A stretch of DNA of 32,000 bases, from the NCBI RefSeq assembly GCF_029232205.1, contig NZ_CP107255.1, forward strand, positions 930,001-962,000. Reading direction: 5' to 3'. Source of the DNA: Candidatus Saccharimonadota bacterium. GTDB lineage: Archaea > Nanohalarchaeota > Nanosalinia > Nanosalinales > Nanosalinaceae. This document shows, one piece after another, positions 1-32,000 of this stretch. Made by a program: the position numbers and the translations under genes. Under the pieces are notes generated by a model. The model was not told the origin of the DNA. It made no database searches and worked only from the letters and a program-made list of their open reading frames with translations. The first letter of the stretch is position 1. The number at the start of each line of letters is the position of its first letter.

Positions 1-91
1 CTGCATTAACTCGAAGGCCCTGGATTTTGAGGAAGAGAATTGAAAGCCACCTTGTGTGGCTTATTGCGTGTGAATCTGAGCGTAACCAGTT

Positions 92-163
92 CGCCCTCAC
101 AGGGATTTGAACCCTGGATCTGCACCTCCGCAAGGTGCCGTCTTTCCACTAGACCATGAGGGC
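92..163 (-). tRNA. tRNA-Arg (anticodon GCG)
   Basis: A 72-nt cloverleaf reads on the minus strand. Acceptor stem GCCCTCA/TGAGGGC is 7 perfect bp. D-stem is GTCT/AGAC. Anticodon stem GCACC/GGTGC carries loop TTGCGGA (anticodon GCG). T-stem CAGGG/CCCTG carries loop TTCAAAT. Discriminator is G. There is no intron and no encoded CCA. Confidence 0.88.
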
Positions 164-184
164 CTGTATTGGTTTAAGTAGGCT

Positions 185-195
185 ATTTTTAAAAC
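185..195 (-). promoter_or_regulatory. TATA-like box upstream of tRNA-Arg
   Basis: The A/T box tatttttaaaa is centred about 27 nt upstream of the tRNA 5' end at 163, which is the canonical archaeal TATA-to-start spacing. Confidence 0.4.
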
Positions 196-417
196 CGGTT
201 CGAGAGGGTAGTGCAAACCTTTTTAACAACCTTCGTCATTAAACGTTTCTGTAGTGGTTTATCATGCTGAAAAAATACATTCAGAAGATCAAGGACAAGC
301 TAGGCCTTTAGAGTTGGTTTAGTGGTCTGAGAACTATTTTAGGGTTTTAACCCTTCTTTTTTCTCTCCATTCTTGTTTTAACTTTTTCTTTCGTATTTGG
401 TTTCTAGGTGACTTTAA

Positions 418-672
418 ATGGGAAAGATTTCATGTGTTTACAAGATTATGCCGGAAGATGATGAAACCGATCTAGAGGATATTAAGAAGCAGGTTCAGGA
501 ATTGCTGGATGTTCAGGATATCGGTGAGGAGAATGTTGCTTTCGGTTTGAAGGCTGTAAAGGTTTCTTGCATTACTACTGATGAGGAAGGCGGAACTGAT
601 TCCGTTGAGGAGAAGCTTGAACAGCTTGATAACGTTCAGAGTTATGAGCTTGAGCACTTTGACAAGCTTTAG
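418..672 (+). CDS. ef1b: translation elongation factor aEF-1 beta
   Basis: The 84-aa product has the typical aEF-1beta layout: KIMPEDDETDLEDIK near the N-terminus, then VAFGLKAVKV and DEEGGTD. An AGGTGA Shine-Dalgarno sits at 406-411, 6 nt before the ATG. Confidence 0.9.
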   Translation: MGKISCVYKIMPEDDETDLEDIKKQVQELLDVQDIGEENVAFGLKAVKVSCITTDEEGGTDSVEEKLEQLDNVQSYELEHFDKL

Positions 673-699
673 GCTTGTTGCTCTTTCATATTTATTTTT

Positions 700-837
700 C
701 TATTCGAATGTTCTTTCTCCGCCGTTGCATACCGCGCAGCCATTCTCTTTCTTGTGTTCCTGACATACGTTAGCGCCGCATACCTCACAGCTTGTGACAG
801 CTTTCTTTTTCTGGCAGTAGTCGCAGAGGCCTTCCAT
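700..837 (-). CDS. small (45 aa) cysteine-rich zinc-finger protein, absent from the supplied ORF track
   Basis: My hand translation is MEGLCDYCQKKKAVTSCEVCGANVCQEHKKENGCAVCNGGERTFE. The pattern CxxC-x8-CxxC-x4-CxxH-x5-CxxC gives 8 metal ligands, as in a two-zinc cross-brace finger. The ORF fills the otherwise empty gap between ef1b and fen. Confidence 0.6.
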   Translation of the reverse strand: MEGLCDYCQKKKAVTSCEVCGANVCQEHKKENGCAVCNGGERTFE

Positions 838-844
838 AGTTAGT

Positions 845-852
845 GTTTAAAC
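845..852 (+). promoter_or_regulatory. TATA-like box for fen (leaderless-type spacing)
   Basis: gtttaaac is centred about 29 nt upstream of the fen ATG at 878, and no Shine-Dalgarno lies between them. Confidence 0.4.
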
Positions 853-877
853 TTTGAAGATTAATTGGTTTTTTGTT

Positions 878-1909
878 ATGGGAGTTAACCTTGGAGAACT
901 GGTTGAGAGCGAGGAAATAAGTTTTGCAGATTTAAACGATAAAGAGATAGCGATCGATGCTATGAATACCTTGTACCAGTTTCTCTCTATTATCCGTCAG
1001 CGAGACGGTACTCCACTGAAGGATTCGTCCGGAGAAGTTACTTCTCATCTTTCAGGCCTCTTCTACAGAAACATTAATCTCCTTGACAATAATATCAGGC
1101 CTGTCTTCGTTTTTGACGGCGAGGCTCCTGATCTCAAGGAGAAAGAGACCACGCAGAGAAGGAAGAAGCGGGAAGAGGCCCGTGAGGAGTGGAAGAAGTT
1201 GAAGGATGAGGGCAAGGTTTCTGAGGCTTACAGTAAGGCCACTCAATCGAGTAAGTTGACTGGTGATATGATTAAGGAGTCGAAGAGGCTTCTTGATGCT
1301 ATGGGTATTCCCTATGTTCAGGCTCCTAGCGAGGGCGAGGCCCAGACAGCTTACATGACTCATGAAGATTATCCTGGTAGTATCTATGCTGCGGGTTCTC
1401 AGGACTGGGATTCTCTGCTTTTTGGCGCTGAGAAGATGGTGAAGAATCTTACTACAAGAAAGACTCGGAAGACCTCTGGTGGAGGTAGAAAGGAGATTTC
1501 CACAGAGCTAATCAGGCTTGATAGTGTTCTTGAGCAGCTTGAAGTCTCTCAGGAAGAGCTGATCTGGATGGGAGTTCTGATGGGCACGGATTTCAACCCT
1601 GATGGAGTACATGGTATCGGGCCTAAGACCGCTCTAAAGCTTGTTAAAAAGTATAATTCCTGGGATAAGCTGTTTGAAGACGATAAGGTTGAGTGGGAGT
1701 CGGATAACGATCCGGAGACAATTATTGAGTTTTTCAAGAATCCTCCTGTTGAGGATATCGAGTATGAGTTCGGTGATCCTGATGAGGAGAAGATTAAGGA
1801 GATTCTCGTGGATGACCACGATTTCTCCGAAGATAGAGTAGAATCAGGCCTGAAAGACCTTTCCAACGCGTTGAGTTCGCGTCAGTCAGGCCTTGATAGC
1901 TTTACCTAG
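878..1909 (+). CDS. fen: flap endonuclease FEN-1
   Basis: The N-terminus MGVNLGELV is typical, followed by AIDAMNTLYQFL, VFVFDGEAP, PSEGEAQ, and the H3TH region GTDFNPDGVHGIGPKTALKLV. A C-terminal PIP-box-like QSGLDSFT is present. I set the start at the ATG at 878 rather than the TTG at 854. Confidence 0.95.
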   Translation: MGVNLGELVESEEISFADLNDKEIAIDAMNTLYQFLSIIRQRDGTPLKDSSGEVTSHLSGLFYRNINLLDNNIRPVFVFDGEAPDLKEKETTQRRKKREEAREEWKKLKDEGKVSEAYSKATQSSKLTGDMIKESKRLLDAMGIPYVQAPSEGEAQTAYMTHEDYPGSIYAAGSQDWDSLLFGAEKMVKNLTTRKTRKTSGGGRKEISTELIRLDSVLEQLEVSQEELIWMGVLMGTDFNPDGVHGIGPKTALKLVKKYNSWDKLFEDDKVEWESDNDPETIIEFFKNPPVEDIEYEFGDPDEEKIKEILVDDHDFSEDRVESGLKDLSNALSSRQSGLDSFT

Positions 1910-1910
1910 T

Positions 1911-3644
1911 TTACTGGCTTCTGTAGTCTTTCAGTATAAGCTCCATCATTTCTCCAAGTTCTTGGTATCCCTGTCTGATGTCTTCGATTGCTTCTTCCTG
2001 TCTTTCCATTTCGTTTACTATGGCCTCAATGTCCGACTGTTCTACTGCCTGATCTTCAAGTTGTGAGATTCTTTCTCTAAGTTTTGACGTTCTGGAGTTC
2101 TGTTTCTTCTCCACATTCTGAATCTTTCTTTCCAGGTTGCTGCCGCCCTTGCTCTGTGTCTTGGCTAATTTCTCTACATTTCTGTTCAGTGATTCAACAA
2201 GTTCTGCGAACCTGTCCTGATCTTCTTCGCTCTCTTCGTCCGCAGATTGGAGTTCCTGATATTCTTCTTCCGATAGAAGTTTGAGATTTGCTAGGTCGTC
2301 AAAGTCGTTGAAGATCCAGCTGAAATCCGCCACCATGCCTTTTAGCTGGTCAACTTCCTCTCTAAGTTTTGTAACATCCTGATCCTCGACTTCTTCCTCA
2401 ATTTTTTCCAAGTTTGTCTTTACGTTTTCAAGATCTACTCTTAGTTCATCTACAGCATCTTGATCATCGGTTGACTGTGAAAGTTCGTCAAGTCTCTCAA
2501 CCACATCATCTACTCTTTCTGAAATCTCTACTATGTCTTCTTCGAGGCCCTCTACTTCATTCTCTGATTCTGCTTCTTCCAGTCTTTCCTCAAGGTCTGA
2601 GAGTCTTTCTTTGAGCTCTTCGTTATCTGTGTTTTCCTCTACTTCCGATACTTTCTGCTCTATTTCCTCGCTGATCTCGGTCTTGAACTCCTCCAGGTCG
2701 TTCTTCAGTTCCTGAATTTCTTCGTCATCCTCATCTGCGACGTTCTCAACTCTTTCCTCCAGATCATGTAGCTGGTCCTCAAAATCATTATTTTTGAGTT
2801 CTTCAAGCTCTTCTCTGATTTCCTCTATTTCTTCTGAGAAGTCTTTGTCGGAAATCTGTTCTTCCAGTTCGTCAAGTCTTTCCTCAAGGCCTTCTACATC
2901 TGCTGATGAGGCCTCTTCCAATTTTTCTTCCAGATCTTCGATCTTTCTTTCATTATTATCTCTTATTTCATTGATGAGATCTGTTTTCTCTGCAATTCTG
3001 TCTTTTACTTCGTTTAATTCTGTCCTGAGTTCTTCAAGTTCTTTTTCATCTTCTATATCGGAGATTCTTGATCTGAGAGAATCAAATTTTTCTTCGAAGT
3101 TTTCCTCTATTTCTTCGACTTCCTCCTTTACTCCTTCATCTGTATCTTCATCTATCTGGGCCTCCAGTTCTTCTATAGTATCAAGTTCTTCTTCAAGTTC
3201 ATCAATTTTTGATTCAAGGCCTTCTACTTCGTTGTCTGAGTTTACTTCTTCGAGGTGGGCCTCCATTTCCTCTATCCTCTGTTCTATTTTCTCGAATCTT
3301 TCGCTGTCGAAGTCCTGTTCTACTTCTTTTTCGGCCTCTTCGTCTTGGACCTCCTCTTCAGTTTCTTCATCTGCTTCTGATTCTTCTTCAGATTCATTGT
3401 CATCTTCTGCATCTTCTGTTTCTTTTTCTTCGTCTGAGGAGTCGCTTCCGTCGAAAAGTGTGTTGTCATCTTCTGTTTCTTCTTCCTGGCTTTCCACGTC
3501 TTCTTCGGCGTCTGAGCTGTCGAAAAGTGTTTCCTGGTTGTCTTCCTGTTCCTCTACTTCTTTCTCTTCTGTTTCCAGTAGTGTTTCCTCTTCTTCAGAA
3601 TTGTCTTGTTCGTTGTCTCCTCCGAAAATTACGTCTTCAGCCAT
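1911..3644 (-). CDS. hyper-acidic coiled-coil protein with three ~110-aa internal repeats, function unknown
   Basis: This is a 577-aa ORF that is extremely E/D-rich, with no Cys and heptad-like charge patterns. The motif LEE-x-x-S-x-[ND]-VEGLE occurs three times. The S/L-rich ORFs on the opposite strand are its antisense shadows. Confidence 0.8.
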   Translation of the reverse strand: MAEDVIFGGDNEQDNSEEEETLLETEEKEVEEQEDNQETLFDSSDAEEDVESQEEETEDDNTLFDGSDSSDEEKETEDAEDDNESEEESEADEETEEEVQDEEAEKEVEQDFDSERFEKIEQRIEEMEAHLEEVNSDNEVEGLESKIDELEEELDTIEELEAQIDEDTDEGVKEEVEEIEENFEEKFDSLRSRISDIEDEKELEELRTELNEVKDRIAEKTDLINEIRDNNERKIEDLEEKLEEASSADVEGLEERLDELEEQISDKDFSEEIEEIREELEELKNNDFEDQLHDLEERVENVADEDDEEIQELKNDLEEFKTEISEEIEQKVSEVEENTDNEELKERLSDLEERLEEAESENEVEGLEEDIVEISERVDDVVERLDELSQSTDDQDAVDELRVDLENVKTNLEKIEEEVEDQDVTKLREEVDQLKGMVADFSWIFNDFDDLANLKLLSEEEYQELQSADEESEEDQDRFAELVESLNRNVEKLAKTQSKGGSNLERKIQNVEKKQNSRTSKLRERISQLEDQAVEQSDIEAIVNEMERQEEAIEDIRQGYQELGEMMELILKDYRSQ

Positions 3645-3713
3645 TTTGTTACCACTTAATACCTACAAGTGATCAAAAAGTTAAAAGCCTTTTTTAACCT
3701 GTCAAGAACAACA

Positions 3714-4184
3714 TCAACCTACAGTTCTGGAGAGAGCTGTCTTAAGAATCTCTGATATACGTGCAACGTCCGCTCTGAGCTCGTCAAGCTCCTGTTCATT
3801 GTCATGCATCCTTCTCTCTAGCTGAGCGAATTCCTCGTCAAGGCCTTCCCATAGTTCGTCAAGTTTCTCATCTGACACTTCTTCGCCGCCAGAGGCCTCT
3901 TTGATTTCGTCAATTTCCTGTTTCAGATCCATTAATTCGCGTTCGAACTCGTTGATTCTTTCGGAAGTGCTTGAAGACTCTAACTTGTCTACTTCTGCTC
4001 TGATAGCTTCAACCTGTTCAGAGAGGTCTTTCTCCTGACCTTCGTTATTGAATACCTCTACTTCCAGTTCTTCCAATCTCTTGTTGAGTTCATTGAGCTT
4101 TCCATCGAGCGTGCTTCTGGAGACAGCGTCCATGTCGGAGAGGTTTCTCCTTACGTTCTCGATGTTTTGCTCGATTTCCTGCAT
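3714..4184 (-). CDS. acidic coiled-coil protein, function unknown
   Basis: The ORF is open to 4223 (169 aa). I prefer the ATG at 4184 (MQEIEQNIE..., 156 aa) because the only A/T box in the region (4207-4216) is centred 27.5 nt from it. The start remains uncertain. Confidence 0.7.
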   Translation of the reverse strand: MQEIEQNIENVRRNLSDMDAVSRSTLDGKLNELNKRLEELEVEVFNNEGQEKDLSEQVEAIRAEVDKLESSSTSERINEFERELMDLKQEIDEIKEASGGEEVSDEKLDELWEGLDEEFAQLERRMHDNEQELDELRADVARISEILKTALSRTVG

Positions 4185-4206
4185 AGAAACTGGTTTGTTG
4201 GCGTTG

Positions 4207-4216
4207 TTAATAAATT
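4207..4216. promoter_or_regulatory. shared bidirectional TATA-like box (gpmI and the 3714-4184 gene)
   Basis: ttaataaatt is centred 27.5 nt from the gpmI ATG at 4239 and 27.5 nt from the minus-strand ATG at 4184. Confidence 0.45.
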
Positions 4217-4238
4217 CAATCAACGCGAATATTCAGGT

Positions 4239-5687
4239 ATGAAACCAGTACTTCTAGTGGTTATGGATGGAGTAGGCCTCAGGAAAGAGACCGAAGGCAA
4301 TGCTTTCAAACAGGCGGACACACCAAATCTTGGAAAACTTATGGCTAGGAAAGGGTTCGCCAAGCTAGAGGCATCCGGCCCGGCTGTAGGACTGCCTGAA
4401 GGTTATACAGGCAACTCTGAGGTAGGCCATCTGCACCTAGGAGCTGGTCGAAGAATCGATCAACGACTCACCAGAATAAACAATGCTATTGAGAACGACG
4501 AACTTCGGGATAAAGAAGCTTTGAAAGAGGCCCTGGAGAGAGCTGAGGAAAATAATACTACTGTGCATTTTGCAGGGATTATCTCTGACGGCGGTATTCA
4601 CGGCCATATCGATCATTTGAAGGCCTTGCTTGAGATCGCTTCGGAGTATGATGTTGATGTCAAAGTTCACTGCTTTACAGATGGAAGGGATGTTTCTCCG
4701 AAGTCTGCTGAGAAGTTTATTGAGATGATTGAATGCTGGACTTCCGAGTTTGGTGGTGAGATTGCTACCGTTATGGGCCGTTACTACTCTATGGATCGTG
4801 ATCATAACTGGGATCGTACCTATAAGGCTTACAGAGCTATGGCTCTGGGAGAGGGCTTCGAGTTCTCTGATCCACGCGAGGCCCTGAAGGAGACCTATGA
4901 TGACGGAGATTACGACTACTTTGTCATTCCTTCGATCGCGGAAAGTTATGAGGGTATGAGCGATGATGACGAGGTTGTTTTCTATAATTTCAGGGCTGAT
5001 AGGGAGAGGCAGATCGAGGAGGAGCTTGTTGCAGATGTCGATCCCGATGACAACGAGGAACCTGTCCACCCTAATTTCACCTCAATGTTCCAGTACGAGC
5101 ATGAGATCGACAACCCTGCTATCTTCGAGAAGAAGATTGTTGAGGGAACTCTTGGGGAGAAGATTGAGGAGGCTGGTCTTTCACAGCTGCGTGTAGCAGA
5201 ATCTCAGAAAAGGCCTCACGTTACTTTCTTCTTCAATGGTCAGAGAGAGCTTGAGTTTGAGCACGAAGAGCGCCACTTTGTCGAGTCCGATAAAATCAAG
5301 GCCTATGATCAGAAGCCAGAGATGCATGCCGACGATATCTGTGATGTGGTGCTTGAGGCCCTGGATAAAGGTGAGAAGGACTTTATTTTGCTGAATTTTG
5401 CTAACTGCGACTTGGTAGGCCATACCGGAGATCTTGATGCAGCTATTACCGCTGTTGAGACTGTAGACAGAAATATTGGCCGTTTAGTTGAGAAAGTTCA
5501 GGATACCGAGTATTCAATGTTGATTACCGCTGATCATGGCAACTGCGAGAACATGGGTACAGAGGACAGCCCTAATACATCTCACAGCTTGAATCCTGTG
5601 CCTTTAATCGGCGTAGATATGGATAAAGAGTTGACTGATGGGGAAATATGGAAGGTTGAGAATATTCTGGAGGATCTGTTGCTCTAG
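4239..5687 (+). CDS. gpmI: 2,3-bisphosphoglycerate-independent phosphoglycerate mutase (GpmI-type iPGM)
   Basis: The product starts MKPVLLVVMDGVGL and carries the catalytic-Ser motif TGNSEVGHLHLGAGR, plus SDGGIHGH, FTDGRD and ITADHGNCE. Length from the ATG at 4239 is about 482 aa. The track ORF start at 4167 is an upstream extension. Confidence 0.93.
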   Translation: MKPVLLVVMDGVGLRKETEGNAFKQADTPNLGKLMARKGFAKLEASGPAVGLPEGYTGNSEVGHLHLGAGRRIDQRLTRINNAIENDELRDKEALKEALERAEENNTTVHFAGIISDGGIHGHIDHLKALLEIASEYDVDVKVHCFTDGRDVSPKSAEKFIEMIECWTSEFGGEIATVMGRYYSMDRDHNWDRTYKAYRAMALGEGFEFSDPREALKETYDDGDYDYFVIPSIAESYEGMSDDDEVVFYNFRADRERQIEEELVADVDPDDNEEPVHPNFTSMFQYEHEIDNPAIFEKKIVEGTLGEKIEEAGLSQLRVAESQKRPHVTFFFNGQRELEFEHEERHFVESDKIKAYDQKPEMHADDICDVVLEALDKGEKDFILLNFANCDLVGHTGDLDAAITAVETVDRNIGRLVEKVQDTEYSMLITADHGNCENMGTEDSPNTSHSLNPVPLIGVDMDKELTDGEIWKVENILEDLLL

Positions 5688-5941
5688 CATGCAGGTGCCG
5701 ATGGCCAGCTGTCAGTACATTCTGAGGCGGTATCAGTCTTGATTGTGGAGGCTCTTCCTGTGTCTCCTGCGCAGTAGGCGTCTTCCCACTTTGTTTTTTG
5801 AAGATCGCAGCGGGCATCGGTTGACTGGTTATCTGTGAAAGAAATAAAGTCAGTGGATTGGCCATTGAGCACGAAAAGAACTGCTAGAGCAGTTACCGTG
5901 ATCACTGCTGCAGCCATTATGAGCTCAAGGACCATGTCCAT
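5684..5941 (-). CDS. small membrane-anchored or secreted protein with an N-terminal hydrophobic helix and 4 Cys (pilin-like accessory?)
   Basis: The 85-aa product starts MDMVLELIMAAAVITVTALAVLFVL, followed by a polar domain with 4 Cys. It lies directly downstream of a prepilin-like gene. No [KR]G cleavage motif is present. Confidence 0.5.
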   Translation of the reverse strand: MDMVLELIMAAAVITVTALAVLFVLNGQSTDFISFTDNQSTDARCDLQKTKWEDAYCAGDTGRASTIKTDTASECTDSWPSAPAC

Positions 5942-5955
5942 TTTTTAATCAACTC

Positions 5956-6318
5956 TTAGCAAGAGTCCATTACTTGCCATCCGTTGGCACCGGAGTATTC
6001 AGGGTTGTCGCTTGTAACACATACTTCTGCGGATTGCCAGTCGCTAATACCGTTTGAAGTTGCATCGGCACCTCTAACTGTATCTGTTATTGGATTACCG
6101 TCGTTAGACAGACAGGTGCTCGGTAGCGAGAAGTCATCTCCCTGAACGCTGCCTGCAAGCTGGTTACTCATTGAGGTAGTACAGGCATTTGTGCTTGTAC
6201 TGGATGCGAAGTTTCCTAGCGTTCCTTGAGTTGTGAATGTGAGGGCCATTGAGACCATCATTAGTACTGCTGCTGCAATTATTAGCCATAGAACCTGTGA
6301 AAGGCCTTTACGTTTCAT
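5956..6318 (-). CDS. prepilin-like protein (class III signal peptide)
   Basis: MKRKG-LSQVLWLIIAAAVLMMVSMAL is followed by a polar S/T/N-rich domain with 4 Cys. A TATA-like tttttatac (minus-strand reading) is centred about 25 nt upstream of the ATG. Confidence 0.75.
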   Translation of the reverse strand: MKRKGLSQVLWLIIAAAVLMMVSMALTFTTQGTLGNFASSTSTNACTTSMSNQLAGSVQGDDFSLPSTCLSNDGNPITDTVRGADATSNGISDWQSAEVCVTSDNPEYSGANGWQVMDSC

Positions 6319-6416
6319 AACTAACTTGTTGGTTAGGCCTGTATAAAAATACTTGGAAATTAGCTTCGCTTTGAAACAGAGATAAATAGAAAGAAAATAG
6401 AGAGTATATTTGCTCT

Positions 6417-6704
6417 CTAAGGCTGTGAGAGATCGATCTGGATGCTGGAAACGTTTAGCTGGTCTCCTTCATCTGTTTCGATTTCATCTGTTCCTATTGA
6501 GATGTCTTCGATTTCTGCGTCTTCAACGAACCTGTCTCTTACAATTTCAGCTACGTCTACTGCTCTGCTGATTGCTTTACCTCTTGCTTTGACGTGTACT
6601 GTTTCGTGGCCTTCGCTAAATTGAGTTACAACTGCTAGAACGTAACTCATTGCAGGCTTGGATCCTACGTATACTGTGTTGTCGTCTTCTTGTTCTTCTG
6701 GCAC
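6417..6704 (-). CDS. albA: DNA/RNA-binding protein Alba
   Basis: The Alba core [19 protein letters not shown]...[24 protein letters not shown] is present. The start is GTG, preceded by AGGTGA (6711-6716). Confidence 0.93.
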
Positions 6705-6737
6705 TAGTAATCACCTGTACTTATTATTGGAAGCTAG

Positions 6738-6749
6738 AAATTTAAATTA
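6738..6749 (-). promoter_or_regulatory. TATA-like box for alba
   Basis: taatttaaattt (minus-strand reading) lies about 40 nt upstream of the GTG start. That spacing leaves a short leader carrying the Shine-Dalgarno. Confidence 0.4.
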
Positions 6750-6756
6750 GATAGGT

Positions 6757-7878
6757 CTAGTCATCGGTGAAATCGTGGTTGTAAGGGTCGACTATGAATT
6801 CCATGTATCTTTTTCCAGAGTTAACAGGTACTTTTGAGAACTTATCCTTTAACACCAGCTTTAGATTTGATTTCTGCACAGTTAGAGTAACTTTAGCCTG
6901 ATCTTCCCAGTCATAGCACGTGCCATTTGTGCTGGCGCAGCACGAGCCAACGTCATTTCTAGTCTTATGTGTTTGTTTAACGGAAAAATTGTTTGAAGTA
7001 GCGCCGTAGTCTAAATTCTGGCTAGGCCCTTTCAAGACTACTTCATCATACACCATATCTTTGTAATTTGTGCCAGAGGAAATCACGTTGTAGACCCCCT
7101 CATTAACTTTTTGGTTAGCGCTTGACAGAGCATTATCTTCCGCAGTTGAGAAATCACTGTGGCCTATAGAGCATTGTTTTGTGCTCTTGCCGACATATTT
7201 ATCGACAGACTGCCAATTATCATAAATCTGATAAAGCGTTCTGTTAGCTTCTTCAGCCATTTTAAGATATCTGTTTCCAGTAGCATCGAATTCAAGATTT
7301 AGGAAAGAGTCATTTGCTTTGTACATTGTCTGTCCATCCGGCAGATCACAGTTAACCTGTATCGGGTTTGCGGCAAAAATATTGCCTTTTAGGGAGTAAG
7401 GATTTTCTTCGAACCAGACTCCAAGACTGTAGTCAGGCCTTTCACATCTTCCTGCCTGGCCGGAAGTTACCATATTGTTTAGATCCTGTTCTACCTCATT
7501 GTTTAGTTTGCAGCTTATTTCTCCTATTATTGGCAGCGTTGAACAGGTGTTTCCTGGTATTCTGTTGTATGGAATATTGTTTGAGCTGGATTTGTAGATT
7601 TCATAGTCCCAGTCCACGTTTGGGCCTCCTCCCTGTTTCGCCATCTCATAGGTATTCTGGTATGTAGTGTAGAGTGCTGCTGTTGGAACGTAGTTGTAGA
7701 AATATAGCTCTCCGTAGGCCTTGGTATCCGCCATTCTGTCTAGATCTTTTACAGATGTGTCCAGGTTGTCTGAGAAGTAGCTGTTTACTGGTAGGGACAT
7801 CATTCCGAATACTAGAGAGAGCACTAGGAGGCCTACTGCTGCGAGTACTGCTGATGGTTCTCCTTTTCTATCGTACAT
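6757..7878 (-). CDS. large prepilin-like protein (373 aa), Cys-rich extracellular domain
   Basis: MYDRKG-EPSAVLAAVGLLVLSLVFG is followed by an N/S/T/Y-rich domain with 8 Cys. A strong Shine-Dalgarno GGAGGTG (7885-7891) sits 6 nt before the ATG. Confidence 0.78.
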   Translation of the reverse strand: MYDRKGEPSAVLAAVGLLVLSLVFGMMSLPVNSYFSDNLDTSVKDLDRMADTKAYGELYFYNYVPTAALYTTYQNTYEMAKQGGGPNVDWDYEIYKSSSNNIPYNRIPGNTCSTLPIIGEISCKLNNEVEQDLNNMVTSGQAGRCERPDYSLGVWFEENPYSLKGNIFAANPIQVNCDLPDGQTMYKANDSFLNLEFDATGNRYLKMAEEANRTLYQIYDNWQSVDKYVGKSTKQCSIGHSDFSTAEDNALSSANQKVNEGVYNVISSGTNYKDMVYDEVVLKGPSQNLDYGATSNNFSVKQTHKTRNDVGSCCASTNGTCYDWEDQAKVTLTVQKSNLKLVLKDKFSKVPVNSGKRYMEFIVDPYNHDFTDD

Positions 7879-8422
7879 TCAGTACACCTCCTGATTCGTA
7901 GTATATTGTGATTCTGCCTTGGCCTCCTTGAACTGCTATTGGGTAGCTTACTCTTGAATATTCTGATACCTGGCCTACACTCAGGACAGCTCCGTTCTGA
8001 TCGTATAGCTGTACCATGTAAGGTTTGTTGCCGTAGCTATTGTTCATTACTGTTCCAATATAGTTAGAGATATCGGTTTCCGTGTCGTTGTAGTCTACTC
8101 TGGTACCGTTCAGCCATATATCTTCGCCAGGACTTGATGAAAGGAATTTAGATATGACTGTGTAGGCCTTTTGATCCTGGTATTTTCCGTACGTGACGCT
8201 GTCGGCTCTCCATAGCTTGTCAACCATTATCCTTGTGGCTGAGGTTCTGATCCGGATTTTTTCGGCGTTGAAGTTGACATTTTTATCGACATTGACGTTC
8301 TGTGTGTTTTCCGCCATTGCATTCAGTGAGAAAATGTAGATTGCTATCATTGTGACTATGATGAAGACCATGGTGAATCCTAGGGCCTCTATTAGGCCTT
8401 TACGAGGTTGGGTATGGGTCAT
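7868..8422 (-). CDS. prepilin-like protein (184 aa)
   Basis: The N-terminus is MTHTQPRKG-LIEALGFTMVFIIVTMIAIYIF. The gene overlaps both neighbours (8400-8422 and 7868-7878). Confidence 0.75.
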   Translation of the reverse strand: MTHTQPRKGLIEALGFTMVFIIVTMIAIYIFSLNAMAENTQNVNVDKNVNFNAEKIRIRTSATRIMVDKLWRADSVTYGKYQDQKAYTVISKFLSSSPGEDIWLNGTRVDYNDTETDISNYIGTVMNNSYGNKPYMVQLYDQNGAVLSVGQVSEYSRVSYPIAVQGGQGRITIYYESGGVLNVR

Positions 8423-9005
8423 AGACGTAGATTCTCACTGGGAGTTTTGAATGGTTTTTGTCGTTTCTTACTAGTAAAGCTGTGGATACTACTGCTCTCT
8501 GTCTTACTGCTGGATGCATTGAGATACATTTACTCCTCGTGGCCTGATTATTGGTACCATTAACTGTAACAGACTTGAAATCTTCATTTGCATCTCCTAG
8601 GCCATTCCCTTGAGGATCTACTGCCTCATTTTCAAGGATTCTTATACCGAAGGCAAAGTTTTGGCCATCGAGGCCTTCAACTTCTTCTATGTAGCAGTGG
8701 TCTGTTCGTCTAAATACATTGTATCCTATTCCGTTCGGCCCAGGGTTGTAGTTAGAGAAGTACTCAACAGGTATTACTCCTCTTCTTTGAGTGTACTCGT
8801 AGCCATAAAGATCCTCTGTATCTGCATCTAGAGACAGTATATTTTCTAGTACTATGGCCTTTCTGTAGTCTTCTGTCTGTGTTGCTTCGATGTTGTGATT
8901 TATCTGTGTTAGGCCTCCAAGGAAGAATGAAAATATTACCATTATACCCAGAAAAATCATTACTGCATATGCTATATAGGAGATTGAGTCAAGTTCAATA
9001 GCCAT
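8400..9005 (-). CDS. pilin-like or membrane-anchored protein with an N-terminal hydrophobic helix (201 aa)
   Basis: The N-terminus is MAIELDSISYIAYAVMIFLGIMVIFSFFLGG and the protein has 2 Cys. Its start abuts the upstream stop (9005/9006). No basic-G leader is present. Confidence 0.65.
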   Translation of the reverse strand: MAIELDSISYIAYAVMIFLGIMVIFSFFLGGLTQINHNIEATQTEDYRKAIVLENILSLDADTEDLYGYEYTQRRGVIPVEYFSNYNPGPNGIGYNVFRRTDHCYIEEVEGLDGQNFAFGIRILENEAVDPQGNGLGDANEDFKSVTVNGTNNQATRSKCISMHPAVRQRAVVSTALLVRNDKNHSKLPVRIYVYDPYPTS

Positions 9006-9431
9006 CTAGCTAGGGCACCCAGATTCATTTAGTATGAGGGTTGATTGTCCTGAGCGGTATTCTTTCTGAATACAGAGAGATCCGTTAACCGGTTCGTAAA
9101 CAGATGGTGCTATTATATTGTCATAACTGATCATGTATGGTTCTATCTGACTGCTTCCAACAGATCCTGAGAAGTTGAGACTTAGATTATTGTCATTTTG
9201 ATCATATTTTATCTGGTATCTTTCCATGCTAAGAGCTATGTGGCCTTCCGGTACCGTCTCCATGACCATCATGGCATTTATTACTCTCTCTGCCTGAAGA
9301 TCTACGGCCTGGTGGCTTGTGTAGTCAACACTCTGTCCAGCCGAACCATTAGTCAAGACGATTAGAAGGCCCATCACCATTAGGCCTACCAGGCTAAGAA
9401 TCATTGCTCCTGACACTCCTTTTCTTTTCAT
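9006..9431 (-). CDS. prepilin-like protein (141 aa)
   Basis: The N-terminus is MKRKG-VSGAMILSLVGLMVMGLLIVL. The protein has 2 Cys near the C-terminus and several N-x-S/T sequons. Confidence 0.75.
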   Translation of the reverse strand: MKRKGVSGAMILSLVGLMVMGLLIVLTNGSAGQSVDYTSHQAVDLQAERVINAMMVMETVPEGHIALSMERYQIKYDQNDNNLSLNFSGSVGSSQIEPYMISYDNIIAPSVYEPVNGSLCIQKEYRSGQSTLILNESGCPS

Positions 9432-9433
9432 GA

Positions 9434-9910
9434 CTAATTCTCTTGCACTTCAACAAGTACTGCAGGTTTTCCGTTAACCTCTGTATCGTAGGAAACCGTT
9501 ACATTGTACGGTTCGCTCTTCTCAAATACATGGTGTAGCCGAGGCCCTGAATGGAACTGAATGTTGCAGCTGGCAATATAATCGCTTTCAGCCAGTAATG
9601 TGCTATCCTGAACTTTTGTCGCACGGAACTTTTGATCATTGTCTGGATCATCTTCCTCCGAAACAAGAGTGACATTCATCTTGGAGGAGAGCTGGAAGGT
9701 ATTACTTCTCTGATCTGCCGAGCTTCCCTGAACACATACATTCCTTGTAGGTAGGAAGACCTGTTCCTCAAGTTTCTGTGCATCATTGCTAGTAGCGCTC
9801 ATACCCAGAACATTTTGCAGAGATCCCACACCCACACTAATACTTGAAACCGTCGCCATCAATCCCAAGAGTGTAAATACCGTTGCAGATGCTGCAAGGC
9901 CTTTATGCAT
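9434..9910 (-). CDS. prepilin-like protein (158 aa from the ATG at 9910)
   Basis: The N-terminus is MHKG-LAASATVFTLLGLMATV. GAGGTGA (9919-9925) sits 8 nt upstream of this ATG. The track ORF start at 9982 is an unsupported extension. The protein has 2 Cys. Confidence 0.72.
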   Translation of the reverse strand: MHKGLAASATVFTLLGLMATVSSISVGVGSLQNVLGMSATSNDAQKLEEQVFLPTRNVCVQGSSADQRSNTFQLSSKMNVTLVSEEDDPDNDQKFRATKVQDSTLLAESDYIASCNIQFHSGPRLHHVFEKSEPYNVTVSYDTEVNGKPAVLVEVQEN

Positions 9911-10139
9911 TTGCTGGTTCACCTCTGTCAGATTGATATGCTGTGTTCTTACAGAATTCCTCAGGGTTGTCCTGATGGGCATTTCTTCCTATACATCCGA
10001 GAAGATCAGATCTATTGTTTCCGGCCTCAGCTCCTTTGTTGCCAGAGTCTTTCACTATAGTGTTTGCTGCTCCAAAGAGTGCCGAAATCAGTATTACTGA
10101 CAGTACTAAAGCTCCAACTACTTTAATTGCTGCGTGCAT
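9903..10139 (-). CDS. small pilin-like or membrane-anchored protein (78 aa)
   Basis: MHAAIKVVGALVLSVILISALFG is followed by a polar tail with 2 Cys. The gene overlaps both neighbours (ATGCATAA-type junction at 9903-9910). Confidence 0.6.
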   Translation of the reverse strand: MHAAIKVVGALVLSVILISALFGAANTIVKDSGNKGAEAGNNRSDLLGCIGRNAHQDNPEEFCKNTAYQSDRGEPANA

Positions 10140-10323
10140 ATCGGATACCTGAGATTATTGTTATTGATTTTATGAGAGAGGTGTTTGTTGCATTACCTCC
10201 GAAATCAACGAATCTGCCCGCGTAATTATTTGTAAGAACTCCGAGAACTGCGATTAGAATGATTACAAGCATGAATGCCATTACTATTGATAGACTGATT
10301 TCGAGGCCTTTCCGCGTTGACAC
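10123..10323 (-). CDS. small prepilin-like protein (66 aa, GTG start)
   Basis: The N-terminus is (GTG)STRKG-LEISLSIVMAFMLVIILIAVLG. An A/T box is centred about 27 nt upstream. The GTG start lowers confidence. Confidence 0.6.
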   Translation of the reverse strand: MSTRKGLEISLSIVMAFMLVIILIAVLGVLTNNYAGRFVDFGGNATNTSLIKSITIISGIRYARSN

Positions 10324-10355
10324 ATGGTTATTTTGTGAGAGCCTGTTAAAATAAT

Positions 10356-10493
10356 CTAAGGGGTTGGATAGGTTACGTTTCCTGCGAAGTTGCCTGCCAT
10401 TGAGTCAAACCACCCTGAGAAGCCCATGAATATGACTGAAACTATCATGACTACAAGTACGAGCATTGCTACTGTCTTTACTGATACTTCCAT
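10356..10493 (-). CDS. 45-aa single-helix membrane or pilin-like peptide, absent from the supplied ORF track
   Basis: My hand translation is MEVSVKTVAMLVLVVMIVSVIFMGFSGWFDSMAGNFAGNVTYPTP. GGTGA (10498-10502) sits 4 nt upstream of the ATG. The ORF fills the gap between two pilin-like genes. Confidence 0.55.
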   Translation of the reverse strand: MEVSVKTVAMLVLVVMIVSVIFMGFSGWFDSMAGNFAGNVTYPTP

Positions 10494-10502
10494 GTTGTCA
10501 CC

Positions 10503-12116
10503 CTAGTTGATTCTGATATCATTTATTCTTATCACCGCGTCCTCTGTTGTTCCTGAGGCCCATGATTCCCATGCTTCTAGTTCTACCCGATTAAAGTCTC
10601 CGTTCATGTTCTTTGAGTGTTCCCAGACGACGTTTCCTGAGCTATCTGTCATCTCCCATTCTACATTAGTTCCTGTCTTTCTCAGAACGATCGTATACTC
10701 CTCGCCAGTCTGATAGTTTGCAACCACGCCATAACTATCTCCCGCGGTATCTCCTGGATGCTGGTATGGAGGATCGTTGTTTTCATTGCAAGTTCTGCAG
10801 TACATCCATAGTTCATCAGTTCCTGTCGCATCAGTGTTGATATTGGTTACTCTGTCATTAGATGAATCTATCACATCTATTCTGAAGTGGCCTCTCGTTT
10901 CGAAGTATACATCAAATTCAATTCTCTTCTGGCCGGAAGGAAGATTCCAGACCATCTGATCGTCTCCATAGGAGTCATCTGGCCTAAAGACGTTGGTTCC
11001 AGATTCTTCATACAAAACTCTATCGTTGTTAAAGTTGTAGCTGTCTGGGGGGCTGGTAAGCTGGTTTATTATGCGTTGATTTGGAGTCGGATTATTACTC
11101 AGAGTACAGCTGCTGTTCATATCAGTTATCTGTATCATGCCATACAAGTTATCCTCGTTGTCTCCAGTACTGAGCACGCCGAGCATATCTCCAGAGGCCT
11201 CACCTGCGTTATGTGGAGATCCTTTACGGGTTTCAATGTACCCTTCATCTCCAGGACAGATTAAAACTTCTACATAGTGATCCTGGCCATTATTGGTTAC
11301 ACTATTTTCATCTTTTGGGAATCCATTTTCTTCACCAGGTTTGGTTAGCCATGGACCATCATTGTACTCATCACAGTAGAGTCCATCATTCTCTCCACCA
11401 TCTTGATATCTCTGCTCGATAGTCCTTCCGCCTCCTTCAGTATTAACTCGTGAACTTCCTCCTCCATTCTTGAAGAACAGGGTGAAGAAGCTGTAAGGCT
11501 TTTTGTTTATTATTTTCTGTCCATTCTGAGTAACAGCTTGAGAAGCATAACCATCTCCTACAACCGGTTTCCAGTCAGCACATCCAGGACCGAAAAGCCA
11601 GTCACTGTAGCCTGCTTTTCCATTCGGGCCATCTCCTGTAGAGACTCCTGCAAGGGTGGCTGCTGAGTTCGATCCGAATGCTAGGCCAGTCTTTAATCTA
11701 AATGGAGAGATAGAGGAGTTAATTTTGAATTTTATCCGGCCATACTTCCCCTCCATATCATTTCCGCTGCTGCTGTAGAGCTCTTGAGCGCCTTTTGCTA
11801 GGGTACTACCTGCTCCAGCACATGGAACCGCGCCGTCATCTGTGAGCGAGGTTGATCTTAAATCAGAAAAAGTCTCTCCTTCAATGTCATCGCAGCTCCA
11901 GGCGCGCCAATAATTGTACTTTAGAAGCTCTCCAAATGTCTCTTTATCATCTACTACAACCGTAGTGTTCACGTTTGTGAACCTCTCAGCTTCTCTGAAT
12001 CCTTCTCCTACTTTAGCTCCTAGAGGCCCAAACATTGCTCCGGATATTACTGCTGCCACCAGAACTGTAAGCATTATTTCTCCGAGGCCTGCTTCTAGTG
12101 CTCCTTTTCTTAGCAT
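10503..12116 (-). CDS. large prepilin-like protein (537 aa) with a C-terminal beta-rich domain; candidate tip adhesin
   Basis: MLRKG-ALEAGLGEIMLTVLVAAVISG is followed by a G/N/D/S-rich region with 8 Cys. The last ~150 aa show alternating beta-strand-like patterns (RIEFDVYFETRGHFRIDVID ... EYTIVLRKTGTNVEWEMTD ... AVIRINDIRIN). Confidence 0.8.
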   Translation of the reverse strand: MLRKGALEAGLGEIMLTVLVAAVISGAMFGPLGAKVGEGFREAERFTNVNTTVVVDDKETFGELLKYNYWRAWSCDDIEGETFSDLRSTSLTDDGAVPCAGAGSTLAKGAQELYSSSGNDMEGKYGRIKFKINSSISPFRLKTGLAFGSNSAATLAGVSTGDGPNGKAGYSDWLFGPGCADWKPVVGDGYASQAVTQNGQKIINKKPYSFFTLFFKNGGGSSRVNTEGGGRTIEQRYQDGGENDGLYCDEYNDGPWLTKPGEENGFPKDENSVTNNGQDHYVEVLICPGDEGYIETRKGSPHNAGEASGDMLGVLSTGDNEDNLYGMIQITDMNSSCTLSNNPTPNQRIINQLTSPPDSYNFNNDRVLYEESGTNVFRPDDSYGDDQMVWNLPSGQKRIEFDVYFETRGHFRIDVIDSSNDRVTNINTDATGTDELWMYCRTCNENNDPPYQHPGDTAGDSYGVVANYQTGEEYTIVLRKTGTNVEWEMTDSSGNVVWEHSKNMNGDFNRVELEAWESWASGTTEDAVIRINDIRIN

Positions 12117-12337
12117 ATGCTACCATCTGTTGCGTCCGCTACTACACTTGAAATTGCCTTCATGTATGGGCTCTGGCAGCTGCTGGTGGTTTCTGCGCCG
12201 AAAAGTGCTGGCAGAAGATATGGCATGACTAAGGCCCCGAAGGCTATTGAGAGGAATAGAGCCATTATTATTCTCATGCTCCAGCCCATTCCTTTGCTTT
12301 TAGCGTAAAAGTTGAGGGTTTTGAGAAAAGTCTTCAT
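12110..12337 (-). CDS. small prepilin-like protein (75 aa)
   Basis: A longer leader, MKTFLKTLNFYAKSKG, is followed by MGWSMRIIMALFLSIAFGALV. The protein has 2 Cys. The gene overlaps the next gene by 7 nt. Confidence 0.65.
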   Translation of the reverse strand: MKTFLKTLNFYAKSKGMGWSMRIIMALFLSIAFGALVMPYLLPALFGAETTSSCQSPYMKAISSVVADATDGSIC

Positions 12338-12360
12338 GTTAGAGAGTTGTGTTCTGTTGT

Positions 12361-12498
12361 TTATAGTAATTTTTCAATAATTCCTGTGACCACGTTGTCG
12401 ATTCCCTGGCTTACTGCTCCGATAATTGCGGCGGCTGCAATCACGGCAACACCCATCAGTACTAGCTCCTGTGTTGAAAACTCTCCTTTTCTCTTCAT
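12361..12498 (-). CDS. 45-aa prepilin (class III signal peptide, helix-only), absent from the supplied ORF track
   Basis: Codon-by-codon hand translation gives MKRKG-EFSTQELVLMGVAVIAAAAIIGAVSQGIDNVVTGIIEKLL. The ATG directly abuts the stop of the platform gene (12498/12499). A GGTGG Shine-Dalgarno-like element sits 8 nt upstream. Confidence 0.7.
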   Translation of the reverse strand: MKRKGEFSTQELVLMGVAVIAAAAIIGAVSQGIDNVVTGIIEKLL

Positions 12499-14670
12499 TT
12501 AGCCTGCCACCTGTGTAACGGATCCTACCATGCCTCCAAATAGCATTCCTACGATTATAAGAGTCATCGTATAGAAGAACATTCCCGAGATCATTATTTT
12601 TCCTATGAAGAGGTTCTTGTATGTAGGATCCTCTCCCTTCTTGATCTTCGTGAAGAAACTTCCCAGTATGTAAAGAAGCTGGATTAGATATACTCCTACT
12701 ACAAACTGCAGTAGCTCTGGAGGAATAGCTGAATCGAAACCAGATATTACTCCCCCAAGGCCTGCTGAGGCTCCCGGCTGGTTTCCGATCTCGGATTCTG
12801 TTACCGATTTTGAAAGAGTTGTCATGGCCGTAATGATTGTCTGAGACATGCCTACTGCAACCCCTGAAACTACTGGTGCCAGCAAGTATGCCAGCATCTG
12901 TATAGTTGTTGTAGTATCTTCCATCAGGTCGTTAAGCTGCTCCTGAGTCTTGTGAATATTCTTCAAGTATTTTGAAATTGTAAGCATTGCTGTAGAGGCC
13001 ATATTGGTTCCTTTTCTGGAGGATTCGATGATGGCCTTCATTACTGTTCTTATCATCTGACTTGGGAACTGTCTCAGTGCGCCGTAACGGTCATCCATTA
13101 TGGATTGTTCAAAGGTCATGCCCATGTCTTTGACGTTTTCTGAGGCCTTTCCAAACAGATTAGATATCTCAAGTTCTGAAGTAGCCTCTGCAGCTTCCTG
13201 TAGTGCAATTTCTACTGGTGTTCCCCCTGAAATCTTGTTTCCTAGTTCGAATAGTGCGTTTGGGAACTGGTCTTCTATTTTGGAGAGGTTTTTTTCAGCT
13301 TCTCTTCGTTCAAGATTTCCAAGCGTTTTTACGGCCCCTATTCCTACTCCGAGGCCGAAAATTATGGACACGCTTCTCATAAGCATCGGTAGTGGATCTA
13401 GTGCTCCTCCAGACTGTAGGTATATTGAGGGAACCTGACTCACGCTGAAGTCTCCTGCAGGGTAGAGAAGTAGTAGGCCTTCTCCAGCTCCTAGTGTAGA
13501 TAGGTATCCTACTACGCCATATGTGGCGAAGAAGAAGAATATTATTATTCCTACAGGCCATACTGGCGCTCTTATTGTCTTTCCTAGTACATCAAAGGTG
13601 TATTTTCCTCTTTCTGGCAGTGTTGAGTCATCTACCGGTTTGGTTGCTACTGTTGGCGGCCTTGAGCTGAGCACTCTTTTCATGAACCAGTAGAGGAATG
13701 TTGGCAGGAGCACGTTGAAGAGTAGGAAAAGGTGCATAGGTGTGATGGCGTCTCCCATGAATACGGAGATAAGCGGGAGCATGATCATACCAAGTACCGG
13801 AAGCATGGCTCCCATCGCGTTCAGGATCATGACAGGAGTCTCCAAGTTCTGCGCATAGTGTTTCATTTTCTCCTGTGTTCCGTCCAGAATGTTGTCGATC
13901 GAGTCCTGAAGCATAGATTCTCTTCTCTGTGGATCAGGCTGATTCATCGCAGAACGAAGAAGATTCAGCGATTCGAGGAAGTCATCGTTGTAGTCCTTCC
14001 ATCTTCTTGTGTAATTTTCAAGCGCACCATCAATCTTGTTGTACTTCCCTATCTCCAGATTCCATAGTACTGATTTCAGATCGTCCGAGATCGGGCCTTC
14101 CAGGTTAAGTGCTGCGAAACGAACTGCTCCCTCCAGATTAGGAGAGCTTCTCATGTATACTACCATGTACAGAATTGCAAGAATCATTTCTCCACTGCTT
14201 TCTATTAACTTGGACTGCGCTGCGTACTTGGGCTTGTAGTATGTATAGGCTCCCGCTATCATCGGAGCAGTCATCATTATCATCATGATCGATATAGGGA
14301 TGAGGCCTCCCAGAACCAGAGTGTTAATCATGAAAAGCATCATCCAGGCCATGAAAGAAAGCAGGAAGACCCCTACTGTTGCAGACATAACCATTCCTGG
14401 CGTTATATCCCATCCAAGAAGATTGATAGGTGGCGTCAGTTTTTTGTGAGTCTGCTCTCCGGCCTTCATGTTAAATACGTTTGCCATTTCATAGCAGAGC
14501 TTCTCATAACTATTTCTCTCCTGTGATCTCTCTTCATCTTCCTTGTAGTCCTTGTAAGAACGCGAATATCCTTGGCCTCCATCTTGATTGTTGTATGGAG
14601 GCATACTTACGTCTCTATCTAGATCATCTAGTATTTCATTTATCTTGTCCTGTTTTTCGTTCTTATCCAA
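12499..14670 (-). CDS. FlaJ/TadC/PilC-family polytopic platform protein of a type IV filament system
   Basis: The 723-aa product has an acidic cytoplasmic N-terminus, then alternating clusters of TM helices and soluble T2SS-F-like helical domains (ILYMVVYMRSSPNLEGAVRFAA..., IALQEAAEATSELEISNLF...). It lies immediately downstream of the secretion ATPase. Confidence 0.88.
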   Translation of the reverse strand: MDKNEKQDKINEILDDLDRDVSMPPYNNQDGGQGYSRSYKDYKEDEERSQERNSYEKLCYEMANVFNMKAGEQTHKKLTPPINLLGWDITPGMVMSATVGVFLLSFMAWMMLFMINTLVLGGLIPISIMMIMMTAPMIAGAYTYYKPKYAAQSKLIESSGEMILAILYMVVYMRSSPNLEGAVRFAALNLEGPISDDLKSVLWNLEIGKYNKIDGALENYTRRWKDYNDDFLESLNLLRSAMNQPDPQRRESMLQDSIDNILDGTQEKMKHYAQNLETPVMILNAMGAMLPVLGMIMLPLISVFMGDAITPMHLFLLFNVLLPTFLYWFMKRVLSSRPPTVATKPVDDSTLPERGKYTFDVLGKTIRAPVWPVGIIIFFFFATYGVVGYLSTLGAGEGLLLLYPAGDFSVSQVPSIYLQSGGALDPLPMLMRSVSIIFGLGVGIGAVKTLGNLERREAEKNLSKIEDQFPNALFELGNKISGGTPVEIALQEAAEATSELEISNLFGKASENVKDMGMTFEQSIMDDRYGALRQFPSQMIRTVMKAIIESSRKGTNMASTAMLTISKYLKNIHKTQEQLNDLMEDTTTTIQMLAYLLAPVVSGVAVGMSQTIITAMTTLSKSVTESEIGNQPGASAGLGGVISGFDSAIPPELLQFVVGVYLIQLLYILGSFFTKIKKGEDPTYKNLFIGKIMISGMFFYTMTLIIVGMLFGGMVGSVTQVAG

Positions 14671-14673
14671 GCA

Positions 14674-16935
14674 TTACACCTGCTGTTGCAGCCATTCATC
14701 CCATCTTGCAAATATCCTATCATTATCTAGATCCCCGTATTCTTCTCTAACGCGCTGTGAAAGTATGTGATAGCGCTGATTGGCTTTTACAACAAAGTCG
14801 GCCTCCAGAAGTTGTTTATCGCTTTCCTGATTGGCCTCTACAAGTCTCTCCTTTATCTGCTGTCTTAGCTTGATATTGTCCCAGACCGCTTCCCAGTCGT
14901 TCTTCCATTCCTTGATATTTTCAGCGATCCTGTTCAGAATCAGTGACTCGCCGTTCATCAGTTCATCGGTGGGAACTAGCTCATCTTTATTGCTGTCATA
15001 TCTCATCAGATCGACAAACGCGTTTTCATCTTGAGGATCCTCCTGCCAGTCCTTCCTCACCTCGGTAATGCCAGTAACCCTACGGTATGTGTCCATACCG
15101 TCGGGACTTCTGATCTTATTCACACTGACAATAATGTCTGTAGCCTTGAAAGAAGTTCTTGGAACATTAAGATCGTTTACAACACGGTCAAAAACAGAGT
15201 ATGCATCTTCGCCGTGAATCGTACCTCCTACGAAGTTTGCAACAGCTCCAACACGCATGGCCTCGTAAAGAGCCTTTGCCTCATCAGAACGGACCTCTCC
15301 AACAACAAGAGCAGAGTCTCCTAGCCGTAGTGAGGTTCTAATTGCCTCATCCGCTGCCATCTCATTCTCAACCTGCGTAATAGCAGATCTGGACTTCATA
15401 CGCTCGACATTGTAACCTAGATCCTTCATCTGAGGAATAGGCAGCTCAAGCGTATCCTCAACAGTCACAATCCTGTGACTCTTCATAATCTCAAGCATAG
15501 AGGCCCCAAGAATCGAGGACTTACCAGCGCCACGAGTACCTGCAAACAGAACCGAGCGATTCCCGTCAACAAGGAAGGATATCAGGGCCGCGCCAAGAGA
15601 GTTTATCATACCATTATTCATGAAAAGAGGTAGTGTCCAAGCCTTTGAACGGTGTCTTCTGAACGCGAACGCAAGGCCTTCTGGCGAAAGATTTTCCTGT
15701 ATAACTGCTACACGGGCTCGGCCTCCAGGAACCTCAGCCTCAGTATCCAGTACCGGATTGGCCTCGTCAAGAGGTCTTCCTGATCTGATTCTGAATCTTG
15801 TGGCCCATGACTCTGCCTCGTCCTTTGTAGGTATTAAGTTTGTCTCACATTCCCCGTACTCCTGATGGGAGATATACATCGGAGAATCTCCTATCGGAGA
15901 GTTAATGTAGACGTCCTGGATTTTTGGATCAGCTAATAGAAGCTCCAAGACACCAAGGCCTGAAGTATACCGGTTAAGAATTGAACCTAGCTCTTCTAGC
16001 TCTTCTAGAGATAAATCAACACCCATCTGATTTGCTATATCTCTGAGCATGTCCTTCCCGATATTCTGGAATACCTCATTCATTCTCTCAGGCCTGGCAA
16101 ATTCTCCTTCTTCAGGTTGGTGAGAGGCCATGTATCTTCTTGCTGCATCCAGCAATGTGTATTTCTGCTCTGACAGATTGAATTCCGGAGGATTGACATG
16201 GTATACAGGCCTTGTCTGATCGGGCACCCTATATATAGAAACTTCTATGTTGTCTCTGACCTTGTACCGGTCTACTTCCTCTCCTCTTTCTGGAGGAAGA
16301 CTCATGTACTTTGTAAGCATGAAGTTAGGCCTTACAAGAGGGTGGAAGAACTCTCTGTAGATTTCTCGGTCTCCTACATGGTGGCCTGTAAGATACTGTT
16401 GTGCATCCTGTATTAGCTGGCATTCCTCTATTCTGTCAATTACAGGATTGAGAACATCTTGTATAAAGTATTTCAGACATCTCTGCTGCTCAGGATATGC
16501 ATTTTGCCTGTCCTGATTTAGATGTCTTTTCTTACGAGTAAGCTGGACATAGGCCCCGATAGGATCTTTTCTCATCTGGTCGAAAACACTTTCCTGTACG
16601 TCAGGAAGATGCTGACTGTATACTGTATCGCATTTATCTGTCTTTACGTTCTGAGAAAGGTGGCCCTGCGAGGATATATCCTGTATTACCTGTGAGATTT
16701 CTCTAAGGTATTTTACCTGTTGTTCATCGTATTCGTAGTCTCTCGACTCGGATAGAACTACCGATGATGCATCAGGAACTTCCTGCAAGATGTTTATTAC
16801 TCGGGACATGACCTGAGGATAGTCCTCGAGGCTTGCACCGTAGATTGAGCCCAGCGTGTTTACCTCTACAGTGCCTGATTCTTCATCATAGTCGTATTCG
16901 AAAACATCTTTGTCTGTTACAGTCATACCCAGCAT
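14674..16935 (-). CDS. type II/IV secretion-family ATPase (FlaI/GspE/VirB11-like), 753 aa
   Basis: Motifs are Walker A FAGTRGAGKSS, Walker B-like ALVVGEVR, the Asp-box region VTVEDTLEL, and the His-box GGTIHGE. Long N- and C-terminal extensions flank the core. Confidence 0.92.
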   Translation of the reverse strand: MLGMTVTDKDVFEYDYDEESGTVEVNTLGSIYGASLEDYPQVMSRVINILQEVPDASSVVLSESRDYEYDEQQVKYLREISQVIQDISSQGHLSQNVKTDKCDTVYSQHLPDVQESVFDQMRKDPIGAYVQLTRKKRHLNQDRQNAYPEQQRCLKYFIQDVLNPVIDRIEECQLIQDAQQYLTGHHVGDREIYREFFHPLVRPNFMLTKYMSLPPERGEEVDRYKVRDNIEVSIYRVPDQTRPVYHVNPPEFNLSEQKYTLLDAARRYMASHQPEEGEFARPERMNEVFQNIGKDMLRDIANQMGVDLSLEELEELGSILNRYTSGLGVLELLLADPKIQDVYINSPIGDSPMYISHQEYGECETNLIPTKDEAESWATRFRIRSGRPLDEANPVLDTEAEVPGGRARVAVIQENLSPEGLAFAFRRHRSKAWTLPLFMNNGMINSLGAALISFLVDGNRSVLFAGTRGAGKSSILGASMLEIMKSHRIVTVEDTLELPIPQMKDLGYNVERMKSRSAITQVENEMAADEAIRTSLRLGDSALVVGEVRSDEAKALYEAMRVGAVANFVGGTIHGEDAYSVFDRVVNDLNVPRTSFKATDIIVSVNKIRSPDGMDTYRRVTGITEVRKDWQEDPQDENAFVDLMRYDSNKDELVPTDELMNGESLILNRIAENIKEWKNDWEAVWDNIKLRQQIKERLVEANQESDKQLLEADFVVKANQRYHILSQRVREEYGDLDNDRIFARWDEWLQQQV

Positions 16936-16966
16936 TATTATTGGCGCGTTTCTAAAATAAAAGTGA
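16936..16966. promoter_or_regulatory. 31-bp divergent intergenic region with crossed A/T boxes
   Basis: taaaataaaa (16952-16961) lies about 21 nt from the minus ATG at 16935. attattatt (16934-16942) lies about 29 nt from the plus ATG at 16967. Confidence 0.35.
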
Positions 16967-17398
16967 ATGCCTCAGCAAGACATTGTAAATCAGTTAGTAG
17001 ATAGGGTCAACGACTTTAACAGAAGGATCCGTGATCTGGAGGAGAAAGTTAGGAACATCAACGCCCGCGTCAACACTCTTGACGACAGCCTGCTTAAGAA
17101 GACCAAGTCTTTGAGCAGCGATGTTCAGGATATCAACGATGATATGAGCGAGATTAGAGATAGGATAGCCAATCTTGAGGTAGATATTAAGGAGATTAAT
17201 AGAGAGAAACGTAAATTTGTAACTTCTCAGGAAATAGAGGAGATTGAGAACTACATGGATTTAATGAATCCAATCAACTCCTCTTTCATGACTGAGAAGG
17301 AGGTTAAATCTCTTCTCAAGAAGCAGGAGACTGATGGAGGCCTGAGTAGGAAAGAGGTAGAGCAAATCGTAGAGAAAAAGCTCCGCGACCAGGATTAA
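16967..17398 (+). CDS. coiled-coil protein (143 aa), function unknown
   Basis: A clean ORF transcribed divergently from the ATPase. It shows heptad-like repeats (RIRDLEEKVRNINARVNTLDD ... RIANLEVDIKEINRE). Confidence 0.75.
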   Translation: MPQQDIVNQLVDRVNDFNRRIRDLEEKVRNINARVNTLDDSLLKKTKSLSSDVQDINDDMSEIRDRIANLEVDIKEINREKRKFVTSQEIEEIENYMDLMNPINSSFMTEKEVKSLLKKQETDGGLSRKEVEQIVEKKLRDQD

Positions 17399-17442
17399 TT
17401 GTTTATAAACCAGAAGGCGTATTATATTTGTAGGCGAGCCGT

Positions 17443-18372
17443 ATGGAATTCAAATTATTCGATAGACTAAAAGATGAAGATGGACAGTCCGACTCCAACT
17501 CCGGTAACGGAGGTATGGGAGGAGGCTTTGGCGGCTCAAATTCCGGTAATTCTCAGGCAAGTTCTTTTGGAGGTAATGGAGTAGAGAGAAGAGTTTCAGA
17601 CATGTTTAATCAGGGCTACTCTGAGAAAGAGATCAAGGACGAACTTCAGGGCCAGTTTTCTCAGACAGAAATTGAGAGAGCAATCAATAATGCAGTGAAA
17701 AGCTCTGCAACTGGAAATAATAGTAGTAGCGGGTCCAGTGGTGGGCCTCAGCCGATGACACCGTATAAAAGCGATAGCGGTGAGGAAGCGATAAGCCCTA
17801 TGGACGAAGGTTTCGATGGTGGAGATGATAATCAGATGAATCAGGATAACGGTCAACAGCAAGGTATGCAGCAGAATCAAGGTTTTAACCAGCAAAATAA
17901 TACTCAACAACAGCAGCAGGTACAGCAGCCTCAACAGCAACAGCAGGGAGGCCAGCAAGTTAATCCTTCTCAGGGTTCTGTTAATCCCGAGATTGAGGAG
18001 TTGATTGAAACAATTGTTTCAGAAAACTTCCAGATGGTTGAACAGAGATTTGACGACATATTTGAGGAAATCGATATTCTTGCAGACAAGGTAGATGAAC
18101 TGGAAGACCGAGTTGAGGAACTGGAGATCAGAGATGATGAGGATCAGGAACAGTTCCTCCAGAAAGTAGATGAGGTAGAGGACCACATCGATTCCTATGA
18201 GTCAAGGATTGGAGGTCTGGAGAAGGCCTTCCAGCAGGTCTTGCCATCGCTTGTTGACAATGTCCGCGATCTCACAAGTCTTGTCCAGGAGATTAAACAG
18301 GAGAGAGGTATTGAGACAGATACCAACGTCTCTCAACAAGACATGGATAAAATGGACATTGACAACTGGTAA
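17443..18372 (+). CDS. G/S/N-rich plus Q-rich low-complexity protein with an acidic C-terminal coiled coil, function unknown
   Basis: The 309-aa product has a G/S/N-rich N-terminus and a short helical motif FNQGYSEKEIKDELQGQFSQTEIERAINNA. A Q/N tract covers aa 129-177, followed by a coiled coil (KVDELEDRVEELE ...). Confidence 0.8.
   Translation: MEFKLFDRLKDEDGQSDSNSGNGGMGGGFGGSNSGNSQASSFGGNGVERRVSDMFNQGYSEKEIKDELQGQFSQTEIERAINNAVKSSATGNNSSSGSSGGPQPMTPYKSDSGEEAISPMDEGFDGGDDNQMNQDNGQQQGMQQNQGFNQQNNTQQQQQVQQPQQQQQGGQQVNPSQGSVNPEIEELIETIVSENFQMVEQRFDDIFEEIDILADKVDELEDRVEELEIRDDEDQEQFLQKVDEVEDHIDSYESRIGGLEKAFQQVLPSLVDNVRDLTSLVQEIKQERGIETDTNVSQQDMDKMDIDNW
17827..17973 (+). repeat. Q/N-rich low-complexity coding tract
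   Basis: It encodes DNQMNQDNGQQQGMQQNQGFNQQNNTQQQQQVQQPQQQQQGGQQ using mixed CAA/CAG codons. Confidence 0.85.
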
Positions 18373-18418
18373 AGGCCTATTATCATATTTCTTCTTTAAT
18401 TCAATCAGTAACTAGAAA

Positions 18419-18919
18419 TTAGAAGTCCTGTGTTGTAAACAGGACAATTATTATGACAAATATCAGCGACAGTATTGGCATTATCACTTCATCAAACAGA
18501 TTCTGGCCTTCTCCAATCAGTGATGCTGCGCCACCGCCGTAACCTACCAGGATGCTGACGAATGCTACAATACCGATCACTCCTGCAAATATCCATGGTA
18601 GCGACCAGGCATCGCCCATTTCATTTACATCGTAGCCTGCTACTGCGAACAGTATAAGTAGGGACAGCAAGCCGAATATTCCGAATGCTATTGCTGATGC
18701 AAAGTGTGTCCACATTCCTGCTGGTGCAAAAGCGGTGACACCAATAACGGAAAGGAAAGCAAATGAGAGTGCGACTACTCCGTTGACCTGTGTCTCTTCG
18801 CTGATTACTTCGTATTTATTGAGCAGGCCGTAACTGACCGAGAATATGAGGAGCCAGGGTAGGAATAGGTTGAATCCCATTTCCTGCATTGTCAGTATGA
18901 CTTGCTCAATTGCTCCCAT
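18419..18919 (-). CDS. polytopic membrane protein (166 aa), paralog of 18927-19496
   Basis: The product has 4-5 hydrophobic segments. It shares an N-terminal pattern with its neighbour (FNLFLPWLLIFSVSYGLL / FFTLLLPFLVTYVVLLFG and VVALSFAF / VVALAGAF). Confidence 0.8.
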   Translation of the reverse strand: MGAIEQVILTMQEMGFNLFLPWLLIFSVSYGLLNKYEVISEETQVNGVVALSFAFLSVIGVTAFAPAGMWTHFASAIAFGIFGLLSLLILFAVAGYDVNEMGDAWSLPWIFAGVIGIVAFVSILVGYGGGAASLIGEGQNLFDEVIMPILSLIFVIIIVLFTTQDF

Positions 18920-18926
18920 TATTCAG

Positions 18927-19496
18927 TCACCCATCTTCTCCAAGCAGTGTTTCCATTGCTGACATTACAGAGGAGTCATCATCTCCGCTACTACTGTCAT
19001 CGGAAGGTCTTGTCCAGTACATCACAATTCCTAGCGGAACCAACCATACTAATGGCGAGGACAGGGCCTCATTCACCATGCTGCTGACAGTGGTATCCGG
19101 TAGTGGAACTATCGCTTCCAAGCCTCCTGTTCGGGCAAATACTATTACTCCTGCGAACAGCACCACTATCGCTATTGGCTTGGATTTCTGAAGTACGTCT
19201 CCCCATCCTGCAATTCCAAGTATTGCACCCAGGCCGATAACACCCATCATACCGATGGCTATTCTGGCCCAGTACTCTGTGAAGAATGACTGGTATCCTG
19301 GATTGTTCGCTAGGAAGAATGCCAGGAAGAATGCTCCTGCTAGTGCAACGACAGGAGGCACGTTTGAATCATCTAAGTGCCCTATCTGTCTTACTCCGAA
19401 AAGTAGTACTACATAAGTTACCAGAAATGGAAGTAGGAGTGTGAAAAAGTCCACTCCTTCAAGAGTTGTAATTAAGGAAGCAAATCCTGTGGCCAC
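18927..19496 (-). CDS. polytopic membrane protein (189 aa) with an acidic S/D tail, paralog of 18419-18919
   Basis: Multiple hydrophobic segments are followed by the C-terminal tail PSDDSSSGDDDSSVMSAMETLLGEDG. A 7-nt gap separates it from the downstream gene. Confidence 0.8.
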   Translation of the reverse strand: MATGFASLITTLEGVDFFTLLLPFLVTYVVLLFGVRQIGHLDDSNVPPVVALAGAFFLAFFLANNPGYQSFFTEYWARIAIGMMGVIGLGAILGIAGWGDVLQKSKPIAIVVLFAGVIVFARTGGLEAIVPLPDTTVSSMVNEALSSPLVWLVPLGIVMYWTRPSDDSSSGDDDSSVMSAMETLLGEDG

Positions 19497-19500
19497 TCAA

Positions 19501-19761
19501 TTATTCACCTTCTTGTTCTCGAAGATATTCTTCGATGTTGTGGTTGAGCATCCATAGCTCTCTTCCTATGATCATCAGGCCCAGCATGATTATCCATGGA
19601 GAGATAATGTCTCCAAAGGAGCTCATTGTCAGGCCCTGTGTTCTCTGAAGAGTCCATACTGCTACTACTATGGCTCCAAATGATAGAAACGCTATCAGTA
19701 GTTCGTCTAGAATGTTTTCGATTTCGTATACAAATTCGTGGAATTTAGTATCTCGATTCAT
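19501..19761 (-). CDS. small two-TM membrane protein (86 aa)
   Basis: Two hydrophobic segments are present (LLIAFLSFGAIVVAVWTL and ISPWIIMLGLMII). Gaps to both neighbours are 3-4 nt. Confidence 0.7.
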   Translation of the reverse strand: MNRDTKFHEFVYEIENILDELLIAFLSFGAIVVAVWTLQRTQGLTMSSFGDIISPWIIMLGLMIIGRELWMLNHNIEEYLREQEGE

Positions 19762-19764
19762 CGT

Positions 19765-19902
19765 TTACCAGTTGCCTCCTCCGCTTCTCTTTTTGTTTCT
19801 TTTCATGAATAGACGTGTCAAGAATCCTGCTACGAAGCCTACCGCCGCTACTTCCGGATAGGCCATCAAATTATTCATTACCGCTTCTGCTGTCAGAGCC
19901 AT
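19765..19902 (-). CDS. 45-aa single-TM peptide with a basic tail, absent from the supplied ORF track
   Basis: My hand translation is MALTAEAVMNNLMAYPEVAAVGFVAGFLTRLFMKRNKKRSGGGNW. GAGGT (19913-19917) sits upstream. It is the first gene of a 4-gene string. Confidence 0.5.
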   Translation of the reverse strand: MALTAEAVMNNLMAYPEVAAVGFVAGFLTRLFMKRNKKRSGGGNW

Positions 19903-19940
19903 TTGTTTTTGAACCTCTTAGGAATACCTTTTGAAGCTTT

Positions 19941-19951
19941 GTTTAAATATC
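19941..19951 (-). promoter_or_regulatory. TATA-like box for the 19902-18419 membrane-protein operon
   Basis: gatatttaaac (minus-strand reading) lies about 44 nt upstream of the ATG at 19902. That spacing leaves a short leader containing GAGGT. Confidence 0.4.
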
Positions 19952-20005
19952 TAAAGCCGTTTGTTGCAATTCTCAAACGCTGAAGACACGCAAAACGCTT
20001 ATGCT

Positions 20006-20015
20006 AAAGAAAAAA
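20006..20015 (-). terminator. oligo-T tract downstream of the 20032-20571 gene
   Basis: The minus strand reads cccttttttcttt, 17-26 nt after the stop codon. Archaeal termination typically uses T-tracts. Confidence 0.35.
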
Positions 20016-20031
20016 GGGATAGGAGGTGGAG

Positions 20032-20571
20032 CTATAGGTTCTTGTGAACGTGGGTTTCCACTTTGTCCATGGATCCTTTCATCTGGTTGAGGTACCTTCC
20101 CTCGATTGTCTTCAGAATCTGGTCCATTTCTGACTCTTTGTTCATCTCTTTTTCTTCCCATTCCATTTCCTGCTCGACTTCCTGTCTTGCCTGATCAATC
20201 TTTTCGTGGACATCCTGTAGAACCTGGTGTTGTCTCTTAACGTATTCAGGATCTCTTAGCCAGCCAAGCGCTTCTTCATCTGGAACATTTTGCTGTAGGT
20301 ACTGGTTTGCAGCTGCTATTCCCTGATTATTGAGAATCTGCTCAAACTGTTCAAAGTTAATCTTGTTAATAACGGCTACAAACTGCAGTAGACCCGATTG
20401 CTCGGCCTCCTGCATCGCTTCTTTCAGCTTGTTGATTACATCATCATCGAGCTCGATCTCTCTTTTTCTGAGCTCTTCATCTTGATGTATATCATCCATT
20501 ACCTCCTGTACTCTATCATGTAGTTCTTGAAAATCAAAACTCTCATTTTCTGAGAAGTAGTCGTCTGCCAT
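20032..20571 (-). CDS. acidic soluble protein (179 aa), stand-alone copy of the C-terminal module of the 746-aa neighbour
   Basis: Its sequence LKEAMQEAEQSGLLQFVAVINKINFEQFEQILNNQGIAAANQYL...WLRDPEYVKRQHQ...MEWEEKEM aligns colinearly with ELKEAMQVIEQSQLLKFVAAINKIDFDRFDQILNEEGIATANQYL...WLSNPEFIKSQHK...MEWEDGEM. Confidence 0.82.
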   Translation of the reverse strand: MADDYFSENESFDFQELHDRVQEVMDDIHQDEELRKREIELDDDVINKLKEAMQEAEQSGLLQFVAVINKINFEQFEQILNNQGIAAANQYLQQNVPDEEALGWLRDPEYVKRQHQVLQDVHEKIDQARQEVEQEMEWEEKEMNKESEMDQILKTIEGRYLNQMKGSMDKVETHVHKNL

Positions 20572-20608
20572 GGTCAGTTATAGGTCATCTACATTAAAAA
20601 AACTTGTC

Positions 20609-22849
20609 TCAGCGGCTGGTGTCAATCATAGTATCCTCTAACCTCCCCATCGCCGATCTTATTTGAGGCAGTTTCTGATTCTCCAAACTGTCAAGAACAT
20701 CAAGAATCTGGGCCTCCTGCTCCATTTCACCATCCTCCCACTCCATGTTCTGCTCTAAATCCTGCCTTGCCTCATCTAAACGATTGTGCAGCTTCTCCAG
20801 CTGCTTGTGCTGGCTCTTGATAAACTCTGGATTGGAGAGCCAATCCTTAATTTCCGGATCACTTAATTTGCTGTCAAGATACTGGTTTGCAGTAGCAATA
20901 CCTTCTTCGTTAAGAATCTGATCAAATCTATCAAAGTCTATCTTGTTAATAGCTGCTACAAACTTTAGTAATTGGCTCTGCTCGATTACCTGCATGGCCT
21001 CCTTAAGTTCCTCTAATATTTGTTCATCTACACTTAACTCTTGCTTTCTGGTCTGCTCATCCTTTTCTAGAGCTTCAATTAGATTGCCAAATGTAGTCTC
21101 AATTTCTGCGTCGTGCTGATATTCCTGACCTGCATTATGCCTCATGTGGCTCTTATCCAACGTCCAGTTCCGCTCCAAAATATCAATTATTGCACGGAAA
21201 TCTGTCTCATCTATTCTCCTTGCATCGTGCTCCTTGAAGTAGTCAACAATTTCCTGCGATGCATCTACAATCGAATCTCTTGGAACTGACTGAATATGAT
21301 TGTAGAAGGCCATAAGCATTGAACCATTGTTTCCTACAGCTCTTTGATGATCTCCATTCAGAGTTCTAAGAAGCATCTCCTTGGCAGAATCTCTTAGATC
21401 TGAATTTCTAACGACCTTCTGGAATATCTCCCAGTTATCTCCTTCTAGATCAGGTTCATCTGAACCTCCGCCACCCTGCTCTACGTTCACTATAATATTT
21501 GTTATCTGTACAAGAGCGTCCTGATTTAGAGGACCCTGGAAGCTCAAAAACACGCTTACTATTTCTTCTACTGCAGGCCCAACCGCTGAGGAAGGGAGAT
21601 TTTCAATAACAGAGATTAACTGTACAAATACAGAAACATCAATCTGAACATTACTGCCAGTTTGAATTACCACTGTGCCATCATTTACTTCGATGTTAAG
21701 CTCTAGAAGATTGATGAACTGTGAGAAGGCCTGCTGGTTAACATTCACATTATTTTGCTGGACGTACTGGCCTAACTGATTTACAAGAACGTTTGATATA
21801 TCGTAATACTGCTGATTAACAACTTTTTCGATCTCTACATTGTTGATCTGGACAATTTTTGGATTATTCTCAACTTTCTGGAAGTACTGCTCTAGCCTCT
21901 GAATCAGGGTTTCATCTAGAGGCCCTCCATAATTGACCACTATCTTCATCATCTGATTGACTACCTCCATATCAAATTCTTCATCCCCTTCAGACATGAC
22001 CTTGACCATCATCTGCATCAAGCCACTAAATTGCTGCTGCTGAATGGTTACATCCTCGGCATTAGGCGCATTCACAACTATTCCTCCATTACCTGGACCG
22101 AATCTTCCCTGTAGTAAGGCCATGAACTGCATCATACCCGGAGTCATTGCCATACCCATCTGCTGCTGTTGCTGCTGCATTGCAGCTGCTACTTGCTGAG
22201 CCATCTGTGGATCTAGATCGATGTCAACATTCTGATAAGGTGAGCCAGGAGGGCCTCCACCAGAATCCCCAGAGTCATCGCTGCTATCGCTTCCATCAGG
22301 GACATTAACATCTATAGAATCAGGCGCGTTGACATCTATAGAATCTGGAGCATTAACATCTATAGAATCAGGAATATCACCACCACCTATATCAATATCT
22401 GGAAGGCCTGGAAGATTGACTCCAAGAAGATGTCTTAGTACGAAGAGCAGGGCCAGTAATAACAGTAGTAGGGCGACTCCTGGCCCGTAGTTTCCGTGCC
22501 TCATTACTGTTACTACTGCTACTGCTAGGGCCATTAGCTGTGCTGCTTTCTGCCCCATCTCGGATAGATCATCGCCGCCGTTATTGTCCTCGAAGTTGTT
22601 TTCAGCTCTCTTCAGAACTTTGCTGAATATGAACCACATTAGGCCATATACTCCGATTAAAGGTATGATTACGAATACGAGGAAGTCCTGGCCATTGTTG
22701 ATGTCGCTGACTGTTAGAGAATCAATGAAGTTTAGTGGTTCATTGTAGAATGCCTGTGAGGGGCCTCCTCCAGCGATCTGTGCAGCAGCTGGTGCGGAAA
22801 TAACAGCTATGAGTAAAAGTAGAAGTGCTGCTGCATACGATTTGCGCAT
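20609..22849 (-). CDS. 746-aa modular membrane protein, function unknown
   Basis: The order of parts is a signal peptide (MRKSYAAALLLLLIAVISAPAAAQ), TM helices, a DSIDVNAP x3 repeat, a QQQQQQ tract, an N/Q/V-rich middle region and an acidic C-terminal module. Confidence 0.85.
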   Translation of the reverse strand: MRKSYAAALLLLLIAVISAPAAAQIAGGGPSQAFYNEPLNFIDSLTVSDINNGQDFLVFVIIPLIGVYGLMWFIFSKVLKRAENNFEDNNGGDDLSEMGQKAAQLMALAVAVVTVMRHGNYGPGVALLLLLLALLFVLRHLLGVNLPGLPDIDIGGGDIPDSIDVNAPDSIDVNAPDSIDVNVPDGSDSSDDSGDSGGGPPGSPYQNVDIDLDPQMAQQVAAAMQQQQQQMGMAMTPGMMQFMALLQGRFGPGNGGIVVNAPNAEDVTIQQQQFSGLMQMMVKVMSEGDEEFDMEVVNQMMKIVVNYGGPLDETLIQRLEQYFQKVENNPKIVQINNVEIEKVVNQQYYDISNVLVNQLGQYVQQNNVNVNQQAFSQFINLLELNIEVNDGTVVIQTGSNVQIDVSVFVQLISVIENLPSSAVGPAVEEIVSVFLSFQGPLNQDALVQITNIIVNVEQGGGGSDEPDLEGDNWEIFQKVVRNSDLRDSAKEMLLRTLNGDHQRAVGNNGSMLMAFYNHIQSVPRDSIVDASQEIVDYFKEHDARRIDETDFRAIIDILERNWTLDKSHMRHNAGQEYQHDAEIETTFGNLIEALEKDEQTRKQELSVDEQILEELKEAMQVIEQSQLLKFVAAINKIDFDRFDQILNEEGIATANQYLDSKLSDPEIKDWLSNPEFIKSQHKQLEKLHNRLDEARQDLEQNMEWEDGEMEQEAQILDVLDSLENQKLPQIRSAMGRLEDTMIDTSR
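22297..22373 (-). repeat. in-frame 24-bp tandem repeat, 3 copies (PDSIDVNA)
   Basis: The core acatctatagaatc recurs at 22308, 22332 and 22356 with exact 24-nt spacing. Copies differ only at a few positions. Confidence 0.9.
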
Positions 22850-22893
22850 AGACTAATTTGAGTTTAGCTTCTTTAATAGCATTAGGGCCGTAA

Positions 22894-23313
22894 TTACATC
22901 ATTTTGTAGATTACGTAGATGAATGCACAGGCGAATGCGACTAATATTGCAGGCCCCATTACTTCTATTAGCTGAGAGATTCTTCTCCACATCGGGGAGA
23001 CTATAATCATTGCAGGTATAGATACCGCGAGAATGGTTGAGTAGCGGCCTATCTCAGAATCTGTCATGTCATCGTTGGAGTTCAATGCAAACTTCATCAG
23101 GTTGAAGAGAGTGAACTGCATGATTGCATAGATTAGAACAAATGGAAAAATTATCTTCAGCACCAGCTCTCTCTGAGAGTCATACTCTGGAGCCGAAAAG
23201 TAATCGGCACCATCGTAGTCGTTCAGGTCATAGGCCTGCGAAGTAGCTGCCCCAGTTGATATTACCAGAAGCAATAGAACTGAAAGAATTTTTCTAGAAG
23301 TCAAAATCATCAT
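22894..23313 (-). CDS. small membrane protein (~139 aa), stand-alone copy of the N-terminal module of the 746-aa neighbour
   Basis: The start is set at MMILTSRKILSVLLLLVISTGAATSQA (signal-peptide-like). The segment IIFPFVLIYAIMQFTLFNLMKFALNSNDDMTDSEIG parallels IIPLIGVYGLMWFIFSKVLKRAENN..GGDDLSEMG in 20609-22849. Confidence 0.7.
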   Translation of the reverse strand: MMILTSRKILSVLLLLVISTGAATSQAYDLNDYDGADYFSAPEYDSQRELVLKIIFPFVLIYAIMQFTLFNLMKFALNSNDDMTDSEIGRYSTILAVSIPAMIIVSPMWRRISQLIEVMGPAILVAFACAFIYVIYKMM

Positions 23314-23602
23314 CGCCGCCTCCGCCGAAGTCGTCGTCTCCTCCACCGAAGTCACCGCCACCGCTACCTCCACCACCAGAGGAGCTAGAGCCTTCTCTAA
23401 TTTTCTGAATATAAACCGGAATCATTTCATCAACCAGAAACCCTACCGCAAGGCCCATTCCCGCAAGAAGAGCTATCTGAGCGTTCAATTCTGTTAGACC
23501 CGTCATTGAGGTAACATCATCAAGAAGAATGTTGACGGCAAAGTATGATGCTATTGCTGAGGCCGGGAAGGCCGGATACTTCCACGGGTCTTTAATGTTC
23601 AT
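23294..23602 (-). CDS. small membrane protein (102 aa) with a G/D/F-rich C-terminal tail
   Basis: Two hydrophobic segments are followed by SSSSGGGGSGGGDFGGGDDDFGGGGDDDFDF. The 3' end overlaps the next gene by 20 nt in another frame. Confidence 0.7.
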   Translation of the reverse strand: MNIKDPWKYPAFPASAIASYFAVNILLDDVTSMTGLTELNAQIALLAGMGLAVGFLVDEMIPVYIQKIREGSSSSGGGGSGGGDFGGGDDDFGGGGDDDFDF

Positions 23603-23623
23603 AGAGAAAACTGGCTTCTACTT

Positions 23624-23630
23624 GTTTAAA
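23624..23630 (-). promoter_or_regulatory. TATA-like box for the 23602-20032 gene string (leaderless-type spacing)
   Basis: tttaaac (minus-strand reading) is centred about 25 nt upstream of the ATG at 23602. Confidence 0.4.
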
Positions 23631-23634
23631 TCAG

Positions 23635-23865
23635 TTAATCAAATTTTCCAAGTCTTTCAAGAGTCTCGAGAATACCCCATGCATAGATTACAGATTCCCA
23701 GGCCCTGATATAGTCCTCTTCATCAAGGAAATGCTGTGTGTCATCTCGGTAGGCCTCAACATTCTCCATCTGCTCGACACTTGAATCTCTGTCTTCAACC
23801 CTATCTTCCAGCTTTTTCAGCCACTTCTCTGTCTCTTCCTTCAGTTTTTCCTGTGTCTCGTCCAT
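23635..23865 (-). CDS. DUF357-like small helical protein (76 aa)
   Basis: MDETQEKLKEETEKWLKKL...AYRDDTQHFLDEEDYIRAWESVIYAWGILETLERLG matches my recollection of the DUF357 pattern (Y.DA..F...GD...A.....YA.GWLD...RLG). aattataaaag is centred 27 nt upstream of this ATG. The longer track ORF to 24066 is rejected. Confidence 0.65.
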   Translation of the reverse strand: MDETQEKLKEETEKWLKKLEDRVEDRDSSVEQMENVEAYRDDTQHFLDEEDYIRAWESVIYAWGILETLERLGKFD

Positions 23866-23941
23866 GCTGAGAACTTGTACAGTGATAATTATAAAAGAGT
23901 TATTTCTTTTTACTATCAATAGGTAACAAGAGGTATTATTT

Positions 23942-24679
23942 ATGACAGCATTCGGACTACTTCCAGGGCCTTTGGACGGCGTTAAATTGACCGTTGACAG
24001 GCTCATGGAAGACGGTGAAGAAGAGATAGAGACCATTGACCTTTCTGGCCTCGAAGGATTCGACATTGATGAATACAGACAGCGAGATGACGTAGAGGTA
24101 GAAAGAACTATTAGAGACGATGGCAGAGAAGCTTACAGAGTAGTGCCTCATTCCGAAGAGGCAAGAGCGCTTTTGGACCCATCTAACTATAGTGAGGAAT
24201 CGGATTCAGAGATTTCGGAACCCTCTTCAGATCTTGGACCTCAAAACCCTTCAGAACCTAATAACGGAGGTGACAATAATATGGTAGATAGTCCAGACGA
24301 GCTAGTAGACCTATCTGACGACGTAGATGCAGCACAGCAGGACATGTACGACAAGCTTGGCGGATTCAGAGATTATCTGGAAGAGAAATTCCAGGAAGTA
24401 GACGATGAGATCGAAGTAACTCTAAGAGAAGCTGCTGAAGTACTCGACTACATGGACGACACAATGGGCGCACAGCTCAACACACAGCTTCACGACTACG
24501 AGACAGTTAGCGATTACGTCGAAGCAGTTAGTTCTGACGTAGACGAACACGTCGACGAAGTAGTTGCACATCTTGACGAAGACTTTAGAGACACCGATAA
24601 GTACGCAGAAGTCAGGAGAAACATGGAAGCAATGGATCAGAGAAGAAACCGCTTCAGAGACGAAATGGGTCTTAATTAA
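23942..24679 (+). CDS. acidic protein (245 aa), function unknown; C-terminal helical domain paralogous to the N-terminus of 24742-25743
   Basis: GAGGT sits 7 nt upstream of the ATG. Blocks shared with the next gene are LVD..S....A.AQ.DMYD.L and DY.TV.D..E. Confidence 0.75.
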   Translation: MTAFGLLPGPLDGVKLTVDRLMEDGEEEIETIDLSGLEGFDIDEYRQRDDVEVERTIRDDGREAYRVVPHSEEARALLDPSNYSEESDSEISEPSSDLGPQNPSEPNNGGDNNMVDSPDELVDLSDDVDAAQQDMYDKLGGFRDYLEEKFQEVDDEIEVTLREAAEVLDYMDDTMGAQLNTQLHDYETVSDYVEAVSSDVDEHVDEVVAHLDEDFRDTDKYAEVRRNMEAMDQRRNRFRDEMGLN

Positions 24680-24685
24680 GACCCC

Positions 24686-24695
24686 TTTTTTCTTT
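24686..24695 (+). terminator. oligo-T tract after the 23942-24679 gene
   Basis: cccc-tttttt-c-ttt begins 7 nt after the TAA stop. Confidence 0.35.
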
Positions 24696-24741
24696 CAACC
24701 AAAACCCTTTTAACTTTCTTTGTTATTAAACAGTAACAACA

Positions 24742-25743
24742 ATGAGTGCGAATGGATTTGACCTGGTAGATAGAAGCAGTAGAACTGCTGAAGCGCAGGA
24801 TGATATGTATGATGCGCTGGAAGATCTTGGTAATACTCTAGACAGAGGTCATGATCTCCTTGATGACGTAGTTGAAGGTCAGAGAGAGACCGAAGAGACA
24901 TTTGCACAATTTCTAGAAGAAGTAAGAAACGATTACAGAACAGTTGAAGATTTTGCAGAACAGTATAACGATAGACAGCAGGATCTGAATAGTAGAATCG
25001 AAAACCTCGATGTAGGAAATAATAACACAACATTTAACCTATACGCCTTCCCAGGCGCCACGACGACTCAGCCTATGGGATGGGGCAGCATGTACCAACA
25101 GCAAGGCCTATTTGGTCAGCAACAAGGTTTCGGACCTGGCAGTTTTTGGAGTCCTAACCAGCAACAACAGCAGGCATCTGGAGGAGGTCAACAACAGCAA
25201 CAGCAAGGGTATGGCGGCCAGCAGCAACAACAGCAACAAGGATTTGGAAGACAGCAACAGCAGCAGGGCCAGACCTGGGATCAGGTTTTCTTTGGATCAG
25301 ATGATGAGAGTATTCTGGATGTAAACGATACTACAGAAGATGAAAGTGAAGAAATTCCAGTAGACTCTCCGGAAGATAATACCTACGAAGAGCCAGAAGA
25401 CGAATCTTACGACGAACCCGGGGATGAGAGTTATGAAGCTACTGACAGCGAACCAGTTACATTCATTGATGGAACAGAAGATCCTGTAGAAGACACCTAC
25501 GAAGAGCCAGAAGACGACGAGACCTATGACGACACTGAAGACTATGAACCAGAGCCAGATGGAAGTGTAGATATGGGAACAAACTTTGGGCCAGACATCA
25601 GTTTCGACTACGAAGCTGAAAACTCCACAGAAAATGCAACTCAAAGCTTCAGCTTTTCAGGTACAGGCTTCGAGCCATCCGGCAGCATTACAATGCAGCA
25701 ATCAGCTGGCGGGGAAACCCAGTACTTTGAGGCCTCATTCTAA
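24742..25743 (+). CDS. protein with an acidic helical N-domain, a Q/G-rich (GFG/LFG/GYG) tract and a hyper-acidic Y/E/P/D tail, function unknown
   Basis: The 333-aa product has a Q/G tract at aa 110-177 and a tail with duplicated TYEEPED. Its 3' end overlaps the dphB 3' end by 9 nt. Confidence 0.8.
   Translation: MSANGFDLVDRSSRTAEAQDDMYDALEDLGNTLDRGHDLLDDVVEGQRETEETFAQFLEEVRNDYRTVEDFAEQYNDRQQDLNSRIENLDVGNNNTTFNLYAFPGATTTQPMGWGSMYQQQGLFGQQQGFGPGSFWSPNQQQQQASGGGQQQQQQGYGGQQQQQQQGFGRQQQQQGQTWDQVFFGSDDESILDVNDTTEDESEEIPVDSPEDNTYEEPEDESYDEPGDESYEATDSEPVTFIDGTEDPVEDTYEEPEDDETYDDTEDYEPEPDGSVDMGTNFGPDISFDYEAENSTENATQSFSFSGTGFEPSGSITMQQSAGGETQYFEASF
25069..25272 (+). repeat. Q/G-rich low-complexity coding tract
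   Basis: It encodes QPMGWGSMYQQQGLFGQQQGFGPGSFWSPNQQQQQASGGGQQQQQQGYGGQQQQQQQGFGRQQQQQGQ. Confidence 0.85.
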
Positions 25744-26445
25744 CTTGTATTCTTCTATAAATTCTTCTTCCATATGAGAAGTATCTCCTACAAGGATTAT
25801 ACAGTGCGGAGGCTTTCCGAAATCATAATCTACAAACTCTCCAAGTTCAGCAAGAGAAATACTCTGATCTTCGTTATTTGCTCTTTCAAGAACTATTGCT
25901 TTTCTATCTTCAAGATCTTCATCTAGATCAATCAGTTTTTCAGCGGCCTCAGAAGCATCATAATTGATATCAAGCAGTACAAGTGTGTGAAGGCCTATTG
26001 AATCATTTTTCTCTATGTGTTCTACTATTGATTCTGGTGCGAAATCCTGTGGCAGTGTTACTGTGCGGCCGAACTTGTACACATTTAGGCCTGTCTCCGA
26101 GATAGATGTGAATATTGAAGGTGCGTGAACTACTTCTACATCCAGGCCTTCTTTCTCCGCTCTATACTTTATTTCGTAGTGAGTTGTCGCTGTGAGAGCA
26201 TTCCCTGAGACCAGGAATGCCGTGTCTTTTTCCTCTGCAGATTCTATTATCTTGTCCTCCTGTTCAACCTGTTCGCGAGAAAGTTTCTCAATTTCTGTTC
26301 CTGTCTGTTCTTCAAGTTTCTCAAGGTCAACAGTTTCTGTATTTGTGTAGAACTCGGCATAGGCCTTGTCAACTTTTTCGAGTGCCTTGATTCCTTTCTG
26401 TGTTATTTCTCCGTCGTCAAGTCCGAGTCCGATCAGATACAACAT
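25735..26445 (-). CDS. dphB: diphthine synthase
   Basis: MLYLIGLGLDDGEITQKGIKALEKVDKAYAEFYTN is the characteristic N-terminus. The 236-aa length, and LVSGNALTATTH and HCIILVG regions typical of the tetrapyrrole-methylase fold, also fit. Confidence 0.93.
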   Translation of the reverse strand: MLYLIGLGLDDGEITQKGIKALEKVDKAYAEFYTNTETVDLEKLEEQTGTEIEKLSREQVEQEDKIIESAEEKDTAFLVSGNALTATTHYEIKYRAEKEGLDVEVVHAPSIFTSISETGLNVYKFGRTVTLPQDFAPESIVEHIEKNDSIGLHTLVLLDINYDASEAAEKLIDLDEDLEDRKAIVLERANNEDQSISLAELGEFVDYDFGKPPHCIILVGDTSHMEEEFIEEYKLE

Positions 26446-26481
26446 ATGGTTAAAATATTGAGATGAAAGTTTTTTATCAGC
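26446..26481. promoter_or_regulatory. 36-bp divergent promoter region (dphB / trm5) with two crossed A/T boxes
   Basis: ttaaaatatt (26450-26459) is centred 27.5 nt from the trm5 ATG at 26482. ttttttatc (26470-26478) is centred about 29 nt from the dphB ATG at 26445. Confidence 0.45.
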
Positions 26482-27501
26482 ATGAAGCAGGAAGAACTTG
26501 AGGCCAGAGTTAGAGAACTTTTCGAGAGACAGGGATTCAAAGTTGAGAAAGATGGAAACCAGTTAACGGCCTCTAACGGAAAGAAAATAGTATTGAAGGT
26601 TTTCTCGTCAGAGAAATACTCTGCTGAAGATGTTTCTGCTGAGAAAGAGGTCAAGGTTTTCGTGGATGAAGGCCTGGAAGAGGTCAAGGAAGATCTAGAT
26701 AACGATGTTTCGATAATATATAATGAAGAGGAGGAAGAGGATTTTGAGACTCCATCCTACGAAGTTATCGGCGATATAGCTGTAATCAACGATCTGGCTG
26801 GAGTTAACAGGGATGAAGCAGTTGAGGGAATACTACATCACCAGAACGTGAAGACTATTCTGTTGAAGGATGAAGGCCTTTCCGGCGAGTTCCGACTGGG
26901 AGACTACGAGAAACTTTACGGTGAGGAGACCGAGACCGTGCATAAGGAGTTCGGCTACCGTTTCAAGGTCGATCCTACAGAAGTATACTTTTCAGAGAGA
27001 TTCGGCACAGAGAGAAAGAGAGTGGCCGATCAGGTAGAGGACGGCGAGCGAGTGCTAGTCATGTTTGCCGGAGTAGGCCCTTTTGCAATGCTTTGCTCTG
27101 AAAAAGCAGATGAAGTGGTTGCTGTAGAGAAGAATCCTGCAGGAGCAGAATTTCTGAAGGAGAACATCGAATTAAACAAAGTTGAGAATGTTGAAGGCCT
27201 TGAAGGAGATGTGGAGGAAGTAGTGCCAGGAATGGGAGAGTTTGACAGGATTATCATGCCTCTTCCAGAATCCGCCAACGAATTTCTGGGCCTTGCACTA
27301 GATCACATCTCTAATAACGGTGTTATACACTACTATAGATTCGTTGAGGATGGCAACACTGAGGAGATAGAGGCCGAAATAATGAAGGAGATAGAGCAGA
27401 GAGGTTTTGAGTACAAAATTCTGGATACTGTAGAGTGTGGTGAAAGAGGCCCGACCTCAACAAGAATGTGTTTTGACTTACAAGTAACAAAAAGTATTTA
27501 A
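26482..27501 (+). CDS. trm5: tRNA (guanine37-N1)-methyltransferase, Trm5 family
   Basis: Matching regions are YEVIGDIAVIN, FRFKVDPTEVYFSERFGTERKRV, the SAM-binding VLVMFAGVGPFAM, and FDRIIMPLPESANEFL. The 339-aa length fits archaeal Trm5. Confidence 0.88.
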   Translation: MKQEELEARVRELFERQGFKVEKDGNQLTASNGKKIVLKVFSSEKYSAEDVSAEKEVKVFVDEGLEEVKEDLDNDVSIIYNEEEEEDFETPSYEVIGDIAVINDLAGVNRDEAVEGILHHQNVKTILLKDEGLSGEFRLGDYEKLYGEETETVHKEFGYRFKVDPTEVYFSERFGTERKRVADQVEDGERVLVMFAGVGPFAMLCSEKADEVVAVEKNPAGAEFLKENIELNKVENVEGLEGDVEEVVPGMGEFDRIIMPLPESANEFLGLALDHISNNGVIHYYRFVEDGNTEEIEAEIMKEIEQRGFEYKILDTVECGERGPTSTRMCFDLQVTKSI

Positions 27502-27537
27502 GAGTCGGTATTTCTTTCTGAGTTATAAGGTGTAAAA

Positions 27538-28182
27538 ATGAGTATAGGAGATAGAATTGGAAATTGGGTCGATAGACAGGTCGACGATGCAAGAGACATT
27601 TTTAGTTTCAGCTATGAAAATCTTAGAGGAAATACCCCTCCAAGCCCGGGAAGACGACAGTTCCTGAAGGCTACCGGAGCAGCAGCTACTGGCGGAGGCG
27701 TAGTAGGTTACGGCGTTTCCGAGTATCTAGAAGGAGGCGATACAGGCCAGAGCCCTCAGGATGATGGACAGTCCGGCGGACAGTCTGGAGACGGAAGCGG
27801 AGGCGGTAGTAACGGAGGTTCTACAGGCGGCAGTTCTGGAGGCCAGTCAGGAAGTAGTAACGGAGGTTCTTCAGGAAATGGTTCTGGCAGCGATGTTGAG
27901 TCAATCAACCAGATTCTTGGAGACAACGGCGATACAGATATTGAGACCGTGATAGACTGGTATGGCGAAGGCCATGATAGAGGTTATAGTGCCGACGATA
28001 TTGCTTCAGCATACAACTCAGATCAGGATGAGTATGAGCTAGCTTTCTACGATGGTAGCGATGGAGAACTACCTCTGGTTCTTACAGAAGATCAAGGATT
28101 CAGCGATTCCGAAGTGAACAAAATTCTTGAGTATGAGAATGAAGGTAAGCTTGCGGAGTCATTCAGAAAGATGGAGAATTAA
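27538..28182 (+). CDS. acidic protein with an RR motif plus weakly hydrophobic segment and a G/S-rich linker (Tat substrate or membrane-anchored), function unknown
   Basis: AGGTG sits 5 nt upstream of the ATG. SPGRRQFLKATGAAATGGGVVGYGV at aa 36-60 resembles the twin-arginine consensus S/T-R-R-x-F-L-K. A (G/S/N/Q)-rich tract and an acidic ~95-aa domain follow. Confidence 0.75.
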   Translation: MSIGDRIGNWVDRQVDDARDIFSFSYENLRGNTPPSPGRRQFLKATGAAATGGGVVGYGVSEYLEGGDTGQSPQDDGQSGGQSGDGSGGGSNGGSTGGSSGGQSGSSNGGSSGNGSGSDVESINQILGDNGDTDIETVIDWYGEGHDRGYSADDIASAYNSDQDEYELAFYDGSDGELPLVLTEDQGFSDSEVNKILEYENEGKLAESFRKMEN

Positions 28183-28210
28183 AGAAAGAAAAAATTTGGA
28201 GGGAGGAACT

Positions 28211-29644
28211 CTATGCGAGTTCTTCCTCATCCATGAGGCCTTCAAGGCCTCTGAACACATTTCTTATTTCATCTCTTGCAGAGTAATTATCTGAGACTGC
28301 TTCTGAGAGTTTTTCATCGAGATATGTTTCGAATTCTTCTCCGTCGGTAAGTTCTGATAGTCTGTCTCTTAGGTCTTCTGCTACGAATTCATCCTCGAAG
28401 TATTCTGCTCCCATTGCATCTTCCAGATATTCAAGTTCTCTGACTGCTTTGTCAGCCTGTGCGTACTGTCTTGCTGCTTTTGATCCAAGAGCGTTGACTG
28501 CGTCGTTGTAAGCTGACTGGAGATCCCCTTCTGCGTCGTCGAGAATCTTTCCTTCGAAAGAAACTCCTCTCTCATCCAGCATAGCTGCCATATTGCCAAT
28601 CTGGTTTTCTGCCAGATCTTCAATCCAGCTTGTGAGGTAGTCAAGCTCTTCGTAGACATCTTCTACGAATGATTCTGTGTCTTCTGCTACTTCTCTGTAT
28701 GCAGATGTTGCTGCATCGTGTCTGACATTGAAGCTTTCCAGGTGTTCCCTCTTGATTTCGCCGTGTCTCTGAATATCGTCTTCAAGATCTGCGACGACAT
28801 CATTCAATTCTTCTCTTTTTCTTTCTAGAGTTCCTTTTGCTGCATCAAGCTCGGCCTGAGCTGCTGAAGATCCATCTTCAGAACCTATAGCTGATGAGTT
28901 AGCTGATTCTTCCTGGGCCTCAATTGCTGCCTGGGCCTCCTCGTAATCTTCACGTGCTGCTTCAAGCTCTTCTCTTTTTTCTTCGATTTCTTCTTGCTTG
29001 GATGCAATCTTGTCTTCCCTGTGAGTGTATCTCTCGTCGAACTCTTCAACTTCATCTGAAAGTCTTGAGAGGTATGCTGCAAGGCCCAGATCTTCTTCAT
29101 CCCATTCCTCAAAGCTGTGACTTCCCTGATGTGGGTCGAAGTCGTGAGTCATGTCATCTTCAATTGGCTCGTTTGCGTACTCGATTACCTGGCTTATTGC
29201 ATCGGCAACCTGAGATGCTGGCTCTGAAAGTGCAGTTTCGTAACTCTGTCTTCTTCTCTGCATATCAGTCTCAAGATCAGATCTCTTTGCATCGAAGTCA
29301 TCAACTAGCGATCCAAAGCTGCTTACTGCTTCGTCAACAGAATCTCTATCGACATCTCTATCTTCAGAAAGTGCTTCTCTGACTGCATCGCCAGGCCTTA
29401 CGTGGTCTTCACCAATTCCCAGGAATCCTCCTGAGCCTAGGCCTACGCGCTCTCTGAGCCTCTGGAAAGTTGATCCAGAATCGTCGTTTTCAGGGGTTTC
29501 AGGGCTAGAATCTGAAGAGCTATCATTATTGTCTTCAGTTCCTCCACCGTCCGTCATAGCAATCTTATTGCTCTCGTGGAACTGTCTTGTTTGTTCCGAA
29601 GTCGGAACGTTTACTGTGTTTTGCTTATTGTTATCATCCGCCAT
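28211..29644 (-). CDS. acidic coiled-coil protein (477 aa), function unknown
   Basis: GGTGA (29651-29655) sits 6 nt upstream of the ATG. The protein is long, E/D/A-rich and helical. The antisense ORFs are shadows. Confidence 0.8.
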   Translation of the reverse strand: MADDNNKQNTVNVPTSEQTRQFHESNKIAMTDGGGTEDNNDSSSDSSPETPENDDSGSTFQRLRERVGLGSGGFLGIGEDHVRPGDAVREALSEDRDVDRDSVDEAVSSFGSLVDDFDAKRSDLETDMQRRRQSYETALSEPASQVADAISQVIEYANEPIEDDMTHDFDPHQGSHSFEEWDEEDLGLAAYLSRLSDEVEEFDERYTHREDKIASKQEEIEEKREELEAAREDYEEAQAAIEAQEESANSSAIGSEDGSSAAQAELDAAKGTLERKREELNDVVADLEDDIQRHGEIKREHLESFNVRHDAATSAYREVAEDTESFVEDVYEELDYLTSWIEDLAENQIGNMAAMLDERGVSFEGKILDDAEGDLQSAYNDAVNALGSKAARQYAQADKAVRELEYLEDAMGAEYFEDEFVAEDLRDRLSELTDGEEFETYLDEKLSEAVSDNYSARDEIRNVFRGLEGLMDEEELA

Positions 29645-29681
29645 TCTTATTCACCAAGAAGGTTAATTGGACTCAAATGTC

Positions 29682-29690
29682 TTATATTTA
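29682..29690 (-). promoter_or_regulatory. TATA-like box for the 28211-29644 gene
   Basis: taaatataa (minus-strand reading) lies about 42 nt upstream of the ATG. That spacing is consistent with a short Shine-Dalgarno-bearing leader. Confidence 0.35.
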
Positions 29691-29778
29691 ACCTGCTAAG
29701 AAAGCGATTTACTTCTGAATAATAACAACAATATTTAATGATTTGGCACCAATAAGACAACAGGGGGAGAAAGGGCCA

Positions 29779-30783
29779 ATGTCGAAGAGACTTCAGAGGA
29801 AAATAAATGCATTTGAATCGCTGCTCGAAGAAGATCAGAGAGATTCGTTCAACAGTTTGAAAGGAGAATTTAATTTTGTAGTAACTGAGAAAGAGCTAGT
29901 TTCTGCCCTTGAAGGACTTTCAAGGCCCGTGGTACGTATAGACAGATCATACGATATTGCAGATGAACTGGATATAGAACTGGGATCTGAAGGCCACGAA
30001 ATAATTGATACTTACGAAGAATCTTTGGACGAATTCTTTGACCCTGTAGAAGGATGGCTGGAAGAAGAGTTCGAAGACCATTCAGAGGACGAACTAGGAT
30101 GGAAGGCAGAAGGCATCTCTCAAATAGCTACTGAGGCAGAAGCGGTTGCAGACGAATATGAAAGAGAGATTGATTTGGCTCTTTCAAACCTTCCGGAGAA
30201 AGAAAGAGAAAGAATAGTTGAAAGACACGACTTTGAGTATGAAGACCCTAACACTCGCGACAACTGGGGCTATGGATTCCTGAACCTGGTTTACGACATA
30301 GGCTCTTTCGCAAGGACGAAGATAACAGGTAGAGACAGCCACAGATACGAAGACAGTTCAGGAAATGCTAAGGCTCTTCCACAGGATGAAGAGTTCTCCA
30401 GGAGAGCATTCATTGGAATGGGTAAAGAAGCATTAGCTGTAGGAGCTCTTGGAGCCCTGGGATATGCAGCTTCAGAGGAATGGGAAGAACATACTTCCGG
30501 TAACGGTGGAGGCGGAGGCCAGCAGCCACCACAGAATGGCAGAGTTACTCTTTCTGTAGGAGAGACATACAATCTATCGGAAGTTGAGCCATGTGCAGCA
30601 GACTACCAGATGGAGCAGACCAGAAACTTCCTGAATGATAGAGGCCTTTCTGAGGACGACGTGAGAGTTGAACTTACAAACAATGGAGAAATTGAGGTGC
30701 TGGGAGAGACTGGAAACGGCAATTATGACGAGACGTTGTACATTACAGATTCCGTCGCTCAGTGGACCTGCGACCTGGAATAA
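29779..30783 (+). CDS. acidic protein with an internal RR motif/TM segment and a G-rich linker, function unknown
   Basis: I set the start at the ATG at 29779 (MSKRLQRK...). It is preceded by a GGGGAG element and an A/T box (29731-29739). SRRAFIGMGKEALAVGALGALGYA sits at about aa 215, followed by GNGGGGGQQPPQNG and a ~90-aa C-terminal domain with 2 Cys. Confidence 0.72.
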   Translation: MSKRLQRKINAFESLLEEDQRDSFNSLKGEFNFVVTEKELVSALEGLSRPVVRIDRSYDIADELDIELGSEGHEIIDTYEESLDEFFDPVEGWLEEEFEDHSEDELGWKAEGISQIATEAEAVADEYEREIDLALSNLPEKERERIVERHDFEYEDPNTRDNWGYGFLNLVYDIGSFARTKITGRDSHRYEDSSGNAKALPQDEEFSRRAFIGMGKEALAVGALGALGYAASEEWEEHTSGNGGGGGQQPPQNGRVTLSVGETYNLSEVEPCAADYQMEQTRNFLNDRGLSEDDVRVELTNNGEIEVLGETGNGNYDETLYITDSVAQWTCDLE

Positions 30784-30867
30784 CGGACTTTATCCGAAAT
30801 TTTCTCGGCCCTGCCGTCAATTATAAAAGAGTTGTTATCACTATTGAGTAACAGGTGCGTTGTTTTC

Positions 30868-32000
30868 ATGAAAACAAGACTAAACAAAACACTGATATTC
30901 GCAATTTTTGCCCTGCTGGCAATTTCAACAGCAACAGCTACAGTTTCAAGAGTTGAAATCGATCCTCTGGCATCTTACTACGATCAAGGAACTTCTATTA
31001 CCGTTACAGGCGAGGTCTATGGTACAAGCATAGACAAAGTTACGCTGCAGAGAGAAACCAGCTATGGAGGGTCCACAACAGAAGGAACCGATAGCAACCT
31101 AGGATACTGTGACTCCGGATGTAAAGTAGAGATCCCATATACTTTTGAGGAGACCGGCAGTCAGACACTTTACCTGAGAGCTTTCTCTGGAGATCAGCAG
31201 ACAGACAAGGAAAGCTGGAACACGGAGAAAGTTACAGTAGTTCAGCCAGACGATGAAACCAAGAGCTTCGATCTGAGAAACGTTGGAGCATCAAAATACA
31301 GGCTTGATAGAGACCAGTCTACAACACTGAACGCAGAAGTTGAGAACACAGGAGATGTAGGTTCAAGCGTTCTTATGACCTGGTACGCTGAAAGAAACAA
31401 TAACGAAATAGAGCTGGCTAGCAAGTACAGATACATTTCGCCAGGAGACACAAAGTCTTTCGAGACCGACAGAATTTCATGGAACAATCTGGAAAGAAAA
31501 GGCCTGAACCAGGATAGAAACTACGACCTGATAGGCAAGATGAGAGTAGATAACACAGTAAAAGAGACAGAAACTGCTCCAAACAGTCTAAGAATTAATT
31601 CTGAAGATACAGAGGCCTCTCTAACGGTTAATGTTGAGGACACAGATGGAGATTCGCTGAGCTATTCGCAAGTCTCTGTAGATGGAACAGTCAAAAACAC
31701 AGGAAGAGATGGCAGCACCACATTCAGCCTTGAGAGCGGAGGCTACGAGGTTACCGCCAGCAAGAATAATTACATTAGCGAGGATAGAGGAATCTACCTG
31801 GCTCCTGGAGAGGACGAAACAATAACCATCCAGCTTGACAGAGAAAGAGAACAGGCCAGACTCACAGTACATACAGGAGAAATAAACAGAGACGGGCCTA
31901 CAGACGTAATAGTGCATGTTGACGGACAAAGCAGGAGTACAGGCGACGACGATAGAGTAACTTTCAGGCTTGATCCTGATACTTACACAGTCTCGGCTTC
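30868..32000 (+). CDS. secreted or surface protein with beta-sandwich-type repeats (partial, runs off the window); not in the supplied ORF track
   Basis: I translated it by hand with no stop through 32000. The signal peptide is MKTRLNKTLIFAIFALLAISTATA. Later segments such as SLTVNVEDTDGDSL..VSVDG..TGRDGSTTFSLESGGYEVTASKNNY and RLTVHTGE..VIVHVDGQSRSTGDDDRVTFRLDPDTYTVSA resemble PEGA/CarboxypepD_reg-like repeats. AGGTG sits 10 nt upstream. Confidence 0.78.
   Translation, partial: MKTRLNKTLIFAIFALLAISTATATVSRVEIDPLASYYDQGTSITVTGEVYGTSIDKVTLQRETSYGGSTTEGTDSNLGYCDSGCKVEIPYTFEETGSQTLYLRAFSGDQQTDKESWNTEKVTVVQPDDETKSFDLRNVGASKYRLDRDQSTTLNAEVENTGDVGSSVLMTWYAERNNNEIELASKYRYISPGDTKSFETDRISWNNLERKGLNQDRNYDLIGKMRVDNTVKETETAPNSLRINSEDTEASLTVNVEDTDGDSLSYSQVSVDGTVKNTGRDGSTTFSLESGGYEVTASKNNYISEDRGIYLAPGEDETITIQLDREREQARLTVHTGEINRDGPTDVIVHVDGQSRSTGDDDRVTFRLDPDTYTVSA

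Follow-up and report, generated by a model that had tools for sequence, protein, structure and literature searches.

A string of minus-strand genes at positions 5684-16935 of the 32,000-nucleotide stretch of DNA analysed here (the window) joins a secretion ATPase and a platform protein to 11 close-packed ORFs, alba and two further ORFs, raising the question of what kind of machine it encodes. The window comes from Ca. Nanohalovita haloferacivicina, its ATPase being 100% identical to P0001 of that organism. All coordinates and junctions were verified (Table 1) and, like the Pfam matches, agree with a first-pass annotation that had described a single string of overlapping or abutting genes with a FlaI/GspE-family ATPase and a platform protein. 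Judged by its genes, this is a type IV filament locus distinct from the archaellum. Cluster-2 DPANN archaea have a conserved pilus-like machine, of which this is likely to be the Nanohalovita copy; the machine probably helps the cell adhere to its host.

Core machinery and its relatives

The ORFs that follow the platform gene encode 45, 75, 537, 45, 66, 78, 158, 141, 201, 184 and 373 aa, and those past alba 120 and 85 aa. Intergenic gaps from the ATPase gene through p373 are 3, 0, 23, -7, 9, 32, -17, -8, 2, 0, -23 and -11 nt, and those around alba 52, 98 and 14 nt. Alba, embedded at a conserved place (its position is unchanged in related loci L001-L004, L006, L008, L014, L020 and L034), probably has no function in the machine.

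Table 1. Features of the locus and of the adjoining genes; a slash marks the putative class III cleavage site.
Feature	Positions	Strand	Description	Basis
ATPase	14674..16935	-	secretion ATPase, GspE/CpaF/FlaI superfamily, 753 aa, N-terminal extension of ~200-300 aa	PF00437 at 6.6e-15
Platform	12499..14670	-	polytopic platform protein (TadC/PilC/FlaJ-like), 723 aa, TTG start	PF00482 T2SSF, two stretches
p45a	12361..12498	-	45-aa pilin-like, MKRKG/EFSTQELVLMGVAV..., Flp/EpdE-sized	K-G site, then one TM
p75	12110..12337	-	pilin-like, ...AKSKG/MGWSMRIIMALF...	K-G site, one TM
p537	10503..12116	-	modular pilin-like, MLRKG/ALEAGLGEIML...	C-terminal concanavalin-A-like jelly-roll (AF2 model)
p45b	10356..10493	-	45-aa leaderless pilin-like, MEVSVKTVAMLVL...	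leadered orthologues elsewhere
p66	10123..10323	-	pilin-like, MSTRKG/LEISLSIVMAF..., GTG start	K-G site, one TM
p78	9903..10139	-	leaderless pilin-like, MHAAIKVVGALVL...	leadered ORFs at corresponding position elsewhere
p158	9434..9910	-	pilin-like, MHKG/LAASATVFTLLG...	start is internal Met (9910) of ORF 9434-9982
p141	9006..9431	-	pilin-like, MKRKG/VSGAMILSLVG...	K-G site, one TM
p201	8400..9005	-	bitopic, N-terminal TM	orthologues begin MDLYN[LI]...
p184	7868..8422	-	pilin-like, MTHTQPRKG/LIEALGFTMVF...	K-G site
p373	6757..7878	-	large pilin-like, MYDRKG/EPSAVLAAVGLL..., 8 Cys	K-G site
alba	6417..6704	-	chromatin/RNA-binding protein	PF01918 at 9e-22
p120	5956..6318	-	candidate major subunit, MKRKG/LSQVLWLIIAAAVLMMVSMALTF..., 4 Cys	N-terminal conservation
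p85	5684..5941	-	leaderless paralogue of p120, 4 Cys	blastp to p120
cc143	16967..17398	+	acidic coiled-coil protein	divergent from ATPase over 31-bp spacer
cc309	17443..18372	+	second coiled-coil protein, Q/G/S-rich N-terminal half	coiled-coil matches
m166	18419..18919	-	small multi-TM membrane protein, upstream accessory	conserved out to Aenigmatarchaeota
m189	18927..19496	-	m166 paralogue with acidic C-terminal tail	conservation with m166

The ATPase carries a Walker A motif (GTRGAGKS at 466), a Walker B motif (VVGEVR at 543) and a His box (TIHG at 572), and is 78% identical to its counterpart in Ca. Nanohalobium constans. Its clade comprises 283 clusters at E<=1e-30, with relatives in Woesearchaeota, Anstonellales, Aenigmatarchaeota, Methanolobus, Altiarchaeota and Thermoplasmatota; the N-terminal domain is common to them and Cys-rich outside DPANN. 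The platform protein, with nine predicted TM segments and no match in NCBIfam, follows the ATPase in nearly all related loci with DNA available beyond the ATPase gene. Its PF00482 score of 25.2 bits lies exactly at the gathering cut-off, which we count as a weak point of the explanation preferred here.

The nearest relatives of the ATPase and platform are found in DPANN, Methanosarcinales, Altiarchaeota and Thermoplasmatota. The first-pass annotation had likened the machine to bacterial T2SS or competence systems rather than to archaeal pili, a view that we do not share, because both proteins fall in an archaeal clade, multi-pilin archaeal loci are known (Epd), and uptake or secretion components are absent from the window. 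The locus is neither exotic nor bacterial-like; the synteny comparison suggested there, across Nanohaloarchaeota and other DPANN, showed the ATPase-platform-pilin layout recurring in related loci, including those of Aenigmatarchaeota. On the other side of the ATPase gene, cc143 gave sub-threshold coiled-coil/SMC-like matches only, is conserved beside the ATPase in 25 loci (Aenigmatarchaeota among them), and is the counterpart of the CCP genes in Hamm 2024 (PMC11291902); m166 has no match in Pfam.

Pilin-like N-termini of the downstream ORFs

Nine of the 13 ORFs have R/H/S-K-G immediately ahead of a hydrophobic helix and the other four start with the bare helix, and all 13 have a single predicted TM segment, which is N-terminal; the 11 ORFs plus two beyond alba had been described in the same terms from the letters. 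When a loose site rule was applied to the 177 other window ORFs of >=40 aa as a control, three passed and none had K-G. The pilin-like N-termini of the 13 ORFs thus far exceed chance. Sites of the kind given in the literature (G, A or S at -1, a charged residue at -2, and a position before the H-domain; known examples are KG/Q, KA/IS and RA/LS) are present in 9 of 13.

The K-G position directly before the helix is conserved across genera while the rest of each protein diverges fast: it is kept in orthologues that are only 25-65% identical, versus 75-94% for the ATPase. This conservation favours the pilin reading of the small ORFs, which is supported on sequence grounds. Orthologues of p75 are present in L001, L008, L011 and L027, and those of p373 in nine loci; the p158 orthologues of L001 and L011 have the sites RRG and SKG, and p141 has five N-glycosylation sequons. 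In many related loci the first gene past the platform is a K-G/K-A ORF of ~42-63 aa (mostly 44-50 aa), as p45a is here. Related loci carry 3 to 10 K-G ORFs, and where at least ~4 kb of downstream DNA is available, Aenigmatarchaeota (L017-L019) included, 5-10 lie past the platform on the sense strand versus 0-2 on the antisense strand.

The four ORFs with bare helices differ among themselves. Orthologues of p45b have leaders in L002, L004, L014, L027 and L034 (MDRKG/IDLSIKT, MKG/IEFSIRT), while p45b in the window, L001 and L011 begins directly with the mature N-terminus and is closely preceded by a stop codon. p78 is leaderless in the window, L001, L002 and L011; the ORFs at its position in L003 and L006 have a similar mature N-terminus behind leaders (..SKG/VNLAIKAV, ..RKA/VTLSIKTV), and tblastn found no homology between them and p78. 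We read p45b and p78 as leaderless derivatives of families whose members in other genera have leaders of the K-G or K-A type. None of the p201 orthologues has K-G, and p201 is possibly an assembly or accessory protein, not a pilin; the p85 orthologues all begin MDK[TL]LE... and none has a class III site. The 13 pilins counted in the first-pass annotation are therefore best treated as an upper bound: a class III-type site is present in nine, the leader found elsewhere is missing here from p45b and p78, and p201 and p85 never have a site, so that about 9 to 11 pilin-like subunits are encoded.

No A24 peptidase was found among the window ORFs, nor within ~10 kb in 38 relatives. The membrane protein m189 was considered as a candidate and rejected, its GWGD motif not being conserved. 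The first-pass annotation, correct that the window has no peptidase, FlaH/KaiC, FlaF/G or archaellin, had made the missing peptidase a distinguishing mark; PibD, however, is likewise encoded apart from the pilus genes of Ups, Aap and Haloferax PilA, and such separation is usual for the peptidase of archaeal pili.

Candidate major subunit, lectin-like head and proposed assembly

The first ~33 residues of p120 are 90-100% conserved in 11 homologues, with K-G/[LIM]SQ retained in eight loci, and TTTATA lies at -29, pointing to a probable promoter and transcription unit of its own. A near-invariant N-terminal helix, probable separate transcription and four cysteines single out p120 as the strongest candidate major subunit. 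Its AF2 model, of low confidence (pLDDT 64), has helices at 6-27 and 34-56 and a small beta domain, and gave no structural match. In a blastp search against only the 13 ORFs, p85 matched p120 at E = 1.4e-5, Met1 of p85 aligning with p120 residue 6, the +1 position.

In the AF2 model of p537, residues 11-47 form a helix and residues ~355-537 a beta-sandwich (pLDDT 80-92), which in Foldseek matched PL7 alginate lyases (9e-8), CBM66, legume lectins and galectin in the PDB with probability 1.00; a Pfam search of 16 family members found no match in any. Modelling thus identifies p537 as a pilin-like protein with a predicted head of the sugar-binding (concanavalin-A-like) type. The same design, a pilin N-terminus joined to a large globular adhesin domain, is seen in bacterial modular type IV pilins such as PilB and PilC of Streptococcus sanguinis, although these have no sequence relationship to p537; the p537 head presumably resembles the lectin module of PilC. 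The host attachment proposed in the first-pass annotation is in our view plausible.

Following established type IV pilus biology, the hexameric ATPase, with its Walker A, Walker B and His boxes intact, would dock on the single fused 9-TM TadC-like platform and push membrane-anchored subunits out of the bilayer into a helical fibre. The nine ORFs with a short basic leader ending in K-G would be precursors, from which a class III signal peptidase of the A24 type, presumably with its gene elsewhere in the genome, would remove the leader, leaving the ~20-30-residue hydrophobic N-terminal helix to form the fibre core. p120 would then be the major subunit, the 45-78-aa and mid-sized ORFs minor, priming or tip subunits, and the leaderless p45b, p78 and p85 might enter the fibre unprocessed. 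The jelly-roll head of p537 may bind glycans of the haloarchaeal host envelope, or polysaccharide. Accessory roles, in assembly or regulation, are probable for p201, for the coiled-coil proteins cc143 and cc309 and for the membrane proteins m166 and m189.

Known systems and alternative readings

Hamm et al. (2024, Nat Commun, PMC11291902) described T4P-like loci, conserved in cluster-2 DPANN, that encode CpaF, TadC and coiled-coil proteins and for which products were detected by proteomics; these loci share with the window a CpaF-like ATPase, a TadC-like platform and adjoining coiled-coil genes, and occur in Nanohaloarchaeota, Aenigmatarchaeota, Woesearchaeota and others. Since the Locus 1 neighbours Mpg, GroEL and GatE are absent from the window, our locus is probably Locus 2 of that study. 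Filament proteins (FlaF, PilA) were annotated there only in Locus 1 and no pilins were reported for Locus 2, whereas we identify 9-11 pilin-like genes. The novelty implied by the first-pass annotation is accordingly reduced, the conserved locus having been published and the operon noted in the genome paper; what is new is the pilin set itself, with the 537-aa protein and its concanavalin-A-like head, the candidate major subunit p120 and the leaderless pilin paralogues.

By description only, the ATPase looks like subclade 4F of Makarova/Koonin/Albers 2016 (MA1299-like ATPase, arCOG01818), which shares the extra N-terminal domain (Cys-rich in methanomicrobial relatives, Cys-poor in the window). 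Its systems likewise include an associated coiled-coil protein inside the cell, a component resembling an adhesin and a putative major pilin encoded away from the core genes. Nanohaloarchaeota were not included in that survey, which found no cognate pilins for 'nanoarchaeal' members; in the window they are numerous and within the operon. The 11-gene Epd cluster of Methanococcus maripaludis, with five pilins, and the bacterial Tad/Flp pilus likewise combine a multi-gene operon, several distinct pilins (very short ones, EpdE and Flp, among them), an ATPase related to CpaF/TadA and a K-G type cleavage site, predicted in the window. Both, however, use a pair of platform genes, and their dedicated peptidase (EppA, TadV) is encoded within the locus or close by, in contrast to one fused platform and no linked peptidase here; Epd substrates require Gln at +1 and Flp has G/xxxxEY, whereas +1 in the window is variable (L/V/A/E/M). 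The ATPase scored 118 bits against the TadA model TIGR03819 (cut-off 373).

An archaellum, possibly degenerate, that drives the swimming of detached cells would share the ATPase and platform superfamily and class III signal peptides on its subunits (ArlB/I/J/H/F/G). The genome paper likened the operon to euryarchaeal archaella operons, 'long archaella' were reported on N. constans, several database entries name the ATPase FlaI, many automatic annotations use 'FlaI' and 'FlaJ', and the FlaI equivalog model is the best NCBIfam match of the ATPase. Its score, however, is 148 bits against a cut-off of 550, and few other models for archaeal pilus ATPases exist in NCBIfam; when the profile of the family was compared with the PDB, afGspE (2OAP, 117 bits) and CpaF (89) came out ahead of FlaI (76). 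No ArlH/KaiC, ArlF, ArlG or archaellin domain was found among the window ORFs, the platform has no ArlJ match, and two coiled-coil ORFs (17443-18372 and 3714-4223) have weak FlaC_arch matches that do not reach the gathering score and lie amid many generic coiled-coil matches. We regard an archaellum as highly improbable, in line with the first-pass reading. It is also quite improbable that the small ORFs mostly encode surface or membrane proteins with a signal anchor, which happen to lie downstream while the ATPase and platform work with pilins encoded elsewhere. Searches of Pfam and NCBIfam matched none of the 13 to a curated family of pilins or archaellins, four lack K-G, a class III signal and a signal anchor are inseparable by sequence alone, and in 4F systems a stand-alone gene often encodes the major pilin (Makarova 2016). 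Yet besides the conservation of K-G, the genes are tightly coupled to the platform gene by overlapping junctions, the architecture is retained in distant phyla, and the predicted N-terminal helices are long.

The same machine might instead build only a short pseudopilus, a piston or conduit that takes up host material or DNA, or that secretes across the S-layer, like Com/T2SS, the many subunits forming a tip complex and short stem. The large set of distinct subunits (9-11 here, 5-10 in relatives), several of them very small, would suit this, as would an ATPase nearer CpaF/afGspE than FlaI; symbionts without most biosynthesis depend on imports from the host, and DPANN have been proposed to take up DNA by means of pili. 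We nevertheless find it unlikely: the window has no ComEA/ComEC-like channel, nuclease or secreted-substrate genes and no retraction ATPase, the lectin-headed p537 suits adhesion more directly, and a strongly conserved candidate major pilin with a probable promoter of its own suggests bulk fibre output. An adhesive filament also accords with the long filaments seen on the close relative N. constans, though Nanohaloarchaeota possess a second T4P-like locus (Hamm 2024, PMC11291902), which could instead be the source of the filaments seen by EM. In Ca. Nanohalococcus occultus, T4P/archaellum genes are upregulated.

Gene string, ATPase and platform protein

The locus is a type IV filament locus other than an archaellum, it belongs to an archaeal clade that spans the DPANN, and its set of pilin-like genes is expanded but variable. 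The first-pass annotation had recognized a non-archaellum filament and its pilin-like ORFs, and this reading holds, whereas its count of 13 pilins, its likening of the machine to T2SS and its use of the missing peptidase as a distinguishing mark do not. The DNA is that of Ca. Nanohalovita haloferacivicina, to whose protein P0001 the ATPase is 100% identical. The order, coordinates and junctions claimed for the gene string all check out on the minus strand (see the table). From the ATPase gene to p373 (pilin-like ORFs are named by length in amino acids, the two of 45 aa as p45a and p45b) successive junctions measure 3, 0, 23, -7, 9, 32, -17, -8, 2, 0, -23 and -11 nt; wider gaps of 52, 98 and 14 nt flank alba. 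TATA-like boxes lie ~26-31 nt 5' of the start codons of the ATPase, p75, p66 and p120. The wider gaps, together with these boxes, suggest that alba and p120-p85 are probably transcription units of their own. In many Nanohaloarchaeota all three genes occupy the corresponding place. Among the pilin genes alba lies between p373 and p120, a position kept in L001-L004, L006, L008, L014, L020 and L034 (related loci in other genomes).

Coordinates of the features discussed (window positions, or locus:positions for loci in other genomes)
Feature	Position	Strand	Remark
tRNA-Arg (GCG)	92-163	-	sole RNA gene detected in the window
Acidic coiled-coil ORFs	1911-3644, 3714-4223, 16967-18372, 23942-25743, 28211-29644, 29743-30783
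p85	5684-5941	-	85 aa
Last two ORFs, after alba		-	120 and 85 aa (p120, p85)
alba	6417-6704	-	PF01918 at 9e-22
p78	9903-10139	-	78 aa
p45b	10356-10493	-	45 aa
11 ORFs after the platform gene		-	45, 75, 537, 45, 66, 78, 158, 141, 201, 184, 373 aa
Platform protein	12499-14670	-	723 aa; 3' of the ATPase
ATPase	14674-16935	-	753 aa; first gene of the string
m166	18419-18919		small multi-TM protein
m189	18927-19496		small multi-TM protein, 189 aa
Paralogue of the 746-aa C-terminal part	20032-20571		179 aa
746-aa protein	20609-22849		746 aa
~290-aa multi-TM protein	L009:6051-6917, L010:4934-5812, L012:6474-7298, L015:5750-6715, L038:5619-6488

The ATPase belongs to the GspE/PilB/VirB11 superfamily (PF00437 at 6.6e-15), with a Walker A motif at residue 466, Walker B at 543 and a His box at 572, and its PDB matches are afGspE, CpaF and FlaI. 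When the family profile was compared with the PDB, afGspE (2OAP), a member of Makarova clade 2, scored highest at 117 bits, followed by CpaF (89) and FlaI (4II7; 76). The platform protein matches PF00482 (T2SSF) in two stretches at 25.2 bits, which is exactly the cut-off; it has nine predicted TM segments, and the adjacency of its gene to that of the ATPase is conserved. The claim that the machine is not an archaellum is borne out by the score of the ATPase against the FlaI (ArlI) equivalog NF058587 (147.9 bits, cut-off 550) and by the lack of ArlH (KaiC-like), ArlF, ArlG and archaellin genes among the window ORFs. FlaC_arch matches in coiled-coil ORFs were considered as archaellum evidence and dismissed, as their scores stay under the gathering threshold and many generic coiled-coil families match alongside. 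The TadA/CpaF equivalog TIGR03819 is likewise not reached (118.4 bits, cut-off 373). Tad/Flp and Epd loci encode the platform in two genes (TadB/TadC, EpdJ/EpdK) and include a peptidase of their own, whereas here there is one platform gene and no linked peptidase.

Relatives of the locus and published systems

An exhaustive ATPase search covering 1.84 billion representatives returned only 283 clusters at E<=1e-30, many of them with inteins; named relatives come from Woesearchaeota, Anstonellales, an unclassified CG10 archaeon, Methanolobus zinderi (839 aa), Altiarchaeota and Thermoplasmatota. Taking one genome per species, we obtained 38 related loci, in which the ATPase is 75-94% identical within Nanohaloarchaeota and 51-55% in Aenigmatarchaeota. 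Non-DPANN relatives align from about query residue 22, the M. zinderi protein over its full length, and their N-terminal domain, including that of M. zinderi and Altiarchaeota, is Cys-rich; the window ATPase has ~3 Cys there. Close homologues of ~1,250 to 1,783 aa carry one or two inteins (PF14528, PF14890; loci L011, L027, L028, L030 and L033, proteins P0004, P0008, P0016, P0102, P0148 and P0154), inserted at about query residue 496, directly C-terminal to EDTLELP; the window ATPase is intein-free.

Subclade 4F (MA1299-like, arCOG01818) is described as having an extra N-terminal ATPase domain, which is Cys-rich in methanomicrobia while halobacterial and nanoarchaeal orthologues do not keep these Cys, and an associated coiled-coil protein (Makarova 2016). 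Compared by description, the window ATPase shares the extra N-terminal domain, with its few Cys, and the coiled-coil neighbours, and its clade looks 4F-like. The cognate pilins of the 'nanoarchaeal' 4F members were not identified (Makarova 2016), and the present locus supplies candidates for the DPANN members of this clade.

The paper that described the genome reported a large operon of up to 22 hypothetical proteins 'resembling euryarchaeal archaella operons' (Reva 2023), a label that the present analysis corrects. Two T4P-like loci with CpaF, TadC and coiled-coil proteins are known in cluster-2 DPANN, several of their products having been detected by proteomics, and filament proteins were annotated solely in Locus 1 (Hamm et al. 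2024, PMC11291902). The window likewise has a CpaF-like ATPase, TadC and adjacent coiled-coil genes, and relatives of its ATPase occur in Woesearchaeota and Anstonellales. It probably corresponds to Locus 2, because the Locus 1 neighbours Mpg, GroEL, GatE, FlaF and PilA are missing from the window. The kind of machine is therefore already published; what is added is the annotation of its subunits, and no new machine type.

Two genes for coiled-coil proteins (cc143 and cc309), divergent from the ATPase gene, are conserved in 25 loci, including those of Aenigmatarchaeota. The paralogous pair of small multi-TM proteins 5' of the ATPase (m166 and m189) is kept as far as Aenigmatarchaeota and has no family match; the two, neither of them a peptidase, may be parts of the machine in the membrane that have escaped recognition.

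Pilin-like subunits and the likely filament

Class III signal sites, and with them cleavage, were predicted by published criteria for archaea (G, A or S in position -1, preceded by a charged -2 residue, the site lying before the hydrophobic domain; PMC4371748). Characterized sites of this type include KG|Q in Epd, KA|IS and KG|IS in Ups and RA|LS in Aap (PMC4371748). Nine ORFs (p45a, p75, p537, p66, p158, p141, p184, p373 and p120) have a K-G site satisfying these rules, followed by a single hydrophobic helix of ~20-30 residues. In each of the 13 ORFs exactly one TM segment is predicted, always N-terminal, and the stretch after the site is uncharged to about +29 or further. As a control, a loosened rule was passed by 3 of the 177 other window ORFs of at least 40 aa, all short and probably spurious, and K-G occurred in none of the 177.

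The other four ORFs differ. In the window, L001 and L011, p45b and p78 start at the mature N-terminus; members of their families in other genera have K-G or K-A leaders (for example MDRKG|IDLSIKT in L002). The last ORF, p85, is a paralogue of p120; in the alignment of the two, Met1 of p85 falls on the +1 residue of p120, and none of the p85 orthologues has a leader. These leaderless ORFs (p85, p78 and p45b) would require no signal peptidase. No orthologue of p201 has a class III site, and p201 may for this reason be a bitopic accessory protein. The 13 pilins counted in the first-pass annotation are thus defensibly resolved into nine canonical members, two leaderless derivatives, one leaderless paralogue and one doubtful case.

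Curated pilin and archaellin families (Pfam Pilin_N, Class_IIIsignal and Arch_flagellin; NCBIfam flagellin/pilin N-terminal) matched none of the 13 ORFs at E<=0.1 to 1, which is why they are annotated as hypothetical, and Pfam and NCBIfam scans assigned them no family. In an all-against-all comparison p120/p85 was the sole paralogy; other likeness was confined to the N-terminal helix. Across loci the pilin-like genes are collinear, yet 25-67% identical or undetectable. A de novo scan of loci with enough DNA, among them L017-L019 of Aenigmatarchaeota, found 5-10 K-G/K-A ORFs 3' of the platform gene versus 0-2 on the antisense strand. Seven more distant loci with an ATPase ~51-52% identical (L021-L026 and L037) are laid out differently, with no more than three K-G pilin-like genes after a divergently transcribed 462-aa TadC-like gene, indicating that the large set is a lineage-specific expansion.

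Two of the subunits stand out. The model of p537 has a long N-terminal helix (residues 11-47), a mixed middle and a C-terminal beta-sandwich (~355-537, pLDDT 80-92). Foldseek placed this last domain among the concanavalin-A-like jelly-rolls, with matches at probability 1.00 to PL7 alginate lyases (9e-8), CBM66, legume lectins and galectin, and Pfam assigned no family to any of 16 p537 homologues, this domain included. By its model and structural matches, p537 is a pilin-like protein of modular build whose head probably binds (or cleaves) glycans. We propose p120 as a candidate major subunit: its residues 1 to ~33 are 90-100% conserved, K-G|[LIM]SQ is kept in the p120 of eight loci, and the protein has four cysteines. 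Its model (pLDDT 64, low confidence) shows helices 6-27 and 34-56 and then a small beta domain, and a fold search with it gave no PDB match. The shallow homologue sets of p120 (n=11) and p537 (n=16), versus >2,700 for the ATPase, fit fast-evolving surface proteins.

The product of the locus is most likely an adhesive fibre for host contact, with the lectin-like pilin at its tip or as a decoration. A pseudopilus or uptake role is possible for the machine, and the first-pass annotation saw in its many subunits a likeness to bacterial T2SS or competence pseudopili; this likeness did not survive, since no domains of the partners GspL/M/C/D or ComEA/ComEC occur in the window and the ATPase scores only 36 bits against the ComGA model NF041000 (cut-off 300). 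In earlier work filaments have been observed on Ca. Nanohalobium constans, and Ca. Nanohalococcus occultus upregulates T4P/archaellum genes. DPANN archaea need physical contact with their hosts; the locus is among very few surface machines conserved over several DPANN phyla, and most of its genes are annotated as hypothetical. The majority of these hypothetical genes encode pilin-like subunits, which, with the lectin-type head of p537 and p120 as the candidate major subunit, provide concrete candidates for study in the cultivable Nanohalovita-Haloferax system.

Prepilin peptidase and neighbouring genes

The observation that the window lacks a prepilin peptidase is correct, but it does not set the locus apart, because an unlinked peptidase gene is the rule for Ups, Aap and Haloferax PilA pili (PMC4371748). 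We found no A24 peptidase in the window, nor among multi-TM ORFs within ~10 kb in the 38 loci. These loci have 38 multi-TM ORFs of 170-450 aa, of which 28 are members of the m166/m189 family and three are platform fragments; the remaining seven were discarded as peptidases, being one glycosyltransferase, five ORFs with no match and an L015 ORF with no A24 match. A motif scan of the related loci gave three ORFs as peptidase candidates, among them that of L015 (5750-6718). We also considered m189 as a hidden peptidase, given that its 'AGWGD' and an Asp in TM1 resemble the GxGD signature, and rejected it: the motif is not kept even in the closest relative (L001, 'AGWGN'; in L002, 'AGATEL') and there is no Pfam match at E<=1.

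It is improbable, though conceivable, that Nanosalinales-type nanohaloarchaea have no A24 peptidase at all, the K-G sites being cut by a different, unrecognised protease or assembly having shifted to a peptidase-independent mode. The leaderless pilin-like ORFs p45b, p78 and p85 could hint at such a shift, and two Nanoarchaeota were reported to be without any A24 peptidase (Makarova 2016). If this reading were true, the machine, with its expanded subunits and lectin-tipped pilin, would be an organelle for host contact or uptake that matures by a route not known from any type IV filament. Prepilin peptidase is not mentioned in the text and supplements of the genome paper (Reva 2023).

Divergent Nanohaloarchaeota loci have in common an unannotated ~290-aa multi-TM protein 3-4 kb 5' of the ATPase, which matches no Pfam family and whose invariant residues are only L, G and F, with no invariant Asp. 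The window is also unusually dense in very acidic coiled-coil ORFs without a family, two of which have sub-threshold FlaC_arch matches; they may be the coiled-coil proteins of Hamm 2024. A 746-aa protein further 5', partly conserved in L001, L002, L011 and L027, combines a Sec-type signal peptide with TM segments, Q-rich stretches and coiled coils, and the neighbouring 179-aa ORF is a paralogue of its last ~150 residues.

Follow-up and report, generated by a model that had tools for sequence, protein, structure and literature searches.

Organization of the locus

The window analyzed here is a stretch of 32,000 nucleotides (contig NZ_CP107255.1, positions 930,001 to 962,000) from the closed genome (1,046,959 bp, 45% G+C) of a nanohaloarchaeon. 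All coordinates refer to this window unless they are given as genome positions. An operon on its minus strand begins with the gene for a 753-aa secretion ATPase of the FlaI/TadA/CpaF-like type (14674..16935), which matches PF00437 with 55 bits and the NCBIfam FlaI and TadA models with 148 and 118 bits, both under the equivalog cutoffs. Next is the gene for a 723-aa TadC/FlaJ-like platform protein (12499..14670, minus strand) in which two domains are fused. It matches PF00482 (T2SSF, 25.2 bits) in two stretches and is found in 60 of the 70 genomes of the phylum that we sampled, all from a single order. The platform gene is followed by two very small prepilin-like genes, ORF A (45 aa, 12361..12498, minus strand) and ORF B (75 aa, 12110..12337, minus strand), and then by a string of about ten larger ones that appear in the list of open reading frames (5956..12116, minus strand). 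The operon order is ATPase, platform, and then pilin-like genes, with ORF A as the third gene, immediately downstream of the two machinery genes. No prepilin peptidase is encoded in this locus, and a candidate lies elsewhere in the genome.

Most of the larger prepilin-like genes begin with a leader ending in RKG and a hydrophobic helix, and a Pfam scan of the string at 5956..12116 gives no match. Two of them, starting at positions 9431 and 6318, have the same MKRKG leader as ORF A. A further 45-aa ORF within the string (10356-10493, minus strand; MEVSVKTVAMLVLVVMIVSVIFMGF...) encodes a hydrophobic helix and has no K-G site.

ORF A begins with ATG and translates to MKRKGEFSTQELVLMGVAVIAAAAIIGAVSQGIDNVVTGIIEKLL, according to both the sequence and the ORF list. 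The initial annotation placed a 45-aa ORF at 12361-12498 on the minus strand, and we obtain the same translation as written there. The MKRKG leader is encoded at 12484-12498, the predicted 40-aa mature peptide (EFSTQE...EKLL) at 12364-12483, and the TAA stop at 12361-12363. The start codon had been described as abutting the platform stop, and the platform TAA (12501..12499) is indeed followed by the ORF A ATG (12498..12496) with zero spacer. The product would have a mass of 4055 Da if cut after Gly5 and 4655 Da if uncut, and since the mature form contains just one Lys, close to its C-terminus, it would escape tryptic proteomics; the protein contains no N-glycosylation sequon, and no paralogue was found elsewhere in the same genome. 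The label "unannotated" does not hold, because an identical 45-aa protein is present in NCBI and in NCBI nr; the label reflected only a 60-aa display cutoff.

ORF B has a leader ending in KSKG, a hydrophobic helix, and a cysteine-bracketed C-terminus, and only one locus lacks it. An alignment of 24 ORF B sequences contains a nearly invariant K15-G16 and invariant C54 and C75. The cysteines form a C-x18-20-C arrangement that brackets the last ~20 residues, and the C-terminus also carries an ADxTG motif. The gene has a dN/dS of 0.14-0.16, and AlphaFold2 predicts a helix at residues 21-49 and a low-confidence helix at 57-70. The predicted mature form has ~59 residues (6236 Da), and searches of ORF B against Pfam and NCBIfam yield no match.

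Conservation of ORF A

An open frame of 45 codons is by itself within chance, so the reality of ORF A rests on its conservation. A small ORF with a K/R-G site and a hydrophobic stretch lies behind the platform gene in 22 of 22 Nanohaloarchaeota genomes of the same family and in five of seven loci from families elsewhere in the order. These ORFs encode 28-59 aa in the same-family genomes and start between -29 and +37 nt from the platform gene stop. The frame at this place is open in every locus, with length kept while protein identity falls to 16-33%. The closest named relative is strain M3_22 (87% platform identity), and further relatives include Ca. Nanosalina sp. VS9-1 and Ca. Nanohalobium sp. 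Among three genus members, dN/dS is 0.12-0.20, and third codon positions account for 20-27 of the 29-48 differences. The ratios are rough, given that synonymous sites approach saturation. ORF A is under purifying selection. The initial annotation had raised the case of a spacer that is conserved as nucleotides while the ORF is not, and it is the ORF itself that proves to be conserved, both across the 22 same-family genomes and by these ratios.

An antisense ORF (12347-12502, plus strand) was checked separately because its wobble positions coincide with those of ORF A. Stops interrupt it in 12 of 26 loci, among them 10 of the 14 loci of the window's own subtype (A1, described below), and it was rejected as a real gene.

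Searching an ORF A profile against 1.84 billion representative proteins (E<=0.001) recovers only 30 clusters, all of 44-52 aa, and a word-based homologue search recovers only four close relatives. The uniform length of the clusters indicates that ORF A belongs to a small, lineage-restricted family and is no fragment of a larger protein. We conclude that ORF A is a genuine gene, conserved among relatives, and that it encodes a pilin-like membrane peptide predicted to consist of a single helix.

Translation and transcription signals

A Shine-Dalgarno-like AGGTGG lies within the last platform codons (12507..12512, minus strand), 8-9 nt before the ORF A ATG. The GGTGG previously noted 8 nt upstream is found at 12511..12507 with an 8-nt spacer. 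A better description is AGGTG (12512..12508), a pentamer complementary to the 3' end of the 16S rRNA (GGATCACCTCC). Genome-wide, AGGTG occurs at -18..-3 of 8.6% of long ORFs versus 0.5% in the control, a 17-fold enrichment, and the surrounding caggtggcag is kept in both other members of the genus.

A second element, which resembles a BRE/TATA pair and reads GAAAAA-TTACTATAA (12361..12375, minus strand), overlaps the end of ORF A, covering its final five codons and its stop, and is located at -38..-24 from the ORF B ATG. The last 9 nt of ORF A are TTACTATAA (12369..12361), at -32..-24 from that ATG (12337). The complete 15 nt (GAAAAATTACTATAA) are identical in the three genus members, with synonymous sites elsewhere in the gene near saturation. 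Throughout the genome, hexamers composed only of A and T peak at -32..-28 from start codons (18% at -31..-29, versus a background of 3-4%), which is the signature of TATA boxes before leaderless mRNAs. An A/T box also lies ~24-36 nt before the ORF B start in 10 of 10 loci with an A-B gap of 23-51 nt, and in the seven of these that come from other genera it reads TTTAAA, TTAAAT, or similar. Overall, ORF B has its own TATA box, of the kind that gives a leaderless mRNA, in about half of the lineages. The TATA-like box that the initial annotation saw in the 3' end of ORF A is therefore backed by both position and conservation. It is well supported that a promoter inside the 3' end of ORF A serves ORF B and the later genes, with ORF A belonging to the ATPase-platform unit. 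This runs counter to what had been drawn from the box, namely that expression of ORF A could be decoupled from that of the minor pilins, and it speaks against ORF A as the major subunit.

The ATPase-platform-A unit likely has its promoter at a TTTTATTTTA box (16953..16962, minus strand) that is 18-27 nt before the ATPase ATG and 27-36 nt before a second in-frame ATG, a placement that fits the genome-wide TATA peak. Only 31 nt (16936-16966) separate the ATPase gene on the minus strand from a divergent coiled-coil gene on the plus strand (ATG at 16967). That TTTTATTTTA fills this space suggests that back-to-back leaderless promoters may have one A/T-rich element in common.

The linkage of ORF A to its neighbors varies among lineages. 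In most, it abuts the end of the platform gene or overlaps it by 4-29 nt, so the amount of protein made is likely to be that of a motor component and not that of a shaft subunit. In loci with a second subtype, A2 (L038, L040, L043, L045-L047, and L052-L054), ORF A overlaps ORF B by ATGA and also overlaps the platform gene, with no sign of an internal promoter. In Nanosalina-type loci (L044, L049, and L050), a TATA-bearing gap separates ORF A from the platform gene, with a TTTATA box ~28 nt upstream of ORF A, and ORF A overlaps ORF B. Being uncoupled from the platform, it travels with the pilin set in these loci. ORF A is thus located where the motor genes give way to the pilin genes, and it goes along with one set or the other.

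Family anatomy and predicted structure

Nineteen A1 sequences align without gaps from the K-G dipeptide onward, and a further table covers 28 representatives. A K-G or K-A is present in all of the aligned and tabulated sequences, and the K, followed by G or A, is the sole nearly invariant column among the 19. The [KR][GA] site is located at a fixed 40-44 residues from the C-terminus, giving a predicted mature length with a median of 41. The window's ORF A has the basic leader ending in [KR]-[GA] at -2/-1 (MKRKG), and in most relatives the leader has only three residues, MKG or MKA. Cleavage at K-G had been proposed to leave ~40 residues, which agrees with the 40 aa of the predicted mature form and its class III (prepilin-type) N-terminus.

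About six semi-polar residues follow the site. The +1 residue is E in ORF A and often K, R, or N in relatives, and such residues are unusual for archaeal class III sites by the FlaFind rules. At +6, the window's genus has E, and most other genera have Y or H. The hydrophobic stretch that comes next has 18-20 residues, and in ORF A it begins only at +7, behind the polar EFSTQE, whereas in type IV pilins the ~20 hydrophobic residues of the N-terminal helix come right behind the site of cleavage. The A1 proteins end in a tail of ~15 residues that is amphipathic (mean hydrophobic moment 0.37) and acidic (mean charge -1.9), with the recurring pattern (N/D)-x-(L/V)-(E/D)-x5-A-(L/I)-x-x-A-(L/F). A tail of this character is as expected of a surface exposed to brine. 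AlphaFold2, run on the family alignment, predicts one unbroken helix from residue 9 to residue 44 (mean pLDDT 82.8), so the description of ORF A as a helix without a globular head is borne out by the model.

The A2 subtype, which replaces A1 in roughly half of the genera, also has the K-G and the helix. It ends soon past a W...LP motif, ~29 residues after the site, and has almost no extracellular tail. Three Nanosalina-type loci encode a 28-aa form (MKMQEIVAIAV...) that lacks the K-G.

Comparison with known pilins

ORF A gives only sub-threshold noise (SteA-like_C and SecE) against Pfam and NCBIfam. It has no match at E<=1 to PF04964 (Flp_Fap) or to PF04021 (Class_III_signal, DUF361), and none to PF07790 (Pilin_N), whose members have a KG-[IV]TPV... 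N-terminus. A search of the ORF A profile against PDB sequences returns nothing significant, with an archaeal "flagellin-like protein" (8rey_M, E=2.1) as a hint only, and Foldseek finds no match in the PDB for the single-helix model. The QxSxExxxL signature of the Epd pilins (+1 Gln, +5 Glu) is not matched by ORF A, where E-F-S-T-Q-E-L-V-L fits at S3 and L9 and fails at Q1 and E5.

The slot right behind the platform gene is that of the major subunit in comG (ComGC) and T2SS (GspG) operons. The gene order of ATPase, platform, small pilin, and larger pilins is also the same. The ComGC and GspG subunits, however, have 100-150 aa with a globular head and no sequence relationship to ORF A.

The bacterial Tad pilins are the closest in size and shape. 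They have 40-60 aa and build helix-only filaments in which a C-terminal polar patch provides the filament surface, and the mature PilA of C. crescentus has 45 aa (PMC10710030). ORF A, with 40 aa predicted for its mature form and 40-44 for its family, is also predicted as a single helix with no globular domain, its polar C-terminal patch could form a filament surface, and its assembly would depend on a TadC-like platform and an ATPase of the CpaF/TadA-like type. Many of its relatives place Y or H at +6, the position of Tyr6 in Flp pilins, and often [KR]-[YH] at +5/+6, which is a resemblance only to the Flp motif. ORF A itself differs in having no G/xTAIEYGLI motif, Q5-E6 in place of Glu5-Tyr6, and no Tyr. 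Its leader has 3-5 residues in the family, its gene is located behind the platform gene rather than at the operon head, and its host is archaeal and has no outer-membrane components. The initial comparison of ORF A to Flp pilins thus stands for size, at the lower edge of 40-60 aa, and for the modeled helix-only shape, but not for a Flp_Fap family match or the motif.

Among archaeal pilins, the smallest that have been established experimentally are those of the Epd type. The M. maripaludis major pilin MMP1685/EpdE has 74 aa as a precursor and 62 aa when mature (PMC3875500, PMC4858521), and related minor pilins have 54-63 aa in mature form (PMC3875500). Like ORF A, these archaeal pilins are short, carry a class III leader whose last residue is Gly, and have an acidic residue near the start of the mature part. 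They differ in that the mature ORF A protein would be ~20 residues shorter and has no +1 Gln or +5 Glu, and in that its gene is within an ATPase/platform operon instead of standing alone. The statement that ORF A is shorter than characterized archaeal pilins is consistent with these values (40 aa versus 62 aa for mature MMP1685; PMC3875500).

The locus as a whole corresponds to one that has been described before. Hamm et al. (2024) reported a type IV pilus-like "Locus 2" with coiled-coil proteins in DPANN archaea (PMC11291902). Like the locus in the window, it combines a CpaF-like ATPase and TadC with divergently flanking coiled-coil genes and occurs in Nanohaloarchaeota. Filament proteins (FlaF, PilA) were named only for Locus 1, the small genes behind TadC in Locus 2 were left undescribed, and the Locus 2 machine was suggested to mediate host contact (PMC11291902). 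Pilus motors with no recognizable pilins have been reported for nanohaloarchaeal and other DPANN genomes (PMC9563170, PMC4858521), and pilins are stated as not annotated in such genomes (PMC9563170). A broader survey describes T4F systems as widespread except in Asgard and DPANN archaea, with those of DPANN largely undetected (PMC13705601).

Candidate prepilin peptidase and other pilus loci in the genome

The prepilin peptidase candidate is a 301-aa membrane protein with a long C-terminal extension (genome positions 622503-623405, plus strand) that is kept in 38 of 41 relatives. It covers the whole PF01478 model, scoring 19.6 bits against a cutoff of 26.5. A profile of 20 orthologues has the FlaK peptidase of M. 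maripaludis (3S0X) as its best PDB match (E=5e-4), and the invariant D25 and WGGAD115 align with the two catalytic Asp residues of FlaK. The protein is a candidate for a divergent FlaK/PibD-like A24 prepilin peptidase. By these alignments, the case for this host being able to process class III leaders is adequate, though not strong. No pilus locus surrounds the candidate in this genome, where its neighbors encode a LamG protein, an archaeosortase-like protein (PF09721, 38 bits), DUF460, and a Hef-like helicase. In many relatives the gene is 3-4 kb from a weak TadC-like match.

A second type IV pilus locus (genome 342905-348340) comprises a tandem pair of genes for PilA-type pilins whose N-termini read KG[IV]TPV, the gene for an ATPase of 571 aa (PF00437, 116 bits), and separate genes for two TadB/TadC-like proteins (71 and 58 bits). 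One more PilA-type pilin gene stands alone (genome 33829-34245). This second locus is probably the Locus 1 of PMC11291902, with the PilA-type pilins serving that machine. The genome further contains a third, weak T2SSE-like ATPase (559659-560036) and a giant open frame of 8,880 codons on the minus strand (256299-282941) that begins with an N-terminal hydrophobic segment. This frame resembles the giant surface proteins of the SPEARE type that have been reported for Nanohaloarchaeota.

Possible functions of ORF A

The fixed K/R-G/A site, the leader, the position behind the platform gene, the predicted helix, and the acidic tail are together best accommodated by a pilin-like subunit. We propose, with a probability of about 0.62, that ORF A is a processed type IV pilin-like subunit of the Locus 2 pilus, Tad/Flp-like and helix-only, and that it probably helps to build the filament by which the cell attaches. 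ORF A would be translated by coupling to the platform gene through the abutting stop and start codons and the AGGTG match, and its product would enter the membrane with MKRKG inside the cell. The FlaK-like A24 peptidase (genome 622503-623405) could then cut after Gly5, and the TadC-like platform and the CpaF/FlaI-like ATPase could lift the 40-residue helix (4.05 kDa) from the membrane. In the filament, the hydrophobic two-thirds of the helix would pack into the core, and the acidic, amphipathic last ~15 residues would face the brine. We infer cleavage, filament incorporation, and abundance of the product from the gene and its setting. In this role, ORF A would be shorter than any characterized archaeal pilin. 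Against the proposal stand the six polar residues that separate the K-G from the hydrophobic stretch, the unusual +1 residues, the leader of only three residues in most relatives, the nearly tail-less variant of about half of the lineages, the three loci with no K-G, the likely motor-like level of production, the peptidase score under the Pfam cutoff, and the lack of a match to any pilin family or PDB entry.

A narrower assignment makes ORF A the major pilin that forms the shaft of the Locus 2 filament, with a helix-only mature protein of 40 residues behind a leader of 3-5 residues. This would agree with its place as the first pilin-like gene behind the platform, the slot that ComGC and GspG occupy in their operons, and with the absence of a paralogue in the genome. 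Its strictly conserved length and a tail whose acidic, amphipathic character suits a surface point the same way, and in size and predicted shape it is like the 45-aa PilA of C. crescentus (PMC10710030). However, the conserved internal promoter precedes ORF B and not ORF A, whose translation is tied to the motor genes in most lineages. The tail-less A2 form, with ~29 residues after the K-G in about half of the genera, cannot form a soluble filament surface, and ORF B, which is present in all loci but one, carries a disulfide-bracketed mini-head. We consider the shaft assignment doubtful. The initial designation of ORF A as a candidate major subunit does not follow from the promoter, coupling, and A2 evidence, and we lean against ORF A as the sole major subunit. 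The rival candidate for the shaft is ORF B, judging from its sequence and distribution, and a further variant has ORF A and the 59-residue, Cys-pair ORF B protein co-polymerizing into a two-subunit filament. As a pilin-like protein, ORF A may be a shaft subunit, a partner of the 75-aa ORF B, or a low-copy priming subunit.

If ORF A is instead left uncleaved, it could be a single-pass micro-protein that acts as a membrane accessory of the TadC-like platform, for example by stabilizing it or by gating pilin entry. The abutting stop and start codons, or the overlap of 4-29 nt in most lineages, suggest production in a one-to-one ratio with the platform, and A2 is little beyond a membrane helix. 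The atypical +1 residues, the three-residue leader of most relatives, and the missing K-G in Nanosalina-type loci also fit an uncleaved protein, as does the lack of homology to any pilin family. Yet a generic membrane anchor needs positive charge and has no need of a K/R-G/A dipeptide held at constant spacing from the helix, and this dipeptide is the most conserved feature of the family. The leader is also the same as that of bona fide prepilin-like neighbors, ORF A is coupled to ORF B and not to the platform in Nanosalina-type loci, and in A1 the conserved tail, acidic and amphipathic, points to a surface that is exposed. We consider an accessory role about as doubtful as the shaft assignment.

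A chance frame in a conserved spacer is very improbable and close to refuted, since 45 codons alone are not improbable but omega is 0.12-0.20 and the frame is open in every locus at 16-33% identity with its length kept, and the same holds for a SecE identity, for which the weak Pfam similarity (12.3 bits, E=0.17) falls short of the PF00584 cutoff of 22.7 and the "SecE" label of one homologue in a JGI record is spurious because the real SecE, at 29.5 bits and above the cutoff, is encoded elsewhere (genome 81361-81510).

Implications

Returning to the pilin-like subunit, ORF A (~41 aa mature in its family) and ORF B (~59 aa mature) form a conserved pair of tiny prepilin-like proteins directly behind the platform gene. 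They are good candidates for, and likely to be, the missing filament subunits of the Locus 2 machine. The two define new families within a type of protein that is already known, and they do not amount to a novel kind of system. Their predicted mature masses of 4055 Da (ORF A) and 6236 Da (ORF B) provide targets for mass spectrometry, and the motif is offered as a means of finding such genes, which standard family models fail to recognize.

If ORF A forms filaments, then the helix-only architecture of the Tad type would extend to Archaea, a point of relevance to the proposal that Tad pili arose in Archaea. If it is also the shaft subunit, then it would be the shortest archaeal pilin known and an archaeal counterpart of the bacterial Tad pili, in a filament that these obligate symbionts would use to attach to or enter their haloarchaeal hosts.

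Follow-up and report, generated by a model that had tools for sequence, protein, structure and literature searches.

Does the block of about 9 kb that lies beside a filament ATPase in Candidatus Nanohalovita haloferacivicina (Nanohaloarchaeota) form one system with that motor? The source genome was named from a database match identical to one of its proteins (g08), and the block occupies positions 16967-25743 of the window, i.e. the whole stretch of 32,000 nucleotides analysed here. A preliminary description of the sequence had placed 13 genes in it and grouped them as one candidate undescribed system. All 13 ORFs (g01-g13) are present at the coordinates and strands given there, two starts (g09, g11) having been corrected, and all soluble proteins of the block have a pI of 4.0-4.9. 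The unity of the block is not borne out, as conservation across the 9 kb is sharply layered. Instead, the block is probably a composite of three unequal parts, namely a conserved accessory module, a variable island and unrelated genes.

The filament machine next door comprises the following features:

6757..12498, minus strand: run of 11 ORFs that follows the platform gene, each with one hydrophobic helix at the N-terminus; eight are read as pilin-like
12499-14670, minus strand: FlaJ/TadC-type platform (T2SSF, 25.2 bits, exactly at the cut-off)
14674-16935, minus strand: T2SSE-type ATPase (Pfam T2SSE, E 6.6e-15)
16936..16966, no strand: divergent promoter region with two conserved AT-rich boxes (alignment of 13 Nanohaloarchaeal loci)

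The closest solved structures to the ATPase are Archaeoglobus fulgidus GspE2 (2OAP), FlaI and CpaF, the top phmmer match being the A. fulgidus secretion ATPase 2OAP rather than FlaI, and its N-terminal region is unusually long (approx. 320 aa). The 13 aligned loci place its real start probably at 16926. Eight of the 11 downstream ORFs carry an N-terminal '(R/K/H/S)KG|hydrophobic' motif followed by a hydrophobic helix, on which the pilin-like reading is based; Pfam pilin models did not match any ORF of this run.

The preliminary description had the 31-bp divergent region shared by the ATPase and two coiled-coil genes. This is correct for g01, whose start lies 31 bp away from that annotated for the ATPase, whereas g02 lies downstream of g01. 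The AT-rich boxes are TTTTATTTTA and AATAATAAT in the orientation of the loci (ATPase on the plus strand; the plus strand of the window carries the reverse complements). Both are nearly invariant in the alignment, and the start codon facing each box follows after approximately 24-26 nt, which suggests back-to-back TATA boxes and leaderless mRNAs. Such a compact and conserved arrangement would co-regulate g01 and the ATPase.

Beyond this promoter region lie the genes that accompany the motor:

16967..17398, plus strand: g01 (CC1), core component, predicted 143-aa cytoplasmic coiled-coil protein
17443..18372, plus strand: g02 (CC2), core component, 309 aa (alignment and AF2 model)
18419..18919, minus strand: g03, five-TM protein A, core component, 166 aa, of an unannotated DPANN membrane-protein family
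18927..19496, minus strand: g04, five-TM protein B, core component, 189 aa, paralogue of g03
19501..19761, minus strand: g05, 86-aa small membrane protein conserved within Nanohaloarchaeota
19765..19902, minus strand: g06, 45-aa basic protein (pI 10.4), hydrophobic in its central part

The genomic association of CC1, CC2 and the five-TM genes with the ATPase/platform pair is solid. Thirty-eight loci were fetched via the ATPase, 25 of them being informative single-platform loci, and in 23 of these 25 the gene order is the same: two to four five-TM genes converge on CC2 and CC1, which are themselves divergent from the ATPase and platform genes. The same arrangement was retrieved independently via distant five-TM members in all five informative contexts, one a Pacearchaeota genome. 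It occurs in Nanohaloarchaeota as well as in MAGs that bear the label Aenigmatarchaeota or Pacearchaeota. Synteny with the ATPase/platform pair across DPANN, for which a check had been proposed, thus holds for g01-g04 (and for g05-g06 in Nanohaloarchaeota), but not for the 13-gene block as a whole.

In a rough NJ tree, the module occurs throughout most of the ATPase clade, and two losses are nested within it, one in the L017/L019 sublineage and one in the double-platform loci. As two ATPase sublineages do without it, the module is dispensable for at least some related machines. These absences would also suit a non-filament function of the coiled-coil and five-TM genes (e.g. membrane organisation or division), their adjacency to the ATPase being mere inherited gene order. 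This is hardly probable at all: the adjacency has been kept over phylum-level distances though flanking genes were replaced, the divergent promoter is compact and conserved, and the five-TM genes adjoin CC2 and CC1 in 5/5 of the independently fetched contexts, where flanking genes vary, with the T2SSE ATPase alongside in all four whose contig reaches that far.

The two coiled-coil proteins differ in layout. Orthologues of g01 adjoin the ATPase in 24 of the 38 loci; their alignment has six invariant residues (R20, R22, E25, E92, E94, P102) and a conserved C-terminal motif (RKFVT..E..EIE.Y.DL.NP...F.T), and Pfam and PDB searches returned generic coiled-coil matches only. In the larger g02, an N-terminal three-helix bundle (approx. 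aa 45-90) is followed by a Q/P/G-rich linker, which varies, and then by a C-terminal coiled coil, which is conserved (EELIETIV...SRIGGLEKAFQQVLPSLV.NVRDL). AF2 modelled the N-domain, as a 63-residue fragment, with three helices (pLDDT >90 over fragment residues 11-40, approx. aa 51-80 of g02), and Foldseek found no significant match to this model in the PDB. The Q/N/G-rich tracts previously noted in acidic proteins are indeed present, the g02 linker and g13 each reaching 34 Q/N/G within 40 aa.

A loose resemblance of these proteins to archaellum FlaC/D/E had been noted, and one may ask whether the locus is an archaellum-type rotary machine, with CC2 as a true ArlC/D/E (FlaC/D/E) homologue in its switch complex. 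FlaC_arch (PF05377) is indeed the Pfam family matching most CC2 orthologues (17/20, best E 6e-6), a precomputed match exists in 5 of 40 database relatives, one of them JGI-named 'archaellum component FlaC', and the operon has been called archaellum-like by Reva et al. 2023 (PMC10266531). However, the CC2 of the window reaches 20.6 bits where the cut-off is 27.8, and 13 of 20 reversed CC2 sequences match Rx_N, an unrelated coiled-coil family (best E 6e-9, above the cut-off of that family). As these controls are as strong as the FlaC_arch signal, the latter lies within coiled-coil noise and the resemblance, although a real sub-threshold signal, is no evidence of homology. Moreover, neither a FlaD/E domain nor an ArlH/KaiC-like gene, FlaH, FlaF/G or an archaellin family match was found in the locus, and the best structural match of the ATPase is not FlaI. 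An archaellum is accordingly a very unlikely identity for this locus.

The same control bears on a second proposal, made by Hamm et al. from a likeness to the viral attachment protein sigma-1, in which CC1 and CC2 would be exported as fibrous attachment proteins and, presented on the pilus or together with it, would bind the cell of the host. In its favour, the organism lives as an obligate ectosymbiont, and our profile searches retrieved reovirus sigma-1 (6GAO; CC2 E 6.7e-6, CC1 E 1e-3), reproducing an observation in the available excerpts of that paper (PMC11291902). These hits stand, however, among 250-370 generic coiled-coil matches (spike HR1, GCN4, keratin, apolipoprotein), and reversed sequences give even stronger spurious ones. 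Indeed, since coiled-coil composition and heptad pattern alone yield matches at E 1e-6 to 1e-9, similarity searches of this kind are uninformative for CC1 and CC2. Both proteins lack a signal peptide, a class III signal and a TM segment, and their genes stand on the side of the cytoplasmic motor, divergent from the ATPase and not amid the pilin genes. Export is therefore improbable.

The membrane partners g03 and g04 belong to one family, profiles built from either retrieving the same 53-54 ORFs (two to four per locus), even though BLASTP relates them only marginally (E 0.007). The family counts 2,590 cluster representatives at E<=1e-3 and 1,121 at E<=1e-10, is length-conserved (mostly approx. 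160-200 aa, range 124-226) and has no match in Pfam, NCBIfam or the PDB; it appears to be unannotated. AF2 models g03 entirely as helices, five of them TM and one, at the N-terminus, amphipathic (pLDDT 73.7). The positive-inside rule, judged by eye on members that are not halophilic, suggests an N-out, C-in topology. Among aligned members one Pro is nearly invariant, and no acidic or catalytic residue is conserved, which fits a structural rather than an enzymatic role. As the model is of moderate quality and matches no solved fold, it is the genomic context that speaks for the role of these proteins. The C-terminal tail of g04 is acidic and Ser-rich. The tight membrane operon g06-g05-g04-g03 (19902-18419) is as previously described, with gaps of 3-7 nt; its first gene, g06, has orthologues in eleven loci, g05 has one at the same position in twelve, and L044 repeats the gene string (45/84/213/148 aa).

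Upstream of this operon, conservation drops:

20032..20571, minus strand: g07, 179-aa acidic soluble protein, paralogue of g08 residues 582-738
20609..22849, minus strand: g08, 746 aa; signal peptide, three TM helices, long low-complexity/helical region
22894..23313, minus strand (corrected start): g09, approx. 139 aa, signal-peptide-like N-terminus
23294..23602, minus strand: g10, 102 aa, one TM helix and a G/D-rich tail

The packed string g10-g09-g08-g07 (23602-20032) had been described as shuffled copies of the same modules. The genes are co-directional, and g07 is clearly related to the g08 C-terminus (44% identity over 157 aa, BLASTP E 1.7e-43), whereas the link between the g08 N-terminal part and g09 is marginal (E 9e-4). 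Across the block, the paralogies that stand are thus g07 with g08 and, by family profiles, g03 with g04. No homologue of g07 occurs in the fetched loci, L001 included, and the gene is genome-specific. Only four homologues of g08 were found among 5.8e9 proteins; its similarity to L001 is a mosaic, and its long low-complexity/helical region, which is probably cytoplasmic, includes a DSIDVNAP repeat (tandem repeat at 22295-22373). The GTG start of g09 was over-extended, the ATG at 23313 being the likely start, which g10 overlaps by 20 nt; a crude hydropathy scan gives g09 two further TM segments. An 'xPFxL' motif in the first helix is common to g09, g08 and the five-TM family, and hhalign relates g09 to that family (75% probability, E 2.5e-5) over only one 25-column helix. 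In the fetched loci, g09 is conserved in approximately ten of Nanohaloarchaeal origin and g10 has an orthologue in seven. We favour the view that g07-g10 are fast-evolving, membrane-anchored or soluble low-complexity proteins that arose as segments were duplicated and shuffled locally; they may serve the motor as peripheral partners specific to the lineage, a link that is positional only.

The last three genes lie outside the pilus module:

23635..23865, minus strand (corrected start): g11, DUF357 housekeeping gene, 76 aa (Pfam E 1.3e-10, 41.6 bits)
23942-24679, plus strand: g12, hyper-acidic ORFan
24742-25743, plus strand: g13, hyper-acidic, Q-rich ORFan

As previously stated, g11 gives the sole family match of the block, the only one above the Pfam threshold (cut-off 29.4 bits). 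The ORF 23635-24066 was over-extended, and since the corrected gene spans 23635-23865 it does not overlap g12. DUF357 (arCOG01224) is a near-universal archaeal housekeeping gene, found in 463 of 524 archaeal genomes (PMC6393860); g11 is not part of the pilus module and marks the edge of the variable island at the same position in L009, L010, L028, L030, L038 and L045. The neighbouring g12 and g13, acidic as reported, are marginal as paralogues (BLASTP E 0.013). Neither matches a Pfam or NCBIfam family, and both were found in L001 only, the closest relative (43% and 38% identity versus 94% for the ATPase); in L045 dphB directly adjoins DUF357. They represent an insertion specific to the lineage, located between DUF357 and dphB, and have no link to the pilus module.

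These data bear directly on the original proposal, in which all 13 genes would build, with the motor, a single structural assembly associated with the envelope, for instance a basal scaffold or an apparatus for cell-cell contact. From DUF357 to g03, nine genes follow one another at close spacing in the same direction, a membrane-helix motif is common to several genes, and an island of domain-less proteins occupies the same position in every Nanohaloarchaeal relative. However, counterparts of g07, g12 and g13 are lacking outside the closest relative, g08 has only the four homologues mentioned, g11 is a housekeeping gene, g12/g13 are missing where dphB adjoins DUF357, and the non-halophilic DPANN loci L039, L040 and L043 keep the coiled-coil and five-TM core alone among different neighbours. 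A single system is thereby largely refuted by synteny, and we give it very little credence.

Nor is the core wholly undescribed. Hamm et al. (2024, Nat Commun; PMC11291902, available excerpts) reported conserved DPANN loci ('Locus 1 / Locus 2') of CpaF, TadC and coiled-coil proteins (CCPs), the latter from equivalent loci being contained in the proteome of Ca. Nanohaloarchaeum antarcticus. Those loci share with ours the CpaF/T2SSE ATPase, the TadC platform, the adjoining CCPs and an occurrence in Nanohaloarchaeota, Aenigmatarchaeota, Pacearchaeota and others, and their CCPs have the same best PDB look-alikes as g01/g02 (sigma-1 6GAO and nucleoporin). It is very probable that g01 and g02 correspond to these CCPs. 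The excerpts differ from our analysis in that they do not name the paralogous five-TM family or its strict linkage, and read the CCPs as attachment-protein-like, whereas the present sequences argue for cytoplasmic proteins. The same genome, and evidently the region studied here, was treated by Reva et al. 2023, who flagged a large operon, BNXNv_1067-93, as resembling euryarchaeal archaellum operons, with two annotated filament genes among up to 22 hypothetical proteins and without gene-by-gene dissection (PMC10266531). The present dissection distinguishes within it the conserved core, the variable island and the unrelated genes, and finds no archaellum-specific component.

On our preferred reading, again a probable one, g01-g04 (with g05 and g06 in Nanohaloarchaeota) are an accessory module of a DPANN-clade type IV filament machine, which would consist of the T2SSE ATPase, the FlaJ/TadC platform and the pilin-like genes. 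CC1 and CC2 would jointly form, in the cytoplasm, a coiled-coil scaffold or regulatory collar round the ATPase hexamer, which may dock on the long N-terminal region of the ATPase; the five-TM paralogues would sit in the membrane beside the platform and use their cytoplasmic loops and acidic C-terminal tails to tether the scaffold. This role would parallel FlaX or ArlC/D/E in archaella and PilM/N/O or GspL/M in bacterial machines. The bacterial proteins offer a functional analogy as non-enzymatic accessories that bind the ATPase N-domain and couple it to the membrane platform; they have no sequence or fold relation to the module and are bitopic, not five-TM. Halobacterial subclade 4F type IV pili, whose ATPase clade was reported in nanoarchaea too, are comparable by description, with a frequent variable N-terminal ATPase extension and a dedicated cytoplasmic coiled-coil accessory protein, arCOG07564 (Makarova et al. 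2016, PMC4858521), but no five-TM partner is described for them. Most plausibly, the module works like FlaX (Crenarchaeota) and ArlC/D/E (Euryarchaeota), coiled-coil proteins that form a cytoplasmic scaffold or switch round the motor (PMC5019145, PMC4307647) and are likewise encoded with a FlaI/FlaJ-type ATPase and platform. Homology to CC1/CC2 is not demonstrable and the DPANN locus has no FlaH, FlaF or FlaG; in addition, FlaX has its own TM anchor, whereas in the DPANN module the anchor would be provided by separate five-TM proteins. The core is thus best read as a motor-associated coiled-coil scaffold that would be anchored in the membrane by five-TM proteins.

The preliminary description had treated the whole of 16967-25743 as one candidate system beside the filament ATPase. 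The 13 genes that it counted between the ATPase start and dphB are borne out by the ORF listing, as follows:

16967-17398, plus strand: g01, coiled-coil protein CC1
17443-18372, plus strand: g02, coiled-coil protein CC2
18419-18919, minus strand: g03, five-TM membrane protein
18927-19496, minus strand: g04, five-TM membrane protein
19501-19761, minus strand: g05, small membrane protein
19765-19902, minus strand: g06, small membrane protein
20032-20571, minus strand: g07, variable island
20609-22849, minus strand: g08, variable island
22894-23376, minus strand: g09, variable island (ORF call, over-extended)
23294-23602, minus strand: g10, variable island
23635-24066, minus strand: g11, DUF357 gene (ORF call, over-extended)
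23942-24679, plus strand: g12, acidic ORFan
24742-25743, plus strand: g13, acidic ORFan

Gaps of 3-7 nt separate g03, g04, g05 and g06, and the far side of the block is flanked by dphB and a TYW2-type methyltransferase gene. Two gene starts required correction. The true start of g11 is MDETQEKL at 23865 (76 aa), so that g11 and g12 do not overlap. That of g09 is most likely the ATG at 23313, which yields a signal-peptide-like N-terminus and a 20-nt overlap with the end of g10 (23294-23313), the long GTG-initiated g09 ORF reading the G/D-rich tail of g10 in its alternative frame. The described composition was also recovered, with one 40-residue window holding 34 Q/N/G residues in g02, likewise in g13, and pI values of 4.0-4.9 for the soluble proteins. 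DUF357 is indeed the sole family match: among all 13 proteins, g11 alone exceeds a Pfam threshold (PF04010, 41.6 bits versus a cut-off of 29.4), and NCBIfam adds nothing. Elsewhere in the window lie a tRNA-Arg(GCG) at 92-163 and two more coiled-coil ORFs of 577 and 169 aa (1911-3644 and 3714-4223, both on the minus strand), with generic coiled-coil Pfam matches (NPV_P10; FlaC_arch, E 5e-4). Beyond TYW2 are found a protein of 214 aa that weakly matches a TAT signal (27538-28182, plus strand) and two domain-less ORFs of 477 aa (28211-29644, minus strand) and 346 aa (29743-30783, plus strand).

Each window protein was mapped by tblastn and iterated profile search onto 38 loci fetched via the ATPase, with flanks of up to 10 kb each; the nearest genome besides that of the window is Ca. 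Nanohaloarchaea archaeon M3_22 (L001), with 94% identity in the ATPase. From this analysis, a sharply layered conservation emerged, with g01-g04 syntenic with the ATPase and platform genes. Of the 25 informative single-platform loci, 23, among them MAGs labelled Aenigmatarchaeota (L018, L029 and L033; 24-37% identity), keep the genes in the fixed order five-TM ->, <- CC2 <- CC1, -> ATPase -> platform, with two to four five-TM paralogues. Overall, Nanohaloarchaeota share the arrangement with records labelled Aenigmatarchaeota and Pacearchaeota. The small membrane genes g05 and g06 have conserved counterparts in 11-12 Nanohaloarchaeal loci, and g09 and g10 in 7-10 loci. According to a rough neighbour-joining tree of the ATPases, the module spans most of the clade and is absent from two nested sublineages, namely L017/L019 and the 'platform-ATPase-platform' locus type, upstream of which nothing of it was found even at E ≤ 1. 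This second locus type, carried by other MAGs labelled Nanohaloarchaeota (L021-L026, L032, L037), has a related ATPase (approx. 51% identity) between two platform genes, where the contig spans both sides, and neither CC nor five-TM genes.

The same linkage is retrieved when starting from the five-TM proteins. Genomic context was pulled for six members of the family, giving five informative cases (L039, L040/L041, L043, L044 and L045). The order five-TM/CC2/CC1 was found in all five, the other neighbours being unrelated, and the ATPase gene comes next in four, the contig of L044 ending inside CC1. In L045 (GCA_053998655.1, 1-14528), the macro-synteny TYW2-dphB-DUF357 ... five-TM-CC-ATPase-platform-Alba is retained. 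This locus has no pilin genes between platform and Alba, and the pilin cluster is thus separable from the motor module.

The five-TM family itself is large. An exhaustive profile search with its alignment retrieved 2,590 cluster representatives at E ≤ 1e-3 and 1,121 at E ≤ 1e-10; among the matches listed, lengths are mostly about 160-200 aa (range 124-226), and the named members, one of them from Pacearchaeota, are all 'hypothetical protein'. The proposed paralogy of g03 and g04 is confirmed at the family level, since profiles seeded with either gene recover the same 53-54 ORFs. The predicted model is all-helical, with an N-terminal amphipathic helix followed by five TM helices (pLDDT 73.7), and only one proline is nearly invariant in the alignment. 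No match to the family was obtained in Pfam, NCBIfam or PDB sequences, nor to the model in the PDB by Foldseek. Weak matches to DUF2070 in seven of 36 members (best E 5e-4) provide a lead only. An origin from the T2SSF platform (FlaJ/TadC) was also considered, and hhalign of the five-TM against the platform alignment returned a probability of 0.3%. The lack of conserved charged residues, of matches in Pfam, NCBIfam and PDB and of platform resemblance argues, on sequence grounds, for a structural rather than catalytic role. Neither the family nor its linkage was found described in the portions of the literature searched, and it apparently represents a component undescribed before.

The two coiled-coil proteins, conserved beside the ATPase, have neither TM helix nor signal peptide. 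In CC1 (143 aa), a coiled coil precedes a conserved motif in which E92, E94 and P102 are invariant. CC2 combines a small N-terminal three-helix bundle (AF2 pLDDT above 90), a Q/P/G-rich linker that varies between orthologues and, at its C-terminus, a conserved coiled coil. Foldseek yielded no significant structural relative of the CC2 N-domain (best E 1.6), and the Pfam matches of g01 and g02 are to coiled-coil families only, with weak hits to DUF5798 and to DUF7310, a family annotated as a coiled-coil region. A resemblance to archaellum FlaC/D/E had been suggested for these proteins. Among CC2 orthologues, FlaC_arch (PF05377) is indeed the family matched most (17 of 20, below or near threshold, best E 6e-6), and some database relatives carry precomputed PF05377 matches or the JGI name 'archaellum component FlaC'. 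However, the window CC2 reaches 20.6 bits, under the cut-off of 27.8, and when the same 20 sequences were reversed, 13 matched the unrelated plant family Rx_N (best E 6e-9), the reversed window CC2 scoring above the Rx_N cut-off. Since coiled-coil composition by itself yields matches at least as strong, the FlaC_arch signal does not count as evidence of homology, and we rejected this relationship as unproven. Likewise, profile matches of CC1/CC2 to reovirus sigma-1 (6GAO) and nucleoporin p58 appear amid hundreds of generic coiled coils and were taken as generic similarity. Two tempting over-readings, viral-attachment-like and FlaC-like, are thereby corrected, both resting on coiled-coil look-alike matches.

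The string g07-g10 had been described as shuffled copies of the same modules. The paralogy of g07 with the C-terminus of g08 is clear (E 1.7e-43); the other paralogies proposed for the block are marginal in pairwise comparison, that of g03 and g04 being upheld by the family profiles. With the five-TM family, g09 and the N-terminus of g08 have in common a single 25-column TM helix bearing an 'xP(F/W)(L/I)' motif, which is suggestive of, and insufficient for, a common origin. A match of g07 to TIGR02530 ('flagellar biosynthesis protein') was dismissed, at 23 bits versus a cut-off of 83. Among 5.8 billion database proteins, g08 has four homologues alone, one of them 100% identical, from Candidatus Nanohalovita haloferacivicina, the organism to which the window belongs. 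Within the 38 loci it is limited to the nearest relatives, as a mosaic, its C-terminal 157 aa (equivalent to g07) missing even from L001; g07 was found in no other fetched locus. A 24-bp tandem repeat in g08 (22295-22373; 3.3 copies, 83% matches) encodes DSIDVNAP repeats directly past the last TM helix. Pfam domains are likewise missing from the proteins of equivalent islands elsewhere, the exception being a RimK-like ATP-grasp protein (L028:5914-7035, upstream of g06), the sole recognizable enzyme in these islands. Duplication and shuffling have built g07-g10 into a fast-evolving island.

At the dphB end, g12 and g13 are present, among the 38 loci, only in L001 (43% and 38% identity), and dphB directly adjoins DUF357 in L045, from which g12/g13 are recognized as an insertion. 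The housekeeping gene DUF357 (arCOG01224) occurs in nearly all archaea (PMC6393860). Genes g11, g12 and g13 are not part of the filament system.

The window ATPase matches Pfam T2SSE (E 6.6e-15); among solved structures, its best phmmer match is A. fulgidus GspE2 (2OAP), then FlaI and CpaF. The FlaJ/TadC-type platform downstream matches T2SSF at 25.2 bits, exactly at the cut-off, and translations reveal after the platform gene the following cluster:

6757-12498, minus strand: 11 ORFs with a single N-terminal hydrophobic helix

By inspection, eight of these 11 show a '(R/K/H/S)KG|hydrophobic' N-terminus followed by a hydrophobic helix, as in generic archaeal type IV pilus machinery; none matches Pfam pilin or archaellin models. 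The window encodes no prepilin peptidase of the A24 family, and the five-TM family has neither a conserved Asp nor a Peptidase_A24 match. Between the ATPase and g01, the intergenic sequence hardly varies among 13 Nanohaloarchaeal loci and contains two AT-rich boxes, each approximately 24-26 nt upstream of the start codon it faces, which we infer to be back-to-back TATA boxes driving leaderless transcripts. In a cross-species alignment, an indel of 1 nt falls between the first ATG of the ATPase and the second (16926-16935), which makes the latter, at 16926, the probable true start; the divergent region would then span 40 bp instead of 31 bp. In six relatives, the ATPase orthologue is interrupted after residue 496 or so by approximately 500 aa. 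According to Pfam, this insertion is an intein with a LAGLIDADG homing endonuclease in L011:4564-8316 and L031:3062-6880, and its presence was judged by ORF length in L027, L028, L030 and L033; the window ATPase has no intein.

This operon (BNXNv_1067-93) was flagged by Reva et al. 2023 (PMC10266531) as archaellum-operon-like, with up to 22 hypothetical proteins. Unlike archaellum ArlC/D/E (FlaC/D/E) loci, however, it has no FlaC_arch above threshold, and no ORF in 6757-25743 matches the Pfam families of FlaD/E, ArlH (KaiC-like), ArlF/G or archaellins. For subclade 4F pili, Makarova et al. 2016 (PMC4858521) reported a coiled-coil component located in the cytoplasm (arCOG07564), and they observed the 4F ATPase clade in nanoarchaea too; the weak DUF5798 and DUF7310 hits are the leads towards a possible kinship of the window proteins with arCOG07564. 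Hamm et al. 2024 (PMC11291902) report two loci, conserved in DPANN, that encode CpaF, TadC and coiled-coil proteins (CCPs; NAR1_03220 and NAR1_01690), with proteins detected in the Ca. Nanohaloarchaeum antarcticus proteome. As in those loci, the window has an adjacent T2SSE/CpaF-type ATPase and T2SSF/TadC-type platform, with coiled-coil proteins (one or two there; g01 and g02 here) beside the ATPase, and the arrangement recurs across cluster-2 DPANN, here in Nanohaloarchaeota and in labelled Aenigmatarchaeota and Pacearchaeota. Since the same look-alikes (sigma-1 and nucleoporin) are reported there, g01 and g02 are very probably the CCPs. We rate the locus as a further example of an already known kind, one component family of which is apparently undescribed.

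Genes g01-g04 (plus g05 and g06) are genomically associated with the filament machine, and the best-supported interpretation is that they encode accessory subunits of a DPANN type IV filament machine. If FlaX/ArlCDE and PilMNO/GspLM are taken as models, a cytoplasmic coiled-coil collar would form on the ATPase, whose long N-terminal region may offer a docking site, and the five-TM paralogues would tether this collar to the membrane. We consider it rather unlikely that five-TM, CC1 and CC2 constitute an unrecognized DPANN-specific class of type IV filament motor accessory, built as a hetero-oligomeric membrane ring with a cytoplasmic coiled-coil collar and unlike anything in archaella or in the pili of bacteria and archaea; a ring of this kind could link the pilus machine with the narrow site, a membrane contact or cytoplasmic bridge, at which symbiont and host exchange material.

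As a family of about 170 aa defined by five TM helices and a conserved LP motif, the five-TM proteins could serve as a domain-database entry and as a marker for the machine. To our knowledge, every cultivated DPANN archaeon is host-attached, and among the genomic candidates for making this contact the pilus-like loci rank first. In the present locus, experimental targets are narrowed to four to six of the 13 genes, including a large unannotated membrane-protein family.

What the first reader, a model, noticed from the sequence alone, without database searches (positions are those of the whole stretch)
20032..23313. Module shuffling: a 746-aa protein flanked by stand-alone copies of its own N-terminal and C-terminal modules
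Three consecutive minus-strand genes are related as follows.
- Gene 22894-23313 has a signal peptide, then a TM-acidic loop-TM unit. Its segment IIFPFVLIYAIMQFTLFNLMKFALNSNDDMTDSEIG matches the N-terminal ~130 aa of the 746-aa protein (IIPLIGVYGLMWFIFSKVLKRAENN..GGDDLSEMG).
- Gene 20032-20571 (soluble, 179 aa) aligns colinearly with the last ~170 aa of the 746-aa protein (LLQFVAVINKINFEQFEQILNNQGIAAANQYL versus LLKFVAAINKIDFDRFDQILNEEGIATANQYL, and MEWEEKEM versus MEWEDGEM).
- Similarity is still visible at the DNA level (for example tactggtttgcag, atcttgttaata and gctacaaact occur in both).

The order is N-module alone, then N+middle+C, then C-module alone. This looks like a partial tandem duplication or a fission/fusion snapshot. 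It implies that the membrane module and the soluble module work together.
Basis: seen in the sequence. Interest (0 to 1): 0.65.

Follow-up and report, generated by a model that had tools for sequence, protein, structure and literature searches.

The report
Membrane protein with matched stand-alone tail copy
In a salt-loving nano-archaeon, a large uncharacterised membrane protein is followed by a separate small gene that is an old copy of its own tail, and this tail-plus-copy pair recurs and is swapped as a unit across related genomes, which makes it a moderately interesting lineage-specific variable locus and not a fresh gene fission or fusion.

Summary
The 179-aa protein (C, 20032-20571) matches residues 582-738 of the 746-aa protein (BIG, 20609-22849) at 44% identity without gaps (E 2e-44). 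The DNA still matches at 69% over 245 nt, at a constant 580-nt offset. The N-terminal match is weak (22%) but holds up in shuffles and profile searches.

The "snapshot" reading does not hold.
- The window is from a Nanohaloarchaeota genome, and no Pfam or NCBIfam family matches these proteins.
- A profile search of 1.84 billion representative proteins found only 42 relatives.
- These relatives combine three modules freely: a membrane anchor (signal peptide plus 3 TM), a middle domain, and a helical C-module.
- In 15 further related loci the BIG-type gene sits, wherever its upstream flank is on the contig, directly after DUF357. The T2SSE/T2SSF pilus-type genes lie a few genes downstream.
- A stand-alone C directly follows BIG in the window and 11 of the 15 loci. 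It matches its own BIG tail (34-52% in a common alignment) better than any other locus's tail in seven of the nine distinct pairs compared.
- The small N gene is always coupled to a 90-109-aa membrane gene (g102) and usually lies downstream of BIG.
- The window's BIG is a chimera: its last third plus C form a cassette related to a distant lineage.

C is under purifying selection (dN/dS 0.10-0.17). Function is unknown. My inference is a membrane-tethered cytoplasmic scaffold whose tail binds its soluble paralog.

The parts
20032..20571 (-). C: stand-alone soluble 179-aa protein, a paralog of the BIG C-module (type A). No signal peptide.
   Evidence: 44% identity over 157 aa to BIG 582-738. Orthologs at 84-96% identity in short Logan contigs, with the same BIG-C-g45 order. 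dN/dS 0.17 against L004. AF2 model is all-helical, mean pLDDT 69.6, about 80 for residues 41-130.
20593..20602 (-). A/T-rich TATA-like box (TTTTTTTAAT) centred about 26 nt upstream of the C start codon, inside the 37-nt BIG-C spacer
   Evidence: Read from the sequence. Comparable A/T boxes (TAATAAAAAC and similar) lie upstream of C in L001-L004, L007, L009, L015 and L016; L010 has a less clear box. A separate leaderless transcript is an inference.
20612..21106 (-). BIG residues 582-746: the C-module (type A), the duplicated segment
20153..20390 (-). DNA-level direct repeat, copy in C. Its partner is 20733-20970 in BIG, offset 580 nt.
   Evidence: blastn 68.6% over 245 nt, E 1.6e-19.
20733..20970 (-). 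DNA-level direct repeat, copy in the BIG 3' end
21107..21454 (-). BIG residues 466-581: cassette-specific helical region ('Aup'). Among the sequences scanned it is shared only with P0034, and it replaces the beta-rich domain of the L001-type orthologs.
   Evidence: hAup HMM hits only the window's BIG and P0034. Identity to L001-L003 collapses here.
20032..21454 (-). Variable cassette: BIG 3' third, spacer and C gene
   Evidence: Window against L001-L003: flanking genes 67-90% identical, BIG residues 1-465 about 50-90%, BIG residues from about 475 to 746 about 0-30% per 40-column window, C 25-27%. BIG 481-746 is 42% identical to P0034 but 18% to L001; BIG 201-480 is 60% identical to L001 but 29% to P0034.
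21455..22234 (-). BIG residues 206-465: conserved middle (MID) domain preceded by a Q/M-rich stretch
   Evidence: hMID HMM 4e-141. Detected at E <= 1e-3 in P0008, P0010-P0014 and P0016.
22235..22405 (-). BIG residues 149-205: acidic/Gly linker containing a 24-nt tandem repeat (22295-22373, 3.3 copies) that encodes PDSIDVNA repeats
   Evidence: TRF; translation.
22406..22849 (-). BIG residues 1-148: N-module (signal peptide ending AAAQ, about 30 external residues, TM1, conserved loop AExNFxxN..LSDxG, then a TM2-TM3 hairpin)
   Evidence: Alignment of 28 family members; hN HMM.
22894..23313 (-). N: stand-alone 139-aa membrane protein, a minimal paralog of the N-module. Its start overlaps the end of g102 by 20 nt.
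23294..23602 (-). g102: 102-aa two-TM protein with a Gly/Asp tail ending DDDFDF. It is the invariable upstream partner of N.
   Evidence: The g102-N pair is adjacent or overlapping in every locus that covers the position.
23635..23868 (-). DUF357 gene, the conserved left border of the variable region
   Evidence: Pfam PF04010, E 3e-11. Same position in L001, L003, L008-L013, L015 and L016, plus an unannotated 76-aa gene there in L002.
19765..19902 (-). g45: 45-aa single-TM protein, the conserved right border of the variable region
18419..19761 (-). g86, g189 and g166: three conserved small polytopic membrane proteins (77-90% identical to L001-L003)
12499..16935 (-). T2SSE ATPase (14674-16935) and T2SSF platform protein (12499-14670) of a type IV pilus-like system, syntenic with the cluster
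   Evidence: Pfam PF00437 6.6e-15 and PF00482 1.8e-5. T2SSE lies at the same position in L001-L003, L009 and L010.

Best explanation
Shown.
- The three genes belong to a Nanohaloarchaeota-restricted, unannotated family of modular membrane proteins.
- The family occupies a fixed genomic slot: Trm5, diphthine synthase, DUF357, [variable region], g45, g86, g189, g166, two divergent coiled-coil genes, then T2SSE and T2SSF.
- BIG is an anchor module (signal peptide plus 3 TM) followed by a linker, a middle domain, and a variable C-terminal cassette ending in a helical C-module.
- The stand-alone C gene is an old partial tandem duplicate of the C-module. It is kept intact under purifying selection.
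- In most loci that have a stand-alone C, it resembles its own BIG tail more than any foreign tail. This holds across at least four mutually very divergent sequence types.
- The cassette (BIG 3' third plus C) has been exchanged between lineages. The window's BIG is a chimera of an L001-like 5' part and a P0034-like 3' part.
- In one locus (L012) BIG carries a stand-alone-type C-module and no separate C gene follows, which is consistent with the pair having collapsed back into one copy.
- N is a minimal paralog of the anchor and is always translationally coupled to g102.

Inferred.
- All the large domains and C are cytoplasmic.
- C, made from its own TATA-like promoter, associates with the homologous C-module on BIG as a paralogous helical-bundle hetero-oligomer.
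- The anchors of N/g102, BIG and X480-like proteins assemble in the membrane.
- Together they form a membrane-tethered cytoplasmic scaffold that may serve the neighbouring pilus-type machine.
For: Duplication:
- (protein and DNA similarity, 580-nt offset, saturated third codon positions).

Family and modules:
- No curated family matches.
- 42 relatives at E <= 1e-3 among 1.84e9 representative proteins, with every combination of modules.
- The only organism named for any relative is Candidatus Nanohaloarchaea.

Synteny (15 further loci):
-.

Matched pairs:
- BLASTP identity of C to its own BIG tail: window 44%, L001 55%, L009 52%, L010 36% (E 6e-21), L015 45%, L017 43%.
- In a common alignment the own-pair value is the largest in its row of the C-versus-BIG-tail matrix for 7 of 9 loci, ties for L002, and is exceeded for L003.
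- NJ bootstrap: L010 pair 100, type A clade 100, L007 pair plus P0021 97.

Chimera:
-.

Collapse of the pair:
- L012's BIG carries a C-module of the L015 stand-alone type (bootstrap 100) and no C gene follows it.

Selection and expression:
- dN/dS 0.17 and 0.10 for C, 0.07-0.15 for N.
- A/T boxes upstream of the start codons of C, BIG and g102 in most loci.

Topology:
- K/R residues cluster at the N-terminus and in the TM1-TM2 loop of the anchor family.
- Lys/Arg follow the last TM in most alternative anchor types (P0025, P0026, P0027, P0034, P0043; read).
- C has no signal peptide.
Against: - No experiment and no complex prediction supports C binding to the BIG tail.
- Four loci (L008, L011, L012, L013) lack a stand-alone C, so it is dispensable or replaceable.
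- Topology rests only on the positive-inside rule in an acidic proteome. Some relatives carry apparently beta-rich segments and Thr/Pro-rich linkers after the anchor (one weak Big_13 Ig-like match in P0012, E 1.2e-4, below the Pfam cut-off), which would be more usual outside the cell.
- The link to the pilus-type machine is synteny only, across two oppositely oriented genes.
- Support for separate stand-alone and fused clades within type B is weak (31-48%), so recurrent duplication and old gene conversion cannot be told apart.
Confidence: 0.65

Rival explanations
1. The stand-alone C is a regulator, not a structural partner. As a soluble mimic of the BIG tail it would compete for whatever ligand the tail binds (decoy or dominant-negative), tuning the activity of the membrane protein.
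For: C has its own TATA-like box and so could be expressed independently. It is absent from four loci, so it is accessory. It must resemble its own BIG tail, as a competitor would.
Against: No ligand is known. Pairs are only 34-52% identical in the common alignment, which is low for a mimic of one binding surface. Nothing distinguishes this from hetero-oligomerisation.
Confidence: 0.15
2. The cassette is a polymorphic specificity or conflict determinant: a matched membrane-tethered plus soluble pair kept in several ancient allelic types and exchanged between lineages under diversifying selection. It would work like self/non-self or toxin-immunity cassettes, perhaps related to host or virus interaction of these symbionts.
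For: There is a sharp recombination junction inside BIG, with the downstream gene co-varying. At least four mutually very divergent types sit in backbones that are otherwise close: the window, L007 and L017 against L001. The C-modules evolve fastest in the locus: dN 0.15-0.27 against 0.02-0.05 for g166 and N in the same genome pair, L001-L003.
Against: No toxin, nuclease or other effector domain was found. The downstream gene is a paralog of the tail, not an unrelated immunity protein. The domains are predicted to be cytoplasmic. dN/dS between close alleles is well below 1. No relatives were found on viral contigs.
Confidence: 0.12
3. One reading: a recent fission/fusion or duplication snapshot, with N and C being the two halves split from (or about to fuse into) BIG.
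For: The gene order N, BIG, C in the window, and the residual DNA similarity.
Against: Third codon positions are saturated (38% identity). The same arrangement is found in the window and 11 of 15 further loci, with pairs 34-52% identical in the common alignment. N lies downstream of BIG in eight loci and is always coupled to g102. Both small genes are under purifying selection.
Confidence: 0.04
4. The similarity is a by-product of composition (acidic coiled coil, hydrophobic TM segments) and the small ORFs are not functional genes.
For: The proteome is strongly acidic and the C-module is helical and Glu/Gln-rich. Profile matches to solved structures are only generic coiled coils.
Against: The ungapped 157-aa alignment at E 2e-44 uses composition adjustment. 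DNA identity lies at a fixed offset. Shuffle tests and negative controls hold for N. dN/dS is 0.10-0.17. The orthologs are syntenic.
Confidence: 0.02

Closest known systems
Polymorphic toxin / contact-dependent inhibition cassettes (CdiA-CT/CdiI, Rhs-CT/RhsI). Comparison from my own knowledge of these systems.
   Same: A large protein with a conserved N-terminal body and a sharply delimited, replaceable C-terminal region. The small gene immediately downstream co-varies with that region. Cassettes are exchanged between lineages.
   Different: Here the downstream gene is a paralog of the C-terminal module itself, not an unrelated immunity protein. No toxin domain was found. The cassette is predicted to be cytoplasmic, not delivered to a target. 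There is no conserved demarcation motif, only a Gly/acidic linker.
Cytoplasmic or membrane scaffold proteins of type IV filament machines (archaellum ArlX / ArlC-D-E; bacterial PilN/PilO paralog pair; the halobacterial coiled-coil arCOG07564 noted in PMC4858521)
   Same: Encoded beside a T2SSE/T2SSF pair. Membrane-anchored or soluble helical/coiled-coil proteins. PilN/PilO are paralogs that heterodimerise, which is the mode proposed here for C and the BIG tail.
   Different: BIG, C and N show no sequence match to FlaC_arch or any pilus-accessory family. Only the neighbour at 17443-18372 has sub-threshold FlaC_arch/DUF7310 hits. The cluster is separated from T2SSE by two oppositely oriented genes. 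PilN/PilO core domains are periplasmic.
Hypervariable gene module of Thermococcales centred on a large Ig-domain protein (PMC8416519; abstract seen)
   Same: An archaeal, lineage-specific locus in which a large upstream protein is followed by variable combinations of downstream genes. That module was interpreted as conflict or self/non-self related.
   Different: Different phylum and no sequence relationship was tested. The window's BIG matches no Ig family, and one relative, P0012, gives only a weak sub-threshold Big_13 match. The matched tail/stand-alone paralog pair is not a feature I know from that module.
Ordinary partial tandem gene duplication giving a stand-alone copy of a terminal domain
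   Same: Adjacent, same-strand, colinear, ungapped similarity with residual DNA identity at a fixed offset.
   Different: The duplicate is ancient, selected, present in many genomes, and co-varies with its parent across divergent cassette types.

Membership tests
Any curated protein family (Pfam-A, NCBIfam) | Score above the curated cut-off for BIG, C, N or g102 | tested here: not met
   All hits are below cut-off. The best are DUF4197 at 18.1 bits against a 24.9 cut-off, and TIGR02530 at 23.2 against 83.2. Ten relatives give no hit above cut-off; the only match listed is Big_13 in P0012, 22.9 bits against a 27 cut-off.
Partial tandem duplication (C from the BIG 3' end) | Adjacent, same strand, colinear protein similarity beyond chance | tested here: met
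   44% over 157 aa, no gaps, E 2e-44.
Partial tandem duplication (C from the BIG 3' end) | Nucleotide similarity at a constant offset | tested here: met
   68.6% over 245 nt, offset 580 nt.
Partial tandem duplication (C from the BIG 3' end) | Recent origin ('snapshot') | tested here: not met
   Third-position identity is 38%. The arrangement is shared by the window and 11 of 15 further loci.
Polymorphic toxin-immunity cassette | Conserved body with a sharp junction to a variable C-terminus, and a co-varying downstream gene | tested here: met
   The junction lies near BIG residue 465-480. Flanks are 67-90% identical; the BIG tail and C are about 18-27%.
Polymorphic toxin-immunity cassette | Recognisable toxin or effector domain in the variable C-terminus | tested here: not met
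   No Pfam, NCBIfam or PDB match. The model is a helical bundle with no Foldseek hit below E 0.4.
Polymorphic toxin-immunity cassette | Downstream immunity protein unrelated in sequence to the toxin | tested here: not met
   The downstream protein is a 34-55% identical paralog of the tail.
Polymorphic toxin-immunity cassette | Export of the C-terminal domain | tested here: inconclusive
   The positive-inside pattern predicts a cytoplasmic C-terminus. There is no experimental topology.
Archaellum / type IV pilus accessory proteins (ArlC/D/E, ArlX) | Sequence match to FlaC_arch or related models | tested here: not met
   None for BIG, C, N or g102. Only the neighbour at 17443-18372 gives FlaC_arch at 20.6 bits against a 27.8 cut-off.
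Archaellum / type IV pilus accessory proteins (ArlC/D/E, ArlX) | Encoded next to the T2SSE (ArlI/PilB-like) and T2SSF (ArlJ/TadC-like) genes | tested here: met
   Note that two divergently oriented genes intervene.
Archaellum / type IV pilus accessory proteins (ArlC/D/E, ArlX) | Physical or functional interaction with the ATPase or platform | not testable with these tools
   Requires experiments or complex prediction.
N-module anchor family (BIG, X480-like, N) | Signal peptide, TM1, conserved AExNF..LSDxG loop, TM2-TM3 hairpin | tested here: met
   Met for BIG and 27 relatives. The N-alone proteins carry a degenerate form (ALNSNDDMTDSEIG) and are hit by the hN HMM at 1e-9 to 8e-8.

The most novel reading that the evidence does not exclude
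The BIG tail and its soluble paralog may form a cognate, type-specific pair: only matching types would assemble. The pair would be maintained as several ancient 'alleles' that move between Nanohaloarchaeota lineages by recombination. That would make this slot, next to the pilus-type machine, a specificity or recognition locus for these obligate symbionts, for example governing compatibility of a cell-contact apparatus. It would be built on a principle (a tethered domain plus a free copy of itself) not described for known polymorphic systems.
Probability: 0.15. Interest if true: 0.7.

Novelty: new variant of a known kind. Interest (0 to 1): 0.45.

Why it matters
Nanohaloarchaeota are tiny symbionts whose genomes are mostly unannotated, and how they build their cell-contact and pilus-type structures is unknown. 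This work does three things.
- It defines a phylum-restricted family of modular membrane proteins at a fixed locus beside the pilus-type genes.
- It shows that the locus is a hot spot of domain shuffling and cassette exchange.
- It identifies a recurrent design, a membrane-tethered module plus a free paralog that co-varies with it. That design gives a concrete, testable hypothesis of cognate binding for otherwise dark genes.

If the pairing turns out to be type-specific, it would be an unusual way of encoding specificity. If not, it remains a clean natural example of long-lived partial tandem duplication, apparent collapse and recombination at domain linkers.

Tried and rejected
- Pfam and NCBIfam scans of BIG, C, N, g102 and neighbours gave nothing above cut-off. 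Ten relatives also gave nothing above cut-off.
- The AF2 model of BIG from a 4-sequence alignment had pLDDT 37.5 and was not used for fold search.
- The AF2 model of C (pLDDT 69.6) searched with Foldseek against the PDB gave best E 0.47, only generic helical bundles such as ferritins, ClyA and designed proteins.
- A profile of 23 C-modules against PDB sequences matched only designed coiled coils, best E 0.0011.
- The word-indexed homolog searches found only 4, 3 and 11 proteins.
- The scans of genome contigs and metagenome contigs each returned one locus.
- The viral-contig scan found none. The C-module alignment was too diverse to scan with.
- Relationship of g189, g166, g86 and g102 to the N-module was rejected: hhalign E 0.05-0.5, shuffle z 0-3, no HMM hit.
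- Recent gene conversion within L001-L003 was rejected: there is no within-genome excess of C-to-tail identity in that group.
- A hybrid origin of the P0034 tail (front like the window's BIG tail, end like the window's C) is only suggestive. Identities are 18 versus 12 in the first two windows and 9 versus 19 in the last two, and bootstrap does not resolve it.
- The sigma-70 promoter and terminator scan is not informative for an archaeon: 11 sites found against 11.3 expected.
- Literature searches found no description of this family.

Full report
**1. Observation**

All three genes lie on the minus strand: N 22894-23313 (139 aa), BIG 20609-22849 (746 aa) and C 20032-20571 (179 aa).

- C aligns with BIG residues 582-738 at 44% identity and 73% positives without a gap, E 2e-44 with composition adjustment.
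- At DNA level the two segments are 68.6% identical over 245 nt (20153-20390 against 20733-20970).
- Third codon positions are only 38% identical, so the duplication is old.
- The N-to-BIG match is weak (22% over 89 aa, E 1e-5) but real.
  - Shuffles give z = 10 for whole-sequence shuffling and z about 4 for shuffling that preserves the TM/loop layout.
  - The result is reproduced in three orthologous genomes.
  - Four other membrane proteins of the locus give z = 0-3.
  - An HMM built without any N protein detects all four N proteins at 1e-9 to 8e-8 and none of the controls.
  - hhalign gives E 3e-5.

**2. Setting**

The window is archaeal. Its proteome is very acidic and its GC content is about 44%. 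It carries diphthine synthase, a Trm5-type methyltransferase and DUF357 (plus the ortholog annotations).

The nearest relatives of BIG come from Candidatus Nanohaloarchaea.

Downstream on the same strand lie four small conserved membrane genes: g45 19765-19902, g86, g189 and g166. Next come two oppositely oriented coiled-coil genes, then a T2SSE ATPase, a T2SSF platform protein and a run of genes whose products start with RKG-type pilin-like signal sequences.

**3. The family**

Neither Pfam nor NCBIfam recognises BIG, C, N or g102.

A profile of four BIG orthologs, searched against 1.84 billion representative proteins, found only 42 proteins at E <= 1e-3. Mapping module HMMs onto them shows free recombination of units:

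| Module | Contexts in which it occurs |
|---|---|
| Anchor (N-module) | Heads BIG-type proteins; heads many 470-730-aa acidic coiled-coil proteins ('X480-like'); stands alone |
| C-module | Stands alone (160-180 aa); ends BIG-type proteins; sits on a short one- or two-TM anchor (P0026, P0027, P0033, P0043) |
| MID and beta-rich domains | Optional |

The window's type A C-module and the commoner type B are distantly homologous:
- hhalign E 2e-4.
- Cross-hits at 6e-4 and 2e-3.

**4. Synteny**

Fifteen further loci were read: L001-L005, L007-L013 and L015-L017.

- Wherever the upstream flank is on the contig, the BIG-type gene lies directly after DUF357, or after DUF357-g102-N in the window's sub-lineage.
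- The block g45-g86-g189-g166 follows. Where the contig reaches far enough, T2SSE follows that.
- The g102-N pair is present and adjacent or overlapping in every locus that covers it. This includes genes the callers missed in L002 and L012.
- Only the window's sub-lineage (window, L001-L003, L007) has g102-N upstream of BIG. In L008-L013, L015 and L016 it is downstream.
- A stand-alone C directly follows BIG in the window and in L001-L005, L007, L009, L010 and L015-L017.
- It is absent in L008, L011, L012 and L013.
- In L013, L015 and L016 the BIG-position gene is only a two-TM anchor plus a C-module. This points to anchor plus C-module as the core of that position.

**5. Matched pairs and cassette exchange**

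Each stand-alone C matches the tail of its own BIG. BLASTP identities are:

| Locus | Identity of C to own BIG tail |
|---|---|
| Window | 44% |
| L001 | 55% |
| L009 | 52% |
| L010 | 36% (E 6e-21; no BLASTP hit at E <= 1e-3 to the window's or L001's C) |
| L015 | 45% |
| L017 | 43% |

In a common alignment of nine pairs, own-pair identities are 34-52%.
- The own-pair value is the largest in its row of the C-versus-tail matrix for 7 of 9 loci. It ties for L002 and is exceeded for L003.
- For the window, L007, L010 and L017 it also exceeds identity to any other locus's stand-alone C: 41 against 22 or less, 50 against 44, 34 against 21, and 36 against 29.
- NJ bootstrap supports the L010 pair (100), the type A clade (100) and the L007 pair plus P0021 (97).

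The window's flanking genes are 67-90% identical to L001-L003, and BIG residues 1-465 are about 50-90% identical. From about residue 475 to the end, identity per 40-column window falls to 0-30%, and C is 25-27% identical.

The pattern is reciprocal:

| BIG region | Identity to L001 | Identity to P0034 |
|---|---|---|
| 201-480 | 60% | 29% |
| 481-746 | 18% | 42% |

P0034 is the BIG of a distant locus whose N protein is only 23% identical to the window's. The window's BIG is therefore a chimera, and the unit exchanged is the BIG 3' third plus C (20032-21454).

L012's BIG carries a C-module of the L015 stand-alone type (bootstrap 100) and has no C gene. This is the outcome expected if the tandem pair recombined into one copy.

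In L011 the anchor of an X480-like gene is 76% identical to that of the neighbouring BIG, which indicates a recent intralocus copy of the N-module.

Whether the pair-wise clustering reflects recurrent duplication or old gene conversion cannot be decided. Within L001-L003 there is no sign of ongoing conversion.

**6. Selection and expression signals**

- dN/dS for C is 0.17 (window against L004) and 0.10 (L001 against L003). For N it is 0.07-0.15.
- C-modules are the fastest-evolving parts. For L001 against L003, dN is 0.15 (C) and 0.27 (BIG tail) against 0.02 for g166.
- A TATA-like A/T box lies about 26 nt upstream of the C start codon (20593-20602). Similar boxes precede C, BIG and g102 in most loci.
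- Separate leaderless transcripts are my inference from what is generally known of archaeal promoters.

**7. Structure and topology**

- The AF2 model of C is all-helical: mean pLDDT 69.6, about 80 for residues 41-130.
- It has no significant structural neighbour; the best Foldseek hit is E 0.47.
- It has no significant sequence neighbour among solved structures; the best hit, a designed coiled coil, is at E 0.0011.
- The BIG model is unusable.
- In an alignment of 28 anchors, Lys/Arg cluster at the extreme N-terminus and in the conserved TM1-TM2 loop. In the sequences, the TM2-TM3 turn is short and mostly uncharged, and Lys/Arg often follow TM3.
- Most alternative anchors also have Lys/Arg right after their last TM (sequences).
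- Together with the lack of a signal peptide on C, this predicts that MID, the cassette and C are all cytoplasmic. This is an inference.

**8. Explanation and rivals**

Best-supported account: an old, selected partial tandem duplicate of the tail of a modular membrane protein, sitting in a phylum-specific variable slot, with the tail and its copy inherited and exchanged together.

The mechanism I commit to, at roughly one-in-three confidence for this step, has two parts.
- C binds the homologous C-module on BIG as a paralogous helical hetero-oligomer.
- The anchors of BIG, N/g102 and X480-like proteins assemble in the membrane. The result is a membrane-tethered cytoplasmic scaffold, possibly for the adjacent pilus-type machine.

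Rivals:
- C as a decoy regulator.
- A polymorphic specificity or conflict cassette.
- Compositional artefact or non-functional ORFs, also contradicted.

**9. Comparison with known systems**

- The locus resembles polymorphic toxin cassettes in architecture: a sharp junction and a co-varying downstream gene. It fails three defining features: no toxin domain, a homologous rather than unrelated partner, and no evidence of export.
- It resembles pilus and archaellum scaffolds in position and in being helical, but has no sequence membership.
- It is a textbook partial tandem duplication in form, but not a recent one.
- A hypervariable archaeal module is known from Thermococcales (PMC8416519), but I have no evidence of relationship.

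**10. Verdict**

The family is uncharacterised and restricted to Nanohaloarchaeota as far as sampled. The matched tail/free-copy pairing across divergent cassette types is the noteworthy part.

I rate interest as moderate (0.45). The novelty rating is a new variant of a known kind.

Noticed in passing
window 5684-12116 (-): A run of eight genes downstream of T2SSF. At least six of their products begin with an RKG- or HKG-type motif followed by a hydrophobic stretch (for example MKRKGLSQVLWLIIAAAV and MKRKGVSGAMILSLVGLMV). By my knowledge of archaeal prepilins this looks like class III (prepilin) signal peptides. None matches a Pfam family.
   Followed up: partly
L003 15567-18457: The T2SSE ATPase ortholog in this locus is called as a 1250-aa product with Intein_splicing and LAGLIDADG_3 hits, so it carries an intein. 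The window's copy (753 aa) and those of L001 and L002 do not.
   Followed up: no
window 22295-22373: A 24-nt tandem repeat (3.3 copies, 83% matches) encodes PDSIDVNA repeats in the linker after the BIG anchor. L001 and P0010 have similar repeats, but L002 and L003 have a PQG-rich linker instead, so this linker is itself variable.
   Followed up: partly
L009 5809-6804, L010 12452-13522, L011 13948-15015, L012 12158-13240, L013 4217-5278: A 331-360-aa gene lies between the X480-like (or N) gene and g45 in five loci. Its product has RimK (ATP-grasp) hits on record for L009, L012 and L013. It is absent from the window and from L001-L003. g102 ends in an acidic DFDF-type tail, but any link to the ligase is pure speculation.
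   Followed up: no
L011 10682-12271 versus 8001-9923: The anchor module of an X480-like gene is 76% identical over 143 aa to the anchor of the BIG gene two genes upstream. A second X480-like gene in the same locus is only 41% identical. This indicates a recent intralocus copy or conversion of the N-module.
   Followed up: partly
window 23635-24066 (-) and 23942-24679 (+): The mechanical 143-aa ORF is over-extended. Only its last 77 codons (23635-23868) match DUF357 and the 75-91-aa orthologs. The upstream part overlaps a 245-aa acidic gene on the opposite strand.
   Followed up: partly
window 17443-18372 (+) and 24742-25743 (+): Two proteins have long Gln/Gly-rich low-complexity cores. The first ends in a coiled coil with sub-threshold FlaC_arch and DUF7310 hits, and it is conserved (about 300-320 aa) between g166 and T2SSE in L001-L003, L009-L011 and L013.
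   Followed up: partly
L012 6434-7049: A VapB/PIN toxin-antitoxin pair is inserted between Trm5 and diphthine synthase in this locus only.
   Followed up: no
window 1911-3644 (-): A 577-aa extremely acidic, Glu-rich protein. It is followed at 3714-4223 by a 169-aa Glu-rich protein of similar character. Function unknown.
   Followed up: no
L002 11028-12485, L003 11080-12522, L007 4230-5672, L017 2510-3976: An X480-like gene (anchor plus acidic coiled coil) sits between C and g45 in close relatives but is missing from the window and L001. This is a presence/absence polymorphism right at the cassette border. Its C-terminal part shows weak similarity to the C-module (39% over 62 aa, E 0.002).
   Followed up: partly
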